Shown one piece after another: positions 1 to 53,377 of a stretch of DNA of 53,377 nucleotides. The DNA comes from a virus (lineage: Duplodnaviria; Caudoviricetes). The translations under genes and the position numbers were made by a program. Position 1 is the first letter of the stretch. Each line of letters starts with the position of its first letter. Below the pieces are notes generated by a model. It had not been told where the DNA came from. It worked only from the letters and a program-made list of their open reading frames with translations, and did not search any database. Location: positions 1 to 53,377 of IMG/VR virus record IMGVR_UViG_3300005043_000142, one strand, 5' to 3'.

Positions 1-282
1 TCAGCGGTTAACCCTCATCAGAATAACCCCTGGTGCAGCGACCTCAACGCGCCCAATAAACCGCTCTTCACCTGGCGAGCAGATCAGGGCTATAGCTGGC
101 ATCCGGCCAGTCATCTTTGAGTAATACAGGGCCTGCCCTATCGCCTCCGCCCACTTCTTGCACCAGTCGAACTCTATGGCCAGATCATCAGTCAGGCAGT
201 CAACCCGCGTTCGGTCCTCCAAAACCACCTCAGATTTTCCTTCCCAGTATCCGCAGTATTCCGTCACATAATCCGCTTCCAT
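1..282 (-). CDS. Small PD-(D/E)XK nuclease-like protein
   Basis: RVD...AIEFD and WAEAIGQALYY motifs; GGAGG RBS upstream. Confidence 0.5.
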   Translation of the reverse strand: MEADYVTEYCGYWEGKSEVVLEDRTRVDCLTDDLAIEFDWCKKWAEAIGQALYYSKMTGRMPAIALICSPGEERFIGRVEVAAPGVILMRVNR

Positions 283-329
283 AGGCCCTCCAAAGGCACA
301 GCTCCAGACTGAGAGTTAGGTAATTATGG

Positions 330-351
330 CAGCTCACAATACAATGAGCTG
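330..351 (+). promoter_or_regulatory. Inverted repeat CAGCTCA-N8-TGAGCTG overlapping a TACAAT -10-like hexamer
   Basis: Read directly; lies just before the ATG at 356. Confidence 0.5.
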
Positions 352-355
352 ACAA

Positions 356-520
356 ATGAAAGACCCTCAGCCAGATGACAACAAAAAGCAGCTGCTGGCA
401 CGGATCGACAGGGACGTGAAAGAGAAGTTCGACAGAAAGCGGAAGGTGCGCGGACTAAAGCAGGAATACATCGTCGAGCAGCTGATTAAAAAATGGGTGG
501 ACGGTCAGATCGAAATTTGA
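356..520 (+). CDS. 54-aa ribbon-helix-helix (Arc/ParG-like) protein, not in the ORF track
   Basis: Manual translation MKDPQPDDNKKQLLARIDRDVKEKFDRKRKVRGLKQEYIVEQLIKKWVDGQIEI shows a strand-helix-helix pattern. Confidence 0.7.
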   Translation: MKDPQPDDNKKQLLARIDRDVKEKFDRKRKVRGLKQEYIVEQLIKKWVDGQIEI

Positions 521-613
521 CCAAACAGAGCCCAGCGCTTTCTGTGAATCATTCTGATATAAAAATATATCAAATTAGATAAAGCAACCCGCAGATTGCC
601 CCCCCCGCCATAC

Positions 614-892
614 TCACATATCGTTCGCAGCCTGGGTGTTTTTCAAGGCGACAAAATATCCGATCTGAAAAGACACAACGTCCTTAATTAGCGGATGCTC
701 CCTACCAATTTCCCCATAAGGGATAATCGTTTTCACCTCTGTCTCGGGTAGTACTACCAAGACTCCATCTGCGGTCATCGCCAATATCTCCATGCCCATC
801 TCCTGTTGTTCGAGCAGCAGCAATACTAATTGACAAAAGAATAAAGAAAACCATCTGCAAAACAACGGCTTACCTAATACGGGTAAACTCAT
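614..892 (-). CDS. Hypothetical protein; the true start may be the internal MGMEIL
   Basis: ORF divergent from the XRE gene. Confidence 0.45.
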   Translation of the reverse strand: MSLPVLGKPLFCRWFSLFFCQLVLLLLEQQEMGMEILAMTADGVLVVLPETEVKTIIPYGEIGREHPLIKDVVSFQIGYFVALKNTQAANDM

Positions 893-935
893 ACTTTTTG
901 TCTGTATTTGGTGAAAATTATGAGGCTACTGTGCC

Positions 936-1382
936 ATGCCTGATCTAATGACGTTCGGCGGACGTCTCAGGGATGCAAGGAAAGAGGCGAAAGTTTCAGC
1001 TGCATGGATGGTTGAGCATCTAAATAAACACCTGGTGCCAGCCGGGCTGGCAAGAGTTCACATCAACACGTATTACTCTTGGGAAAAGATTGGCACGCCT
1101 GGGGAGCTGAAGAGCGGGAAACGATACCCTCACCCAATGGCTTACAAGATAATGCTCGACCCGCTTGGTATTACGGGATACTGGCTATGGTATGGGGATA
1201 TGGGTGGTCGCGTGATAAGGCGAAGAAAGGATTTACCGCAAGAACATCGGATAGCTGACGAACAGATTGGCAGTATTCGCGAAATAGAAGAAGAGCTTTA
1301 TAGGGAATTTAAAAGGGTTGCGGCCAGCGCGACAAACGCACAGAAGGCCGCAATTCTTAATTTGCTGAGGGCGATCAGATGA
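936..1382 (+). CDS. XRE-family HTH regulator
   Basis: FGGRLRDARK...YYSWE...LGITGYWLWYG pattern; no peptidase domain. Confidence 0.75.
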   Translation: MPDLMTFGGRLRDARKEAKVSAAWMVEHLNKHLVPAGLARVHINTYYSWEKIGTPGELKSGKRYPHPMAYKIMLDPLGITGYWLWYGDMGGRVIRRRKDLPQEHRIADEQIGSIREIEEELYREFKRVAASATNAQKAAILNLLRAIR

Positions 1383-1979
1383 TCACTGACGTGAGAAATA
1401 CTGACCACTTAGCACGGTCGGAAAATTAGCATTACCCGGTGCACTACCCTCATACATGCGATCGCCGTCGATTTTAATTATATCGCGGTTGTAAATTACG
1501 GCGTTATTGGGTGTGCAGGTTCCGAGGGCCGTTCTTACATTTGGCTCATAGTTGCTGCGCCCGCAGAAATTATTTTGCGAATATGAGTCAGCATATCCCT
1601 GATCAGGAAGTGTTATGTAAGTTGCGTGGTCACTATATTCAATCTGATGAACAGTGTCGCCAGAGGACAATATTACTTCGTCTTTAATAATGAACCTTGC
1701 TTCAACATGAAACGTATAACCCTGCTCAACACAACCCGTGTCCGTATAGTTGTCATATTTGAAAACCACTCGACCATTACCGGTGTATGTCGTTGTCAGT
1801 TTCGCAACGGTTCCGAGTTCGGCATTCTGATGACAATCAAGAGCCCACGAATCCTGAAGGGAATCAAGGAAGCTACTTGGTGACTCTGGCGATTCATCAA
1901 CAGTCGTTTTGGGGAAGTCTCCGCTACTTCCGCCACAAGCGGTCAGGGCAAATACAGCTGATATAAAAATCGCTCTCAT
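1383..1979 (-). CDS. Lipoprotein (moron)
   Basis: Signal peptide with lipobox ALTAC, then GGSSG linker; AT-richer than the core genes. Confidence 0.8.
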   Translation of the reverse strand: MRAIFISAVFALTACGGSSGDFPKTTVDESPESPSSFLDSLQDSWALDCHQNAELGTVAKLTTTYTGNGRVVFKYDNYTDTGCVEQGYTFHVEARFIIKDEVILSSGDTVHQIEYSDHATYITLPDQGYADSYSQNNFCGRSNYEPNVRTALGTCTPNNAVIYNRDIIKIDGDRMYEGSAPGNANFPTVLSGQYFSRQ

Positions 1980-2093
1980 ACTTAATCCTTAGTAATATCA
2001 ATATCATCAGAGCAGATGATATTCGTATTAAGAACTTTATAAAAGTTCGATTCAGGCCCTGTGATAATTTAAATACTGTGCCATCATGCCGGC

Positions 2094-2327
2094 ATGAGCG
2101 AAGAACTGATTAACTTTATTTGCGGCGTAGTCGGCCTGTACCTGCTGGCCATTACCATCGTCATATTCTCCGGCGGATTCCCTACCCGCTGGCAAACGTG
2201 GCCGGTTATTCATGCTGTGGCCTGGGGGTTGCCGATCTTCTTTACTGCCGCGTCCGTGCTGGCCGCCATCCCTGGCTTGGTCATTCTGAGCATTATTATT
2301 GCTGCGACTTCTCGACCACGGGCATAA
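2094..2327 (+). CDS. Small membrane protein
   Basis: Two to three hydrophobic segments; convergent with the giant gene. Confidence 0.55.
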   Translation: MSEELINFICGVVGLYLLAITIVIFSGGFPTRWQTWPVIHAVAWGLPIFFTAASVLAAIPGLVILSIIIAATSRPRA

Positions 2328-5300
2328 CCCGCTCAATCAGCTGCTTTTTGCGCAGCTGCAGCAGGTCGATCTGCCGGCGCTTCTCATCCGCGCTTAACGC
2401 CTGGCTCGCCTTAATCGCCTTAATCCGAGCATTGATCGCGGTCACTTTGCGATTCACCCGGTCCAGCGTCAGGCGGCCATTCAGCAAGTCACGATTTCCC
2501 TTTTCCAGTTCGGCCGCTTCGGCATAGTTGCCTTCCACCTTCAGCTGCTGCACATCGGCATGCAGGCGGGCGGCATCGCGAAGCGATTCATAAAACAGTG
2601 TGGTCTGCTTATCAGATTGAGGGTCGTCCATATTCCGGTAGAACCGGCGGATAGGCTGGTACTCGTACCAATGCCGCGCCGGAGCATCGTTGTTGCTTAG
2701 TGCGCGCTTCAGCACGTCGGTATGCCCTACCATCCAGGCGCCCACCTGACCGAAGTAACCGGAAATAAGGTAGTCGATCTGCACCGGACTTAATGCCAGT
2801 TTTGAGTCGGGTCCGAAAGTCGCTTCCAGCCCGGTACCCATCATTTCAGCTACCAGCGTGGTGCGGTCATTCACCCGATTCGACGGGCTTAATCGCTGCT
2901 GCCCCATCGTTTCAATGTCGCGACCGGTGAAGCTGTCGCGGTTAGCGTAAATGTCAAACGCAGGCTGCAGCATCTGTGGCACCGGACTGAAAGCAAAGGT
3001 GCTGGTCAGCATGTGACCCAGACGCTCAGCAAACAGATCGCCGGTAGCCTGATCATCAACGGCCTGCTCCAGCAGTCGTTCGGCCAGCGTGGCAATAGCC
3101 CCCACTTCAAACGGTTTCGGAATCAAACCGACGTGTTCGGTACCCGGAATGCGAATCCACCAGTAAGTATCTTTCATCCAATCTTCGGCTTTCTGGTAAT
3201 CCTCGTCGTCTTGGTTGCGCAGGTACAGCGCCATAGTGGCCACAGACAGAGCCGCCACCACCGCGCTAAACCGTGCGGCTGCCTGCCGTTCGGTTACGCT
3301 GGCTTCAATACTGCCCACTCCGAGCATTTGCATAACCACTTTCGTGGTCGGCTTCACGCCAGAGCGGTACAGCTTGTCCAACCCCTGCAGGCGGGCATTC
3401 AGGAAAGGCACGACATCAATCAGGAATCGAACCGCAGGCCATGCTCCGGAAGCGCTGAAGTCCATAAGGTCACGCGCTTGGAATGCCGCGTACAGCTTGC
3501 CCTTTCCAGCCGCCTCAGCCTGCTCAAAGGCCGCCATGCGGTTGGCATTCTCAAAGCTGTTGTTCACGTCCTGCCAGCGATCCCATGCCGCCTGCAGCGG
3601 TTTCAGGCCATGGCCAAGCAGCGCTTTCGGATCGCGCAACACCTTGCCGCGGCGCATCTGGCCATCAATCTGGTACCGGATAAATTCAGCATCTTCCCCG
3701 TAGGCATGGCCGAAACTGAACGCCCCGCCAGAGGCCATCAGTCGCGCACGCTGATAGCCTCCGCGATTGCTCAGGCCAAATGATTTCAGCCCCTGCACCA
3801 CGTTACCGGCGGCGTTGTATTTCATGTCGGTAACTGAAATGGCGCTGAGCGAATCGCGGATTAAGTTCGCAACAATGAATTGCGGCGTACTGGTTGTCAG
3901 GTTGGTGAAGGTGCGCTTAAACCAGCGCATTACCTTCATGGCCGTACTGTTCATGCCGGTGGGGTTCAGGCTGGTCAATGCCTGGAAAACCAGCGGGTCG
4001 GCAACGTCGTACCAAATCTTTTCCCCGTTGCGCAGTACAAAGGTGCTCTGTTTTTTGTCCCGGATCGCTTCGGCTGTCTGCTCCACCACGCCCAGCTCCA
4101 GAGCATTATCAACCGCCTGAGTAGCCGCCATGTTTTTCAAACTGGCATCCAACAGGTGATGGAAGTTCATAATGGTGTTCTGCAGCAGATCGTTCAGATT
4201 CTGAGTACCGCCTTTCAGCTTTTTGTATGCCTGCTGGCGACTCAGGCCGCCACCAACACGCGGACCTTGTGCCTGCTCCGCTTCTTCATCCAGACGGTAA
4301 AACGGAACATAGAACTCATTAGCCCACATTTCCCGGTTTTCGCTGGTGATAATTCCGGCCTTTTCTGCAATAGCCAGCACGTCGTCCCGGTGCTGCTGAA
4401 ACTCAGCAAACACTTTTTCATAGGTGGCGTTACGGTCGCGGCCGTCCGTCATGGCGCCGGTGTTCAGGTCTTTCAGCGCGGCGATATCTTCCGGCGTGAA
4501 CAGGTTTTCCCGGCCCTCTGCCATCAGCTTTTCACCACGGTTACCGGCAATCCAGCCCATAAAGCGCTCCACCTCAGCGGCGGAACCGAGCTGGTTCAGC
4601 GTGTAAATCAGACCGCTGGTGTCCTTCTTCACGTCGATTACACCGTCAGCATCCAGCATAACGCGGCCAGCATTCATCATTGCGGACACGGCACCGCCGG
4701 CGGCGTTACTCATGCGGGCCTTCACCCATGCCGACTTGGTAATGTTTTCCTCGCTGGTTACGTTGCCATCCAGCAGCTGTTTATCCAGCTCCAGCAGCCC
4801 GGCGTACCGGTCAACCAAACCCTGACGCACCTTTAACCGCCAGTTGGTCATGGTGTCGCGCACGCGATCTATGGCAGTTTGAGCGGCAGACTTCGGCCCG
4901 ATCTTGGAAAGCGCCGCTTTCTGGTCGTCGGTCAGGCTGGCGTCATTGGCCAGCGCGTCAGACAGGCGGAACAACCCTCGAACACCACCCCCTTTCTGAT
5001 TGCGATAATTGACTAAATCCCGATCAATGAGTACCCTTGTTTTTAGGCCTCGTAATTGGCGTACATCCCTGGGCAATCGCAGCCCAGACCGTGCGTTCAA
5101 TTCGGGGCTTTGTTTTTCATCCAGGTAAAGCAAGTCTCCATTCTTCACCCATTTATCAACGGGTGTAATGTGAGAACCTCCCTCCTCGTAAGCATTAATT
5201 GCAAGATGAACATCCAGACCGGCTGCCTGTGCGTTTGGCTTTAGGATAATTCTTACGGGCCTTCCATTGACCACCTCGGGTGCAAAAAGAACCAAACTGC

Positions 5301-8300
5301 CAGGCTGTGTTTGTGATTTAAAAACGGCCGCTGGATTTTCAATCCATTCTGGTAGCTTTTTCCATTGCTCAGCAGTCATTCCCGGATGCTTGATCTGACC
5401 GGATTCTTTCTTTCCAACCGCGGACTCAACCAAGTGCAGCGGCTTGTCGTCGAAACCTAACAGAGCCAGAATGTCCGCCCCATCAAGAATGCGCACCCCT
5501 TGGCGGCTGGCAGGACTGCCACTAAACAAAGCATCAATCCTGTTCTCGAATCGCTTTTGTGTTTCGTCGCTTTGTTTCATTACAAAACCACGACTTGCAA
5601 CCACTCCCCGCGTCCCTTCTTGCTGCAGGTGCAGTTTACTTTTCGCAATCAGCGCCAGCGTATCGGTATCATTCCAGCCAATGCCGGGGTATATCTTGCG
5701 GATAAGGTCGCGCAGCGCGGCCACCACCCGGCGCACCAGCCCCATCTGCTTTCCTTCCTCAGCAACGTGGGCGATGTACTCCAGCACGGCGTCACGACGA
5801 TCCCGAACCTTGCTTAGATCAAGGTTGTAGCGCTGGATTTTCTTCATCAGCAGCTTTTTGCCAATGCGCTGGTAAATGTCGTCCAGCACCTGATCCAGCG
5901 CCTTGCCGCCGTTTTCCCGCTGCGCTTCGATGAAGTTAATCACTGCACCATGCCCCAAAGCTTCATGCAGCGCCGCACGAACGGCAGCAGCACGGGATGT
6001 TAAGTGGCTGGCAATCAGATAGGTGCGGCCAGTGACCGTGTTGTAAAAACCTTCAAATTCGACTTCATTGAAAGCGCTGCCCAAGTCAGCCTTCACGCTT
6101 TCCGGCAGGTCGTGCTTGGTTTCCACCACCTCGATTTTTACGCCGAGGTCATCCTCAACGCCGGCAATCCACTTCCGCACATAATCTGCCATTGGAGGAG
6201 TATCGGAACGGTCAACCGGATTGCTCGGGCCTTTATCTTTTGCTATCTGCGCCATTTCTTTCAGGCGGTCGGCTATAGCTTTTTGAAGGCCCGGATCGTT
6301 GTCGCGCGGCAGGGAAAATAAAACCTCTGACGATTCTCCGGATGCCATCTCGGTATTGGTTTCGCCGCCACCGCTTTCTGGCTTGTCGATGATCAGAACC
6401 TTGGTGCTTACCCCGGTAGGGTTCAGCGATGATTTGAATGCCCCTTCCGGCAGGGCTTGTTCGTCTGCAGCAATGGCGTTCAGGAAATTACGGAACGCCT
6501 TGTTTTTGCTATCCGAACGATCACCGGCCATGCTGCTGACGATTGCCACAATGCGCCCGCCGGGTTTAAGCATTGAATAGGCATGGGTAACGTGGTCAAT
6601 ATCCTGATTCTTGCTGAACGGAGGATTCATCACAATACGGTCGTATTTCTCGTCTGCTGGCAGCTCTAAAAAGTCGTTACCGATCAGGTTGTGGCCTTTC
6701 TCCTGCAGGATTTCCCGCAACTGACCGGCCATTTCCACCACATCCACATTGCCGCCGGCGCCTTTAATGGAATCCGCAAGCATCCCGTTACCGGCTGACG
6801 GCTCCAGCACGGCCATGCCCGGCTGAATGTCAGCCAGCTCAACCACTTCAGCGGCGGTGTCATTCGGGGTTGGGAAAAAATCATTGAAGGCTTTCCGGTT
6901 GCTCAGCACGGTGCGCTTCAGTGCCTGTTCCATATCATCCAGGCGGTTGTTTTTCTTCGGACGATCAATGCTGTTTTTCAGGTTAATGTATTCAACCAGC
7001 GCAGCGCGCAGCACCGGCAAGCTGGTAATACCCATACGTTCCAATCGCTTGCGCTGATTTGAAACATCCGTATAGGTCATGTGGCTTTCGCCATGCTTGC
7101 TGGCGAAGTTCATAATCCGCTCGCGCACACGGTCATTCAGAGCGATGCGCTTATCATCACCGGCACCGCGAATCAGCGTGCGTAAAGATGCAGCAGCCTG
7201 CTTATGGCCTTTCACCTTTTCCATGTCGCGGGCAATGTACTCCAGGCTATCGGCATACATGAAATCCAAAGGCATTTGGGCGCCAGATACCATTTGCTCC
7301 GGTGTAACATCGGCCTTAAAGAATCGGTTTCCGTTATTGTCTCGGTCGGTTAAGTCGGCCGACGCATTGTGAACCAGCCCGCGCGTATATCGAGCCAGCA
7401 ATTCGGCTTGTACTTTCTCAGTCATCCGACTGAGTAGAGGCGCTTCGCCATTTACTACGCGCCGCATAACTTCGGCAGTAACGGCTGCGCCTTCTGCTTT
7501 GGCCACTGCACTGGCAGCCATATCAGCCTGGCGGATTGTATTAGCGCGGCGGGTTGTATTCAGCTCCGCCTCTGCAGCCTCTTTCATACGGTCGGCCATT
7601 TGCTGCAGTCGGGCAGCCGCCCGGGCTTTCTTTTCACCCAGGCGCTGCGCCACCTGCTCTGTCAGGTCAATATCCTTACCGTTCAGCCATTCGCGGAATT
7701 GCTGGGCTGTTTCAACGCTGGGAAAATAAAAGTTACCCTTCCAGTAACCGCCCTTCATGCGGCGGGCAAAGGCGGCAGCCTCTTTGAATTTGTCGGTACC
7801 CAGCCGGTCGATTACCTTCACATTAAAAATGGTTTCGCCGGTTTTCGAGTTTTGGCCTTCTTCCGGCTCGCCGGTTTTAATTTCACCCTCTGTTTCCAAT
7901 CCCTTTTTTACCGCCTGCACTGGCTTTTCTTCCAGAGCCTTTTCGGCGGTCAGGCGGTCATAAGTTGCGCGCTGCTCGACGCTCAGCGAATCAATCCCTT
8001 TTACCTGAATCAGTCGGCGGTAATCTTCCAGCGTCTGCGGATTTTTCAGGCGCTCCATGTAGTCTTGATGGGCCTTGATTTTTTCGTCTATCAAGGCTTT
8101 GCGGTCAGCAGCATAGGCTGAAATGTCGGCATCGCTCAGGGATTTAATATGTTCCTGGGTAATCGCCTCAACATTATCGCCATGACTCCAGGTAACAACG
8201 CCGGAGTTGTTGCCTATAAACCGGAAGCTCTGCACTATCCCGCTGTAAGCCATCCGCACCAGCTGGTCTTTTTGGGTATCGGAATACACATAGCCGCGAA

Positions 8301-11300
8301 CATGATCCACAAGCTCGGCTTTTTTCAGTTTGGCCAGGGCTGCTTTGGTGGCGTCAGGGTCGGCAACCACCGATTCAAACACCTGCAGAACCTCACTGGC
8401 CGGCACGGCATCGCCACCATTCAGGCGGCGCATCAGAGCATTAACGGCTTCGTGTGGCGGCAGGTTATCAGGCAGTGCAACGGGCGTTGCCGATTCGGCT
8501 GGAATGTCTGCGCGCGCGCGCTCGATGGCGGCAAGGTAGGCGTTATCGTCGCCCTTAAACACAATGGATTTCAGGTTAAAAGTATTGCTGGTCAGCTCCC
8601 CCGTTGGCGCATCAACAATGACAGATACAGGGTTGCCATCGCGGCCTTTGGTCACTCGCTTAACCTGATAGTCGCCGAACTTCCATTCATCGCCTGGCTT
8701 AAACTGGATAGCCTTCTTCATAAGCTCAGTTTCTGACTGCTCTCGCTTCTGCTGCTTTTCATCCAGCTGCTTTTTCAGCTCGGCGCGCTCCGCTTCAATT
8801 TCTTCCGGAGTTCTTGCGGCCAATACCTTATTGCGGATTTCTGACTGTCTGGATTTTACCCATGAAGAAAATGAATCCTGGGCGCGGTCAAAGGCATTGC
8901 CTCTGGCAGAGGCTTGCTTGCCGTTAAACTTATTTCGGCCAGCAATGAAACTTGACGCTACGCCTTCCCGCGCAGCCAATACGGCAGCATCACGCTTCAG
9001 GTATTCATTGGCAAAATCAACGATTTCAGAATCCAGAACCGTTTTCTGCTGGTCGCTTTTTGTGATTACCTGCAGGTCTTTTTGCGTATTCAGAATGGTG
9101 TTTGCAAAATCATCACGGTGCATTTTTGCAGGCACGCCCGGGGAGCGAACGGAATGCGAGTAAGCCTGAGTGGCTTTCTTCACGTCGTAGGCTGATTCCA
9201 GGCTTTCACGGTTTATGTCGTCGATGGTAAGCGGCTTAGCTTGCTTATCAGATTCAGGCTTTTTTGATTCGCTACCAGTCTTGTCTGCCGCTTTTGATAA
9301 TCCAGCATCGATCGGTTTTTCAGTGTCGCCGGTAGCAATCCAGTCCTTAAACTGCTGCATGGTCAGCTCGTTCACCGGACCGACCTTCCAGCCTTTTTCG
9401 TAGTTCTCTTTGTAGCCGGTAATGGCCTTAGCCTTATCGGTGAAACCAAGCATTATTTTATGCTCATCAAATGAGCCGTCAGCATTCACCTGGTCAACGA
9501 TAAAGACTTTTTCGCTTTCGGGATTTTTGCCAAGATAAACGTCGATGTGCTCACCATCGGCACCTTCGGTTTTTTTCAGATAGCCATAGTGGTGAGCCAT
9601 GGTTACCGACCACGCCTTACCATCCGGATCGGTGCCTGAGCGCTGAGAGCCACGCGGATTTTCGATAGCGATATCCAGCCCTTGAACGGTAACGTGGCCC
9701 TTCTCGTAGTTGCCCGCCTCGATCTGCGCAGCCGTTGGCTCTGGCTTATCATTCAGCGGCGACGTTGCGGCCTCGTTTGCGGCCGCATCAATCTCGCCTG
9801 AAAGGTCGTCATTCATATCCAGCGCACCGGTGCGCGGCGGCTCTGCCATATTGCCGTTGGTAGCCGTGGCGGCACCTTCAGGAATACGCCGCAGCTCATA
9901 ACCGCCGCCTACCTTGGCGATTTCATAGTCTGGGTGTTTCTTCAAAGCGATACGGGCAGAGCCGATATTCTTAAACGGGTTACCGGCAGAATTGCGGATT
10001 GCTGACGGGCCTTGGTATTCCTCGCCAAACCGCTCACGGTAGTAACGCTGCAATTTGGCGCGCTCTTCGGCATTCCGGCGCGAACCTTCACTGGCAACGG
10101 CCGCGCCAGTGCGGCGCCCACCATTGCCGTTAAATTCGCGCTGCCCGACTTTTCTCAAGCTCTCACTATCAGCATCCAACTTCTTAATGGTGCGCTCAAT
10201 TTCTTCTCGACCCATCTCACTAAAGCGGGAATCCATGCTTTCGTATTCTTCACGATCGGCGTTCAGATTGCGCTGATCACGGGTCAGCAGCTCGTCAGGC
10301 TTGGCCTTCTGATAGGCTTCGGTGGCGTTTTTTACGGCGCCCTCTTTGCTATTGGCATACTTCCATGAGCCGCCCGGGTAAAACTTGTATTGCCAGCGGT
10401 CGCGGTACTCGCGCAGCAGTTCTACTTCAGTTAAGCGGGCCTCAGAAACAGAAACCCCGGCAGCGGCCGGGGTTTCTTCATCAATATTTTTTTCAGAAGC
10501 TCTTCCAGCATCTGGAGGCTCTACGCTTTTTTCGGCTCCTGATTTTCGCTTTCCGGAACCGGCTGATTTTTCCGCTTCGGCGGATTCTTCTTCCAGCGCT
10601 CCACCTGCTGCAAAGCCTTCAATACTTGCGGGTGTAATTTCATTTCCGTTGCTCGCTCGTTCAGTTAGTTCTTCGATAATCATGCCAAGAGCTATCGGAT
10701 CATGCCCGTATTCTTGCGCTGCTTTGACCAATACTTGATCTGACACTCCGGCATTTTTCGCATTTTGCATGATTTCAGCCAGAGCGCGGCCCATAGAATC
10801 CAGGGCATCATCGTCGAAAGATTCCTCCAGAATTTCAGGCTCAAGAATATCCGACAGCTCAACTTGTTTTGCACCTACGGATCTTGCCAGCGGCGTATCT
10901 GCATCAACAAATCCAGCTTCCTGCGCTGTCATCTGGCCGCGCATAACCTTTCTGAATTTAAGCACATTTTCGCGCTCAGGCTTCAGATAGTCGCGTGCAT
11001 AGTCGTTACGTTCGTCTGTGAACACATCAAGCAGATAGCGAACCGCACGCGCCTGCCCTTTGCCAAGATCCTTCCCTGCAAGTGAGCGCCGGACCGCTAT
11101 CTGAAGCCCTTGTACGCCGAGACGCTTCACATTATCGGGTGCGTTTTGGAACCAATCTGGGTTAAGTGATTTTGTACGGCCTGTAACGCGCCCGGACTTA
11201 TCAACCATCTGAACAATGCCGCCGCCACGAACAAGCCTGTTTGCCATGTGGTTAAGCTGGTTGCGAAAAGACTCTCGTAGCAAACGGCCATCATCCAACC

Positions 11301-13410
11301 CCTTTGGCTGCTTGTGCTTTCTGATCTGATCCTGAACATTCTCTGCAAGACGGTCTGCACGCCCGTCATCACTGAAGTCGATTGCATCAGCACCAGGCAC
11401 AGCTTCATCAGCGAGCTGTAAGGTCTCACTTACTGGAATATCCGGTCGCTGATACGGGATATCGTTGGTTTCTTCAACATCCACCAGTGGTGGCAACTCT
11501 GCAACCTCTGCTACTGGCGGAGGAACATCACCCAATACAATGCTCTCAGCATCTGCAGGGATTTCATCAACATCTGCAACCGGCGGGCGAACGCCTGGCT
11601 GCTTACCCTGCTGCTCAGTAAAGGCTCGCTCTGTAGCAGCTTTGGCGGCCTTCGCCTCTGCCGTGGTCTCCATGTAATACGGCGCATCAACGCTGGCCGG
11701 AATAGCTCGGGCCGGGTCAGGCTCGTAGTCAGCTACTTCCGGCATAAGCGTTTCAATTTCTTCGTAGGTCTCACCATTCTGTGCCTGTGCCGGTACTGGC
11801 AACTGTTCGGCACGGCCAACCATTTCGCCAACCGCAACATATTCCGCAGGAAGACCGCCTTTGTACTCTGGTGCTGCTGCTTCCATTACGTCGCGATAAA
11901 TCTTCATGCCGCGCTCACGGAATCGCTGCGCGCCTTCCAGATCACTTTCAGCAACCATATCTGCGGCCATTTCAAAATTGCGCTTGGCTGCTCGCAGGCG
12001 TACCGCCTCATCGGTAAAGCCTTGCTCTTCGGCAATTCGGATATCATCGTCAATGCCGCGATACTGGCCGCGCTCGGCTTTAATCTGCGCTAAAGCATCA
12101 TCCAGACTCATAGTTGGCGCTGGCTGTACCTGAGCCATAACGTCAGGGTTAGTTTGGATTGGCTGCATTACACGGCCTTCTTCGTCAACCTGCTGAACAC
12201 GGGCCGGTAGTTTATTTTCTGACGGCTTACCTTTGCTCATGCCGCCCATAACGCCACCAAAGGCACCACCAAGCACACCCTCGTTCAGTGCATTGGTCAT
12301 AACCCCTTCCATAGGGTCCCGGTCAGGATCAACGTCCTGCTCGATCATGGCGGTATTCAGAGCGTACTGCTCCATACCGCCCTGTCCCATTTCCGTAGCA
12401 CCTTGCGCCAAAAACTGCTGACCAGCATTGCTTAACCGACTGCCGGTACCAACACCCCGTAAAATACGGTCAATGAAGTAGCCGCCAGCGGCATCCAGTA
12501 CCAGGTTGGTGGTAATCAGCATTGGGTCGCGCTGAACAGCGCTGGACACTTCATCGGCAACCATCTTTTTAGCAAGGTCGCGGCGCTGGCCAACGTCCAT
12601 ATCCGGGTGCGTATCTACCATGCTCCAATAAGCGCGGCTGAATGCTGGTGACTGGTCCAGCTCAGCATCTGACATTTCCAGTACGGATTCCCGTGCCTCA
12701 TTACCAATCATACCTCCGGCAATACCGGCACCAGCCAGAGACTGGCCGGCAGTGCCAAAGGTGGCTTTGGTCACGTTCTGCGCGTAATGCTTAATGGCTT
12801 CTTCAGTCATGCCGCGACCAGCAGCGTGCTTCGCTGCCGCCTTCGCAACAACCTTCCCGGCAACCTTTGCGCCCAGCGTACCAATGCCATAACCAAGCGG
12901 AATCTGTGCGCCCATCTGGCCTACCAGCGTCATAAACTGCAGCCCCATGGCCCGCGGGTCAGTCCAGGCATCACCAAAGCCCATGCTGCCATTTTCATCT
13001 TCGGTAAAGAACTGCTTTTGCATCGCAGCCTGGCCGGTATCGCTCATTTGGCTGATTTGATCTTTTGCCAGATTGTTCAGTGCCTGACTGGCATTGCCCA
13101 GGGTTTCGCTGCCAGTAATCTGATGCGCGGTTTCAGCCAAGCCACCGGCCGCCTGCGCCGCACCCATCTGAATGGCATCAACAGCATCGCCAAAGAATCC
13201 CTGGTTGCTTTCAGGTGCCGGCATCGGTTCGGCGCTCACGGCTGGCCGGTAGGCACCGGGCGAACCCTGCTGAAAGGCAAGGTCATATAGGCTTGGTCGC
13301 TGATTCATCCGCTCGCCGCGCTCGCCGCGCTCGCGGGCATTTTGCTGGCGCCGGGCAATAGCAGTTTCGCGGTCCAGATCATTCAGACCGACAGTCGTAT
13401 TCTGAGTCAT
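2296..13410 (-). CDS. Giant polyvalent virion/ejection protein (InPase-like, N6-adenine MTase, zincin-like, MuF-C/PBECR-like and LPD38-like domains)
   Basis: 3704 aa. Motifs IENPRGS..HYGY..GADGEHIDV; FFPTP, EPSAGNG, NPPF; HEALGH; HPGMTAEQWKKLPEWIENPAAVF; PFLNARLQG, IPKPFEVG. Last gene of the virion operon. Confidence 0.85.
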   Translation of the reverse strand: MTQNTTVGLNDLDRETAIARRQQNARERGERGERMNQRPSLYDLAFQQGSPGAYRPAVSAEPMPAPESNQGFFGDAVDAIQMGAAQAAGGLAETAHQITGSETLGNASQALNNLAKDQISQMSDTGQAAMQKQFFTEDENGSMGFGDAWTDPRAMGLQFMTLVGQMGAQIPLGYGIGTLGAKVAGKVVAKAAAKHAAGRGMTEEAIKHYAQNVTKATFGTAGQSLAGAGIAGGMIGNEARESVLEMSDAELDQSPAFSRAYWSMVDTHPDMDVGQRRDLAKKMVADEVSSAVQRDPMLITTNLVLDAAGGYFIDRILRGVGTGSRLSNAGQQFLAQGATEMGQGGMEQYALNTAMIEQDVDPDRDPMEGVMTNALNEGVLGGAFGGVMGGMSKGKPSENKLPARVQQVDEEGRVMQPIQTNPDVMAQVQPAPTMSLDDALAQIKAERGQYRGIDDDIRIAEEQGFTDEAVRLRAAKRNFEMAADMVAESDLEGAQRFRERGMKIYRDVMEAAAPEYKGGLPAEYVAVGEMVGRAEQLPVPAQAQNGETYEEIETLMPEVADYEPDPARAIPASVDAPYYMETTAEAKAAKAATERAFTEQQGKQPGVRPPVADVDEIPADAESIVLGDVPPPVAEVAELPPLVDVEETNDIPYQRPDIPVSETLQLADEAVPGADAIDFSDDGRADRLAENVQDQIRKHKQPKGLDDGRLLRESFRNQLNHMANRLVRGGGIVQMVDKSGRVTGRTKSLNPDWFQNAPDNVKRLGVQGLQIAVRRSLAGKDLGKGQARAVRYLLDVFTDERNDYARDYLKPERENVLKFRKVMRGQMTAQEAGFVDADTPLARSVGAKQVELSDILEPEILEESFDDDALDSMGRALAEIMQNAKNAGVSDQVLVKAAQEYGHDPIALGMIIEELTERASNGNEITPASIEGFAAGGALEEESAEAEKSAGSGKRKSGAEKSVEPPDAGRASEKNIDEETPAAAGVSVSEARLTEVELLREYRDRWQYKFYPGGSWKYANSKEGAVKNATEAYQKAKPDELLTRDQRNLNADREEYESMDSRFSEMGREEIERTIKKLDADSESLRKVGQREFNGNGGRRTGAAVASEGSRRNAEERAKLQRYYRERFGEEYQGPSAIRNSAGNPFKNIGSARIALKKHPDYEIAKVGGGYELRRIPEGAATATNGNMAEPPRTGALDMNDDLSGEIDAAANEAATSPLNDKPEPTAAQIEAGNYEKGHVTVQGLDIAIENPRGSQRSGTDPDGKAWSVTMAHHYGYLKKTEGADGEHIDVYLGKNPESEKVFIVDQVNADGSFDEHKIMLGFTDKAKAITGYKENYEKGWKVGPVNELTMQQFKDWIATGDTEKPIDAGLSKAADKTGSESKKPESDKQAKPLTIDDINRESLESAYDVKKATQAYSHSVRSPGVPAKMHRDDFANTILNTQKDLQVITKSDQQKTVLDSEIVDFANEYLKRDAAVLAAREGVASSFIAGRNKFNGKQASARGNAFDRAQDSFSSWVKSRQSEIRNKVLAARTPEEIEAERAELKKQLDEKQQKREQSETELMKKAIQFKPGDEWKFGDYQVKRVTKGRDGNPVSVIVDAPTGELTSNTFNLKSIVFKGDDNAYLAAIERARADIPAESATPVALPDNLPPHEAVNALMRRLNGGDAVPASEVLQVFESVVADPDATKAALAKLKKAELVDHVRGYVYSDTQKDQLVRMAYSGIVQSFRFIGNNSGVVTWSHGDNVEAITQEHIKSLSDADISAYAADRKALIDEKIKAHQDYMERLKNPQTLEDYRRLIQVKGIDSLSVEQRATYDRLTAEKALEEKPVQAVKKGLETEGEIKTGEPEEGQNSKTGETIFNVKVIDRLGTDKFKEAAAFARRMKGGYWKGNFYFPSVETAQQFREWLNGKDIDLTEQVAQRLGEKKARAAARLQQMADRMKEAAEAELNTTRRANTIRQADMAASAVAKAEGAAVTAEVMRRVVNGEAPLLSRMTEKVQAELLARYTRGLVHNASADLTDRDNNGNRFFKADVTPEQMVSGAQMPLDFMYADSLEYIARDMEKVKGHKQAAASLRTLIRGAGDDKRIALNDRVRERIMNFASKHGESHMTYTDVSNQRKRLERMGITSLPVLRAALVEYINLKNSIDRPKKNNRLDDMEQALKRTVLSNRKAFNDFFPTPNDTAAEVVELADIQPGMAVLEPSAGNGMLADSIKGAGGNVDVVEMAGQLREILQEKGHNLIGNDFLELPADEKYDRIVMNPPFSKNQDIDHVTHAYSMLKPGGRIVAIVSSMAGDRSDSKNKAFRNFLNAIAADEQALPEGAFKSSLNPTGVSTKVLIIDKPESGGGETNTEMASGESSEVLFSLPRDNDPGLQKAIADRLKEMAQIAKDKGPSNPVDRSDTPPMADYVRKWIAGVEDDLGVKIEVVETKHDLPESVKADLGSAFNEVEFEGFYNTVTGRTYLIASHLTSRAAAVRAALHEALGHGAVINFIEAQRENGGKALDQVLDDIYQRIGKKLLMKKIQRYNLDLSKVRDRRDAVLEYIAHVAEEGKQMGLVRRVVAALRDLIRKIYPGIGWNDTDTLALIAKSKLHLQQEGTRGVVASRGFVMKQSDETQKRFENRIDALFSGSPASRQGVRILDGADILALLGFDDKPLHLVESAVGKKESGQIKHPGMTAEQWKKLPEWIENPAAVFKSQTQPGSLVLFAPEVVNGRPVRIILKPNAQAAGLDVHLAINAYEEGGSHITPVDKWVKNGDLLYLDEKQSPELNARSGLRLPRDVRQLRGLKTRVLIDRDLVNYRNQKGGGVRGLFRLSDALANDASLTDDQKAALSKIGPKSAAQTAIDRVRDTMTNWRLKVRQGLVDRYAGLLELDKQLLDGNVTSEENITKSAWVKARMSNAAGGAVSAMMNAGRVMLDADGVIDVKKDTSGLIYTLNQLGSAAEVERFMGWIAGNRGEKLMAEGRENLFTPEDIAALKDLNTGAMTDGRDRNATYEKVFAEFQQHRDDVLAIAEKAGIITSENREMWANEFYVPFYRLDEEAEQAQGPRVGGGLSRQQAYKKLKGGTQNLNDLLQNTIMNFHHLLDASLKNMAATQAVDNALELGVVEQTAEAIRDKKQSTFVLRNGEKIWYDVADPLVFQALTSLNPTGMNSTAMKVMRWFKRTFTNLTTSTPQFIVANLIRDSLSAISVTDMKYNAAGNVVQGLKSFGLSNRGGYQRARLMASGGAFSFGHAYGEDAEFIRYQIDGQMRRGKVLRDPKALLGHGLKPLQAAWDRWQDVNNSFENANRMAAFEQAEAAGKGKLYAAFQARDLMDFSASGAWPAVRFLIDVVPFLNARLQGLDKLYRSGVKPTTKVVMQMLGVGSIEASVTERQAAARFSAVVAALSVATMALYLRNQDDEDYQKAEDWMKDTYWWIRIPGTEHVGLIPKPFEVGAIATLAERLLEQAVDDQATGDLFAERLGHMLTSTFAFSPVPQMLQPAFDIYANRDSFTGRDIETMGQQRLSPSNRVNDRTTLVAEMMGTGLEATFGPDSKLALSPVQIDYLISGYFGQVGAWMVGHTDVLKRALSNNDAPARHWYEYQPIRRFYRNMDDPQSDKQTTLFYESLRDAARLHADVQQLKVEGNYAEAAELEKGNRDLLNGRLTLDRVNRKVTAINARIKAIKASQALSADEKRRQIDLLQLRKKQLIERVMPVVEKSQQ
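10450..10477 (-). terminator. Perfect 12-bp terminator-like stem-loop inside the giant gene
   Basis: AGAAACCCCGGC-AGCG-GCCGGGGTTTCT with T-rich tails on both strands. Confidence 0.55.
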
Positions 13411-13431
13411 CTTAATTTTGAGCCTTTTTGT

Positions 13432-15003
13432 TTAAAGACCGGCCAGATCAGCCGAGCGAGACGAGGAATTGTTGGCAGCCATAAGCTGCGCCATTTCTTT
13501 TGCGTATTCCGCAGCCTTCAAAGAATCAGGGCCTGCTGCAATCATTTGCTGTAGCCGCTCAATTCGCTGTTCACGTCGATCGCGCGGGGTTTTTGGTGTC
13601 GGCGGGGCTGATGCTGCAACGGTATTTTTGCCCCGTAATTCTTCAGCTTCAGCCTGGAATTTCACACGGGCGTTTTCCGGATACCGCGGATCGGCGGCTT
13701 TTGCCTCCAGCTCCTGAATTTGTGCGGTAACGCGGCGATCAATCTGGTTGGGCATCGGCGGTTGAGCGGTCTGAGCAATTTGCTGTTCAACCTGCTGCAA
13801 GCCCGGACGACCAAAGACTTCCGGATTGGCGGTCATGGCATTATCAATGCTGACTTCTGCTCGCTGGCGCGCCTCGATTCCAGCCATCACCTGCGCCACA
13901 TCTTCATGTGTTAATTCGCTGTAGTCGCCGGACTGGCGCTTCAGCTGGTGTGCTTGCAATACAACTTCCGGCGGCACACCCCACTTAATTGCAATGTCAC
14001 GGTCAACTTCAGCGGCTGCAGCCGCGCGTTCTTCCGGTGTTGTAAAATTGGCACTAGTGCGGATTTCCTGTTGCATTTTCAGGTAACCATCCACATCAAA
14101 AACACCGGTTTTTCCACCACGCCCCGAACCTGAGCCTCCGCGACCGTCATTTACAGAAGCGCCGCCAAGCCAATGTGAAAACTGCGCGTCCGATTTTCGG
14201 ATTGCAGCCGCCCGCTTGGTGCCGGTGGCTTCATCGTAAATATCGCGCACCTCGTAGCCATCGCCCCGCTCTTGCCTGCCCAGCACAATCTCGCGCAGAG
14301 CCGCAGTAAATGCCTTTGGATCATTCTTATGCCGCTGCAGGTTGTACGCCATATTGGCCCGGTGCAAAGCAGCCTCATGCCACTCGTTAATTTTTTGATC
14401 ATTGATTGTATAAATATCATCGTCAGGATCACCCGTACCGTTCCTGGTGAGTGGCGCGGTATATTTCGTTCCGTCACTTTTAGTAACCTCTAAAATCGGA
14501 ACCATACGAACATCTTCAACGCCATCACCGTCAGCATCCTTTCCCGTAGGTAACTCTTTTGCACCAATAATGCGCCGGGCCATTCCGTCTGTTTTTGTAC
14601 GTGCTGCGAGATCATCTTTCAGCATTAAATTAATACCGTCCAAGGCGCGCTCATCCCATTTGTTTTCAGAGACGGCGCGATGCATGAGCGTTCCGGCCTG
14701 CATCATTTCTTCCCGCTGCTCATCAGATTCCAGTTTATTAATACCAAGGCCGCTGTATTTCTTCCAAAACCCCTGATCTGGCGCTTTACCAGCTTCTGCG
14801 AGAGCGCGAGTCTCGCGGTCAAAATCAACAAGAAGCTGCTTGTTCTCTCGGTCTTCCTTTTCCATGCCGAATTGTTCTTTCTGCATTGCAAACTGCTCAT
14901 CAGCACGATCATTCGCCCGCTGCTGCTGCTGCATGCCATTCACAAATGAAGCGCCCTGCATCAGACCGCCCATAAAATTCATTGTGCTTAATCCGCCACT
15001 CAT
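13432..15003 (-). CDS. Putative DNA ejection/internal virion protein
   Basis: Gly/Gln-rich N-terminus, coiled coil, position directly before the giant gene. Confidence 0.65.
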   Translation of the reverse strand: MSGGLSTMNFMGGLMQGASFVNGMQQQQRANDRADEQFAMQKEQFGMEKEDRENKQLLVDFDRETRALAEAGKAPDQGFWKKYSGLGINKLESDEQREEMMQAGTLMHRAVSENKWDERALDGINLMLKDDLAARTKTDGMARRIIGAKELPTGKDADGDGVEDVRMVPILEVTKSDGTKYTAPLTRNGTGDPDDDIYTINDQKINEWHEAALHRANMAYNLQRHKNDPKAFTAALREIVLGRQERGDGYEVRDIYDEATGTKRAAAIRKSDAQFSHWLGGASVNDGRGGSGSGRGGKTGVFDVDGYLKMQQEIRTSANFTTPEERAAAAAEVDRDIAIKWGVPPEVVLQAHQLKRQSGDYSELTHEDVAQVMAGIEARQRAEVSIDNAMTANPEVFGRPGLQQVEQQIAQTAQPPMPNQIDRRVTAQIQELEAKAADPRYPENARVKFQAEAEELRGKNTVAASAPPTPKTPRDRREQRIERLQQMIAAGPDSLKAAEYAKEMAQLMAANNSSSRSADLAGL

Positions 15004-15012
15004 GGGATCACC

Positions 15013-15252
15013 CTATAAAAACTTGTAAGTCAGATAACCAACGCCAGCGCCAGCGACAGCCCCTACCGGCCCGCCAACCATAAAGCCTGCGCCAGCCCCC
15101 ATGGCGATAGCGTTTTTACGTGAAGCATCATCCGCCTGCTTGATCTCTTGCCACGCCTGCTTTCGCTGCCCTTCCATTGCTGCGGCGTGCTCTAACCCCT
15201 GATTTGCGCTGCTATCCAAATCCCGCTGAATATCCACCAATCCGTATGACAT
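15013..15252 (-). CDS. Small virion protein with glycine zipper
   Basis: GAGAGFMVGGPVGAVAGAGVG. Confidence 0.65.
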   Translation of the reverse strand: MSYGLVDIQRDLDSSANQGLEHAAAMEGQRKQAWQEIKQADDASRKNAIAMGAGAGFMVGGPVGAVAGAGVGYLTYKFL

Positions 15253-15254
15253 GA

Positions 15255-15788
15255 TTAACCTCCCGCTTTTGGCAGCATGGAACCTGCGAGAAGTGCGTTT
15301 TCGCGGTCGGTGGCTGCAAGTCGTGCATTGTTTTCAGCATCGATTAATGCTGCCGTTTTATTTCGGCTCATATCCGAAGCCCTGTCCGTTTTCTGCATAT
15401 CGCTCAGACCAATCCCCATGCCGGTGTCACGCATTTGTTGTGACTGCTGCGCCAGATTAAACCCGCGATCAACCCCTTCTCGTGCCTGGTCAACCGCTCT
15501 TTCGGTATATTCACCACTGGTAATGGTGTCGGCGTAATTCAGGATGTAAGGCATGTCGTTTTTTTCAAACTCATCCCACTGACGGCGCTTTATCTCGGCA
15601 TTAATTGTGTCGTATGACTTACCAGCCATGCTGTCGCCGATTAGTACACCGTCTTTTTGCAGCTGAGCTTTTCGGTCTGCTATCCGCTGATCCTGACCCG
15701 GAATATCCGATAGGCCAGCTGATGATTCATTGGATGGAATCGAGACGCCGCCTTTGCTTTTATTCTTGGTTTTAACGAACATTGACAT
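15255..15788 (-). CDS. Putative internal virion protein
   Basis: Operon position and helical composition. Confidence 0.6.
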   Translation of the reverse strand: MSMFVKTKNKSKGGVSIPSNESSAGLSDIPGQDQRIADRKAQLQKDGVLIGDSMAGKSYDTINAEIKRRQWDEFEKNDMPYILNYADTITSGEYTERAVDQAREGVDRGFNLAQQSQQMRDTGMGIGLSDMQKTDRASDMSRNKTAALIDAENNARLAATDRENALLAGSMLPKAGG

Positions 15789-15790
15789 AA

Positions 15791-16510
15791 CTACTCCGGC
15801 TTAGGCTTTCGATTCATGTAGGCTTGTCCGGCCATGCCAGCCGCCGTTCCCAATGCAGCACTGGTAGCAGCCTTGCTGTTAAACTTACCGAACGCTTTTT
15901 GCGCAGCCAGTTGATTGGCTCCTTCGGCGATATCCTGCAAGCCAGCCACGGCTTTAGTTTTCTCGCCCATTGCCATGGCAATGCGGTTGTTCTGACCTTC
16001 AAGGTGCGCGGAGTCCAAAGCAAATTCCGACTCGGCCTGCGCATTACCAACCGCTTGCCCCGTCGCATCCTGAACCGCAGTCATCGCGCTGGAAGAACGC
16101 CCTGAGCTGGGATCAACACCAACCTGGGCCAGACCGGTCTGCACCTGTCCGGCCAAATCATTACTTTGATTCTGAGCGTCAATATTTGCCCGGCCCGATA
16201 CCGCATCCTGCATCTGCTCTGAGCCCAATCGCTCCACTCGATTTGCGTATTCGTTTTTAACGAAATCCATTTGACGAGCAAAGTCATATTCTTTGACTGC
16301 AACGTCCGCAGCCGCTTTTTCTGATGAAGATTCACCTGGCTTTTCAGGCCCCTTGCCAAGACCGAGGCGCTCAGACGCTTCATTGGCCATGCCGTAGGTA
16401 CCCATCGTCGAAATATTCAACAAGCCTTCTTTGGTTGTCGGGTCAATTTGGCTAAGGCCTTTTGAAACCGATTTTCCGACTTTCTTTACGGCTTTCTTAG
16501 CCTTACCCAT
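15791..16510 (-). CDS. Putative internal virion/ejection protein
   Basis: Start reassigned to MGKAKK (GAGG RBS); Ala/Gly-rich C-terminus. Confidence 0.6.
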   Translation of the reverse strand: MGKAKKAVKKVGKSVSKGLSQIDPTTKEGLLNISTMGTYGMANEASERLGLGKGPEKPGESSSEKAAADVAVKEYDFARQMDFVKNEYANRVERLGSEQMQDAVSGRANIDAQNQSNDLAGQVQTGLAQVGVDPSSGRSSSAMTAVQDATGQAVGNAQAESEFALDSAHLEGQNNRIAMAMGEKTKAVAGLQDIAEGANQLAAQKAFGKFNSKAATSAALGTAAGMAGQAYMNRKPKPE

Positions 16511-16982
16511 TGCGCACCTCTTCAGTCTTTGCCATTGCAGCAACGGTATTACCCACAAGCCATTGATCACGGAATTCACCGCCGATCACTTTGCTTTCTT
16601 TTTCCAAGCCCTCATCAACCATGCCGTTAATCTTGGCAAAGTGATAAACCTCTGGGAAACACAATGGAATGCGTGCCTGCAGCTTGTGAATGCCTGGCAG
16701 CTCTTCCTGAATCAGTGACAGGCATTGCCGCCATGAAAGGTATTTGAATCTGCGGAATTCCGGCAAAATGTGAGCGTGAACATCCAGCGTCGTGCTGCTA
16801 AGCGCTGATAACCACCACGCGCCAATTAATTTTTGATGCTCGAAGGTGCCAATAAATAAATCATCCGGCCCCTCTGCCAGATCGTCAGCTGTGCACCCGT
16901 CTTCAGAAATTCTCTGAAAGATTTCAGGGTACAGAAGTACCGCCTTTGCATCTTCAAAGGAAATAAATTTAGAAGTGATCAT
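16503..16982 (-). CDS. GNAT-like (DUF2824-like) virion assembly protein
   Basis: DVHAHILPEFR and GMVDEG motifs; typical podovirus position ahead of ejection genes. Confidence 0.65.
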   Translation of the reverse strand: MITSKFISFEDAKAVLLYPEIFQRISEDGCTADDLAEGPDDLFIGTFEHQKLIGAWWLSALSSTTLDVHAHILPEFRRFKYLSWRQCLSLIQEELPGIHKLQARIPLCFPEVYHFAKINGMVDEGLEKESKVIGGEFRDQWLVGNTVAAMAKTEEVRNG

Positions 16983-16997
16983 AAGAATTCAGGCAAT

Positions 16998-17029
16998 AAA
17001 AAAGCCCAGTCGGAAAACCGGCTGGGCTT
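16998..17029 (-). terminator. Rho-independent terminator
   Basis: AAGCCCAGCCGG-TTTT-CCGACTGGGCTT followed by a T tract on the minus strand. Confidence 0.85.
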
Positions 17030-17053
17030 GATTGAAATTTGGGCATTTTAGAA

Positions 17054-17082
17054 AAAATACCATGTAGCGTGCACACGGGCAA
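17054..17082 (-). promoter_or_regulatory. Sigma70-like promoter (second late promoter candidate)
   Basis: TTGCCC-17bp-TATTTT with TGn extension; spacer shares GCACGYTA with the promoter at 34043-34071. Confidence 0.6.
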
Positions 17083-17085
17083 GAA

Positions 17086-17772
17086 TCAGATGATTTCTAC
17101 CCACGCGCCATTTTGGCGGGCGTAAATTTTCCCATCGCTTGGTGCGTCAGGAATAATTAAAAGGTTTCCGATCTGAGTGTCGGTGTAGGAATTGGCAGCC
17201 TGAACGGCTGCTGCTTCCCGGTCGTCGGTGTAACCCTTAGCGGCGTTCAGCACCTGATTGGCTGGCGCACTGGTTGCAGAAAGTCCGGCAGAGAATGGCC
17301 CGGTGTTGGCACCCAGCGACACATCAACGACATGGCGAAGAAAGTAATGCCAGCTCTGGCCATTCCCAGCCTGATAATCAACATACGAATTACCGCCAGT
17401 AAAACCAATTTGGGCAGCATCCTGCAATAACCCCGTAGCTGATCGCCATACTTCGGTTTTACCGTGACCACTGTAAGCGGGCGTAGCCCAGTGGATAACA
17501 ATGCCATCCGGTATCACAACAGCAACGACTGCTGAAGGTCGCCCTGGAATTACCTGACTCCCGCCCTGGCTGGGTGAGGTGTTGCCACCGACCCCCGAAG
17601 CTGCGGGCAATACCCCGCCACGGGAAATCATCTGCTGAACTTCGGATATCGTCGGCTTGCGATCATTTTTATCCCCGCGCACCCCTTCGGAAACCTCCAG
17701 AGCCTCAATAACCTTTTGCAAAGCCATCGGGTCTTTCGGATTGATCGACTGCACCCGCCTACGGTTAGTCAT
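17086..17772 (-). CDS. Tail-associated protein with FN3-like domain and C-terminal foldon motif
   Basis: Ends IPDAPSDGKIYARQNGAWVEII, resembling the T4 fibritin foldon. Confidence 0.7.
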   Translation of the reverse strand: MTNRRRVQSINPKDPMALQKVIEALEVSEGVRGDKNDRKPTISEVQQMISRGGVLPAASGVGGNTSPSQGGSQVIPGRPSAVVAVVIPDGIVIHWATPAYSGHGKTEVWRSATGLLQDAAQIGFTGGNSYVDYQAGNGQSWHYFLRHVVDVSLGANTGPFSAGLSATSAPANQVLNAAKGYTDDREAAAVQAANSYTDTQIGNLLIIPDAPSDGKIYARQNGAWVEII

Positions 17773-19349
17773 AGCAGTTCACCCATAGAGCTGGCCAAAG
17801 CCAAAGCATTTACCCGTCCGGCACACTCAACCTGCATGGTTAAACGACGCGGGCGGCCCGCTGGCAGCCGAAAGCCTTTGTCCGTGGCTACCGTAGTAGC
17901 AAAGGCATAGTTATCGCCTGTGAGCGTCATCGTGGCGCTGGCGTCTGCATCAATACGGCCGGCACTCATAACCACGGACGCGCTTAATACAAACTCGCGG
18001 GATTTCCATATCATCGTTTTATTGTCACCGGCGTCGAATACCTGAACGCTGTGCGTATTGTTGCTGTGACGAATAAGCAGATACAACCGATCCTCATCCG
18101 CCTGGTAGTGGCCATTGAGAACCGTATCGCCCGGGTCGCCGCTCAGCTGCAGCGGGAAGACACCATTGTCCAGGTTGAAAATAAACGATTTAACCGCACC
18201 AAAGCACAGGTATTGGCCCCGGTAACGGAATGCCCTGAACGTGGCGGGCTGCAATGCAAGCCACTGCTGTCGGCTGAAAAATTGCTTACTCACAAGCTGC
18301 ATACCGGAAGGCCCGGCCATCATCAGTCCTTCACTGGTCGGATACAGGGAATAGTCACCCATATCAACATGGCCGCGACGGCTCAGGCATGAGGCCCGAA
18401 CATCCAGCCGGGTCTGACTCATGGCTGCCGGGTGCGCTCCAGATACCACCCAAGGGTTACCGGTTGTGGTTACAACCAGCGAACCAGCAACGGTAGCCAG
18501 ACTCACGATGTCATCAGGGAAAGCCAGCTGGTAATCCAGCGGCCAGGCGTGCGGATAATATGGTTCGCTAAAGCACAGCGTGTTGCCGAAAAATCCAGCC
18601 ATAAAGCCATTGCCTACAGTCACGAGCCCCTTCATACCCGCCGGCGGATGGTTCCAGCTTTCAGAATTGCACGGTGCGCCAAGCGCATTGCTATTCACGC
18701 TGTCGTTATATGACGTAGTGGCTGCAGCGATTTCCGCCACAAAATTAAAGAAACCGCCGCCCTCGCTTCGGTAAATTCGTCGCGTTGCTGCTCGGCTGTC
18801 ATTGCTGGCACCCAGCGTCAGGGGAATTGTTGCGCCATCCCAGCGGTTAATAATTTGGGTGGTGTCGGATGGTTCGGATTCTTCGCCCCTGGCAGTTACC
18901 GCTGTCACGTAGTACGCGCAGCGCAAAACTTGTGAATCAGGGTTTGTTGGTTCTGCAGTTTCCCAGCTGGCAGGAACCGAAGGCGTAGGCGGTTTGTTAA
19001 TTCCAAGGCTTGTTGTTGTTAATGTGCTGCCAGATAAAAACGCCACCTGCGGCTGCAGAAGATCGCCAGCCATGTAAACCCGCTTCCAGGCATCATTGGC
19101 AATCGGCCCGCGTATGAAATCGGCATCATCCGTGCGGGTCAGTACCTTGGTTTTATCAAACGGGTAAATCGCCCACGAATTAACGGTTGTGGCTGGCGCA
19201 GAAAACCCACTGGCCAGCAGGTCACGGATAGGCACCAGCGAGCCGCCTTCCATCCGGGCGTTGTAGGTTTCGCTCGCGTAATTCTCCGGCAGCAGCTGCG
19301 GCGCAACCACCGGCATCTCACCGGCAAACTGAGTAATGCTCAGCTTCAT
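17769..19349 (-). CDS. Tail nozzle/stabilisation protein
   Basis: FAGEMP N-terminus, CFSEPYYPHAWP, beta-rich; podovirus tail position. Confidence 0.7.
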   Translation of the reverse strand: MKLSITQFAGEMPVVAPQLLPENYASETYNARMEGGSLVPIRDLLASGFSAPATTVNSWAIYPFDKTKVLTRTDDADFIRGPIANDAWKRVYMAGDLLQPQVAFLSGSTLTTTSLGINKPPTPSVPASWETAEPTNPDSQVLRCAYYVTAVTARGEESEPSDTTQIINRWDGATIPLTLGASNDSRAATRRIYRSEGGGFFNFVAEIAAATTSYNDSVNSNALGAPCNSESWNHPPAGMKGLVTVGNGFMAGFFGNTLCFSEPYYPHAWPLDYQLAFPDDIVSLATVAGSLVVTTTGNPWVVSGAHPAAMSQTRLDVRASCLSRRGHVDMGDYSLYPTSEGLMMAGPSGMQLVSKQFFSRQQWLALQPATFRAFRYRGQYLCFGAVKSFIFNLDNGVFPLQLSGDPGDTVLNGHYQADEDRLYLLIRHSNNTHSVQVFDAGDNKTMIWKSREFVLSASVVMSAGRIDADASATMTLTGDNYAFATTVATDKGFRLPAGRPRRLTMQVECAGRVNALALASSMGELL

Positions 19350-20008
19350 AATGCGCTATCCCTGTAGTCCACCTGATAGCCATACCGGTGATTGATACCG
19401 GCCTGAATAATTACCGGGTCAGTCACGGCAGAAATAAAAGGCCCGTGAACCACGGCAAAGCGTTCGGAATACTGGCGCAGATACAGCCCGCCATTTTTGA
19501 AATACCAAAGGAATACGTCAGTGCTGGTCGGATCGTCTTTATTCTCCACCGTCAAAGTGGCGTCCTGCACGTCGGCATCCAAATCTAGCAGTTGCGGTAA
19601 TCCGGTGTCAGGGTTGCGCCACCACACACCTAATCCCCCATCCGGTCGGATGTACCCAAGAATAACAAAGCCGGTAGGCGCAAATTCCAGACTGATTTTT
19701 TTAATACCGCCGACCAGCGCCAGCAAATAGCGCGGACTGCCATCCCATAAATCGTTGGGCAGTTTTTTCTGCAGGTAGGTGCCGCCGTCTGATTCCAAAT
19801 AAGCCACCCAGCCGGTGCCGTAATTACCCCGGCTCATATCCGGTGCACTGTTGCCAGAGCCAATATCCCAAGGGCCAAACGCAAAAGACTTATGTTCATG
19901 CGGCCAGTCAATGGCTGGCAGAAATCGCGGTGGCCGGATTAGCTCACCGCGCCTGGCGTCAGAGGAAAAAGGCGGAATCACGGCAGGCGGCCCCAGGTAA
20001 TTTCCCAC
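19346..20008 (-). CDS. Putative tail-tip structural protein
   Basis: Beta/aromatic-rich; translationally coupled within the tail operon. Confidence 0.55.
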   Translation of the reverse strand: MGNYLGPPAVIPPFSSDARRGELIRPPRFLPAIDWPHEHKSFAFGPWDIGSGNSAPDMSRGNYGTGWVAYLESDGGTYLQKKLPNDLWDGSPRYLLALVGGIKKISLEFAPTGFVILGYIRPDGGLGVWWRNPDTGLPQLLDLDADVQDATLTVENKDDPTSTDVFLWYFKNGGLYLRQYSERFAVVHGPFISAVTDPVIIQAGINHRYGYQVDYRDSAL

Positions 20009-20856
20009 GAAATTGTTAAATCATAATTTGCAGGGATAGTGTATTGAGCGCCACCTATAGGGATAATCATTTTATAAATACTTGCATATCTAGGGACCCA
20101 AATAGGACTGCCTGGCTGGGATGTAGTGACTGATGACTGTGCTGGTGTTTTTGCAGTTAGCGTTACAGTTCTGTTCGGAATATCCCAAGCAATTGTCGCC
20201 GTGGCTAAGCCGCGTCCAAAAAGACCAAACTGATTAAATCCAGTCTCTAAGTCAAATTTAAGACCTGCCAAATAGTATCCCCAATTCGCCAGCGACTCAT
20301 CTGCCGCCAAACACCAGTGGAGATCCCCATGAGGTGTAGGGGTGACTCCGGACGATACTATTTTCGGAAGCTTAAAATAAATCGCATAGGTTATCCTGAG
20401 CGTTTGCCCGGCATTCACTGTAATCTGTGTCGGGACTCCCTCTGAGTCTTTTATAAGGGCTCTTGTTACCAAAACCCCATTATTATTGTCCTTTCTGATT
20501 CCTAGCTCTGTTATAGCCTCGCCAGAAAAACCAGTAAAATCACAAGAGCCATATCTTTTTACAATCTTGTAATCTTGATGATCTTCTACGTCAGAGTTAG
20601 AATTCATTGATATGGATTGCACTTTTATCTGGTTCCCAAGGTCGGTATCAGATACCGATGGCGGAGTCACAACACCTGAACCAAGACAGAGATAAGTCCC
20701 CGCAGGGGCAAATCTACCCATATCAAGATATGAGTCCAAAATTAAATTAGTCTGTTCGGGTACATCAATAACCATTTCACCTGTCGAATCATCAATTACC
20801 TGATAGGCATACGCGCCTTTAATCCCAATCTGGTTTTGGGTTTTTATTTCATTCAT
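19978..20856 (-). CDS. Putative tail/receptor-binding protein, paralog 2
   Basis: NLILD...LGSG..PP..SDTDL...ITELG...RALIKD motifs; AT-rich. Confidence 0.6.
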   Translation of the reverse strand: MNEIKTQNQIGIKGAYAYQVIDDSTGEMVIDVPEQTNLILDSYLDMGRFAPAGTYLCLGSGVVTPPSVSDTDLGNQIKVQSISMNSNSDVEDHQDYKIVKRYGSCDFTGFSGEAITELGIRKDNNNGVLVTRALIKDSEGVPTQITVNAGQTLRITYAIYFKLPKIVSSGVTPTPHGDLHWCLAADESLANWGYYLAGLKFDLETGFNQFGLFGRGLATATIAWDIPNRTVTLTAKTPAQSSVTTSQPGSPIWVPRYASIYKMIIPIGGAQYTIPANYDLTISWEITWGRLP

Positions 20857-20859
20857 TGG

Positions 20860-21420
20860 TTATACCTGATTACTGGTTACGCTCAGAACAGTGGCACCCG
20901 TTACGGAAATAAAGCCCTGCTCGTCCGGTTTCTCTTGGTTTGAATCCCTTACGATTAGGGTTTCCATGCTGCTAACAGAAAGCACATTGGCCCCAGTCAC
21001 GGAAATAAAACCCTGCTCGCTTGGTTGTTCTACGTTGGAATCTTTAATGAGTAACGCGGCCTCCGACGTCACCGAAAGAACAGCCGCACCAATAACCGTT
21101 GGGCTGATTTCTTCCGGCGGTATCGGGTCAGGATCGTTGCCTGCGTCAGAGCCGATATTTCCCCACTGGTCTAATAAAATCAGCGTGGCGAACATGGAAA
21201 AATCACCCAACGCTGCGCCGGTAATCACCAATCCTTGCTCGTCCGGCGCCTCGTCAATTCGCCATATTGTTTTAGCCATTGCGAACTGCTGCAGGCTGGT
21301 TTCAAATTCAAGCCCGTTATCCGCGCCAATGTGCCAGGGATAGGTATTCCATGGTGCCGCTTCAGTATCAAAGGGGTTGTGCTGGTACAGCTCGCCCATC
21401 AATACGAAATTCGCAATCAT
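20860..21420 (-). CDS. Virion-operon protein with 32-aa internal repeats
   Basis: EQGFISVTGAxVLSV occurs twice at a 96-nt period, plus partial copies. Confidence 0.6.
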   Translation of the reverse strand: MIANFVLMGELYQHNPFDTEAAPWNTYPWHIGADNGLEFETSLQQFAMAKTIWRIDEAPDEQGLVITGAALGDFSMFATLILLDQWGNIGSDAGNDPDPIPPEEISPTVIGAAVLSVTSEAALLIKDSNVEQPSEQGFISVTGANVLSVSSMETLIVRDSNQEKPDEQGFISVTGATVLSVTSNQV

Positions 21421-22250
21421 GGGCGGCCCCACCTGAATGACAGCGTAAAGCCAATGTCGTTATTGGCCGGATTTATAAGTGACGTTTCCAGCTCAATAAC
21501 CGGCAAATTCTTTTCGTTGTTTGTCGCCTGAAATCCAGTAATCGTCCGGTTTAATTCAGTCGCGGTAAAATTCACGGTGGCCGTTGCAGTTTGTGTTGCC
21601 GCGTCATAGGCCCAACTGAATACGTTCGCTGCAACGCTACTTCCGTCGCCCAAATTGGCACGCAGCCCGGCACCGGCAAACGGGTTGCTAAACCGGCCAG
21701 CCAGAATGCCGGCCGGTGCCGTTAATTCGTTATGCGGCTTAATGGTAAAAATGCTGCTGCCGTAGGGCGTGGTTACAGTGCCGGTGGCCAGTACGTCAGG
21801 AATCAGTACATACACGAAGTACGATATTTTCAGCGTCTGGCTTGGCGCTATCGGAATAATGGTGGCCAGTCCGTTGCCGTCGCGCACCAGTGAGCGGCTG
21901 CGCACGGAATCGGCATCAGGGCCGCGGAATCCCACCTCTGAGATATTGCCGCTCAGTCCGGTAAACGTCGCGGTTACGCTGCGCTTTGAATACCGGTTCG
22001 CGCCCTGCATAAAAATAACAGCGCTGCTGGTGAAACTGGCGCTGGCGCTTGCCAGTTCGTTTTCAAGTGCGGTATCGGTTACCGCTGGTTGCCGCATGCC
22101 GGTGCCAACGCACAGAAATCCGCTATTAAACGGATCGCCCAGCGTCAGCGCTGTATCGGTAATCAGGTTGTCGAACTCGCCAGTGTCGGCCAGTAGTTCG
22201 GAATTACCGAACACCTGCAGGCGGTATGCGCCCTTAACTGCTTGCATCAT
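21417..22250 (-). CDS. Putative tail/receptor-binding protein, paralog 1
   Basis: DNLITD...VGTG..PAVTDTAL...ISEVG...RSLVRD motifs; ATGA coupling at the start. Confidence 0.6.
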   Translation of the reverse strand: MMQAVKGAYRLQVFGNSELLADTGEFDNLITDTALTLGDPFNSGFLCVGTGMRQPAVTDTALENELASASASFTSSAVIFMQGANRYSKRSVTATFTGLSGNISEVGFRGPDADSVRSRSLVRDGNGLATIIPIAPSQTLKISYFVYVLIPDVLATGTVTTPYGSSIFTIKPHNELTAPAGILAGRFSNPFAGAGLRANLGDGSSVAANVFSWAYDAATQTATATVNFTATELNRTITGFQATNNEKNLPVIELETSLINPANNDIGFTLSFRWGRP

Positions 22251-22684
22251 AACGGCTGCACGTCTCCGATTAAGTCCCACATGGCCGGCACGCCGCCCTG
22301 CTCTGCCCGGATAGCCACCAGCGATACCACGGAGCCATTGCCGCGAAGAATCAGCGTGCCGGGGCTGTTCACAAGCCCACCATTCAGCGGTTGCACCTGG
22401 ACAGTGCCGTGGCCGTTGTTACGGATCTGAAAGGCGGTACCAGGCACCGGGTCGCTTATCAGAAAGAACGTCACAGTATTCAGGTCATCGTTCACCATGA
22501 AATAACTGAAAGCGTCGTCCTCGGTGCCGACGGTCATCGTCGTTGTGCCGGCCTGAACTTCGATAATGCCCACGCCTGTAAGCGCGATACGCGCCCAGTG
22601 TCGTGCACGGCCAGCCCAGTAAGCAGCCTGGTCCACCAGCTCTTTGCAGCGCTGCAGGAAGGTCGGCAAATTAAACGGAATCAT
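22247..22684 (-). CDS. Putative tail structural protein
   Basis: Coupled ORF with beta-rich C-terminal domain. Confidence 0.5.
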   Translation of the reverse strand: MIPFNLPTFLQRCKELVDQAAYWAGRARHWARIALTGVGIIEVQAGTTTMTVGTEDDAFSYFMVNDDLNTVTFFLISDPVPGTAFQIRNNGHGTVQVQPLNGGLVNSPGTLILRGNGSVVSLVAIRAEQGGVPAMWDLIGDVQPL

Positions 22685-23262
22685 GGCGCCCCCATAATGT
22701 CGGCATGCTTGGCGGACACATCGGCGGCCAGTGCATCCAGATAGGATTTTGTCTCCGGTGCTAGCTCGTCAAACCGAACCATAACGCCAAGGTCAAAGGT
22801 CGGATCAAGCGCCGTGGAAAAGCTGAGTTTGATTTCCTGCGGCTGGCTGGCGCTGCCCTGCACCACGGTCGGCACATCCTTCATCAGCACACTGTTGGGA
22901 ATGTGCGTCTGGTAATACTGCTGCCGGTACTGGTCTGCAGCCTGGATCACCGCAACGGCTAACATCAGCGGTATGCGGTTGCCGGTACCTGTATCCACGG
23001 AGAACTCAACCACGGCCGAGGGCGAGGAAAGGGCTGCGGTTTGCTCAGCAGTCAGCGTAACCGATACCTGACCTTGTGCGCCGCTCACGGCGTCAGCAAC
23101 GGCCGACACCAGCAGCAGGTCACCCAGGCGCGAACGGCTGCGCCCAATGCCAACGTGCAGGGTCCAGCCGGTGCAATCAATGGCGGCTTCAGTATCAGCA
23201 TTCAAAAAGGTGACCCGCAGCGCTTTTGGCTCGCCGCGTACAATCGGATCAATGGTGATCAT
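22681..23262 (-). CDS. BppU-N-like Ig-fold tail adaptor
   Basis: IVRG..LRVTF...IDCTGW...GQVSVTLTAEQTAAL pattern. Confidence 0.55.
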   Translation of the reverse strand: MITIDPIVRGEPKALRVTFLNADTEAAIDCTGWTLHVGIGRSRSRLGDLLLVSAVADAVSGAQGQVSVTLTAEQTAALSSPSAVVEFSVDTGTGNRIPLMLAVAVIQAADQYRQQYYQTHIPNSVLMKDVPTVVQGSASQPQEIKLSFSTALDPTFDLGVMVRFDELAPETKSYLDALAADVSAKHADIMGAP

Positions 23263-23924
23263 TATTTATTCGCCGGATTATTCGGTGATATTCGGGAAGT
23301 GTTCTGCAGTTTTATCCCCAGCGCGTTATAAGCGCTCTGCAGGTACGTCTGTGAGCGCGTAAAATTACCGGCGTCATCTGCGTCTTTATCGTAGGCACGG
23401 TGCAGGACGTAATTCATCAGCGCCGGGTAATAGCGGTCATTCACTCGAAGCAGTGTTTCGTTATCTTCATATTCTTTCGGTAAGTGTTTCTTGGGTTCCA
23501 GTGCACAGACCAGCTCAATCAGCGAGCCAGCAGTTGCGGGCGGATACACATAAAAGCGCTTCGGATCGCGGTCGTCGTACAGGAAAAACTCCTGCTGGTT
23601 GGTTGGTGTTTCCGCCATCCAATTAGGGCGAACAGAACTCAAAACGGCAATGTCGCTTGGCATAATCGGCAGCTGCCGCCCTTCCAAATTGCGTGTCACG
23701 TTAATCAGGCGCACCGCATATACCGGAAGCTCCTGACGCACACCGGTAGCGCACTCAAACTCGGAGTTATCAGCAAAGGCTTCCGGCTCCTGCTCTGCAA
23801 GAAATCGGTACGCATCATTCAAATATTCGACCAGCTCGTCATTGGTCCAGCGCACACCTTCGGTTTGGGTTTCCTGCAGTGTTCGCCGGACGGTCTGGAT
23901 CAGTTCGCGTACACGGGTTGCCAT
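23262..23924 (-). CDS. Head-tail adaptor/tail tubular protein
   Basis: LQE..GVRWT..ELVEYLNDA, FYVYPPA, YVLHRAY motifs. Confidence 0.7.
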   Translation of the reverse strand: MATRVRELIQTVRRTLQETQTEGVRWTNDELVEYLNDAYRFLAEQEPEAFADNSEFECATGVRQELPVYAVRLINVTRNLEGRQLPIMPSDIAVLSSVRPNWMAETPTNQQEFFLYDDRDPKRFYVYPPATAGSLIELVCALEPKKHLPKEYEDNETLLRVNDRYYPALMNYVLHRAYDKDADDAGNFTRSQTYLQSAYNALGIKLQNTSRISPNNPANK

Positions 23925-23926
23925 CG

Positions 23927-24517
23927 TCAGACTCCATAAACTGACCGGCTGTATTCAGCCCGGCCAGTTCGTGATACGGAAAATTGATTGCGAACGTCGG
24001 CAGCAATGCGCAAACAGTCGCGCTCGTATTCGTCCTGGTAATAGCCTGCCATCTGCGGATTGCTCCATGGTTTTTCCGGCATCAGCATCAGCCTGCGCTT
24101 AACACCGGTTGAAATGGTTTCTGCCCAGCGGTTAAGCAGGTCAGCCGGTGCAGCCTGTGCGGTTGGCATCGGTTTCAGCAGTACGGTTACCCGGCAATTG
24201 CCGGACTGGCCGTTGGTGAATGTAATCCGGCCCGGTGCGTCGGCAATGTAGTTGCCTGGCAGTTGTAGGCTGTTATTCAGCTGAACCATTTGCACGCCGA
24301 CAACCAGCGTATCCGGGTGCGGCGACACCAGATCGTAGTCGGCAACGTCAGCCGTTACGGTCAGATCAATGTGCTCACGGAAGCAGTGCGTGGCCTCGCA
24401 GAATTGCGAAAAAACCAGCGCTGCCGTTTCCGTGATGGTTGCGCGCGGGCAACCGGATAATTCCGGCTGCGCCAGCTGTTGCACCAGACTGAAGTCGGAA
24501 AAATCCAGGTGCAGCAT
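23927..24517 (-). CDS. Adaptor-like virion protein
   Basis: GCP...FCEAT and LMPEKPWSNP motifs; position after capsid genes. Confidence 0.6.
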   Translation of the reverse strand: MLHLDFSDFSLVQQLAQPELSGCPRATITETAALVFSQFCEATHCFREHIDLTVTADVADYDLVSPHPDTLVVGVQMVQLNNSLQLPGNYIADAPGRITFTNGQSGNCRVTVLLKPMPTAQAAPADLLNRWAETISTGVKRRLMLMPEKPWSNPQMAGYYQDEYERDCLRIAADVRNQFSVSRTGRAEYSRSVYGV

Positions 24518-24522
24518 AATGC

Positions 24523-24999
24523 TTACTCGCCACCCAGCGCTTTAAACGCTGCGTTCACTTCGGCCACGGTAACGTCCATGCCTTCCGGCAGCAGTGCGCG
24601 CACCGCTTCAATACGCGGCTTGCCCTTTTCGGTGTAGTGCTCAGGGCTGGCCTGATCCAGATTCAGAATGGCCTTTTGCAGCGCGTCCATTTTTGCATCG
24701 TCGGCGGCATCTGGTTCTGCCTGCGGTGCAGGTGCAGATTCAGGCTCAGCAGCTGGCGCCGGCTTTTCTTCGGCAGCTTTGGCAATTTGTTCCGCAATGG
24801 CCGGCAATTCTTCGGCCTTACACCACACGGTCTTATGGCGCAGCAGCAGAGACGCGGCACGTGCATCGACCACCTGCACATCACCAAAGCCAAACCATTC
24901 CACGCCGGTGCGGGCGATGGTGTCCTTCTTAACTTCTTTGTTGCCGATATAGGCGACGCGAACCTGGCCTACCAGCTCGTCATACGTTTTCTCTGCCAT
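24523..24999 (-). CDS. Hypothetical two-domain morphogenesis protein
   Basis: Ala/Pro/Glu linker between two domains; RBS present. Confidence 0.6.
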   Translation of the reverse strand: MAEKTYDELVGQVRVAYIGNKEVKKDTIARTGVEWFGFGDVQVVDARAASLLLRHKTVWCKAEELPAIAEQIAKAAEEKPAPAAEPESAPAPQAEPDAADDAKMDALQKAILNLDQASPEHYTEKGKPRIEAVRALLPEGMDVTVAEVNAAFKALGGE

Positions 25000-25020
25000 G
25001 GGGCTTAACCTCTGTCATTC

Positions 25021-25047
25021 AAAAAAAAGCCCGGCGCATGGCCGGGC
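25021..25047 (-). terminator. Terminator after the capsid genes
   Basis: GCCCGGC stem followed by T8. Confidence 0.8.
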
Positions 25048-25075
25048 AAAGGTTGGTGAATTACCTTCCGGTAAA

Positions 25076-25489
25076 TCAGTTCGGGCCGCGATAAATGTAC
25101 TCAGGCACTACGGTTACCTTGCCGGTGGCGGCAGCACCTGTTGCCTTAACAGTTACCATCACCGGCTTTTCAAAGGTGATGGGCGCGCCCGAATAACTTT
25201 CGCTGCCGGCCGCTGCTGAATCAGCATCGGTAGCAAACAGGTCGTCGTCGTCAGTACCGTCGGCAGCGTCATAGTAGGCAACGCCCACTTTGTAACCGGT
25301 GCCGGCACCCAGCGCGGAATTGTGTGCAGTCAGGCCGGTCACGGTCGTGCCTGCTTCCAGGCGCAGCACCGCGATGGTGGTATTGGCAGCGTCAGCGGCA
25401 AATTCAGCAGCGCCAATGGCTTTGCTCAGGTTGCCGTGGGTGCCGTTATAAACTGCAGCGCGCAGGCTGCTTGCGTGTTTAATAGTCAT
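25076..25489 (-). CDS. Capsid decoration/cement protein
   Basis: Beta-rich, Ala/Thr/Gly-rich; directly after the major capsid gene. Confidence 0.65.
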   Translation of the reverse strand: MTIKHASSLRAAVYNGTHGNLSKAIGAAEFAADAANTTIAVLRLEAGTTVTGLTAHNSALGAGTGYKVGVAYYDAADGTDDDDLFATDADSAAAGSESYSGAPITFEKPVMVTVKATGAAATGKVTVVPEYIYRGPN

Positions 25490-25550
25490 GCTTCTTACCT
25501 TGGGCGGCCACTGCCGCCCTGCTTGAGTTTAATCAGACGGTTCCGGTCGA

Positions 25551-26768
25551 TCAGGAAACGGCGGTATCAACCACCATTACACCGTGGTCGTTCACGCGGC
25601 CATTTTTGTCAGCAAAGCGGATTTTCTTCTTGCCATCCATCCAGCGGATCGCAATTTCTTTGCTGTTGTCGTGGTCGGTGGATTGCTCAGTCATACCGAT
25701 AAAGCCGGCATCAGAACCGTCCTGCTTGCCCACGTTGCCGAAGGCATGAGCAAGAGCCTGCGCACCCAGCAAGACGCCGCGGTGCATCTTCACGCCAGTG
25801 GTTGCCTGGGTAATGGTAGCCGCATGGTTGTTTTGCGAAACATCCACAGTTGAACCCACGCCAAACTCAATGTAGCGGGTCATCTTCTTGATCAGGATGC
25901 CTTCCCACATAAAACATTCGCCGTGGAAAATTGGATGATTCCAGCCCTTGCTGCGCACCATCGCCTGAGCTGCCAGACGGGTCAGTTCTTCCTTGCTGGT
26001 CGTGGCCTTAAAGTCAGCCATCTGGCGCGGAGAAACGTACAGCACATACAGCGGCTCAGCGTCCACCATCGGATCGTTGGCCAGCTTAACCGGCTGCATC
26101 CGCATGGTGTCCATCTCGTCGATGTACAGGCGCATGTTTTCCACTACGTCCAGGGTGAATTTATCCGCAGCGTCCAGGGTATCCACGGAATTCGCGTCAC
26201 CACCGAAGAAATGGCGGTCGTAAGTCGGCGGCAGAACCGGGTTCACCAGAATTTCTGCAAATTCCGGATCGCTGGCCAGCGGCACAATATCGTTTGCAGC
26301 CAGGTGAGTACCGCGCGCACCAGACAGGTGAATCAGCGTAGTGTGGTCGGTCAGGTCGCCGTAGTAGTTGTCAGATGACAACAGGCCACGGGCAATCTGC
26401 TGCAGGTTGTGCTTGGTGCGTTGCTGCGCCATCTTGCCACCAGCATCGACCATGTGACGGCCTTGGTTAATTTTCAGCCCCATGCTGGCGCTGGTCAGCG
26501 TTTCTCCACGACCTTCCAGCTTGCGGTCGCCCATAGTCGGGCGACCAGTCAGGCGATGGTAGATATCCACCTCAACTTCATCGCCGGCCGCTTTGCTCAA
26601 GTCTGTAATTCGGACAATCGGAGCACCCTTATCGGTCTGTTTGGATTTTTTACCGGGGATTGCCTGCGGTGCGCCTTCAGTCAGAAGGTTGGTAAAGTTA
26701 TGCGCTTTCGATACCTCAGCGAAAAGCGCGGCGTTAAACAGCTTGTTACTCTTTACGGTAGTACCCAT
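25551..26768 (-). CDS. Major capsid protein (N4-gp56/DUF4043-like)
   Basis: PIVRITDLSKAAGDEV, LLGAQALAHAFG, DHGVMVVDTAV. Confidence 0.9.
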   Translation of the reverse strand: MGTTVKSNKLFNAALFAEVSKAHNFTNLLTEGAPQAIPGKKSKQTDKGAPIVRITDLSKAAGDEVEVDIYHRLTGRPTMGDRKLEGRGETLTSASMGLKINQGRHMVDAGGKMAQQRTKHNLQQIARGLLSSDNYYGDLTDHTTLIHLSGARGTHLAANDIVPLASDPEFAEILVNPVLPPTYDRHFFGGDANSVDTLDAADKFTLDVVENMRLYIDEMDTMRMQPVKLANDPMVDAEPLYVLYVSPRQMADFKATTSKEELTRLAAQAMVRSKGWNHPIFHGECFMWEGILIKKMTRYIEFGVGSTVDVSQNNHAATITQATTGVKMHRGVLLGAQALAHAFGNVGKQDGSDAGFIGMTEQSTDHDNSKEIAIRWMDGKKKIRFADKNGRVNDHGVMVVDTAVS

Positions 26769-26786
26769 AATTTTTTACCTCAGGAA

Positions 26787-27794
26787 TTAAAATCCCTGGG
26801 CAAACAGCGCATCCAGTTGCGCCGGGCTCATTTTGGCCATGGCATCTTCCAATTGCTCAGGCGTCATATCCTTTAATGCCTCGGTGTCATTCTTAACGCG
26901 CACAGGTGCCTGACCTAAATCGCTCAGCGAATCAGGGGCTGCTTGCTCAGTTTTATCGATGATTTGTTTGGCGCGATCAGCCGGGCTTTGCGGCTTTTCG
27001 CCAAAGGCTTGTTTGGTCTGTTGAACTACGTGAGCAAAACGCTCAGCGGCGGTGCGGTTCTGCCACTCCGGGGATTTACGCAGCTCGTTATCGAACAGCT
27101 TTGCTTGAGCCCAGCGGTCTGGGTCGTTTTCCATCCACTGAATTAAATCCGGGTTGGAATTCAGCGCCTGTTGCAGATCATTGTTCGGATCAACGGCTGC
27201 AGCCGGTGCTGCCTGCTGAATCTGTTGAAAATTCGACTGCTGCTGGCTGATGAGTTTTTTCATCATCTTGCCCAGCACGCCGTAATCTTCTTCGATTTCA
27301 GCCCACTGCTTTTCTGTGATGTCGTCGGGGTTGGCGAACATTTCCTCAACGTCAGCACCCTGCTGCTCCAGCTTGGTCTTCACGTTGTTCAGTGCGGATT
27401 CCGTTTGCTGATAATTTGCCTGCAGTTGCTCGCGCTCCTGCTGCATATCCATCAGCTGCTGCTCCAGTTGCTTACGCTGCTGGCGCTCGTACTCCAAAAC
27501 CGAATATGGAATTTCATGCTTGCCGTCTTTCGATTTAACGACTTTCGGCGCGTTGTCATCTTCATCATGGCCGGACGTTTCGCCATCGCCTTCACCGTCG
27601 CCGGCGTCATCATTTTTCGCGTCCGGCTTTGCAGCTTTTTCGCTCAATGAAAAACCGTCGTCGTCGGCTTCCGCTTCGTCCTGTTCTGCGTAAATGTCGC
27701 TTTCACCTGCAGCAGCCAGAGCCTTTTCGATCAGCTCCGGGTCGCCACTTTCCAGCGCCGCGTCAATGTCAAAATCGTTGACTTCATTACTCAT
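26787..27794 (-). CDS. Scaffolding protein
   Basis: Acidic coiled coil between portal and capsid; KDGKHEIPYSVL. Confidence 0.75.
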   Translation of the reverse strand: MSNEVNDFDIDAALESGDPELIEKALAAAGESDIYAEQDEAEADDDGFSLSEKAAKPDAKNDDAGDGEGDGETSGHDEDDNAPKVVKSKDGKHEIPYSVLEYERQQRKQLEQQLMDMQQEREQLQANYQQTESALNNVKTKLEQQGADVEEMFANPDDITEKQWAEIEEDYGVLGKMMKKLISQQQSNFQQIQQAAPAAAVDPNNDLQQALNSNPDLIQWMENDPDRWAQAKLFDNELRKSPEWQNRTAAERFAHVVQQTKQAFGEKPQSPADRAKQIIDKTEQAAPDSLSDLGQAPVRVKNDTEALKDMTPEQLEDAMAKMSPAQLDALFAQGF

Positions 27795-27881
27795 TGCTCA
27801 CACCTTTTGTCAGTTATCGCATGACTGCGTAGGGTTGGTTTTTTGCCTTCTATCGGTCGGGCTACCGTGAAAAACGGGCAT

Positions 27882-27905
27882 AAAAAAACCCGCACTTGGC
27901 GGGTT
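27882..27905 (-). terminator. Terminator after portal
   Basis: ACCCGC stem followed by a T tract. Confidence 0.7.
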
Positions 27906-27922
27906 CTTTGTTTTGCATTCTG

Positions 27923-29953
27923 TTATTGCATCGGGATCATGTGTGGCGGCGGTGGCGGCACTCGATTATTCCGTGCCATGTCCATTGCCATCTGTGTCTG
28001 CTTAACTTTTTCGGTACCGGCTTTCTCTGTTGTCAGGTCAGCGTCTGCGGCCATTTTCTGAATCTTGGCTTTCAGCTCTTCCAGCTCAAGCTGCATTGCT
28101 GCCAACTGGGTTTCTTCTACCACCTGCTGCTTCTGCTGCGCGGCCCGCTGCTCTTGCTGATACTGCTGCAATTCTTCTTCGGTCATATCGTCGGTATTTA
28201 CTTCGCCGGTGGCTTTTTGCAGCGCTTTCATTAAGCGGGCTTTTTTGTCGGTCGGTAAATCCAGCTGCTCGATAACCATGTCCATTGCGCCGATCTGAAC
28301 TTCCTGCGGCAGCTTGCCGATAAAGTCCAGCAGCATTTCCGCCATCTGTGCACGGTATCCAGGCGACTGCTGAATATCGCCCAGAACAACCTGAGTTTTT
28401 GCCTGCGCAACGGCGTTGGAAATTTCGCCGGTACCGGTTTCCTCGTTCAGCACGACCTCTTTCGGTTTCTGGCCAGGCTGCTGAGGAATGAAAATACTGA
28501 CGTTGCGCTGCTCTTTCAGCTCAGTGACTTCATACGCTAGCACCAGCTCGCCCAGCATCTGCCGGGCAAATCGGTAATTGTCGTTAATATCCGCCAGCGT
28601 GGTAGCGCCCTGCTCGACCAGTGAGTTAATCGCCACGCCAGACTGTGCGCCGCCCTCCTTACCCAGGAAAGCGTTGTACACACCAGCAACGTCCTGAATC
28701 AGCGTCTTGGCGTCCTGCATTACCTGGAACTGCTGCTGCGCAATCCCTTGATCTGTTTCTACGCGGAACAAGCCGCCTCCCTTGCGACGCGCGGCAGGGT
28801 TCAGCTTAATAATGCCGTCCTGCCGGTGAATTTCGTCCTGCAGGCGCTCATCACTCATGCTGCTTGCGTCATCATCCATCACGATGCGCTTATAGTTCAG
28901 ATCAGCAGTTAGCTTAATGCGGCGGAAATTAATTTCGTCCTGCGGGCTGAGCATTGCGCGAACCAATCCATACGGAACCTTGGTTTTATCTTCCTGCACA
29001 CCGAAAAACGGCACATACGGATAATGGTTATGCGGGTGCGGGCTGGCCATATCAGCAACGTGGTGCGGCCCGATGTACCAGCTCAGTCGAAGCTTCGGAA
29101 TGCTGCGCTTTTCAATCTGAACTTTTCCGGTATTAATGAGCGCGACGTGAAATTTATTTTTCTCGTCGAACTGCGCCGCGTTACCGCGCTCATCTTTAAT
29201 GATGATTCCCTGTTCCCACACCCGGTAATAAAGCTCGTACACCTTAATCATGTCGCGGTGCGGCAGTAGCCACTCGGTTTCATTGCGGCTTCCGTACTGG
29301 TATTCGTCATATGCCCGGCTCAGCATGTCGCCTTTGTGCATAAACTCGCGCGAATCGAACGCAGCCCACTGACCAATACTGTGCTTGATAATGTCCCTTT
29401 GCTTGGGAAATGCAGCCTCCAATTCATCCTTATCAACCCATCGCTGACGCAATAACCAGCGGCAGTCAGTCAGGTCTGGATTAGCCTTCCAATCCCAGCT
29501 GATTTCATCGCGGTGAATTTCGTGAATACGGTACTTAGGCCCCAGAGGGTCTTTATTCGGTTTGACTTCAACCCAGTCAATGCCGCCAATAACCTGGCCC
29601 TTGTAGGCGTCCGAGCATGCCCGGTTCGCTTTCGCAATCCGCATAGCTTCATTCAGTCGAAGATTCAGGCCCTCGGCCACTTCGGCAAACTCGTCGTTGT
29701 CGGCCTGTACAAACCAATCTGTCCGGCTGCGCGCCTCCATACCCAGCACGCCGTTAATCGTCGGTGCCACCAGATTTGTGGTCAGAACCGGCATATTTCG
29801 GCGTTTCAGAGTTTCGATCAGCGCCGGCTCCAGCTGGTTACCATCGTAATACTGGAAGCAGCGATCAGATTCTCCACGCCATTCAGGCTGATAATCGACT
29901 TCTTCCAGAATTTTGTGCAGGCGCCGGGTGCCGGTTAAATCATGCTCTGACAT
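27923..29953 (-). CDS. Portal protein
   Basis: YYDGNQL, PYGLVR..LSPQDEINFR, QSGVAI; C-terminal coiled coil. Confidence 0.9.
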   Translation of the reverse strand: MSEHDLTGTRRLHKILEEVDYQPEWRGESDRCFQYYDGNQLEPALIETLKRRNMPVLTTNLVAPTINGVLGMEARSRTDWFVQADNDEFAEVAEGLNLRLNEAMRIAKANRACSDAYKGQVIGGIDWVEVKPNKDPLGPKYRIHEIHRDEISWDWKANPDLTDCRWLLRQRWVDKDELEAAFPKQRDIIKHSIGQWAAFDSREFMHKGDMLSRAYDEYQYGSRNETEWLLPHRDMIKVYELYYRVWEQGIIIKDERGNAAQFDEKNKFHVALINTGKVQIEKRSIPKLRLSWYIGPHHVADMASPHPHNHYPYVPFFGVQEDKTKVPYGLVRAMLSPQDEINFRRIKLTADLNYKRIVMDDDASSMSDERLQDEIHRQDGIIKLNPAARRKGGGLFRVETDQGIAQQQFQVMQDAKTLIQDVAGVYNAFLGKEGGAQSGVAINSLVEQGATTLADINDNYRFARQMLGELVLAYEVTELKEQRNVSIFIPQQPGQKPKEVVLNEETGTGEISNAVAQAKTQVVLGDIQQSPGYRAQMAEMLLDFIGKLPQEVQIGAMDMVIEQLDLPTDKKARLMKALQKATGEVNTDDMTEEELQQYQQEQRAAQQKQQVVEETQLAAMQLELEELKAKIQKMAADADLTTEKAGTEKVKQTQMAMDMARNNRVPPPPPHMIPMQ

Positions 29954-31434
29954 TACATCCCTCTCCAGTCGCCTTCGGTGCGGCCGCGCACGGCGGATTT
30001 AATCGGGGGCGTTGTCATAATTTCCACCAGCATCATTATCAGGTAGCGCATAGCATCCATTAAGTGATCGTTCTCTTTTACGACGTGGCCTTTATCGTCA
30101 CGCCGATACAATGCAAATTCAGCAAGCAGGTTTGCCAGCGTACCGAATACTTTTAACCGGCCAGTGGCCAGTCGTTCATTTACCGCGAAAATCCCAGCCT
30201 CAACCGCATTATCCGCTTTGATAATGTTCAGGCCCTGCAGCTCGTACAGCTCAAATAACTTACTGCCGTCGGTCTGCGCCCTGCCTTTTGATGCTGGGTC
30301 AATGGCCCCCAGCATCCAGGCACCGCGCGCTTTAATCGCCGCACTGTGCTCTGCCGGCGTTACCTGCCCCATGTAATGCTCTGAGTACAGATAAACAATG
30401 TCGTTATCCCGATCCCAGGCACCCCAAACAACAGCGGTGCGCTTCCAGCCCACGTCAAAACCGTAGGCTTTTGGCCAGTGCTTCGGCAACATAAACGGAT
30501 TAACTTTTATGTCGTCAGGGTCATACGGGTAAATCGCACCTTCACCCAGCGATGGATCGCCATTCATCCGCGCTTTTAACTGATATGGCTTCAGCTTCAG
30601 CGACTTAATCAGCCGATCCTGCTGTTCTTTGCTCAGGTGCGGCGCGTGATCCCAGCCCGCTTTAACCATATAACGCGGGTTGCTGGTGTCGGTTAATGCC
30701 TGCTCTTTGCAGGATTCCAAGAACGCCAGCACCAACTCAGTCAAACCAGACAGCGGCGTGAACGTGAGAATAAAAATCCCGTTCGTCGTCATCGTCCGGA
30801 TCAGGGCTTCTTCATAAACCGGATACGGACATTCCTCGTCCATCCAGATGATGTCTTCCTCGGTTCCTTGGAAGATTTTTCGGCCCTGCTCATACGTCCG
30901 GAATTTCAGTACCGACCATTCGCCGTTGGCGTGCTTTACCGGTACTTCTTCGTATGCGTCTGGTACGCCCGGCTTCGGCGTCGGCTTACCCAGCTTGTCG
31001 CGGGGAATCATCCCCGTACCCCAGGCGTCGGTGCCGTATTTTCCGCCCAGCAGCTTTTTCTGGATGATGTCCCGCGTGGTCTGATTAGTATCACCGGCAG
31101 CCAGCGCACGGACGTTGCGATCAAACCGCTTGCCGTCCCACCATTCCGGATATTCGCCGGTCAGGTGCAGAGTGATTTCGTAACCGCCGGCCTCCGTCTT
31201 ACCCACCCGGTTACCGGCCATGAACAGCCGCTCAGAGTGATACGCGCCAGCAGTAAAAAATTCACAGTGCTTGCTGTACAGCTCGCGGCGAAACTCCCCT
31301 GTGTCGGGAAACATCGACCGCAGCTTGTTGTACTTCTCCCGGCGCTGTCGTTCTTCCAGCAGCGCCAGCAGTTTTAATTTCTCAGCTCGCGGAAGATGAT
31401 GCAGCGGCGGTAAGTCTCCGCTCGATTTCCGCAT
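29953..31434 (-). CDS. terL: Terminase large subunit
   Basis: Walker A AGNRVGKT, Walker B IWMDEE, TFTP, GFDVG, DHLMDAMRY. Confidence 0.95.
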   Translation of the reverse strand: MRKSSGDLPPLHHLPRAEKLKLLALLEERQRREKYNKLRSMFPDTGEFRRELYSKHCEFFTAGAYHSERLFMAGNRVGKTEAGGYEITLHLTGEYPEWWDGKRFDRNVRALAAGDTNQTTRDIIQKKLLGGKYGTDAWGTGMIPRDKLGKPTPKPGVPDAYEEVPVKHANGEWSVLKFRTYEQGRKIFQGTEEDIIWMDEECPYPVYEEALIRTMTTNGIFILTFTPLSGLTELVLAFLESCKEQALTDTSNPRYMVKAGWDHAPHLSKEQQDRLIKSLKLKPYQLKARMNGDPSLGEGAIYPYDPDDIKVNPFMLPKHWPKAYGFDVGWKRTAVVWGAWDRDNDIVYLYSEHYMGQVTPAEHSAAIKARGAWMLGAIDPASKGRAQTDGSKLFELYELQGLNIIKADNAVEAGIFAVNERLATGRLKVFGTLANLLAEFALYRRDDKGHVVKENDHLMDAMRYLIMMLVEIMTTPPIKSAVRGRTEGDWRGM

Positions 31435-31939
31435 TTAATTCCTCGTCGCTTAGCTGCTCAGTCGGCTTTTCTTCTGTGACAGACAGCTCCTGCTTATCTC
31501 GCATGTCGGTCACGTTCTTCGCAACAAAGATGGCAAATGTCTTTTCATAGTTACCCAGCAGGCCATTCTGGATGAGAATGTCCTTCTGAATGGTTTCCGC
31601 TTTTTTTATAGCGTCGGAAAACTCTGGGTAAGTTTTTTCCCATTCGTGAATTGTGTCCCGGCAAACTCCAACTTTTCGGGCGAAGCCTTCCTTCGTCGGG
31701 AACTTACATGGGATAAGAACTGGATTCCCGTGCTTATCCAGAACAGGGACTTCTGAACCTTCCTCATCGACCTTAGTGGCCATAATGAATGGCTCTTGAT
31801 CGAAGAACTCAATCACTTCAGTGCAGTATTCTGGCTTGTACTTCGTTGGGCGGCCACCAGCGCCAGGCGCAGGCTCTTCAACGGCTTTTACCTTCACAGG
31901 AGTGCGCTTCGTCTTCCGTTTTCCTTTTTCTTCCGCCAT
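31382..31939 (-). CDS. terS: Terminase small subunit
   Basis: GGRPTKYKPEY and HTH followed by W...PEFSDA. Confidence 0.85.
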   Translation of the reverse strand: MAEEKGKRKTKRTPVKVKAVEEPAPGAGGRPTKYKPEYCTEVIEFFDQEPFIMATKVDEEGSEVPVLDKHGNPVLIPCKFPTKEGFARKVGVCRDTIHEWEKTYPEFSDAIKKAETIQKDILIQNGLLGNYEKTFAIFVAKNVTDMRDKQELSVTEEKPTEQLSDEELNAEIERRLTAAASSSAS

Positions 31940-31952
31940 ATCAACCACCAAT

Positions 31953-31981
31953 AAAAAAGCCCCGGTGGAGTTCGGGGCTTT
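31953..31981 (-). terminator. Terminator between the lysis cassette and terS
   Basis: AAAGCCCCG stem followed by a T tract. Confidence 0.75.
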
Positions 31982-32014
31982 GCTTCTGTTTTAAATTACG
32001 TCGCTCGCCAGCTA

Positions 32015-32272
32015 TCAGAGTCCGGTACTCTGCGCCAGGCAACGCTCCACCTGTTTGAAATAGATCAGGAGGCTCGCCTGATCGACTGGCATTAAAATAA
32101 CCAGACCTTCTTCACTCACGCCCGGCAGGCGCGGAATCACCGGAGGACAGTTTGATTTGCCCACCTGCAGCAATGTCGCTGCATCCGCTGCCGTCTTCAC
32201 CGTCTCGCACCCGGCCAAACTCATCAGCCCAGCTACCAGAAGGATCAGCATTAATACCCTCAACATCATCAC
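32015..32272 (-). CDS. o-spanin-like lipoprotein
   Basis: Lipobox LAGC, Pro-rich, overlaps the upstream ORF out of frame. Confidence 0.65.
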   Translation of the reverse strand: MMMLRVLMLILLVAGLMSLAGCETVKTAADAATLLQVGKSNCPPVIPRLPGVSEEGLVILMPVDQASLLIYFKQVERCLAQSTGL

Positions 32273-32342
32273 GGAATCGCTCGTCGTTGATGGTTTTAAG
32301 AAGCCAGCGGAACAGCCAAATCAATTCCGCCAGCACTTTCAT
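32112..32342 (-). CDS. Putative i-spanin-like protein
   Basis: Hydrophobic N-terminus; Rz/Rz1-like overlap. Confidence 0.45.
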   Translation of the reverse strand: MKVLAELIWLFRWLLKTINDERFRDDVEGINADPSGSWADEFGRVRDGEDGSGCSDIAAGGQIKLSSGDSAPAGRE

Positions 32343-32674
32343 TACTTCACCCAGCCTTTCAGCAAATCGTTGTCGCCGGGCTTTTGCTTCGCCTTAAAGA
32401 ACTGCATCGCCAGCTTTTCGATAATCGGATACAACCAGCGACCCCAGATACCGTCATCACGCGGCGTAGGCGTCAGCGACACAATCAGGGAGAACACCGG
32501 CACCAGCGCCCACAGCGTGCCGACCAGCTTCCCTGCAATACCCAGCTCACCCCACGCTGAAATCAGGTAGCCGATAAAGTCGATGGCATTCTCCGGACCA
32601 GCCTCAGCAGCGAGCGCCAGCGCAGAAATAAAAAAGCCGGCCATAACTGCCAGCAGCGTATAAATCAGTTTCAT
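32342..32674 (-). CDS. Holin-like membrane protein
   Basis: Hydrophobic segments and LTPTPRDD motif; in the lysis cassette. Confidence 0.55.
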   Translation of the reverse strand: MKLIYTLLAVMAGFFISALALAAEAGPENAIDFIGYLISAWGELGIAGKLVGTLWALVPVFSLIVSLTPTPRDDGIWGRWLYPIIEKLAMQFFKAKQKPGDNDLLKGWVK

Positions 32675-32692
32675 GGTTAGTACCCTCAGTTA

Positions 32693-33256
32693 TCAGTTAC
32701 TTTCATTGTGCCGCGCCTCCACAACGCGAAACCCTACGAACGGCCAAAGCTCAAATACCGCATTCTGAATGGCCACCTTTACGCCCACGTCGTCATTGTC
32801 GTTTTCCGCTGATACGGAAACACTTGGGCGGCCAGTAACCGTAAAGCCGTTGTCCATCGTCAGGATTGCAAAGCGCAACACACTGCCCGATTCGATCCGG
32901 TGCCGGATAATCTCAACGCTCTTAATGCTGCCGTGCAGCTCATCCAGCGATACGCGACGGGCATTCAGGCCGCGCGCTTCAATCATACCCTCGGTAACAA
33001 TATCGTCGGCTGAATGCTCGATAATCGACGGCTGCGCCTGATATGCGCGCTCGAACACAGCGGCCGGGGACCAGCTCACATAGCCGGCATGATCCGGGTG
33101 ATTCTTCTGGCCGCCATCCAGATACTCAACCAGATAACCGTCATCGGCCGGATTTTCGTCAGCCGGGCATTCCCAGCCGCGATACTTGTTATATTCGCCG
33201 CGGGTCATTGGCCGGGCCTGAGTGCGCTTGGTGCCGATATATGGGGTCATGGTCAT
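32693..33256 (-). CDS. Fusion of a YIGTK/SWSP domain and a phage gp49-family domain (candidate anti-defence protein)
   Basis: YIGTK...GYLVEY.DG...YVSWSP..VFERAY followed by NGFTVTG..S..S.EN....G..VA..NA...LWP. Confidence 0.7.
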   Translation of the reverse strand: MTMTPYIGTKRTQARPMTRGEYNKYRGWECPADENPADDGYLVEYLDGGQKNHPDHAGYVSWSPAAVFERAYQAQPSIIEHSADDIVTEGMIEARGLNARRVSLDELHGSIKSVEIIRHRIESGSVLRFAILTMDNGFTVTGRPSVSVSAENDNDDVGVKVAIQNAVFELWPFVGFRVVEARHNESN

Positions 33257-33720
33257 TTGCTGCTTACCTGTTTGAAAAAATCGCCATCCGGGCGTGGGTG
33301 AATGGTTTCATACTCTCCAGCTTTCCGGGTCCAGATCGTCAGCTGCCCTGGGCGGGTATCCAGATGCAGCATTGGCCACGGCTTTCCATTGCGCTGCGTA
33401 TCGAAATACAGCCCGATACCAGTAAAGCCGCACTGAATCGCCACTGTCATTGCATAAAAAAGGTCGCAGTCTGGGAATACGTCGCCGGCATCGCTCAACC
33501 GATGGTTACCATCGGCACCGATAAAATGCCGGCTCGTCTCACTACCGCCTGTGCGAATCCAGCCCCCCTCCAATGGCGAAGGGAATACTTTTCGGCCCAG
33601 TTTGGCGCGGAACAGATCCAGGCGGTGAATGAATGAAGGTTCCATTTTTTCTATGACACCGGCCGGAAACTCACTCAGCATAAAGTGCTCAATGCTGCTC
33701 CAATCAAGAACCTGATTCAC
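33253..33720 (-). CDS. Endolysin, peptidase M15-like
   Basis: SRH...AGD...GIGLY...LHLDTR zinc-ligand pattern. Confidence 0.8.
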   Translation of the reverse strand: MNQVLDWSSIEHFMLSEFPAGVIEKMEPSFIHRLDLFRAKLGRKVFPSPLEGGWIRTGGSETSRHFIGADGNHRLSDAGDVFPDCDLFYAMTVAIQCGFTGIGLYFDTQRNGKPWPMLHLDTRPGQLTIWTRKAGEYETIHPRPDGDFFKQVSSK

Positions 33721-33965
33721 GAGCGGGCCGCCGGAAGATGTCTGCTTTCACGATCCTTCATTACTGCAATTTCCTTTTCGTGCTGATTGATTATCGCTGC
33801 ATGCTCATCCAGCCGGGTCTGGTGGCGGATATGCGCTTTATCAAAGTCACTCAGCTTTGCATTCACCTGTCCGATGATCTTGCCGAACCCGACAAGCTGC
33901 ATCGCAACAGTGATGGCAAGGCCGATGACAGCGATCAGTGTGTTCGGGTCGGCATTTTCAAACAT
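33717..33965 (-). CDS. Putative holin
   Basis: One transmembrane segment plus coiled coil; first late gene. Confidence 0.55.
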   Translation of the reverse strand: MFENADPNTLIAVIGLAITVAMQLVGFGKIIGQVNAKLSDFDKAHIRHQTRLDEHAAIINQHEKEIAVMKDRESRHLPAARS

Positions 33966-33982
33966 GGGAGAATTCCAGGCAC

Positions 33983-34016
33983 AAAAAAGCCCGGTCAGGG
34001 TTAGCTGCCGGGCTTT
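33983..34016 (-). terminator. tR'-like terminator
   Basis: AAAGCCCGG stem with T tract, about 26 nt downstream of the -10 hexamer. Confidence 0.85.
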
Positions 34017-34042
34017 AGGTAATATTTATCCAGTTTGGTAAA

Positions 34043-34071
34043 AATCTACATTAACGTGCCATTATCGTCAA
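34043..34071 (-). promoter_or_regulatory. pR'-like late promoter
   Basis: TTGACG-17bp-TAGATT ahead of a terminator and the lysis genes. Confidence 0.75.
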
Positions 34072-34089
34072 TAAACAATACCATTTAAT

Positions 34090-34785
34090 TCATTGCCCTG
34101 CCCAGTGAACCAGTATTGCGCGCTCCCCTGCAGTCACCGGCAATGATCGGTGAAGCAAAGTGCTGCCCTGGAATAATGTGATTTCCCCTTGCTCTGCGGG
34201 AGGAATAGCCGTACCCGGGAAAACTTCGAAACCGGCCCCACGACGATCAGATTGGGAAGTCAGCTCAACAACACTGGTGCACTCGCTATCCCGGTCGTAG
34301 TGCCAGTTTGTCATTGCTCGCGGCCCAGGCTGATACCGGGCAACTTGAATGCTGTTAATGGTTTCTGGCGACACGCCGAAAATTACGATCCAGATTCGCC
34401 GCAATACCTGGTCATGCAATGCGGAGAATAATTCGTATGCATCCGGCCGCTTCAGACTCAGCACAATTTCATCCATCTGATAATCTGGATCTTCATCAGG
34501 GTTTGGCTCGAAGTCGCCCCAACTATCACGCATCAACTCAACCAAGCGCGCACACCTCTCAGGGCGAAGATACTTCAGCCGGTAAACCCGGCCACCAGCA
34601 TACACCTGGAACAGCCGAGTAATTATTTCTGCCCGGCGTAACGCGAAATTTTCAGGTAGTTGGCAATTTTGCACCGACTCCACCGCTTCATCGGCCAGCT
34701 GCTGGATATCCGTCATAGCATCCAATAACGCAGGGTCTAAAAGTGCGGCCAGCGCATCATGGTCATTCCTAAAACGGTATGTCAT
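34090..34785 (-). CDS. 2OG-Fe(II) oxygenase
   Basis: WHYD (HxD), distal H in LHRSLP, R in GER; start reassigned to MTYRF. Confidence 0.85.
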
Positions 34786-35323
34786 CGTCAAAATCATCAA
34801 AGCTGTTTGTGTACTGGGCGTACTCGGGCTGCATCGAAGACTGTGCCGGTTGTGCCTGACCGTCCTGATACGCAGGCTGCTGCGCATAATGGGGTGCCTG
34901 TTGCGGTACTTGCTGATAGCCCTGCTGTAAACTCATCCCCATGGGCTGGCCCATCGGCGCCGCCTGGTTCATTTGCTGGCCATTTGATTGGCGGCCGTCC
35001 AGCATCATCATATCGCTGGCGATGATTTCGGTGGTGTAGCGTTTAACGCCGTCTTTTTCCCATTCGCGGGTACGCAGCTTTCCTTCGAAATAGGCTTTTG
35101 AGCCTTTCTTCAGATACTGCTGAATGATTTCCGCCAGCTTGCCGTACACGGTAATACGGTGAAACTCAGTCTGCTCCACCTTCTGCCCGGTGGTCTTGTC
35201 GTTGTAACTCTCGTCGGTTGCTAGACTGACGTTAGCCACAGCGTTGCCGTTGGGCATATACCGTACTTCCGGGTCGCGGCATAAATTGCCAATAACCATA
35301 ACCTTATTTAACGCCTTACCCAT
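34769..35323 (-). CDS. ssb: Single-stranded DNA-binding protein
   Basis: [16 protein letters not shown]; acidic DDIPF tail. Confidence 0.97.
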
Positions 35324-35816
35324 TTAGGTGCCTCCAGACTTTGCGCTTTGCAATAAGTGAAACTGTTGTTTTGTCTATTCCGAAAACGTCTGCAATTTCC
35401 CGCAACTTGGTGCCGGAATCCCTCATCGCTCGGATTTGCATGACTTGATGCTCTTTTAATTTGGAATTGCCACTCTTTTCACCTCGAACCAGACGCGAGT
35501 GCCTATCTCCGATAGAAAGCCTATTTTTACGCATTGCATCCTGCATATTTTCTAATCGCGTCCCTCTGAATAGGTGCTCAGGGTTGCAACACTTCCTGTT
35601 GTCGCACTTGTGGCAAATGTCGGAATCACCGAAGTCAAGAAAAACAGAATTGAATGCCATGTAGGAAAGCCGGTGTGCGTAGTAGCTCTTTTGCTTGTAT
35701 GTGACCCGTGCATATCCATTTGGCCTTAACTTTAGGTTCCACTCCCAGCACCCAGAATCACTAATGGTTACCCGCCCAAGAATTACCGCTCTGGCGGCCT
35801 CAAAATCCAGACTCAT
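35316..35816 (-). CDS. HNH endonuclease with C-terminal HTH
   Basis: GCWEW, AHRLSY, CHKCDN..CCNP.HL..GT..EN; ATGA coupling. Confidence 0.9.
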
Positions 35817-36529
35817 ACCGCCTCCCGCTTCTGCTCTTCCAATTTTTGAAAATAATCCCCGCACCACTTATCCAGCGGCTTCAGTGCTTCATCATCCACG
35901 ATGCGGATTTCATTGATGATCAACTGCCACACCGGCCCGTAATCACGAGAGTACCGGTGCGTTTCTATCCGGTTGCCACGACTGGCCATCATTTTTCCAA
36001 CATCCTCAGCGCGTGCCGACATTGATCCCGGCGTACCGCCCTGAATTGCCGGGCTGATCGCTTCCCAGTAGTGGCAAATAGCGCAGTAAACTAAATCGCG
36101 AACCTTGGCTTTTTTTTCAGGCGCCATGTTCGGAAAATGGCTATCTATTTTTTTCAGGCAAGTCCGGTACAGATAGTTGTGGATCTGCATCAGTTCGGAT
36201 TCGCTCATTTCACCAACCGGCATATACAGCACATTGCCGAGTGCACGGGCATAAAACGGCAATAGCATAATCAAGCTGCGTATGTGCTGGCGCTGTTGAG
36301 TGATCCAGATCGAAGCATCATTGCTGCTGTATCCGCCGAAGTCGGTACTGCCAGCTTTGGTTTTTTTCCAGTCTCCGGACAAGCCTGACGGCCGAGACAA
36401 AATACCCAGCTTCGCGGTTTCTGCTGCAGATGACATAACCGAATCAGCACCACTGTAATAACACCAGTGCCAAAGGTTGCGGCTGTTTAGCGGGTACGGC
36501 AGAGAATTACGCATATTCAATATCCTCAT
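35813..36529 (-). CDS. Putative late antiterminator (Q-like)
   Basis: Size and position after ninG and upstream of the pR'-like promoter; little motif support. Confidence 0.5.
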   Translation of the reverse strand: MRILNMRNSLPYPLNSRNLWHWCYYSGADSVMSSAAETAKLGILSRPSGLSGDWKKTKAGSTDFGGYSSNDASIWITQQRQHIRSLIMLLPFYARALGNVLYMPVGEMSESELMQIHNYLYRTCLKKIDSHFPNMAPEKKAKVRDLVYCAICHYWEAISPAIQGGTPGSMSARAEDVGKMMASRGNRIETHRYSRDYGPVWQLIINEIRIVDDEALKPLDKWCGDYFQKLEEQKREAV

Positions 36530-37136
36530 GGTGGCCTTTCTGCAGCTCCCTCCGCTTTATCCGATACTCTGCAGCAATGGCCTGCAGGTCCTCGATGCTG
36601 TGCTTCTTCGGTACGTACGGCCCTTCCAGCCACTCGACCTTTTCCAATCCGATCCGCTTCACCAGCTCAGCGCGGTACGCCGCGGCAACCTGGTGATTTT
36701 TACGGGTGTAATTGCCGGAACCTCCGTTGCAGGATTTACATTGCCGGTGCGCGTTCAGAGGTTCAAACCGTAATTCCGGGTGGCTGCCAACGCTCAGATA
36801 GTGGCCACAGTCCCAGGCACCGCCGGGCTTCCATCCCTCTGACTGATTAACCTCGGCCTCACTCCGATCACAGGAAACACACGGCAAACCGCTGTCACGG
36901 TCACGGATATAACCGTTAAACGCCTCTTGGGCTTTTTTTATCCAGTGCCGCTTGTCGGTACTTAGCAGTGCCATTTTTCTCTCAGCGGTTTTAGCCTTGT
37001 ACGCCTTTTCCCGCTGCGCCGGCTGCTGCGCAAACGCAAGCGCGTGCTCAACCGTGCAGAATGTACCGGCTGGAAATGTCACCCACTCAGAGGTGTATGC
37101 GCGGCAGTGCTTACACCGCTTTTTACTGTTCGCCAC
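36507..37136 (-). CDS. ninG: Recombination protein NinG
   Basis: AQEAFNGYIRDRD..PCVSC, GHYLSVG..PELRF, QCKSCN. Confidence 0.92.
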   Translation of the reverse strand: MANSKKRCKHCRAYTSEWVTFPAGTFCTVEHALAFAQQPAQREKAYKAKTAERKMALLSTDKRHWIKKAQEAFNGYIRDRDSGLPCVSCDRSEAEVNQSEGWKPGGAWDCGHYLSVGSHPELRFEPLNAHRQCKSCNGGSGNYTRKNHQVAAAYRAELVKRIGLEKVEWLEGPYVPKKHSIEDLQAIAAEYRIKRRELQKGHHEDIEYA

Positions 37137-37491
37137 CGGTCATAGTGTCCGATCCAGCGTTGAGCCGTTCATGGCCCTGTGAAGTGTCGCCGCCATTCAT
37201 GCGGTCGCCGGCATTGCCGGTGGTTTCGTAGTGCAGGCCGTCGTTTCCATTCTGTCCTATCAGATCAATACGCTGTTCGTCTGGCCATTCCGCAAAGGCA
37301 GATGTCTCGACGACCGGCTTAACAGCCTTGCCTGATCCGTGACATAACTTGCATGGAATTTCGTAGCGGTGATTTTGATAAACCGCTCGCGCACAATCTG
37401 TTTGATATTGCTCATATCCGTCAGCAATGCTTGGTTCAACCCATCCCCAACCGCAGCATTTTATACACTCGCCAGCCCGGCAATCAGTCAT
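37123..37491 (-). CDS. Hypothetical protein with CxxCxGxG zinc motifs
   Basis: CIKCCGWG and CKLCHGSG; IGQNGNDGLHY. Confidence 0.6.
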   Translation of the reverse strand: MTDCRAGECIKCCGWGWVEPSIADGYEQYQTDCARAVYQNHRYEIPCKLCHGSGKAVKPVVETSAFAEWPDEQRIDLIGQNGNDGLHYETTGNAGDRMNGGDTSQGHERLNAGSDTMTGGEQ

Positions 37492-38027
37492 GCCGCCCTC
37501 CGGTTACTGGCGATATATTCACGCTCTGCTGCCGCGATTTCTTCAGCCGATGCCGGCCACCTCACGCCGTATTCAATGCCTTTGGCATACAGGTATTCGA
37601 TAAACGCGGCGCTTTGTTCACGGCTCAGAGCTGCAGTGCTGGCACGGACGGTAATCATCATGCCGCTGTTATCCAGCACAGGGATCACACAGCCCGGATG
37701 CGCCAGCGGCTCCCCCATCGCCGCGCGCTCCTCGGCAAAATCATGTACCAGCAACGCTTTCCAGCAGTCCGCGTCATACCGGTGCTGGTATCCCTGTCCA
37801 TAAATCCGAATCACGCTCTCTCCCTCACCTACGGTTCGGCAGAACGTGACCTGTTGGGCAAATTCACGAAACATTGCGTGATATTTTTTTTCTTGCTCAC
37901 GACTGCGGCTTGGCCGGCGAATCAATACGGACACCGGGCCGCTCACCAGCAGCTCGATGACCAGCGCTTTGATCGCCATCATGGCCGGCCGAGCGCCGGG
38001 CTGGTCGAATACGAATTCGCGAGCCAT
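37488..38027 (-). CDS. ninB: NinB-like protein
   Basis: RSREQEKKYHAM, WKALL, ST..L.......FIEYLYA.G...GVRW. Confidence 0.85.
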   Translation of the reverse strand: MAREFVFDQPGARPAMMAIKALVIELLVSGPVSVLIRRPSRSREQEKKYHAMFREFAQQVTFCRTVGEGESVIRIYGQGYQHRYDADCWKALLVHDFAEERAAMGEPLAHPGCVIPVLDNSGMMITVRASTAALSREQSAAFIEYLYAKGIEYGVRWPASAEEIAAAEREYIASNRRAA

Positions 38028-38311
38028 TAGGCAGCATCCTGCTGACGCTGACGCAGTATTTCACGGTATTTAGCAGCGACTGCCTGCAGGTAAAAATTAG
38101 CAGCCTTGCGTCCGTTCTGGCTCTGCTTTCCAATCATGTAGCGGCGGTCGTACTCCTCCGCGACCTCAGCCTGCTTTTCCGTTGGAATAACGGCCATGCG
38201 CTTCATGATCCAGTCTTTGTCTGATTCTTGCCGGTTTCGGTAGTGATAAAACTTCGGCATTACCACAACTGGTTCGGGCTTCGGCGGATACCGGCGATAT
38301 TGGTTTCTCAT
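38027..38311 (-). CDS. Hypothetical protein
   Basis: Coupled ORF in the nin region. Confidence 0.6.
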   Translation of the reverse strand: MRNQYRRYPPKPEPVVVMPKFYHYRNRQESDKDWIMKRMAVIPTEKQAEVAEEYDRRYMIGKQSQNGRKAANFYLQAVAAKYREILRQRQQDAA

Positions 38312-38790
38312 GCAGCAACCCCGTCGATTGCCTCACTGGCTTCAGGCAACGCACTCAGGTCACTACCGATTTCCATGAGCACTTCGGCAATGTCATCGCT
38401 CATGAGTTTGGCCAGCTGCTCCAGCACCTCCAGTTTCAGGGCCTTATCAGTCAGCTCTGGTGCTGCCGGCTGACTCAAGCGCCGATCCAGATCCTTCAAT
38501 GCAAAGCGGATGGATGACGGACGATCAATCAGGCGCTCAGATGGTGAGCGAGTCGTTGTTGTGGTCAGACTCTTTTCAGGGCCTGATTTTTTATGGTCTG
38601 TTTTTTTCTCTGCCTTTTCTGATTTTATTATCACGTCGTACAAGCCGCCCCGGAAAGTAACGTCCTCGTCCTCAATCAAAATTTTTAAATCCTGCACCAC
38701 AAAATCAGGATTCATTTTCAAAGCCTTTGCAATCTGCTGGTGAGTTGCCGGGCCGTGCTCGTTCAAATAATTCAGGATTTCATTGCTCAT
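38308..38790 (-). CDS. Winged-HTH protein
   Basis: EILNYLNEHGPATHQQIAKAL. Confidence 0.65.
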   Translation of the reverse strand: MSNEILNYLNEHGPATHQQIAKALKMNPDFVVQDLKILIEDEDVTFRGGLYDVIIKSEKAEKKTDHKKSGPEKSLTTTTTRSPSERLIDRPSSIRFALKDLDRRLSQPAAPELTDKALKLEVLEQLAKLMSDDIAEVLMEIGSDLSALPEASEAIDGVAA

Positions 38791-38821
38791 GCCGATCTTC
38801 TCCGCTGATCATCGGGTTGGT

Positions 38822-39478
38822 TTAATTAAGCTGTGCCAGAATTGCGCCCATGTTTTGCCGTGCACGACCACGTTCAGTTGGTTTCACAGGTAGCGCACGA
38901 TCAGAGTTATAAATCGGCTGATCGAATGGTTTGCCTGACTGCCAGTGCGTTACCGTGGTCTCGTAAGCGCGATCGATCATGGTCAAACACTTCTCGAAAG
39001 GACTGCTGCGCAGCATGTGCCAGTCCAACCGCCGCCCCATGTGAAACATCGCACCGGTTAGCTTCATGTTCGGATTCATCAGCTTCTTGCGGATGATTTC
39101 ACGCGCTTCATCAGCAGACGGAATGCCAGAAGCTTTTCTCATGCCCTCATGAGCCCATTCGCAGAATTGGCCTGGTGGAATCGGACGCACCCAACCACAC
39201 GCACGGCACGCGCGTAGACCGTGCTCAATCAGGCCCTTATTCGTCACGCCCTGCTCCACCAGCGTCGTGAGCCAGACCCGGCGCACTCCGCCCATGTCGT
39301 CCGGCGTCCACACCTCCCGCCATTTCGTAAAAATCAGCGTCAGCTCTGTCAGTAGCCAGTTCACCAGCTGCGCATCCTGCTGGGTCGGCTGGGGCGTCGA
39401 ATGGTGATTTGCCGTAGTCCCCGATCCAATCGGTGTCTGTGAGGTCAAGCGGTGCTGGGCTTGCGTGAATTGATCCAT
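38822..39478 (-). CDS. Replication protein P-like helicase loader
   Basis: W..TL.EQGV......GL..CR...PPGQFCEW motif; follows the initiator. Confidence 0.75.
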   Translation of the reverse strand: MDQFTQAQHRLTSQTPIGSGTTANHHSTPQPTQQDAQLVNWLLTELTLIFTKWREVWTPDDMGGVRRVWLTTLVEQGVTNKGLIEHGLRACRACGWVRPIPPGQFCEWAHEGMRKASGIPSADEAREIIRKKLMNPNMKLTGAMFHMGRRLDWHMLRSSPFEKCLTMIDRAYETTVTHWQSGKPFDQPIYNSDRALPVKPTERGRARQNMGAILAQLN

Positions 39479-40262
39479 GGGAATTGCCTCGCCTAGAGTT
39501 GTTCTGGTGGAGTGTCCATGCCTTCCGGGTTGATTTGAAAAATGCGGTTTCGTAATTCCCGCCGAACGGGGGTTTTCCCTCAGTCAGCCAGTACGCGACG
39601 AACTCAGGAACGCAACCACGAATAAAATCTTCAGGGATCGACAACATGGCGATACGGCGCACAGTGGTTTCGTCCGGCTGCCAGTGTTCAGAAAAAACGG
39701 TTTCCGGTTTTGGCTGGTACGGTTCTGCCGTCGGGTTTCCGAAAACGTTCCCGCACGCTGTTGGTGTTGTTGTTTGATTATGGTTATTTGATATGGTTAT
39801 TTGATTGGGGGGATTTTTTTCCCTACCAGTCGGGATTTTTTTCCCTACCAAGTCGGGATTTTTTTCCCGCCCTTGGTCGTAATTAGGTAGGGATTTTTTT
39901 CCCGCCCTTCCGGTTGTTGAGGTAGGGATTTTTTTCCCTACCTTACCGCCACCCGTGTTATTCCATAAGCGGCCTTTTTCCGTTATCCGGATCAGTGGCA
40001 GGTTACCGACAACTGCGCGGGAGATTAAGCCTTCAGATTCCAGAGCAGCCATCAGACGCTTGATCGTGTCTGGCTTGTCAGTCAGGATCGGCAGTTCTTC
40101 GCAGATTTTCTCTTTGGCCACCCAGTAGTACGCCTGGCCATCGACAATAAATTCCGAAGCCCAGCTATGGGCCTCATACAAAAAGCTGAACAGCACGGTT
40201 TGGGAAAGATTTAACCCCCACTCCTGAGCGCGCAGCTGATTGATGTAGACTGAAAACTGCAT
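39237..40262 (-). CDS. Replication initiator (O analog) with DnaT-like domain
   Basis: N-terminal wHTH, internal iterons, WQPD...EFVAYW, lambda-O-like LDLTDTDW. Confidence 0.85.
   Translation of the reverse strand: MQFSVYINQLRAQEWGLNLSQTVLFSFLYEAHSWASEFIVDGQAYYWVAKEKICEELPILTDKPDTIKRLMAALESEGLISRAVVGNLPLIRITEKGRLWNNTGGGKVGKKIPTSTTGRAGKKSLPNYDQGREKNPDLVGKKIPTGREKNPPNQITISNNHNQTTTPTACGNVFGNPTAEPYQPKPETVFSEHWQPDETTVRRIAMLSIPEDFIRGCVPEFVAYWLTEGKPPFGGNYETAFFKSTRKAWTLHQNNSRRGNSHGSIHASPAPLDLTDTDWIGDYGKSPFDAPADPAGCAAGELATDRADADFYEMAGGVDAGRHGRSAPGLAHDAGGAGRDE
39771..39942. repeat. Replication origin: five GGGATTTTTTTCCC iterons and an adjacent AT-rich element
   Basis: Copies start at 39810, 39832, 39855, 39890 and 39925; ATGGTTATTTGAT twice at 39780-39805; inside the initiator gene as in lambda. 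Confidence 0.88.
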
Positions 40263-40316
40263 ACCTTTTCAGGGCCTCAATTAATAATATTTTGCCGTTA
40301 TAACCCATCCTTGGTT

Positions 40317-40342
40317 AAAAAAACGGGGACGCGAGCGTCCCC
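40317..40342 (-). terminator. Terminator upstream of the initiator gene
   Basis: GGGGACGC-TC-GCGTCCCC followed by G and T7 on the minus strand. Confidence 0.8.
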
Positions 40343-40513
40343 TGAAAATGGAGCCAGATTGTGGTAGCCCTGCTCAATCAGCAGAACTGCATCAAATTGT
40401 CTGCGGTGGTTGGAATACCCAACTGTCCGTGTTTTACCGCCACGGAACGCTATCGCGGATACTCACCATAAATTCATGGCTTTCAAATCAGCTCCTGGAA
40501 ATCCAGGCATCAC

Positions 40514-40587
40514 CGCATTGGTGAATTGATCTGGCAAGATCAGCAATCATTGCAAGTAATGTGAAAACCAGATCAATTCCCAATGCG
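40514..40587. repeat. 20-bp inverted repeat with one bulged base
   Basis: CGCATTGG(T)GAATTGATCTGG ... CCAGATCAATTCCCAATGCG. Confidence 0.85.
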
Positions 40588-40687
40588 ACCTACCTTTATT
40601 AACCCAGAGCAGGAACTGGGTTCCGGATCGCCGGAAATCGGCCTGTATTTCAGTTTTCAATGACTGCCCGACAGGTTCGGAGTCATA

Positions 40688-41041
40688 TCAGTTACACCGC
40701 AAGCAAAACGAGTAGCCTGCATTTACTCGCCGCCTCAGGCAGCGCTGACACCACTCGCCACTTCCTTTTCGTCGATCAAGGTCGGCAGCGGTAAGTTTCA
40801 CGTTAAGGTTTTGCTTCCGGTGTTTAATCTTATTCATTTTCGGCTTGTGCAAATTTATTAGCCTGAATTCCTCATCAAGCATGTCATCTGCACTTTCAAA
40901 CTGCTTAAGCACAGTAAACTTAAGGTCCTTGCCATTAGCCTTGTGCCACCGAAACCTGTCAGCTGGTTTCTGAATCGTTGTGCCGATGTAAACGAGCTTT
41001 CCGCCCAGCTCCCCTTTGTAAACCGTATAAATTCTTGTCAT
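40688..41041 (-). CDS. Small GIY-YIG nuclease-like protein with Cys4 tail
   Basis: TVY...VYIGTT...RF..H...E...N; CQRC and CLRC. Confidence 0.7.
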   Translation of the reverse strand: MTRIYTVYKGELGGKLVYIGTTIQKPADRFRWHKANGKDLKFTVLKQFESADDMLDEEFRLINLHKPKMNKIKHRKQNLNVKLTAADLDRRKGSGEWCQRCLRRRVNAGYSFCLRCN

Positions 41042-41086
41042 AAAAATCGTCCTTAATCGCTTCTGTAGGTCTTGAATCGACTGCGC

Positions 41087-41341
41087 TTAAACGGTTTCAG
41101 CCTTCTGGCTCAGGCCGCCACGGATAACCCGTAACGCACCTCGGCGTTCGGACACAGCCTGCTTCTGCAGCGCCTCATACGCTTCTTCAGCCGACAACCG
41201 AATGCCGGTCATAGCCTCATGGCGCAGTTGCTCGGCAACCAGCCTTGCAACTTGATCAGGGTCTATGCCCAGCTCGTTACCCAAAATCTCAGCCTCGCGG
41301 CCCCCAATTAAAAATGCGTCCACGCTGAATCCCTCAGGCAC
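41087..41341 (-). CDS. Hypothetical protein
   Basis: GTG start with GAGG RBS; ends with an LRVIRGG motif. Confidence 0.55.
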   Translation of the reverse strand: MPEGFSVDAFLIGGREAEILGNELGIDPDQVARLVAEQLRHEAMTGIRLSAEEAYEALQKQAVSERRGALRVIRGGLSQKAETV

Positions 41342-41362
41342 TCAGGCCCTCAAAAAACCTTT

Positions 41363-41695
41363 TTATGTGCGGCGAAACAGCGTTTGCTGAATACGCTTAT
41401 CAATTTCTGCTGGGGCTTTTTTATGCTGAACCTGACCGGCCATTTCCCGGATGCGATCTTCAACAGCCAGTGCGATACGGCGACGCTCAAATTCCAGCGC
41501 CTTAGCGTGTCCAGCAGGTACGCGATATTGAACGCCCGCACGATCAAGCCCGGCAATTACAAGCTCACGGAGAATTACAGCGATCTGCTCGCCTGTACGT
41601 TCAGCGAGAGCATCCAGCCGCTCAAGGTCGTATTCATCCAGTCGGCACTTAATGCCGTTCGGGTCTTTCTTCTGCATCGGATCTCGATAAGCCAT
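41363..41695 (-). CDS. DNA-binding protein at the cII position (RHH-like)
   Basis: IKCRLDEYDLERLDALAERTG...ILRELV. Confidence 0.6.
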   Translation of the reverse strand: MAYRDPMQKKDPNGIKCRLDEYDLERLDALAERTGEQIAVILRELVIAGLDRAGVQYRVPAGHAKALEFERRRIALAVEDRIREMAGQVQHKKAPAEIDKRIQQTLFRRT

Positions 41696-41699
41696 CGCA

Positions 41700-41882
41700 T
41701 CACCCTGCTTTTTTGGTTTCTGGTTCAGCCTTCAGCTGACCTTCGGTTAGTGCCTGAATCTGATACTGGCGGCCAACTGGCGGGTATTCGCCCCATGCGC
41801 AGATGGTCGTATGCCAGCACCCCAAGGCTTCAGCCACTTTCACTTTGGAGCCAAAGTGCTTCACAACTTCGTCGGTTTTCAT
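41700..41882 (-). CDS. cro: Cro-like repressor
   Basis: MKTDEVVKHFGSKVKVAEALG...WGEYPP..RQYQIQALT.G.L; divergent from cI. Confidence 0.88.
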   Translation of the reverse strand: MKTDEVVKHFGSKVKVAEALGCWHTTICAWGEYPPVGRQYQIQALTEGQLKAEPETKKAG

Positions 41883-41894
41883 TTGCAACACCAT

Positions 41895-41932
41895 TGTCAG
41901 TATTTCGACATTTGTAGCACAGCACTTCGACA
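41895..41932. promoter_or_regulatory. OR: two 16-bp operator-like sites
   Basis: TGTCAGTATTTCGACA at 41895 and GCACAGCACTTCGACA at 41917. Confidence 0.7.
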
Positions 41933-41977
41933 TCAATCAATCATAAAATGATAATAATTTGTCACTCGGTACCTGAT

Positions 41978-42628
41978 ATGTCGTTCGGTGAAAGGGTTAA
42001 ACAGCGCAGAAAGATGCTGAAACTCACGCAAAAGGATTTGGCTGCTAGGGTGGGCATTTCTCGAAGCGCGGTCGCCAGTTGGGAAATGGGCGACCACATC
42101 CCGGGCGGCGATCCGGCGATGAAGTTACCAGGCGCGCTGGAATGCTCATGGAGTTGGCTAACGACAGGAAAAGGAAGTGCGCCTGCAGCTTCTGGAAGTG
42201 GCGTTCACTTTGAACCACAAAAGGATCAGCCCATTCCGCTTCTGGAAAAGCCCCACATAGGATCTTTCGTTTCTGGCGAACATGGGTCATTCAAAGAAAG
42301 CGCCGGCCCAAAATCTGCACTTATCCGCGACGCCGCCGGCGCTGGCCCGCGCACCTTTGCCTATGTTGAAACGAGTGATGGCATGTCGCCCCGCATCGAG
42401 CCGGGCGATACTGTGTACATCGACCCGGATCAATCAGAGTGCAAGCCGGGGCGGGAAATATGGCTGTTCAGGGTGGGTAATGGATACGCGCTGGGCACGG
42501 TAACAGAAACACCGCGCGGGTTAATGCTGCGCTTTGATAATCAGGCCCCCGGCTGGGAGCCGATGCCGGTGCAGCCTGCCGACTGCGCCGGAAAGCTCGT
42601 GGCGTTTGTGCCGTCGTGGCTTAATTAG
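41978..42628 (+). CDS. cI: CI-like repressor with degenerate S24 domain
   Basis: XRE HTH plus MSPRIEPGDTVYIDPD; catalytic Ser and Lys appear absent. Confidence 0.88.
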   Translation: MSFGERVKQRRKMLKLTQKDLAARVGISRSAVASWEMGDHIPGGDPAMKLPGALECSWSWLTTGKGSAPAASGSGVHFEPQKDQPIPLLEKPHIGSFVSGEHGSFKESAGPKSALIRDAAGAGPRTFAYVETSDGMSPRIEPGDTVYIDPDQSECKPGREIWLFRVGNGYALGTVTETPRGLMLRFDNQAPGWEPMPVQPADCAGKLVAFVPSWLN

Positions 42629-42670
42629 GTGCCGCATGGGGTGATACTTTTCAAGCGATTATCGGCGACT

Positions 42671-43090
42671 CTATGCACCTGCTGACTCTTTGAGAAGTCT
42701 TACCAAAAGAGACTCAAGCAGTACTATCTCGCTTGGAGTGTATCCCGACTCCCTTGCATTCATCACGGATATTACAGCAGATGCGCCTAGCGCTTCGGCA
42801 GCAACCCTTAAAAGAACAGCCCTATCCGAATGAATAGATATTTGCCGATTTGAAAGCCCATCGCTGTCACTGCCAGAAATGTCTCCGCAAGCCGTCACGC
42901 CCCCTGTCAAAATAGCCTCGGCGCCCACTTTAAGCGCCCTCCCGAGGGCAATAAGGTGCTCCCCCTTGGGTTTGTTTATGCCCTGCTCCCAGTTCACTAC
43001 TGTTGTTTTAGAGACACCACACAACTTCCCAAGCTCACCTTGGGTTAGCTGAAGTTCCTTGCGTTTCGTTCGTATTATCGACTCAACCAT
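42671..43090 (-). CDS. Second XRE HTH regulator
   Basis: LTQGELGKLCGVSKTTVVNWEQG..KP. Confidence 0.85.
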   Translation of the reverse strand: MVESIIRTKRKELQLTQGELGKLCGVSKTTVVNWEQGINKPKGEHLIALGRALKVGAEAILTGGVTACGDISGSDSDGLSNRQISIHSDRAVLLRVAAEALGASAVISVMNARESGYTPSEIVLLESLLVRLLKESAGA

Positions 43091-43132
43091 TAAAGCCTCC
43101 CGTTGTATTCAACGGAGTCTATCAATACAAAA

Positions 43133-43212
43133 TGTCAAAAGGCTGTCAAAAACTATTTGACAGTTAATCGACATAAATTTAATGTTGCCTCATAGATGTT
43201 GAAATACTGTCA
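43133..43212 (+). promoter_or_regulatory. pL/OL: TTGACA-17bp-TAATGT promoter with three operator-like sites
   Basis: TTGACA at 43157. Sites at 43133 (reverse TGACAGCCTTTTGACA), 43158 (TGACAGTTAATCGACA) and 43197 (reverse TGACAGTATTTCAACA) match OR. Confidence 0.75.
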
Positions 43213-43223
43213 CGGAGGCAGCC

Positions 43224-43613
43224 ATGAAAGGCAAAGCAATCACCACCGGCTACGGCGATGTAGCAACTCCAGAACCTGAAAGCCTGACCATCAGCTTCGA
43301 CATTGCCCAGCGCCTGCTGAATCGCGATGAAGTTGCGGGCCTGAATGGCACCTACACGTTTCAAGACGTACTGCAGTTCACCTGGGACAACTCAGACGAC
43401 GCCGAAGAGGTTGAAAAAGCTCTTCACGCAATCGCGCTGGGTGATTCCGATCTGGCCCAGGCACGTATCCGCAAAATTCTTACCCGCTCAGCTGAAGAGT
43501 TCGCCTCAAAAATTGAGTGCGACGTTATTGCCGCCATCGCAGAAAAGAACCGCCACGAAGCTGGTGAGTATCTGGCAATCCAGTTTGAGCAAGACCGGGA
43601 CTACCACCTTTGA
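43224..43613 (+). CDS. Hypothetical protein, first pL gene
   Basis: GGAGG RBS. Confidence 0.7.
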   Translation: MKGKAITTGYGDVATPEPESLTISFDIAQRLLNRDEVAGLNGTYTFQDVLQFTWDNSDDAEEVEKALHAIALGDSDLAQARIRKILTRSAEEFASKIECDVIAAIAEKNRHEAGEYLAIQFEQDRDYHL

Positions 43614-43637
43614 ATAAACACTTTGAGGCGAACTTCA

Positions 43638-43820
43638 ATGCAATTTTCGGTAATGAAATTTCATCAGCAGAAAACCCCCGCCGGGAAATCAATCTGGGTG
43701 GCGATGGTATCCGTCAACGGGAGTGTGGAGGAGTTCGCAGCAAAGACGACAACGGAACTGAACGCCCTGCTCTGCCGTGCCCGTCAGAATCAAATACAAC
43801 AGGCCGCTGAGGCGGCATAA
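43638..43820 (+). CDS. Hypothetical protein
   Basis: Stop abuts the bet RBS; an overlapping ORF at 43610-43810 is also plausible. Confidence 0.45.
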   Translation: MQFSVMKFHQQKTPAGKSIWVAMVSVNGSVEEFAAKTTTELNALLCRARQNQIQQAAEAA

Positions 43821-43829
43821 GGAGAGGTT

Positions 43830-44597
43830 ATGACTCAGGTAGCACAAATGCCACAGCAGCCAAGCGGCGCGCTCGCATCGCTGGCGCAGCGCTTAAACAT
43901 CAACGTGGAAGAAGCGCAAAACATCGTTATCAACACGCTGATGAAGGCCAAGGGCCAAGGCCAGCAGGTAACCAATGAGGAATTTGTCACCTTTCTGGCG
44001 ATTGCCAGCGAGTACAAATTAAACCCGCTGACAAAAGAGATTTACGCCTTCAGCAACCGTGGTGCAATTCAGCCAATCGTATCCATCGACGGCTGGCTGA
44101 AAATCATTAACACCCACCCTCAGTTCGATGGCATGGAATTTAAGGATGCTCTGGATCAAGAAGGCAAGCTGAGCGCTGTTACCTGTCAGATTTACCGTAA
44201 GGACCGCAGTCGTCCAACTGAGCTTACGGAATACATGAGTGAATGTGCCGGATCGTCAGACCCTTGGAAAAAATGGCCTGCGCGTATGTTGCGCCATAAA
44301 GCAACTATCCAATGTGCACGCTACGCCTTCGGCCTCAGCGGTATTGTTGACCCGGACGAGGCCGAGCGCATCGAAAGCGTCACCCGTACAGAGCGCGACG
44401 TAACCTCGAAAGCCGAAGCCCGTCCAGCGCTGGCGCATTACCCGGAGCATAAGTTCGCCCAGAAATTTAGTGGCTGGGAAGATCAAATTAAATCCGGCCA
44501 GCGCACAGCTGAAGACGTAATTAACACCCTTTCAAGCCGCTACGAATTAAGCGTAGAGCAAATTAAATCACTGGAATCCTGTGAGGTATCAGCATGA
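43830..44597 (+). CDS. bet: Bet/RecT-family recombinase
   Basis: YKLNPLTKEIYAF, PIVSIDGW, RMLRHKATIQCARYAFG. Confidence 0.95.
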   Translation: MTQVAQMPQQPSGALASLAQRLNINVEEAQNIVINTLMKAKGQGQQVTNEEFVTFLAIASEYKLNPLTKEIYAFSNRGAIQPIVSIDGWLKIINTHPQFDGMEFKDALDQEGKLSAVTCQIYRKDRSRPTELTEYMSECAGSSDPWKKWPARMLRHKATIQCARYAFGLSGIVDPDEAERIESVTRTERDVTSKAEARPALAHYPEHKFAQKFSGWEDQIKSGQRTAEDVINTLSSRYELSVEQIKSLESCEVSA

Positions 44598-46207
44598 AGC
44601 GTCTCAATTTTGTTCAAGGTAGCCCAGAATGGAAAGCCGCTCGTAGAAAATTCAAAACCGCATCCGAAGCAAGCATTGTTGCGGCAATGAGTAAAAATGT
44701 CAGCCGTGACGAATTGCTTCACATGAAAGCAACGGGATCAGAGCAGGAATTTTCAGAGTGGTTTGAAAAAAACATTCTGGATAAGGGCCATGCAGTAGAA
44801 GCGGCAGCCCGTCCTTTTTCAGAGAAACTTATTGCTAAAAAATTCGGCCTCGACGAAGACGATGCAATGCTGTTTCCGGTTACCTGTATCGATGATACCG
44901 AAGCATATCTCGCAAGCTGCGACGGCCTGACCGATGACGGCCTGATTGGCTGGGAGTGTAAGCAGTGGAATGCCGAAAAAGCAGCAGCTGTTAACTCCGG
45001 ATTAATCCCAGATTGTGATAAGTGGCAGGTCGCCCAGCAGCTTATGGTTACTGGCGCAAAACATTGGCTGTACACGGTTTCTGATGGCACGGAAGAAGGT
45101 TCAGCGCATGTCTGGGTAACACCGGATATGTTCGATTTCGATTTTTTGGTTGCGATCTGGAAACAGTTTGAAGCCGACCTGAAAAACTACCAGGCACCGG
45201 AAGTAAAACCACAAGCAGTAGCTGACGAAGTAACCGCCCTGCCGGCAATCACCATGACGGCAACTGGCCAGGTTGCCGTTGTCGATAACTTTGCTGTTTT
45301 CGAAGCTGGCCTGACAGCATTCCTGCACAACCAGCTGATCCGTGAGCCAAAAACAGACAACGATTTCGCCACGCTGGATAAGCAAATCAAGGCCCTTAAA
45401 AGCGCCGAAGATGCACTGAACGCTGCCGGTGATTCCGTGCTGGCCCAGGTGCAGGCGGTTGATACAGCGATGAAACGCAAAGACAGCCTCTCTGCACTGG
45501 TTCGCGAAAACCGACTGATGGCAGAAAAACTTCTGAAGGCGGAGAAGGAGCGCCGTCGCATGGAAATTATGCAGGCGGCAACAGCCAGCGTAGAAGCCTA
45601 CGTGTTTGATCTTAACGACGAAGTTGGAATTCGAATTCCAATGCCATCACTCGGACTGGCTGGCGCAATGAAAGGCAAAAAGACCATCGCCAGCCTGCAG
45701 TCCGCTGCAAATGACGAAGCGGCCCGCGCGAAAATCGAATCTCGCCAGATGGCCGACAACGTGAAAGAGAACGTGCAGATTCTTGGCTCAATGTGTAGCG
45801 CTGAAATTAAGGGCCTGCTTTTCCCTGATCTGGAATCACTGGCTACAAAGCCCGCTAACGATTTCAAAGCAATCGCCCAAGGCCGCGTTATTCAGCATGA
45901 GCAGCAACTGCGTGAGCGTGAAGAGGCGGCCCGCCGCCAGGCCGAAGCAGAAGCGCAGGCCAAGGCTGAAGCAGAAGCGCAGGCCAAGGCTGAAGCAGAA
46001 ACAAAGGCAACAGAGCAACAGCCTGCCCCGGCACTCGCTGATATTCCGCTGACCACCGGCACGGCCATTAAAGCCAAAACACAGCCGCGCACCCTGGGCG
46101 ACGCACTGACCCACTTTGGCATGCAAAAAAACCTTGGCGATCAGGATATTCAAGAGCTGCTGGATATTGTTGCCCACTACACCAACCTGAACGCAAAAGC
46201 CGCATAA
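44594..46207 (+). CDS. YqaJ/lambda-exonuclease-family protein with coiled-coil extension
   Basis: QGSPEW..RR..TASE, ASCDGL, WECK, QVAQQL. Confidence 0.9.
   Translation: MKRLNFVQGSPEWKAARRKFKTASEASIVAAMSKNVSRDELLHMKATGSEQEFSEWFEKNILDKGHAVEAAARPFSEKLIAKKFGLDEDDAMLFPVTCIDDTEAYLASCDGLTDDGLIGWECKQWNAEKAAAVNSGLIPDCDKWQVAQQLMVTGAKHWLYTVSDGTEEGSAHVWVTPDMFDFDFLVAIWKQFEADLKNYQAPEVKPQAVADEVTALPAITMTATGQVAVVDNFAVFEAGLTAFLHNQLIREPKTDNDFATLDKQIKALKSAEDALNAAGDSVLAQVQAVDTAMKRKDSLSALVRENRLMAEKLLKAEKERRRMEIMQAATASVEAYVFDLNDEVGIRIPMPSLGLAGAMKGKKTIASLQSAANDEAARAKIESRQMADNVKENVQILGSMCSAEIKGLLFPDLESLATKPANDFKAIAQGRVIQHEQQLREREEAARRQAEAEAQAKAEAEAQAKAEAETKATEQQPAPALADIPLTTGTAIKAKTQPRTLGDALTHFGMQKNLGDQDIQELLDIVAHYTNLNAKAA
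45941..46000 (+). repeat. 24-bp in-frame tandem repeat, about 2.5 copies (AEAEAQAK)
   Basis: GCYGAAGCAGAAGCGCAGGCCAAG repeated. Confidence 0.9.
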
Positions 46208-46218
46208 GGACATCAGAA

Positions 46219-46479
46219 ATGGGTGACATGGGAGAGATATTCAACGCAATGCGCGAAGACAGCAAGAAGCGCCGTGAAGCGAATCGTGCAAATGCACCGC
46301 AGATTCTTACTGATGCAGGTATCGAGTATGAATCAAAAAACCATGGAGCCCACCTGATCGTAACCGGCAGCAATTGCCTGATTGATTTCTGGCCGGGAAC
46401 CGGAAAGTGGATCAGCCGTAATGGAAAAAAGGCCCGCGGAGTTCGCAGCCTGATTAAACACATTAAAGAAGGAATATAA
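46219..46479 (+). CDS. Hypothetical phage protein
   Basis: MGDMGE start and [10 protein letters not shown]; AAGGA RBS. Confidence 0.75.
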
Positions 46480-46481
46480 CG

Positions 46482-46697
46482 ATGCTTATTTTAACCCGCC
46501 GTATCGGCGAAACAGTAATGATCGGCGACGACATCAATATCACCGTGCTCGACGTAAAGGGCAACCAGGTGCGCCTTGGAATTAATGCTCCGCGCGAAAT
46601 GGGCGTGCACCGTAAAGAGGTTTACGAGCGTATTCAGGCTGAGAAAGAAGCCGAAGCTGACAAGCCGAAACTTGAAAGCCAGTACGCCACCGCATAA
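46482..46697 (+). CDS. csrA: Phage-encoded CsrA/RsmA RNA-binding protein
   Basis: MLILTRR.GET..IGD......VKGNQVR.G.NAP....VHR; RNA-contact Arg44 retained. Confidence 0.96.
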
Positions 46698-46761
46698 CAA
46701 GCGCCCGAAACCGGCTCCCGGCGCCGGGCCGGCAGGACGCGGGCAAAGGCCGGGGCAAATT

Positions 46762-46795
46762 CAGGACAGGACAGGACACAGGACACAGGACAGGG
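46762..46795 (+). repeat. CAGGA(CA) array with five GGA motifs over the RBS of the next gene
   Basis: CAGGACAGGACAGGACACAGGACACAGGACAGGG, then TT and the ATG at 46798. Confidence 0.9.
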
Positions 46796-46797
46796 TT

Positions 46798-47340
46798 ATG
46801 AACAAAGCCGACTTAATTAAAAAGCGCACCGATTATCTTGCAGAAAACCTTGCGGCCGGTGGTGTTGTGATTATCAACAAACAGGGCGAGGGGTGTGGCT
46901 GGTCACACGAAGTTCGTGACCCTCACCTGTGGGAGCCGGGCTGCATTGCGGTTGAAGAAAACGGCAACTGCTGGACAGCAAGCGGCGGCAACGACTACGA
47001 CGGGGCAACGTACTGGCAGCTCATTACCGACGAGCCTGAGCAGTCACAAGATCGCATCGAAGAGCTTGAGAATGCCTTAGCGATTGCCCTGCCCTTTGTT
47101 GAAGAGGCTAAGTCAGAAATTGGCTACAAGCCAGGCTACGTCGAAAAGACCATTCGCAAACTGATCGACACAAAAGCCGGAAAGGCTGAACCACGCGGCC
47201 GCCACATTCCAGAACCTCTGATTAACAACATGAGCACCGAAGAGCTGCGCAGCGCCATCGCCGGTGCACCGCTCAACTACATGACACTGCAGGCAGTAAG
47301 TCGTCGCCTGCTCGACATCATCGACGATTTAAAGCGCTGA
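46798..47340 (+). CDS. Hypothetical protein
   Basis: Start reassigned to MNKADL; the track's upstream extension overlaps csrA and the repeat array. Confidence 0.7.
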   Translation: MNKADLIKKRTDYLAENLAAGGVVIINKQGEGCGWSHEVRDPHLWEPGCIAVEENGNCWTASGGNDYDGATYWQLITDEPEQSQDRIEELENALAIALPFVEEAKSEIGYKPGYVEKTIRKLIDTKAGKAEPRGRHIPEPLINNMSTEELRSAIAGAPLNYMTLQAVSRRLLDIIDDLKR

Positions 47341-47349
47341 GGTAACAGC

Positions 47350-47802
47350 ATGAAACCAGAAGCATTCATCCACCAGCATATTTTCAGTCAACTCGCTGTT
47401 CGCGGTTATAGCAAAGCTAAGTGCGAACAAATGGCAGGGCGCGCGGTAAACCAGTGGCGGGAAAGCGCCCTTCCTGATGGCGTTAAATTTAACGAGCTGC
47501 TGGCCAACGCAGTTGAAACTGCTGGCGCACCAGTTGCCCGCGGGCAATCTCAGAAAATGCTGCTGGACGCAATTATCGGACGACGGGTGACGGCCGTTTA
47601 TCAGACTAAGCGTATGTGGAGCATGTGGTGCATAGAGGGCCGAACCGAAGCTGGTGTTGATTTCAAATTCAAGCTGAGCACGGATTCAATCCAACGCTTT
47701 ATTTCTGCAGGCCTTCTCAAAGAAACCGCTACCGAAAAAGAACTGGTTGCGACTGATGATATCGACTGGATTCCGGTCGGAATTAAGAAGGTGGCGGCAT
47801 GA
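47350..47802 (+). CDS. Hypothetical protein
   Basis: GAGGT RBS; coupled to the next gene. Confidence 0.7.
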   Translation: MKPEAFIHQHIFSQLAVRGYSKAKCEQMAGRAVNQWRESALPDGVKFNELLANAVETAGAPVARGQSQKMLLDAIIGRRVTAVYQTKRMWSMWCIEGRTEAGVDFKFKLSTDSIQRFISAGLLKETATEKELVATDDIDWIPVGIKKVAA

Positions 47803-48230
47803 ATATGAAAGAAATTTCTACCGAATTTTTCGATAACAGCATCCGTGCAGAGCTGATCGTAAATATCCCGTCGATGCTTTCCGACGAAGATTCTCCGCCA
47901 GATATTATTGCGGATAATGTCTACGACGACCTTGACCGCACTTGCGCAGCCATGGGCATTAAGCCGCCTTCAATTCATGACATCGACGATCTTGGCTTTT
48001 GGTTTTCTGATCTGGCTCGCCGCAAAGGTTTTAACGGATTTCTGGTTCAGTTCGCCACACCAATTCCAACAAATATTCGCCAGGATGGTGGATTCAGTTT
48101 TAGCTGGGGCTACTACACCACCCAATGGATTTATGGCGACACGTACGAAGAGGCTTGTGCAAAAGCCGTCGAATGGGCTGCTGGGTTTGTAAGTGAGAAG
48201 CGCGCTGCGGCTGGGGTGTCTGCAAAATGA
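47799..48230 (+). CDS. Hypothetical protein
   Basis: ATGA-coupled at both ends. Confidence 0.7.
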   Translation: MNMKEISTEFFDNSIRAELIVNIPSMLSDEDSPPDIIADNVYDDLDRTCAAMGIKPPSIHDIDDLGFWFSDLARRKGFNGFLVQFATPIPTNIRQDGGFSFSWGYYTTQWIYGDTYEEACAKAVEWAAGFVSEKRAAAGVSAK

Positions 48231-49114
48231 TCACCGCCAACACCTACTTTTCCGGCATCGGCATGATGGATCTTGGTCTGCAGATGGCAGGCATTCAGAT
48301 CGGCCAGTCATTCGAGCTGGACGCCGACGCATGCAAAACCTACCGGGCAAACCACACCCATAAACTGGTTGAAGGTGACCTGACACAACAGCTGGTGTTG
48401 GAGCAGGACAGCTGCGACCTGATGGCCTTCACCTACCCGTGCACAAAATACAGCCGCATTGCAGATATCCACGGCACCCGCACTGGCGACGAGCTGTTCC
48501 TGCACGCCCTGCGCCATCTGGCCATTGCCCGGCCGGAGGCATACATGGTGGAAAACGTACCAGGCATGCGTGCCTTTCCAGTCGTAATGGAAGCCATGAC
48601 ACAGATGCCAGACTATTACGTTCAGGTGTTCTGCCCGGTTAAGACAGAAACGTGGCTGCCGCAGCGCCGCCACCGACTGATCATCATCGGCACCCGCCGA
48701 GAGTTTTCGATTCGGCCGCCGGCCAATACGCGCCCAGTGACGCTGGCCGAGATTGTCGAGGCTGATCCACAGGTAACCATTCCGAAAGCAGTGGCCGAAC
48801 GCATGAGCGGCAAATACCGCGACCTGCCGATTATTTCCGACCCGGCACGTGGCGATATTGCCCCCACTTGCGTGGCGCATTACGCAAAAGACAAAAGTAC
48901 CCGACTTGTAGCAGATAAGCGGTTTCCGCTGGGTGTGCGCCCCTATTCCGTGCGGGAGTACGCACGACTGCAGGGCCTTCCGGATTCATTCGTATTCCCG
49001 GTATCAGACACAGCCGCATACAAGCAGATAGGCAACGGCGTACCGGTGGACATGGGCCGCTGGGCCGGCGGTGAGCTGGTGCGTTATTTCAACCAAGCGA
49101 GGGCTGCAGCGTGA
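48227..49114 (+). CDS. C5-cytosine DNA methyltransferase
   Basis: FSGIG (motif I), YPC (IV), ENV (VI), QRRHR (VIII), RLQG (IX), GNGV (X). Confidence 0.95.
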   Translation: MITANTYFSGIGMMDLGLQMAGIQIGQSFELDADACKTYRANHTHKLVEGDLTQQLVLEQDSCDLMAFTYPCTKYSRIADIHGTRTGDELFLHALRHLAIARPEAYMVENVPGMRAFPVVMEAMTQMPDYYVQVFCPVKTETWLPQRRHRLIIIGTRREFSIRPPANTRPVTLAEIVEADPQVTIPKAVAERMSGKYRDLPIISDPARGDIAPTCVAHYAKDKSTRLVADKRFPLGVRPYSVREYARLQGLPDSFVFPVSDTAAYKQIGNGVPVDMGRWAGGELVRYFNQARAAA

Positions 49115-49773
49115 AAGTAAAACCAATGATTTTTAACACCGACATGGTGCGCGCCCTACTGGATGGCCGGAAAGTGCAGACGCGTCGGCCGTTTAAACTT
49201 CAACCGTTCTACTCAACGTCATTTTTTCCAAGCTGGGTATTCCCGCGAAATAAATCCGATGTAAAAGCTGGCGATAGCGGACTGTTTTACCCAAACGCAA
49301 AATCAAATGTGCTTGCGCTCAGTGGATATTCAGTCGGCGACCTGATCTATGTGCGGGAAACCTTTCGCCTGCTCGATAGCAACGATCAGTGCGATTGTGA
49401 GTATCCGTGCAACCATCCACAACAGGGATATCCCGTTTACTTTGCCGACGATCAGAACAACGAGCGGAAGTGGAAGCCATCAATTCACATGCCGCGCTGG
49501 GCCAGCCGCCTGACGCTGAAAGTAACCGGCGTTCGCGTTGAACGGGTGCAGGATATTTCTAATGCCGATTGCATCGTCGAAGGATTCACCGGAGGTCACG
49601 GTAGCATTCCCGGCTATATGTACAGCGCTACTCCGAAAGAACATTTTTGCGATACCTGGCAGACAATCTACGGCGAAAGCTGGGAACGCAACGACTGGGT
49701 ATGGGTTATCGATTTTGAGGTGATCCGCCAGAACGTGGATACCTACCTGAAAAAGCAGGAGCACGCGGCATGA
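49111..49773 (+). CDS. ASCH/PUA-like phage protein
   Basis: MVRALLDGRK.QTRR, VRETF, WKPSIHMPRWASR. Confidence 0.8.
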   Translation: MKVKPMIFNTDMVRALLDGRKVQTRRPFKLQPFYSTSFFPSWVFPRNKSDVKAGDSGLFYPNAKSNVLALSGYSVGDLIYVRETFRLLDSNDQCDCEYPCNHPQQGYPVYFADDQNNERKWKPSIHMPRWASRLTLKVTGVRVERVQDISNADCIVEGFTGGHGSIPGYMYSATPKEHFCDTWQTIYGESWERNDWVWVIDFEVIRQNVDTYLKKQEHAA

Positions 49774-50411
49774 ATCAACCACTGCAAACACTGGCAAAAC
49801 TAGCGGAAACCGTTGGCGTTGATTACTCGGCCATTAATTCAGATGACATGATCATCCAGACGGCTGAAGCGGCACTTAAAGAAATTAAACGACTAACCAC
49901 GGAACTGTCCAAAGAAACTGTACGCAAAGAAGCCGCGTATGCGAATGAACAACGGCTTGATAACGACAATTTAGAGCTTCGCCGGCGCATTTTTGCGCGC
50001 TTTAACGAAGACGAGTGCTGGATCTTTCAGGACGACGGCCACGACTACCCCGAAAGCCTAGTGTGTCCCGTTGTAATGTCTGCCGGGAAACTGCGAGAGC
50101 TGGTTGAGGCGCGATCCGAGCTGGATGAAATGGCCGCGCGGGTGGAGCGGTTTCGTGAAATCGTCGTCTCATACTACACAACCGGCGTATGCGTCAGTGA
50201 CGTTAAAAACATTCTCGCAGAAACCCCACCACCCGCTGCACTCGAAGCCCTGAAATCGCAGTGGCAGGCTGATCAATATAACGACGGAATGCCAGCACAA
50301 AAAGCGTTCTGGGAAGGGTTTGAACGCGGAGTAATGAATGGCGCAGTAAATATAAGGGCGCACTGGAATGAATATAAACAGCGCGTACAGGAGGCCGGTG
50401 ATGAAGTTTGA
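49770..50411 (+). CDS. Ead/Ea22-like coiled-coil accessory protein
   Basis: Coiled coils and ETP..A motif; located in the exo-xis region. Confidence 0.5.
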   Translation: MNQPLQTLAKLAETVGVDYSAINSDDMIIQTAEAALKEIKRLTTELSKETVRKEAAYANEQRLDNDNLELRRRIFARFNEDECWIFQDDGHDYPESLVCPVVMSAGKLRELVEARSELDEMAARVERFREIVVSYYTTGVCVSDVKNILAETPPPAALEALKSQWQADQYNDGMPAQKAFWEGFERGVMNGAVNIRAHWNEYKQRVQEAGDEV

Positions 50412-50931
50412 AAAATTAGACGAACTGGAAATGTTCGAATTGCTTCAGGCGGCATACCCTGAAAAGTTTATTAACGAAGATGACGAAACATGGGATGCTG
50501 CCCAGCAATTCGCTGATGACCTTAGCGGATGGGAAGACATTGCCGAACTTCTTGGGCGCGTCGTTATGCTTACAATGCCGATGGGATCAGGTATTACAAA
50601 ACGACTTTCGCATTGCATTGGGCCAGTGACTATTGCTGATGGAAAGGCTCATATGATTGCTGCTGTACGAAGAGACGCACAGGAGGCCGGTGATGAATAA
50701 GGTAAAGCTTACTGCGCCTGGCCAGATTGAGCGCGGCTGCAAAATTCACTGCACATTCAGCGGAAAGCCGCAGACCTATCGTGCAAAAGTAATCCTTAAT
50801 GCTGGAACCGATAAAGAGGAAGTGCTGATCAACATAAAGAAAAACCTCTATTTCATAACCAGCATGGCGATAGATGGCAGCTCATGGGCTAAGGATGTGT
50901 ACTTTGAAGCAGCACAGGAGACCGGTGATGA
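50387..50931 (+). repeat. Three copies of ACAGGAGRCCGGTGATGA at successive gene junctions
   Basis: Copies at 50387-50404, 50679-50696 and 50914-50931. Confidence 0.92.
50401..50700 (+). CDS. Hypothetical protein
   Basis: RBS and ATG are supplied by repeat copy 1. Confidence 0.75.
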   Translation: MKFEKLDELEMFELLQAAYPEKFINEDDETWDAAQQFADDLSGWEDIAELLGRVVMLTMPMGSGITKRLSHCIGPVTIADGKAHMIAAVRRDAQEAGDE

Positions 50932-50935
50932 CTGA
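50693..50935 (+). CDS. Hypothetical protein
   Basis: RBS and ATG are supplied by repeat copy 2. Confidence 0.75.
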   Translation: MNKVKLTAPGQIERGCKIHCTFSGKPQTYRAKVILNAGTDKEEVLINIKKNLYFITSMAIDGSSWAKDVYFEAAQETGDD

Positions 50936-51230
50936 AGACCAGAATGCATTGCTGATTTTTATGGAAGAACTGGGCGAAGTCGCGGCAGAGCTGCTGAAAC
51001 TGCAGAACCAAGTATCGAAGGCAATTCGCTTCGGCATTGATGAACAGCGCGATTTAGCAACATCAAACCGCGAGCGCATTCAGGCTGAGTGGAATGATCT
51101 TCTCGGCTCGATTCAGGTTCTGGCAAAGCACGGAGTTGATCTGCAGCCGAATATCGCCGCTATCGCCGCGAAGGTAGAGAAAGTCGAACGATACACGTCA
51201 TACAGCAAGCAATGTGGGCAGGTGTCCTGA
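50928..51230 (+). CDS. MazG-like NTP pyrophosphohydrolase
   Basis: EELGEV...EWNDL (EExxE...ExxD). Confidence 0.7.
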   Translation: MTEDQNALLIFMEELGEVAAELLKLQNQVSKAIRFGIDEQRDLATSNRERIQAEWNDLLGSIQVLAKHGVDLQPNIAAIAAKVEKVERYTSYSKQCGQVS

Positions 51231-51454
51231 TGAACGAGCATAAAACCATCCAGATCGTCGCGGCTCCCGGCCACGAAGAATATGTAAAGGAGCTGATGGA
51301 AAAGCAGCTGAAAAAGGCCGGGCTTACGATAGCAATCTGCCCCACCGGCCATGAGGCTTTCTTCGAGGAATTAAAAACACCTGCAGTCCCACAACTGCAG
51401 AACCGAGAAACATGGCGCGGCAAAGGCAAGCGCCGGATGCCGAGAGGTAAATAG
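51230..51454 (+). CDS. Hypothetical protein
   Basis: TGATG coupling. Confidence 0.6.
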   Translation: MNEHKTIQIVAAPGHEEYVKELMEKQLKKAGLTIAICPTGHEAFFEELKTPAVPQLQNRETWRGKGKRRMPRGK

Positions 51455-51456
51455 CA

Positions 51457-51672
51457 ATGGCAACTGAATACGTCGATCTGGTAACCGATGCCGGCGAACT
51501 GATCCGCATCGAATGCCCGAATAAATACACCGACGAGCTGTACGACTCGCTGGAAAATTCGATGAAGCGAAAAGACTGGTGGAGCCCTTCACAGTTTGAT
51601 GGCTGTACCGCTACTTACATGGGGTTGATTATTTCCCGCGTAGCGATGAGCAAAATTGTCGGGATGCTTTAA
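51457..51672 (+). CDS. Hypothetical protein
   Basis: GAGGT RBS; stop codon lies in the TAAC of the attC-like site. Confidence 0.7.
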   Translation: MATEYVDLVTDAGELIRIECPNKYTDELYDSLENSMKRKDWWSPSQFDGCTATYMGLIISRVAMSKIVGML

Positions 51673-51743
51673 CCCCCAGCTTTGCGGCTTGGAATGAACG
51701 AGGAACGAGAGAATGGAAAGTCCGAAAGAGTGTGTTGTTATGT
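51667..51743 (+). other. attC-like integron recombination site 1
   Basis: CTTTAAC ... GTTATGT (77 bp) with imperfect inner arms CTTTGCGGCTT / AAGTCCGAAAGAG carrying bulged T and G. Confidence 0.7.
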
Positions 51744-51943
51744 GCTCAATGCCTGAAGATCGAAACAGAGTTGAAACGGGTGCCATTCAATTTGGTGGTG
51801 ATTGGCCAGGGGTTTTTATTCGTGGCGACAATGCGGCCTACTACAGTATGGCGCTTGATAGTCTTTTGAGTGGCAATGTTGACCCTATGACTCTGGGAAT
51901 ACTAAGCGGTTTAAATGAGCTATTGAAATCTAGTCATGTTTAG
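51740..51943 (+). CDS. Hypothetical protein in a cassette-like unit
   Basis: ATG lies within GTTATGT (alternatives at 51713 and 51749); RVETGAIQFGGDWPGVFIRGDNA. Confidence 0.7.
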   Translation: MCSMPEDRNRVETGAIQFGGDWPGVFIRGDNAAYYSMALDSLLSGNVDPMTLGILSGLNELLKSSHV

Positions 51944-51945
51944 AC

Positions 51946-51995
51946 ACATAACAAAGATATTCCCCGGCTCCGTCCGGGGCAATGAAGTGTTATTG
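51946..51995 (+). other. Short attC-like hairpin 2
   Basis: ACATAAC ... ATTCCCCGG-CTCCGT-CCGGGG(C)AAT ... GTTATTG; 50 bp. Confidence 0.5.
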
Positions 51996-52025
51996 GCAAC
52001 AGCAGGCAGCACAGAAAACAGAGCC

Positions 52026-52256
52026 ATGAAGGGCTTAATGAAACTGAAGATACGAACAATGGCTTTACTCGAATTGGGTGCCTGGATATCAAAGCGCTTT
52101 GAAAACCCCCGCCCAAGTAAGCGCACTGCACAGCACTGGTGCGTTTCTGGTGCTGTTCCAGCAAAAAAAATCGGCAACAAATGGTTTGTTGATACTGACG
52201 CAGAACAGCTGGAAACTGGGAATGATCTGGTTGATCAAGTATTGCGAGCGAGTTGA
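52026..52256 (+). CDS. xis: Excisionase
   Basis: PSKRTAQHWC..G...AKKIGNKWFVD; coupled to the integrase; start uncertain. Confidence 0.8.
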   Translation: MKGLMKLKIRTMALLELGAWISKRFENPRPSKRTAQHWCVSGAVPAKKIGNKWFVDTDAEQLETGNDLVDQVLRAS

Positions 52257-53377
52257 TGGCACCAAGAGCACGAAAGCACAAAGGGCTGGAGCCAAATCTA
52301 TACCAGTCCGAGCGAAAGAACACGACCTATTACCGTTACAAGCACCCGATAACAGGGGCTTGGCACGGAATGGGCGACAATAAGGCCAAGGCCAATGCAG
52401 CTGCGCGCATTTTAAATGCAAAGCTTCTTACTGGCGGCGCAGGATTGGTTGAGCGCGTACTTGGGATCGCTGACAAAACAATCTCTCACCTCGTTGAGCG
52501 TTTCCGCGCTGAGCGCCTGCCAGAGCTTGGGCTTGCCGCAGGAACGCAGAGAAACACAGAATACCGTCTCAATCGAATAGAGCAGGATCTTGGAAATCGC
52601 ATCATTTCGACAGTCACAACCCAAGACTGTGCAGAGTGGCTTGATAATAATTTCGAACGAAACCCTTACGTTAAGCACCGCGGTACACTGATAGACCTGT
52701 TTCGGTTCGGTGTTACAAAAGGCTATTTGCAGAACAATCCGGCAGATCCAACTTACGCGCAAAAGCAGGATAAAAAAGCGCGCCAGCGCATGACGCTGGA
52801 GCAGTACAAGGCTCTACACGCAGCTGCCCCGTCATGGCTAAAGATCGCCATGGAGATTGCATTAATCACGCTGCAAGGCAGGTACGAAGTCTGCCATATG
52901 CGATATGACGCAATCAGAGACGGCGCGCTGCACGTTGTTCGTGAGAAAACCAAGAAAAACGACTGGGCGCGATTGAGGATCATGATGACCCCCGAACTGG
53001 AGGAAGTTGTGCGAAGATCCAGAGATGACGGTATTGTGAGCCCTTACATTGTTCATTGGCGTCCAAGTAGGATTAAGCCATCGAAAGATACCGACCACTG
53101 GAGCCAGTTCAGTCCAAACAAGTTCGGTGCAGAGTTCCGCAAAGTGCGTGACACGCTTTCGGTGTTCACCCGCATGCAAAAAGAAGAGCGTCCAACCTTT
53201 CACGAGATTCGTTCGCTTGGTGCGTGGCTGTATGAGCAAAACGGCTATCAAACAGACTACGTTCAACAGCTCATGGCCCACGGCGATCAGGCTATGACCA
53301 AATACTACCAGCAGGGCCATTCGGAAAAATGGGTGCAGGTTGAGGCCGGTTTGTGCATAAACGAACTGATCAGTTAG
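52256..53377 (+). CDS. int: Tyrosine integrase with lambda-like arm-binding domain
   Basis: LEPNLY...YYRYKHP; catalytic R, K, HEIR, H and Y residues. Confidence 0.96.
   Translation: MAPRARKHKGLEPNLYQSERKNTTYYRYKHPITGAWHGMGDNKAKANAAARILNAKLLTGGAGLVERVLGIADKTISHLVERFRAERLPELGLAAGTQRNTEYRLNRIEQDLGNRIISTVTTQDCAEWLDNNFERNPYVKHRGTLIDLFRFGVTKGYLQNNPADPTYAQKQDKKARQRMTLEQYKALHAAAPSWLKIAMEIALITLQGRYEVCHMRYDAIRDGALHVVREKTKKNDWARLRIMMTPELEEVVRRSRDDGIVSPYIVHWRPSRIKPSKDTDHWSQFSPNKFGAEFRKVRDTLSVFTRMQKEERPTFHEIRSLGAWLYEQNGYQTDYVQQLMAHGDQAMTKYYQQGHSEKWVQVEAGLCINELIS

Follow-up and report, generated by a model that had tools for sequence, protein, structure and literature searches.

The intercistronic spacer directly behind an intact csrA gene in a phage genome is tentatively interpreted as a cis-acting, CsrA-responsive translational operator of the following ArdR-like gene, built in part from a slippage-prone repeat. 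From the sequence comparisons described below, a probability of roughly 45% is assigned to this reading. The csrA-bearing phage is temperate, and the window, that is, the whole stretch of DNA analysed, comprises 53,377 nt. New are the inheritance of csrA, spacer and the start of the next gene as a block, the retained hairpin with its loop GGA, alleles with five, three and two repeat copies, the glgC-type layout and the ArdR-family domain of the downstream gene.

Layout of the csrA locus

The features of the locus are collated in Table 1. The spacer is the sole long gap within a plus-strand operon extending from 43830 to 50411. Downstream of the ArdR-like gene the stop and start codons overlap in most cases, and these genes could be open to polarity effects from an upstream operator. 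The C5 DNA methyltransferase that the original prediction had placed behind the array was confirmed by its profile match. The 86-aa gene upstream of csrA lies outside the conserved block, because an unrelated 112-aa gene stands in its place in the relative L200; it is also swapped in contig X2. A coding reading of the spacer, for which a frame is open from a TTG at 46576 into the next gene, was rejected: the indels relative to the related sequences, 13 and 18 nt in total, break the frame, and the spacer is read as non-coding.

Table 1. Positions of the features of the csrA locus within the window.
Feature	Position	Strand	Basis
86-aa gene upstream of csrA	46219..46479	+	ORF list; phrog_27571, E 1.6e-6
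csrA, 71 aa, intact	46482..46697	+	ATG 46482, TAA 46695-46697
Conserved block: csrA, spacer and initial 81 codons of the ArdR-like gene	46482..47041	+	blastn, contig matches
Non-coding spacer, 100 nt	46698..46797	+	ORF coordinates
GC-rich hairpin, 13 predicted pairs	46714..46756	+	folds
CAGGA microsatellite	46762..46795	+	sequence, TRF, shuffles, alleles
Terminal AGGA of the array, serving as Shine-Dalgarno sequence for the ArdR-like gene	46787..46790	+	7 nt before ATG 46798
ArdR-like gene, 180 aa	46798..47340	+	353 relatives at E<=0.001
Downstream genes: 150 aa, 143 aa, C5 DNA methyltransferase, 220 aa, 213 aa	47350..50411	+	ORF coordinates
C5 DNA methyltransferase	48227-49114	+	PF00145, E 7.9e-38

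The phage CsrA protein

The phage protein matched Pfam PF02599 (E 6e-27, 93.8 bits with a cut-off of 27) over profile positions 1-52 of 53, the PHROG family "CsrA-like regulator" (E 6.7e-31) and E. coli CsrA (PDB 1y00, E 3.7e-25). In the alignment with 1y00, residues L2, L4, R6, R7 and R44 are the same as in E. coli CsrA, and departures are found at V40M, S41G, E45K and I47V. The protein is assigned to the CsrA family by its full-length profile match and by retention of the RNA-binding LxLxRR strand and of R44 at the junction of strand 5 and the helix. R44 is invariant across 32 phage CsrAs, and a conserved CsrA arginine is described as essential to GGA recognition in the available text of PMC7366521.

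Carriage of csrA by phages is documented in the accessible portions of two surveys, one of which counts it in 30 of 2517 phages (PMC7366521) and the other in GenBank and IMG/VR phages (PMC8450108); the role proposed in the latter concerns host defences. The sole functional datum found for a phage CsrA is a plaque-size defect: in the available part of PMC11879866, knock-down of gp28, the csrA homologue of phage PTXU04, resulted in small plaques. PTXU04 also encodes a giant polyvalent protein (same part of PMC11879866). The present protein resembles these mobile-element homologues (those of the phage surveys, plasmid RsmQ and PTXU04 gp28) in being a phage-borne CsrA near the host type. A cis-linked GGA element beside a mobile csrA is not described in the accessible portions of PMC7366521, PMC8450108, PMC11879866 and PMC9928087.

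The GGA array and the hairpin

Both sequence elements named in the original prediction were recovered: an intact csrA followed by a GC-rich hairpin region with one CAGGAC (46733-46738), and five CAGGA units with an AGGG that ends at 46795, 2 nt short of the ATG at 46798. The array contains two CA inserts, one each behind the third and the fourth CAGGA unit, and its fifth unit is followed by CAGGG, TT and the ATG. The GGA triplets of the spacer start at 46735, 46764, 46769, 46774, 46781 and 46788. Tandem Repeats Finder (TRF) returned a period of 5 at 46762-46778 (3.4 copies, 100%) and a period of 7 at 46771-46792 (3.1 copies, 100%). The array is the sole place in the window that matches the pattern CAGGA-N0-2-CAGGA-N0-2-CAGGA, with three overlapping matches; the mean in shuffled sequences was 0.01, and none of 100 shuffles attained three. 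On the plus strand this site is the peak of GGA density in windows of 35, 40 and 70 nt (5, 5 and 6 GGA), and the 110-nt maximum (7) lies elsewhere, at 42137. The minus strand has 35-40-nt windows as dense as the array and is denser at 70-110 nt (8 per 70 nt and 10 per 110 nt, at plus coordinates of about 213-322), in coding, non-repeat sequence. With perfect short tandem units and a copy number that differs among close relatives, the array is classed as a microsatellite. Centroid folds predict it to be unpaired in the alleles of both the window and L200.

The apical loop of the hairpin is AGGAC (46734-46738) in both the MFE and the centroid fold and forms part of a CAGGACG (46733-46739) that matches the CsrB repeat, given as CAGGA(U/A/C)G in the available text of PMC7652899. 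In comparison with shuffled sequence the hairpin is not more stable (z -0.06 to -0.93). The same hairpin is predicted for L200, with the loop shortened to AGGA. All 26 pair cells are still paired there, with one compensatory change (C-G to U-A) and two one-sided changes; each of the four substitutions at paired positions preserves pairing, and the remaining changes fall at the unpaired positions 46731 and 46741. The AGGA of the apical loop is retained despite the deletion and two neighbouring substitutions. An equal result was obtained in 242 of 500 shuffles, and this covariation test, with two sequences and a structure derived from one of them, has no power.

Alleles in related phages

The relatives compared were L200 and contigs X2, X14 and X20; four of the 20 runs holding part of the stretch were used. 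In two relatives from other metagenomes csrA, spacer and the initial 81 codons of the next gene form a single block with the flanking genes swapped. L200 is 92.7% identical to the window over 46482-47041 (blastn), homology stops on both sides, and the matches of contigs X2 and X20 likewise stop at 47041. An RNA contig of run X20 spans 46830-47041 only and is not evidence of transcription. The csrA of L200 encodes an identical protein (100%), all seven nucleotide differences being at third codon positions.

Five CAGGA copies are present in the window, three in L200 and X2, and two in X14, and the distance from the loop GGA to the Shine-Dalgarno GGA is correspondingly 53 nt in the window, 40 nt in L200 and 35 nt in the X14 contig. 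The stretch CACAGGACAGGGTTATG at the Shine-Dalgarno sequence is unchanged in L200. Zero substitutions were found in the retained repeat units and the Shine-Dalgarno region, and eight positions differ in the remainder of the spacer. This non-repeat part diverges about as fast as the third positions of csrA (8 substitutions versus 7/72). Only one repeat allele is present in the contigs of the source run. The proposal that repeat number could tune the element was borne out insofar as alleles with different copy numbers exist; tuning itself would be one reading of them, and a drift between two and five copies fits weak constraint equally well.

Comparison with other leaders and other loci

In CsrA-repressed leaders a GGA in a hairpin loop is combined with one overlapping the Shine-Dalgarno sequence, the two being bridgeable at 10-63 nt (PMC7652899, available text). 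The array leader has A(N)GGA over the Shine-Dalgarno region (-30 to +5; four AGGA sites) and site pairs spaced within 10-63 nt; the GGA in an upstream hairpin loop is predicted, from folds whose z-scores are not significant. The CSRA_TARGET criteria, as given in section 7 of PMC4066749, were re-implemented for the 65 putative genes of the window. Five of the 65 passed, and the csrA-array leader ranked first with six primary sites, four of them in the Shine-Dalgarno zone, and 11 pairs of sites; with four sites, the leader of L200 also passed. When GGA was counted from -60 to +6 for the 65 genes, 19 leaders had none, 29 had one, 12 had two, four had three and one had four; the array leader has five. 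No CsrA-type signature stands out among the phage's other leaders (65 putative genes); nothing thus points to a broader regulon of the phage CsrA, a possibility that was considered and dropped.

The layout resembles that of the glgC-type leaders (glgC, cstA and pgaA of E. coli; hcnA of Pseudomonas protegens) in its combination of a Shine-Dalgarno site with a loop site. Unlike those 5' UTR elements, it is intercistronic and lies right behind the gene of the regulator itself, its sites are mostly perfect tandem repeats 5-7 nt apart and polymorphic in number, and binding is only predicted. It shares with the contingency loci formed by simple sequence repeats a perfect short repeat of varying copy number at a position that sets expression. 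It differs from them in that the repeat unit is a candidate binding motif of a regulator encoded next door and in that the contigs of the source run carry a single allele.

Close relatives were sought by DNA searches, run against E. coli genomes and, in distant mode, against phages, which yielded at most the csrA core (about 70% identity); exact patterns taken from the array, the Shine-Dalgarno junction and the end of csrA gave no matches, and none of 80 viral csrA loci was syntenic with the window. The original prediction had proposed a survey for GGA enrichment 3' of phage csrA genes, and this expectation failed: 1.75 GGA per 120 nt were counted, against a background of 1.72, at 79 viral loci, three of which were shortened by the parser. 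Among 156 csrA loci from viruses and metagenomes, none attains five GGA per 40 nt downstream of the gene. Because the 3' flanks of other csrA genes have neither GGA enrichment nor arrays, the GGA array is a trait of this phage lineage and not of phage csrA generally.

In other viral contigs 122 CAGGA arrays were found at 118 loci, none with csrA (tblastn). Stop-free frames of at least 150 aa enclose 97 of the 122, and no start-codon bias is seen (26 sense versus 27 antisense). Since these arrays are mostly coding and lack such a bias, non-coding Shine-Dalgarno repeat arrays are rare, and CAGGA arrays were rejected as a general class of leader element. One locus, L154, resembles an array followed by an ATG and is without csrA.

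The ArdR-like gene

Residues 16-80 (approximately) of the 180-aa protein constitute an ArdR-family domain, and residues 86-180 (approximately) a second module that elsewhere occurs as separate small proteins. The domain received the automatic Atlas name ArdR family (0.93), and tblastn aligned about 60 of its residues with plasmid genes annotated "antirestriction protein ArdR" at 47-48% identity (E 2e-7); 342 plasmid records matched it (tblastn). The name ArdR is an annotation by sequence similarity. According to the accessible text of PMC8744291 and PMC2887853, ArdR regulates how ardA/ardB are expressed in the leading region. The likeness to ArdR of conjugative plasmids, such as the IncN plasmid pKM101, is confined to the N-terminal domain of the phage gene; in contrast to plasmid ArdR, the phage version is fused to a second module of 95 residues, and the leader of the plasmid example is without a GGA array. 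No Pfam or NCBIfam family was found for the 180-aa protein, it had no matches in viral_contigs and genome_contigs, and ten longer members of the family, scanned against Pfam for domains fused to them, gave nothing informative. The domain was predicted with a pLDDT of 87.8; its fold had no Foldseek match in the PDB at E<=0.001, and the best VIA-align Z was 4.5, so that no solved structure was a clear match. A complex prediction of the CsrA dimer with the ArdR-like domain scored 0.01, a value that, obtained without control runs, weighs neither for nor against an interaction.

Proposed mechanism and alternative explanations

The operon RNA would present csrA, a hairpin with an AGGA(C) loop and an unstructured AGGA run ending as a Shine-Dalgarno sequence, in that order. 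One face of a CsrA dimer, supplied by the phage, by the host or by both, would dock on the loop GGA; the other would bridge 35-53 nt to a GGA that overlaps or lies close to the Shine-Dalgarno sequence, and ribosomes would be kept out in the manner described for glgC. Additional repeats would offer more landing sites for CsrA or, in its absence, more standby sites for ribosomes, and repeat slippage would alter the gain of the switch. GGA sites 5-7 nt apart are probably too close for all neighbours to be filled at once. Five of the six spacer GGAs are linear sites, and linear sites are bound only transiently by the plasmid CsrA homologue RsmQ, according to the available part of PMC9928087. With the gene for the repressor immediately ahead on one shared transcript, synthesis of the ArdR-like protein would occur early and would stop once phage CsrA has built up. 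The closely packed downstream genes might likewise be expressed less under repression. A "self-contained Csr circuit", as the original prediction termed it, may be formed in this way; we infer it from the arrangement of gene and sites.

The main rival to the operator is a slippage-born duplication of the Shine-Dalgarno sequence, in which CsrA has no role, the surplus copies are either neutral or standby sites for ribosomes and the adjacency to csrA is coincidental; this is considered somewhat unlikely. Slippage within a Shine-Dalgarno sequence can by itself create an AGGA repeat beside a start codon, and the perfect tandem units with periods 5 and 7, the variation in copy number from five to three to two across close relatives, the lack of GGA enrichment or arrays at other csrA genes and the occurrence of CAGGA arrays in csrA-free viral contigs (122 arrays, 118 loci) all agree with such an origin. 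However, those other arrays are mostly coding (97/122) and show no start-codon bias, the chance of adjoining the sole csrA among about 65 genes would be about 2-3%, and duplication leaves unexplained both the conserved hairpin with its loop GGA and the inheritance of csrA, spacer and next gene as a block. The hairpin might instead be a generic intercistronic structure (one that stabilises the 3' end of the csrA message, or a processing or pause site), unrelated to the repeats and recognised by a factor other than CsrA or by none. Such a reading would account for stem substitutions that preserve structure, and GC-rich hairpins without a GGA array do follow csrA at several other phage loci (L020, L022, L043, L045, L047, L048 and L062). 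It is judged improbable: the hairpin lacks a U-tract and hence is no intrinsic terminator, the loop AGGA was kept through a deletion and two adjacent substitutions, and neither the repeat nor its position at the ribosome-binding site is explained.

Csr/Rsm sponge sRNAs have their own promoter (often with a GacA/UvrY box), a terminator and many GGAs, mostly in hairpin loops. The original prediction had left open whether the spacer is an operator or an mRNA-embedded sponge, a miniature CsrB within the operon transcript that titrates host or phage CsrA from other targets. Of these two, the operator gained support from the Shine-Dalgarno GGA, the loop GGA 53 nt upstream and the CSRA_TARGET rank, and the sponge fared poorly and is held to be very improbable. 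Six GGA motifs within about 60 nt, one of them a CsrB repeat CAGGA(U/A/C)G, in an array predicted to be single-stranded, give a likeness to the repeated CAGGA-type motifs of CsrB/CsrC/RsmX/Y/Z. The phage element differs from these RNAs in being embedded in an mRNA and in having no more than six motifs, of which five lie outside hairpins. A search of 45500-48000 against Rfam (E up to 10) gave five matches, all of them outside the spacer and to families other than Csr/Rsm. The interval 46400-46800 has no promoter-like and no terminator-like site, and a stand-alone sponge RNA is therefore unlikely. No GacA/UvrY-box-like site lies nearby, and matches to the box consensus elsewhere are no more frequent than chance (10 found versus 13.1 expected). 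A single GGA is predicted to lie in a hairpin loop and the other five in a single-stranded stretch; the 5-7-nt spacing would allow two or three protein faces, and because each mRNA yields many CsrA proteins, the capacity would be small relative to the output of the linked gene. The relatives with two or three repeats retain the copies proximal to the Shine-Dalgarno sequence rather than many sites.

Biological implications

A possible functional pairing of csrA with the ArdR-like gene is supported by block inheritance in the present lineage and by adjacency in a second, unrelated phage lineage (L285, L293 and L294), in which the ArdR-like gene overlaps csrA as TGATG in reverse order; the csrA of that lineage is divergent (36% identity). 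A more far-reaching interpretation is that of a portable two-gene phage Csr module, in which CsrA is paired with an ArdR-like regulator of establishment or anti-restriction and the slippage-changed number of GGA motifs serves as a heritable "gain knob" on the operator; this is regarded as unlikely.

Should CsrA have no influence here, the locus amounts to no more than a rare duplication of a ribosome-binding site. A repeat that did determine how strongly the gene is repressed would be a natural case of a regulator-binding array tuned by slippage. The candidate target right behind phage csrA provides a concrete, small RNA-protein pair; that this target is ArdR-like and shares an early operon with a DNA methyltransferase points toward anti-restriction or establishment.

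Genetic context of csrA

The window is a lambdoid temperate phage, entered in IMG/VR as a complete provirus of 53,377 bases, and its portal protein is 42–43% identical to the portals of short-tailed lambdoid E. coli phages. Judged by position, the + strand operon containing csrA appears to resemble the early left operon of these phages. According to the accessible text of PMC11879866, a giant polyvalent protein and csrA also occur together in phage PTXU04, for which a csrA knock-down has been published.

Features of the provirus
Feature	Position	Strand	Remarks
GGA cluster	about 213–322	−	10 GGA in 110 nt
Polyvalent protein, 3,704 aa	2296–13410	−	MuF_C, LPD38, inorganic pyrophosphatase and methyltransferase-like domains
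Portal, P22-type			E 1.8e-106
Terminase			encoded in the window
Replication genes			one lambda-P-like, one DnaT-like
Repeat families	39769–39938		13-, 22- and 35-nt units, tandem, overlapping
CI-like repressor	41948–42625
RecT	43830	+	operon running from repressor side to integrase
YqaJ-like exonuclease	44594	+	in the operon containing csrA
Tandem repeat	45939–46000		24-nt unit (2.6 copies, 97%)
86-aa gene	46219	+	directly before csrA
csrA, 71 aa	46482–46697	+	Pfam CsrA, E 6e-27
Spacer	46698–46797	+	100 nt
Predicted hairpin	46714–46756	+	AGGAC of apical loop at 46734–46738
CAGGAC	46733	+
CAGGA array	from 46762	+	last AGGA at 46787–46790
180-aa gene	46798	+	next after csrA and spacer; C-terminal 95 residues at 47053–47340
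Five tightly packed genes		+	after the 180-aa gene; include the C5 DNA methyltransferase
C5 DNA methyltransferase	48227–49114	+
Lambda-type integrase	52253–53377		right end of window

The 24-nt repeat lies in the exonuclease-like gene and codes for a repeat rich in alanine, glutamate, glutamine and lysine; insertions there distinguish relatives, and many unrelated contigs pile up at this place. The three repeat families, located in or beside the DnaT-like replication gene, look like origin iterons.

Relatives and the inherited block

Close relatives were absent from the phage, E. coli, viral-contig and species-genome collections and were obtained from public sequencing runs (X2, an aquifer contig, and X14, a salt-marsh contig) and from metagenome contigs (L200, the counterpart of X2). 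X2 and L200 match the window at 45157–46213 (89%) and at 46482–47041 (92.7%), with homology stopping at 47041, and carry an unrelated 112-aa gene in place of the 86-aa gene; X14 covers 46465–46801. These limits define a retained block that comprises csrA, the spacer and the next gene up to codon 81; both flanks of this block have been exchanged. In L200 (3070–4535) the ArdR-like gene after the spacer ends at 89 aa, and a PAPS-reductase-like gene takes the position of the C5 methyltransferase. The 180-aa gene is a fusion, the C-terminal part of which occurs elsewhere as separate small proteins (P0001 and P0138). In composition the early operon is mosaic, with genes of DNA-modification and anti-restriction types.

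Between the window and L200, csrA differs at 7 positions, all of them third codon positions (0 amino-acid changes), and the 81 codons of the next gene at 13 (10 third-position, 4 amino-acid changes), with 8 substitutions, a 1-nt deletion and a 12-nt deletion in the spacer. The window carries 5 copies of CAGGA; L200 and X2 have 3 copies and are 12 nt shorter here, and X14 has 2 copies and is 17 nt shorter. No change in CACAGGACAGGGTTATG is seen in L200, and X14 agrees as far as its differences are listed. A coding reading of the spacer, the frame of which is open in the window, was ruled out because the indel total versus L200, 13 nt, is not a multiple of three; versus X14 the total is 18 nt.

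Sequence and predicted structure of the spacer

Residues L2, L4, R6, R7 and R44 are unchanged in the alignment of the window CsrA with E. coli CsrA (1y00). The spacer, the sole long gap in the operon, was described in the original prediction as a CAGGAC behind an intact csrA, followed by five CAGGA units and AGGG ending 2 nt before an ATG; sequence, Pfam and TRF confirmed this description. The array reads CAGGA CAGGA CAGGA-CA CAGGA-CA CAGGA CAGGG TT ATG, with perfect repeats of period 5 and 7 (TRF). Three CAGGA units with gaps of 0–2 nt are unique to it within the window (shuffle mean 0.01; three matches in 0 of 100 shuffles).

At the 35–70-nt scale, the spacer has the highest GGA density on the + strand; short windows on the − strand are equally dense and the cluster near the left provirus end is denser at 70–110 nt, so the array is special by its tandem repeat and position, not by GGA density alone. 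This − strand cluster, the maximum of the window at that scale, is coding and non-repetitive. It overlaps the ribosome site of a 93-aa ORF (282..1) together with the initial codons, and may be a further CsrA target or just reflect codon usage.

In the fold predicted for the hairpin, a G/G mismatch separates upper stems of 2 bp and 3 bp, which stand on an eight-pair stem (six pairs contiguous); the array is predicted to be unpaired. Stability did not exceed that of shuffled sequences (z −0.06 to −0.55); folding energy by itself is therefore no argument for structure. The hairpin contains the 1-nt deletion of L200, which leaves AGGA of the AGGAC loop, and six of the substitutions. Of these six, four affect paired positions, with pairing kept in all (one C-G pair becomes U-A, two become G-U or U-G), and two convert the G/G mismatch to A/A. 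All 26 of 26 pair cells are paired, as good a result being given by 242 of 500 shuffles in a control that has no power with two sequences; conservation of pairing is suggestive only, the structure having been derived from one of the two.

The last AGGA of the array, 7 nt before the ATG, is the only plausible Shine–Dalgarno (SD) sequence of the 180-aa gene; by usual spacing, the AGGG is probably too close to act as one. Promoter-like or terminator-like sites were not found in the spacer, nor did an Rfam search at E values up to 10 give a match to it. GC-rich hairpins without GGA repeats were seen between csrA and the next gene (first 60 nt) in the viral loci L020, L022, L043, L045, L047, L048 and L062.

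The ArdR-like downstream gene

Residues 16–80 (approximately) of the 180-aa protein represent a widespread family of proteins of roughly 80 aa (353 relatives at E≤0.001, 52 at 1e-10), for which Pfam and NCBIfam have no model. ESM Atlas clusters are labelled automatically as "antirestriction protein ArdR family" (0.93). By tblastn, 342 plasmid records were obtained, of which 243 are conjugative; several of the matches are annotated as ArdR (47–48% identity). The accessible text of PMC8744291 and PMC2887853 describes pKM101 ArdR as regulating the antirestriction genes ardA/ardB. The AlphaFold model of the domain is confident (pLDDT 87.8); a clear structural match to it was not found.

Fifteen viral loci encode family members; among the leaders of the ArdR-like genes, 12 were inspected and none contains a GGA array (0–3 GGA in −60). 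Three of the 15 loci, L285 (571–980), L293 and L294 (1492–1880), belong to a second phage lineage (L285 being 91–92% identical to the other two) and carry the same pair as the window in reversed order: the ArdR-like gene, of 73 aa, comes first, and its stop overlaps as TGATG with the start of a divergent csrA of 62 aa, which shares 36% identity with the csrA of the window. Among 160 csrA loci, an HMM of the family matched beside the csrA of L200 only. The two independent adjacencies may hint at a functional pair.

Surveys of csrA flanks and CAGGA arrays

Eighty viral csrA loci were surveyed, 79 of which had full flanks (the csrA frame being cut at 10 codons in three rows). GGA occurred 1.75 times per 120 nt downstream and 2.47 times upstream, against a background of 1.72; the window has 6 on either side. 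Its upstream count (46362–46481, inside the 86-aa gene) was equalled in only 2 of the 79 loci, and any autoregulatory sites there are not conserved, since that gene is replaced in L200. In a second survey of 160 viral and metagenome loci, with csrA placed by tblastn, the downstream flank was long enough in 156, and none of these reached 5 GGA per 40 nt; seven, L200 among them, reached 4, and apart from L200 these contained no tandem array. The GGA enrichment in 3′ flanks of phage csrA genes, for which the original prediction proposed a survey, was thus not found, and phage csrA genes do not in general come with a GGA array. Elsewhere in viral contigs, at least 122 arrays of three or more CAGGA units occur in at least 118 loci; among the matches listed, none lies near csrA, 97 of 122 are in long open frames, and there is no orientation bias toward start codons.

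Rules of the CSRA_TARGET type, re-implemented from PMC4066749, were applied to 65 putative genes, the choice of start codons favouring AGGA-type ribosome sites and so inflating the background, not the signal. Five genes passed, the leader of the 180-aa gene being the strongest by far: it has 6 primary sites, of which 4 lie in the SD zone, and 11 site pairs. The corresponding leader of L200 passed with 4 sites.

Interpretation

As far as the accessible text of PMC7652899 goes, CsrB contains the element CAGGA(U/A/C)G in repeated form, GGA displayed in short hairpin loops makes up the high-affinity CsrA sites, a CsrA dimer can bridge two sites 10–63 nt apart, and CsrA tethered at a hairpin-loop site of glgC can reach a site over the SD sequence. 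The spacer resembles glgC in its predicted hairpin-loop GGA and its SD GGA (53 nt apart in the window, 40 nt in L200, 35 nt in X14), and CsrB in its hairpin copy, which reads CAGGACG. The best-supported reading, with a probability of roughly 0.45, is that the spacer is a glgC-like CsrA operator. The sequences themselves show this layout and that it is conserved, a repeat of varying copy number and a regulator that is intact. CsrA would bind the spacer and bridge its sites, the operator would mediate repression and presumably its timing, and polarity may extend to the genes downstream.

The main rival, duplication of an SD sequence that only looks like CsrA sites, accounts for the AGGA motif and the copy-number polymorphism, but leaves unexplained the conserved loop GGA, the inheritance as a block and the adjacency to the sole csrA among about 65 genes; we consider it rather unlikely. 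The original prediction had offered an operator or an mRNA-embedded sponge: the former gains from a glgC-like layout kept in relatives, whereas titration of CsrA by the spacer is very improbable because there are not enough sites, these lie too close together, and nothing marks an independent or abundant RNA.

Phage csrA genes have been published (PMC7366521, PMC8450108 and PMC11879866, as far as their accessible text goes). No description of a GGA array or operator linked to one was found in the accessible full-text literature. What appears to be new is a candidate CsrA-type operator, composed in part of a copy-number-variable repeat, behind a phage csrA and before an ArdR-like gene. On the basis of one lineage and sequence logic, the spacer and the 180-aa gene would potentially be the first target to be defined for a phage CsrA.

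What the first reader, a model, noticed from the sequence alone, without database searches (positions are those of the whole stretch)
51667..51995. Integron-style gene cassette (attC-ORF-attC) in a phage with no integron integrase
Seen: site 1 has a TAAC holding the upstream stop, an unpaired spacer, arms with bulged G and T, an internal CGAGGAACGAG and GTTATGT holding the next ATG. The single ORF is followed by CACATAAC, the exact complement of the GTTATGTG that opens it, then a second bulged hairpin ending GTTATTG. Known: this start/end complementarity is the signature of a cassette integrated from a circle by IntI. Inference: the phage uses attC sites and a host IntI to capture or shuffle accessory genes next to xis. 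Caveats: both cores deviate from the RYYYAAC/GTTRRRY consensus, and site 2 is shorter than typical attC sites.
Basis: partly seen in the sequence, partly recalled or inferred. Interest (0 to 1): 0.82.

Follow-up and report, generated by a model that had tools for sequence, protein, structure and literature searches.

The report
Integron-type gene cassette in a phage
A small phage gene next to the excisionase sits in a swappable cassette bounded by integron-style folded recombination sites, built the opposite way round from bacterial integrons, in a phage that has no integron integrase.

Summary
The core idea, a cassette inserted from a circle, holds, but the geometry needs correcting.

Site 2 (51945-51996) belongs to a family of 44-62-nt hairpins (TAAC...GTTA). 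These separate small genes around xis-int in related prophages (G213, L136, L147, L149, L150, L002).

In 21 of 22 neighbouring element pairs, the 4 nt after GTTA of one element complement the 4 nt before TAAC of the next (87 of 88 nt). No shuffle in 100,000 reached this. Two real integron arrays show the same signature.

Near-identical phages carry other inserts at this exact slot: 336, 597 and 671 nt. Three comparisons of relatives place the crossover at the 5' TAA|C on the coding strand. The cassette is therefore 51673-51951, not 51738-51989. Site 1 is the cassette's own, decayed attC. Site 2 is the resident site and stays with xis.

Genes lie on the attC bottom strand, inverted relative to integrons.

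No IntI was found in the window or in 4 related virus records, so the recombinase is untested.

attC clusters in phages are already in print (Qi et al. 2023). Earlier notes of this scan report inverted phage arrays on other DNA.

The parts
51457..51672 (+). 71-aa ORF, the conserved left flank of the slot. Its TAA stop (51670-51672) is the TAA of the left recombination box.
   Evidence: It is 97% identical in L134 and L135, and homology ends at 51670-51675. Contigs of runs X2, X7 and X19 also cover it. No Pfam or PHROG family.
51670..51744 (+). Site 1, the cassette's own decayed attC-like site (TAAC...GTTATGTG). Its loop carries the SD GAGGA and the ATG at 51713. Its right box holds the ATG at 51740.
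   Evidence: It lies inside the variable module. The same 64-nt block (86% identity) heads a DNA methylase gene in G213, with a compensating change of the box flank. Its interior aligns collinearly with the bottom strand of a true attC of G346: score 16.5, reached by 0 of 1000 shuffles and by 10 of 1489 natural window segments. Against: it folds no better than shuffles, and neither my CM nor my HMM hits it.
51673..51951 (+). The gene cassette (279 bp) as inferred: C of the left TAAC through the TAA of the right TAAC.
   Evidence: Inferred crossovers are at 51672|51673 and 51951|51952. Observed borders against relatives are 51670-51675 and 51946-51949. End complementarity is GTTA|TGTG with CACA|TAAC.
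51713..51943 (+). Cargo gene: a 76-aa protein of unknown function. An alternative start is at 51740.
   Evidence: 31 homologous clusters, 80 viral loci and 17 genome loci in many phyla. Invariant core R19, E21-G23, D30, P32, G38-A41. AF2 model pLDDT 85.2. No fold match at E<=0.001 in PDB or BFVD. No Pfam or PHROG family.
51945..51996 (+). Site 2, the resident attC-like site (CACATAAC...GTTATTGG). It is a diverged type A element that closes the array just upstream of xis.
   Evidence: It is conserved with xis-int in L134 and L135 (3 differences in 47 nt) while the gene upstream differs. Type A elements occupy the same position in G213, L136 and L150. R1 scores it 13.4 bits, E 0.083, by its ends only. 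Fold z is -2.2 and -1.5.
52026..52256 (+). Excisionase (xis). The start may be 52026, 52038 or 52059.
   Evidence: phrog_629 excisionase, 1.3e-9. Weak HTH_17 hit.
52253..53377 (+). Lambda-type tyrosine integrase with an arm-binding domain. It is not an integron integrase.
   Evidence: PF09003 2.1e-14 and PF00589 3.9e-13. phrog_1. No TIGR02249 match in the record.

Best explanation
ORF76 is the cargo of an integron-type gene cassette (window 51673-51951). It was inserted as a circle by a tyrosine recombinase acting on folded single-stranded sites. The crossover lies between A and C of 5'-TAA|C on the coding strand.

On that strand a cassette reads: C, hairpin body, GTTAnnnn, (RBS) ORF, n'n'n'n'TAA. 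Site 1 is the cassette's own attC, now decayed. Site 2 is the resident site that stays with xis-int.

The coding strand corresponds to the attC bottom strand, so genes are inverted relative to bacterial integrons. They are read by the phage's own early transcript. The TAA of the box often doubles as the upstream gene's stop codon.

Shown here: complementary cassette ends, border positions, several alleles at the slot, and likeness to true attC sites. Inferred: the folding, the chemistry, and the enzyme, most likely a host IntI.
For: 1. End complementarity. In 9 arrays (WIN, L002, G213, L136, L150 twice, L149 twice, L147), the 4 nt after GTTA of element i complement the 4 nt before TAAC of element i+1. 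This is perfect in 21 of 22 pairs (87 of 88 nt). Pairing an element with itself gives only 42-45 of 88. No shuffle in 100,000 reached the observed value; the best had 12 perfect pairs. There are 10 distinct flank pairs.

2. Positive control. True integron arrays read on their bottom strand show the same relation. G346 gives 21 of 28 to the next element against 8 of 28 to self. G199 gives 29 of 36 against 9 of 36.

3. Compensating change over a distance. The homologous site 1 block has GTTATGTG with CACATAAC in the window, and GTTATGCC with GGCATAAC around the G213 methylase gene.

4. Alleles at the slot. The flanks are 96-97% identical, but the middle differs: 336 nt in L134 and L135, 597 nt in X2 and X7, and 671 nt in X19. 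The borders are 51670-51675 and 51946-51949.

5. Which element body goes with which gene.
- WIN against L135.
- G213 against L149: 95.5% identity up to TAACCC after int, resuming at ATAAC of the last element at 92.8%.
- G213 against L150.
In all three, the first body is variable and the last body is conserved.

6. Polarity.
- The 3' arm is longer on the coding strand in 20 of 30 evaluable elements, equal in 7 and shorter in 3. On true attC bottom strands it is longer in 4 of 4 evaluable.
- My CM of type A elements hits true attCs of G199 and G346 over their exact extent, on their bottom strand (17.0 bits, E 0.04; 19.5 bits, E 0.008).
- ORFs in those integrons are antisense to that strand.
- Element interiors score higher on attC bottom strands in 20 of 29, on top strands in 7, and equally in 2.

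7. Structure is conserved while sequence varies. The type A consensus has 18 pairs, 7 of them with compensatory changes.

8. Literature. The attC rules (bottom strand, AA|C cleavage, EHBs on the other arm, UCS, VTS) are from Nivina et al. 2016, PMC5027507, introduction read.
Against: - Site 1 folds no better than shuffles, even when joined into its circle form (z 0.35). It also carries the SD and a start codon of ORF76.
- Site 1 is not hit by my type A CM or my type B HMM.
- Site 2 matches the CM only by its ends (13.4 bits, E 0.083).
- Elements are 44-62 nt from TAAC to GTTA. Many fall below the published attC minimum of 57 bp.
- The 336-nt allele in L134 and L135 has no recognisable attC of its own.
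- The neighbouring slot (50930-51455) is also replaced in relatives, at a plain junction repeat with no hairpin. Ordinary mosaic exchange therefore operates here as well.
- No IntI was found in the window or in 4 related virus records, 2 of them complete. The G213 host has only a partial IntI-like ORF.
- The site 1 to attC likeness is modest against a natural null: 10 of 1489 segments reach it. BLAST over whole genomes does not find it.
- IntegronFinder and HattCI could not be run.
- The 22 pairs are not all independent, because related phages share ancestry.
Confidence: 0.72

Rival explanations
1. Ordinary phage mosaicism. The hairpins would be RNA-level punctuation in the early transcript (terminators, processing sites or stabilisers). 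Genes would be swapped by homologous or relaxed recombination in the conserved flanks and linkers, with no site-specific enzyme.
For: - The next slot upstream (50930-51455) is replaced in L135 and X2 at a junction repeat with no hairpin.
- Flanks of 96-97% identity would allow homologous exchange.
- Some elements share the RBS leader downstream: right extension of 14 nt or more in 8 of 34 similar pairs.
- The coding strand folds slightly better as RNA in 19 elements, the other strand in 11, with 2 ties.
- One substitution pair in the L135 copy of site 2 keeps a U-G pair on the sense strand only.
- Site 2 matches a terminator-like pattern, though on the - strand.
Against: - It does not explain why the 4 nt after one element complement the 4 nt before the next element rather than its own (21 of 22 pairs). 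True integrons share this property.
- It does not explain the conserved unpaired spacer or the arm asymmetry.
- It does not explain homology borders falling on TAAC in 34 of 34 similar pairs (left extension 0-5 nt).
- No T run follows the stems on the + strand.
Confidence: 0.13
2. The same cassette mechanism, but run by another tyrosine recombinase: host XerC/XerD acting on folded DNA as with CTX phage, or the phage's own lambda-type Int. The arrays always flank the Int gene.
For: - No IntI in the window or in 4 related virus records.
- The G213 host has no intact IntI.
- Arrays always lie beside xis-int, and each array is closed by a dedicated type A element placed where attI would be.
- XerC/XerD are the only other Y-recombinases known to use single-stranded substrates (PMC5027507, introduction).
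- The box halves resemble inner dif arms. This is recalled and was not tested.
Against: - The elements resemble true attC sites of integrons in related genomes, in sequence and in polarity.
- IntI is present above the curated cut-off in 3 of 5 related genomes.
- Phages with different attP cores and tRNA targets share the same TAAC/GTTA boxes. This argues against the phage Int core specificity.
Confidence: 0.12
3. Chance: the motifs at 51667-51995 are coincidental and nothing special is there.
For: Site 1 has no fold signal. An 8-mer complement at a gene's two ends is expected about once in two windows of this size (my estimate).
Against:: the family, the arrays, the alleles at the slot and the flank covariation.
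Confidence: 0.03

Closest known systems
CALINs (clusters of attC sites lacking an integron integrase) and attC sites in bacteriophage genomes: Qi, Rajabal, Ghaly, Tetu, Gillings 2023, Front Microbiol, PMC9892861. I read the abstract and sections 3 and 3.4. The supplements are closed.
   Same: - Phage-borne attC-type sites and cassettes with no IntI in the phage.
- DNA methylases among the cargo: N6_N4_Mtase in G213 and Dam in L150, as in their CALINs.
- They showed that IntI1 recombines 5 of 6 tested phage attCs.
   Different: - Here the arrays flank the xis-int module of lambda-type temperate phages integrated at tRNA genes.
- All genes lie on the attC bottom strand.
- A conserved type A element closes each array.
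- The sites are short (44-62 nt).
- They reported mostly same-direction arrays in virulent phages. I could not see whether their supplementary CALINs include relatives of this phage.
Bacterial integron cassettes and attC sites: sedentary chromosomal integrons and mobile integrons. attC rules as in Nivina et al. 2016, PMC5027507 (introduction read).
   Same: - AAC/GTT boxes, an unpaired spacer, an inner stem, a variable loop and a longer arm opposite the cleavage site.
- Complementary cassette ends.
- A crossover consistent with AA|C.
- The same next-element signature in the G199 and G346 arrays.
   Different: - No intI, attI or Pc.
- Genes are inverted relative to the sites and expressed from phage transcription.
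- The boxes depart from RYYYAAC/GTTRRRY (for example CAATAAC/GTTATTG).
- The sites are shorter than 57 bp in many copies.
PeSL promoter/stem-loop cassettes of T4-type phages: Arbiol et al. 2010, PMC2839356, and Comeau et al. 2014, PMC4122927. I saw the search listing and abstract starts only.
   Same: Repeated structured intergenic motifs that flank small accessory genes and are proposed to mediate modular shuffling in phage genomes.
   Different: As described, PeSLs are promoter-terminator motifs that act through homologous recombination. Here the flank covariation points to site-specific exchange at a fixed point, and the elements resemble attC.

Membership tests
Integron attC recombination site | Conserved AAC...GTT triplets forming an R box at the two ends of an imperfect hairpin | tested here: met
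   All 31 elements used begin with TAAC and end with GTTA. This includes site 1 (51670-51740) and site 2 (51949-51992).
Integron attC recombination site | In an array, the outer box bases pair with the neighbouring site's flank, because the crossover splits the box (cassette ends complementary) | tested here: met
   21 of 22 pairs are perfect (87 of 88 nt), and no shuffle in 100,000 reached this. True arrays give 21 of 28 and 29 of 36.
Integron attC recombination site | Unpaired central spacer, L box, extrahelical bases on the arm opposite the cleaved AAC, and a variable terminal structure | tested here: inconclusive
   The 3' arm is longer in 20 of 30 evaluable elements. The type A consensus has conserved bulges and a G-T pair, with 7 of 18 pairs covarying. 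Type B has a CC/TT spacer. The exact EHB positions and 6-bp spacing were not verified. Site 1 alone shows no fold signal.
Integron attC recombination site | Length of 57-141 bp | tested here: not met
   From TAAC to GTTA the elements are 43-59 nt in the arrays, or 49-65 nt with full 7-nt boxes. Site 2 is 50 nt with its boxes. Site 1 is 71-79 nt.
Integron attC recombination site | Recognised by the curated attC covariance model (IntegronFinder) or by HattCI | not testable with these tools
   Those programs are not available here, and no attC family came up in my Rfam scan of the region. As a substitute, my own CM of phage type A elements hits 2 true attCs on their bottom strand, out of 18 attC sites that I marked by eye or pattern in L145 and L151 (E 0.008 and 0.04).
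Integron attC recombination site | Recombined by IntI | not testable with these tools
   This needs a bench assay.
Integron (complete) | intI gene with attI and Pc next to the array | tested here: not met
   TIGR02249 has no match in the window or in 4 related virus records.
CALIN (two or more attC sites, no intI nearby) | At least two attC sites close together without an integron integrase | tested here: met
   The window has site 1 and site 2, 279 bp apart, and no IntI. The status holds only if the elements count as attC, as argued above. Relatives have 5 to 10 elements.
Canonical integron cassette orientation | The ORF lies on the attC top strand, with the attC downstream of its gene | tested here: not met
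   Borders, arm asymmetry, CM hits and alignment all place the ORFs on the bottom strand, with the attC upstream of its gene. In the G199 integron, the longest ORF is on the top strand in 9 of 10 cassettes.

The most novel reading that the evidence does not exclude
These phages may carry their own version of the integron system. In it, cassettes are built with the gene on the recombining strand. Arrays are anchored on both sides of xis-int by a dedicated terminal (type A) site that plays the part of attI. Exchange would be active in nature, since at least 4 alleles occupy one slot in near-identical phages from different metagenomes. The enzyme might not be IntI at all, but XerCD or the phage integrase.
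Probability: 0.25. Interest if true: 0.85.

Novelty: new variant of a known kind. Interest (0 to 1): 0.7.

Why it matters
Integrons are usually treated as bacterial gene-capture devices. Here a temperate phage carries accessory genes as integron-type cassettes beside its integration module. The gene at one slot differs between phages that are otherwise 96-97% identical. This suggests phages use the cassette route to trade small accessory genes, including DNA methylases that protect against restriction.

The inverted polarity also matters. It means the cassettes are tuned to phage transcription rather than to an integron promoter, so they are not simply stray pieces of a host integron.

The case gives directly testable substrates: site 1, site 2 and the type A and type B elements. 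These can be used to ask which recombinase acts on them and which strand is used.

Tried and rejected
**No useful result**
- Close relatives in cultured phages: megablast and blastn of 51200-52400 found nothing. A tblastn of ORF76 gave one weak hit in an uncultured phage.
- The Int query found nothing in viral contigs or genome contigs. A site 2 pattern found nothing in viral contigs.
- The Rfam scan of 50000-53377 gave only two chance-level hits.
- The protein atlas gave no score of 0.9 or more.

**Alignments and models that failed**
- MAFFT plus RNAalifold gave no usable consensus for the true attCs. The same was true for all phage elements together and for type B alone. I therefore built no CM of true attCs and no type B CM.
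- My first automatic attC finder in L145 was too crude. I then fixed the sites by eye and by motif.
- R1 over 151 genomes of the order found nothing, but only 39 candidates per genome were scored. This says nothing about prevalence.

**Readings I changed or dropped**
- I first took the conserved VVML of the ORF76 family as proof that the gene starts at 51713 and that GTTATG is only coding sequence. I withdrew this when the same letters proved to be the right box of an element in L002 too. The true start, 51713 or 51740, remains open.
- I considered site 2 as an intrinsic terminator. The only consensus match is on the - strand, where no gene needs one.
- Xer/dif-like and IHF-like resemblances are recalled only. 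I did not test them.
- No partner box for the platform flanks was found near the locus.

**Not resolved**
- Run X2 shows a joint 51675 to 51948 with 'between: not known'. I cannot say whether it is an empty site.
- Sequencing runs with small word shares were not used as evidence of habitat.

Full report
**What is there**

The window is a 53,377-bp provirus record with no integron integrase (TIGR02249 has no match). Its right end reads as follows:
- a 71-aa ORF (51457-51672);
- a 76-aa ORF (51713 or 51740 to 51943);
- a hairpin;
- an excisionase (52026-52256, phrog_629);
- a lambda-type integrase (52253-53377; PF09003 and PF00589).

Site 1 folds no better than shuffled sequence (z +1.17 and +0.36). 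Site 2 folds moderately better (z -2.18 and -1.51).

**The cargo**

ORF76 is a real gene. It has 31 homologous clusters, 80 viral loci and 17 genome loci across several phyla. It has an invariant core and a confident AF2 model (pLDDT 85.2). It matches no known family or fold.

**The slot is polymorphic**

Contigs from other metagenomes share the 71-aa ORF and everything from about 51948 onward at about 96-97% identity. The stretch between is replaced:
- 336 nt with a different ORF in L134 and L135;
- 597 nt in runs X2 and X7, and 671 nt in X19.

The joints lie at 51670-51675 and 51946-51949. Site 2 stays with xis-int. Site 1 goes with ORF76.

L134 also joins the int end to the start of the window through an attP that holds a tRNA 3' piece. 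The window lineage therefore has no array downstream of int.

**Site 2 belongs to a family**

The closest integrase in 401 sampled genomes is in G213, at 60% identity. Its prophage and the loci L136, L147, L149, L150 and L002 carry many hairpins of 44-62 nt that begin with TAAC and end with GTTA. Each sits between a stop codon and the next RBS.

There are two subtypes:
- **Type A** has a covarying GC stem: 18 consensus pairs, 7 with compensatory changes. It always closes an array, either just before xis or just before the attP arm.
- **Type B** (TAACCC...GTCC...TTGTTA) separates the small genes.

Site 2 occupies the type A position. It is a diverged copy: my model R1 scores it 13.4 bits, E 0.083, by its ends only.

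Other ATAAC...GTTAT matches, in the window (32643, 33134) and in unrelated loci, look like chance.

Similar elements share almost nothing upstream: the left extension is 0-5 nt in 34 of 34 pairs. Some share sequence downstream.

**The decisive test**

Across 22 neighbouring element pairs in 9 arrays, the 4 nt after GTTA of one element complement the 4 nt before TAAC of the next. The match is perfect in 21 pairs (87 of 88 nt). An element's own flanks match at only 42-45 of 88. No shuffle in 100,000 reached the observed value.

The homologous site 1 block in G213, which heads an N6_N4 methylase gene, has GTTATGCC with GGCATAAC. That is a compensating change across about 700 nt.

Two genuine integron arrays show the same relation. 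I located them beside or near IntI genes in related genomes. G346 gives 21 of 28 to the next element against 8 of 28 to self. G199 gives 29 of 36 against 9 of 36.

This is the expected footprint of cassettes inserted as circles, with the crossover inside the box.

**Which way round**

Complementarity alone does not say whether the hairpin body belongs to the gene before it or the gene after it. Comparisons of close relatives do:
- WIN against L135;
- G213 against L149, at 95.5% identity up to TAACCC after int, resuming at ATAAC of the last element;
- G213 against L150.

In each case the first body is variable and the last body is conserved. The crossover is therefore at the 5' TAA|C of the coding strand, and a cassette is body plus downstream gene. 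For the window this gives 51673-51951.

Published rules say IntI cleaves between A and C of AAC at the 5' end of the folded bottom strand, with the extrahelical bases on the other arm (PMC5027507, introduction). Four observations fit those rules:
- The 3' arm is longer on the coding strand in 20 of 30 evaluable elements, equal in 7 and shorter in 3. It is longer in 4 of 4 evaluable true attC bottom strands, though that script stopped after 8 of 10 sites.
- R1 hits two true attCs over their exact extent, on their bottom strand (E 0.008 and 0.04). The integron ORFs are antisense to that strand.
- Element interiors score higher on attC bottom strands in 20 of 29, on top strands in 7, and equally in 2.
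- The site 1 interior aligns collinearly with the bottom strand of a G346 attC. The score is 16.5, reached by 0 of 1000 shuffles and by 10 of 1489 natural window segments.

The phage genes therefore lie on the attC bottom strand, the reverse of bacterial integrons.

**What argues against, or remains open**

- Site 1 has no fold signal even in its joined form. It carries the SD and the ATG at 51713, so it may be a decayed site.
- The L134/L135 allele has no recognisable site of its own.
- Many elements are shorter than the published 57-bp minimum.
- The slot just upstream (50930-51455) is swapped at a plain junction repeat. Ordinary mosaic recombination therefore also acts here.
- No IntI is encoded by the window or by 4 related virus records, 2 of them complete.
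- IntI is above the curated cut-off in 3 of 5 related genomes, but only partial in G213. The window's host is not held.
- The recombinase is therefore inferred, not shown.
- The standard attC detectors could not be run.

**Comparison with what is known**

attC sites and CALINs in phage genomes are in print, including methylase cassettes and IntI1 activity on phage attCs (Qi et al. 2023, PMC9892861, sections 3 and 3.4 read).

My searches did not turn up a description of three features seen here:
- arrays flanking xis-int of lambda-type phages;
- all genes inverted relative to the sites;
- a dedicated closing element.

After I had reached the inverted-cassette reading, a look-up showed that earlier notes of this scan report similar inverted phage arrays on other DNA. 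They agree with my result, but I did not use them as evidence.

**Verdict**

- The enzyme is untested.
- I file this as a new variant of a known kind.

Noticed in passing
window 50930-51455 (also 50387-50939): The two small ORFs just upstream of the 71-aa ORF are also replaced in relatives (L135; joint 50930 to 51455 in run X2). The borders lie at the GTGATGA stop/start junction repeat and at the ATG of the 71-aa ORF, with no hairpin. This matches the junction-repeat note e1-6337665.
   Followed up: partly
L134 2227-2521; L135 3421-3640: Downstream of int in the window lineage lies attP/attR. It has a tRNA 3' fragment and a 15-bp inverted repeat that contains GTTATTGA and TCAATAAC. L134 runs from the int end into window position 1, so it is a circular or junction form. 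L135 continues into other DNA that holds a second lambda-type integrase.
   Followed up: partly
L150 1657-1706 and 4508-4557: One viral contig carries two xis-int modules in tandem. Each is headed by an identical type A element, with 103 nt of shared sequence after it, and four cassettes lie between them.
   Followed up: no
L113 (G213:C21) reverse strand 7592-9168; L136 6176-8235: Arrays of 4 and 6 cassettes lie between int and a tRNA-Val gene. The cargo includes an N6_N4 DNA methylase in G213 and a Dam methylase in L150. The other ORFs are small, and the four I scanned have no Pfam family.
   Followed up: partly
L151 (G346:C18) 7413-11379; L145 (G199:C6) 11043-19123: These are genuine integron cassette arrays in genomes that also carry related prophage integrases. 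The first two G346 sites happen to have the same box flanks (GCTT, TGTG, CACA) as window sites 1 and 2.
   Followed up: partly
type A and B elements, e.g. window 51971-51973: A nearly invariant GTC sits at the 3' side of the apical loop in both element types. I have no explanation for it.
   Followed up: no
L135 1965-1991: The 336-nt allele ends with a 6-bp inverted repeat (TTAGGT and ACCTAA) with arms 9 nt apart, abutting site 2. It may be the remains of a box pair.
   Followed up: no
window 46469-46645: A CsrA-like gene is shared at 75% nucleotide identity with the G213 prophage.
   Followed up: no
alignment A1, columns before the RVETG core: The V-V-M-L motif near the N-terminus of many ORF76 homologues is the right box (GTTGTTATG) of an upstream element read in frame. 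The variable N-terminal extensions of this family may therefore be translated hairpin bodies.
   Followed up: partly
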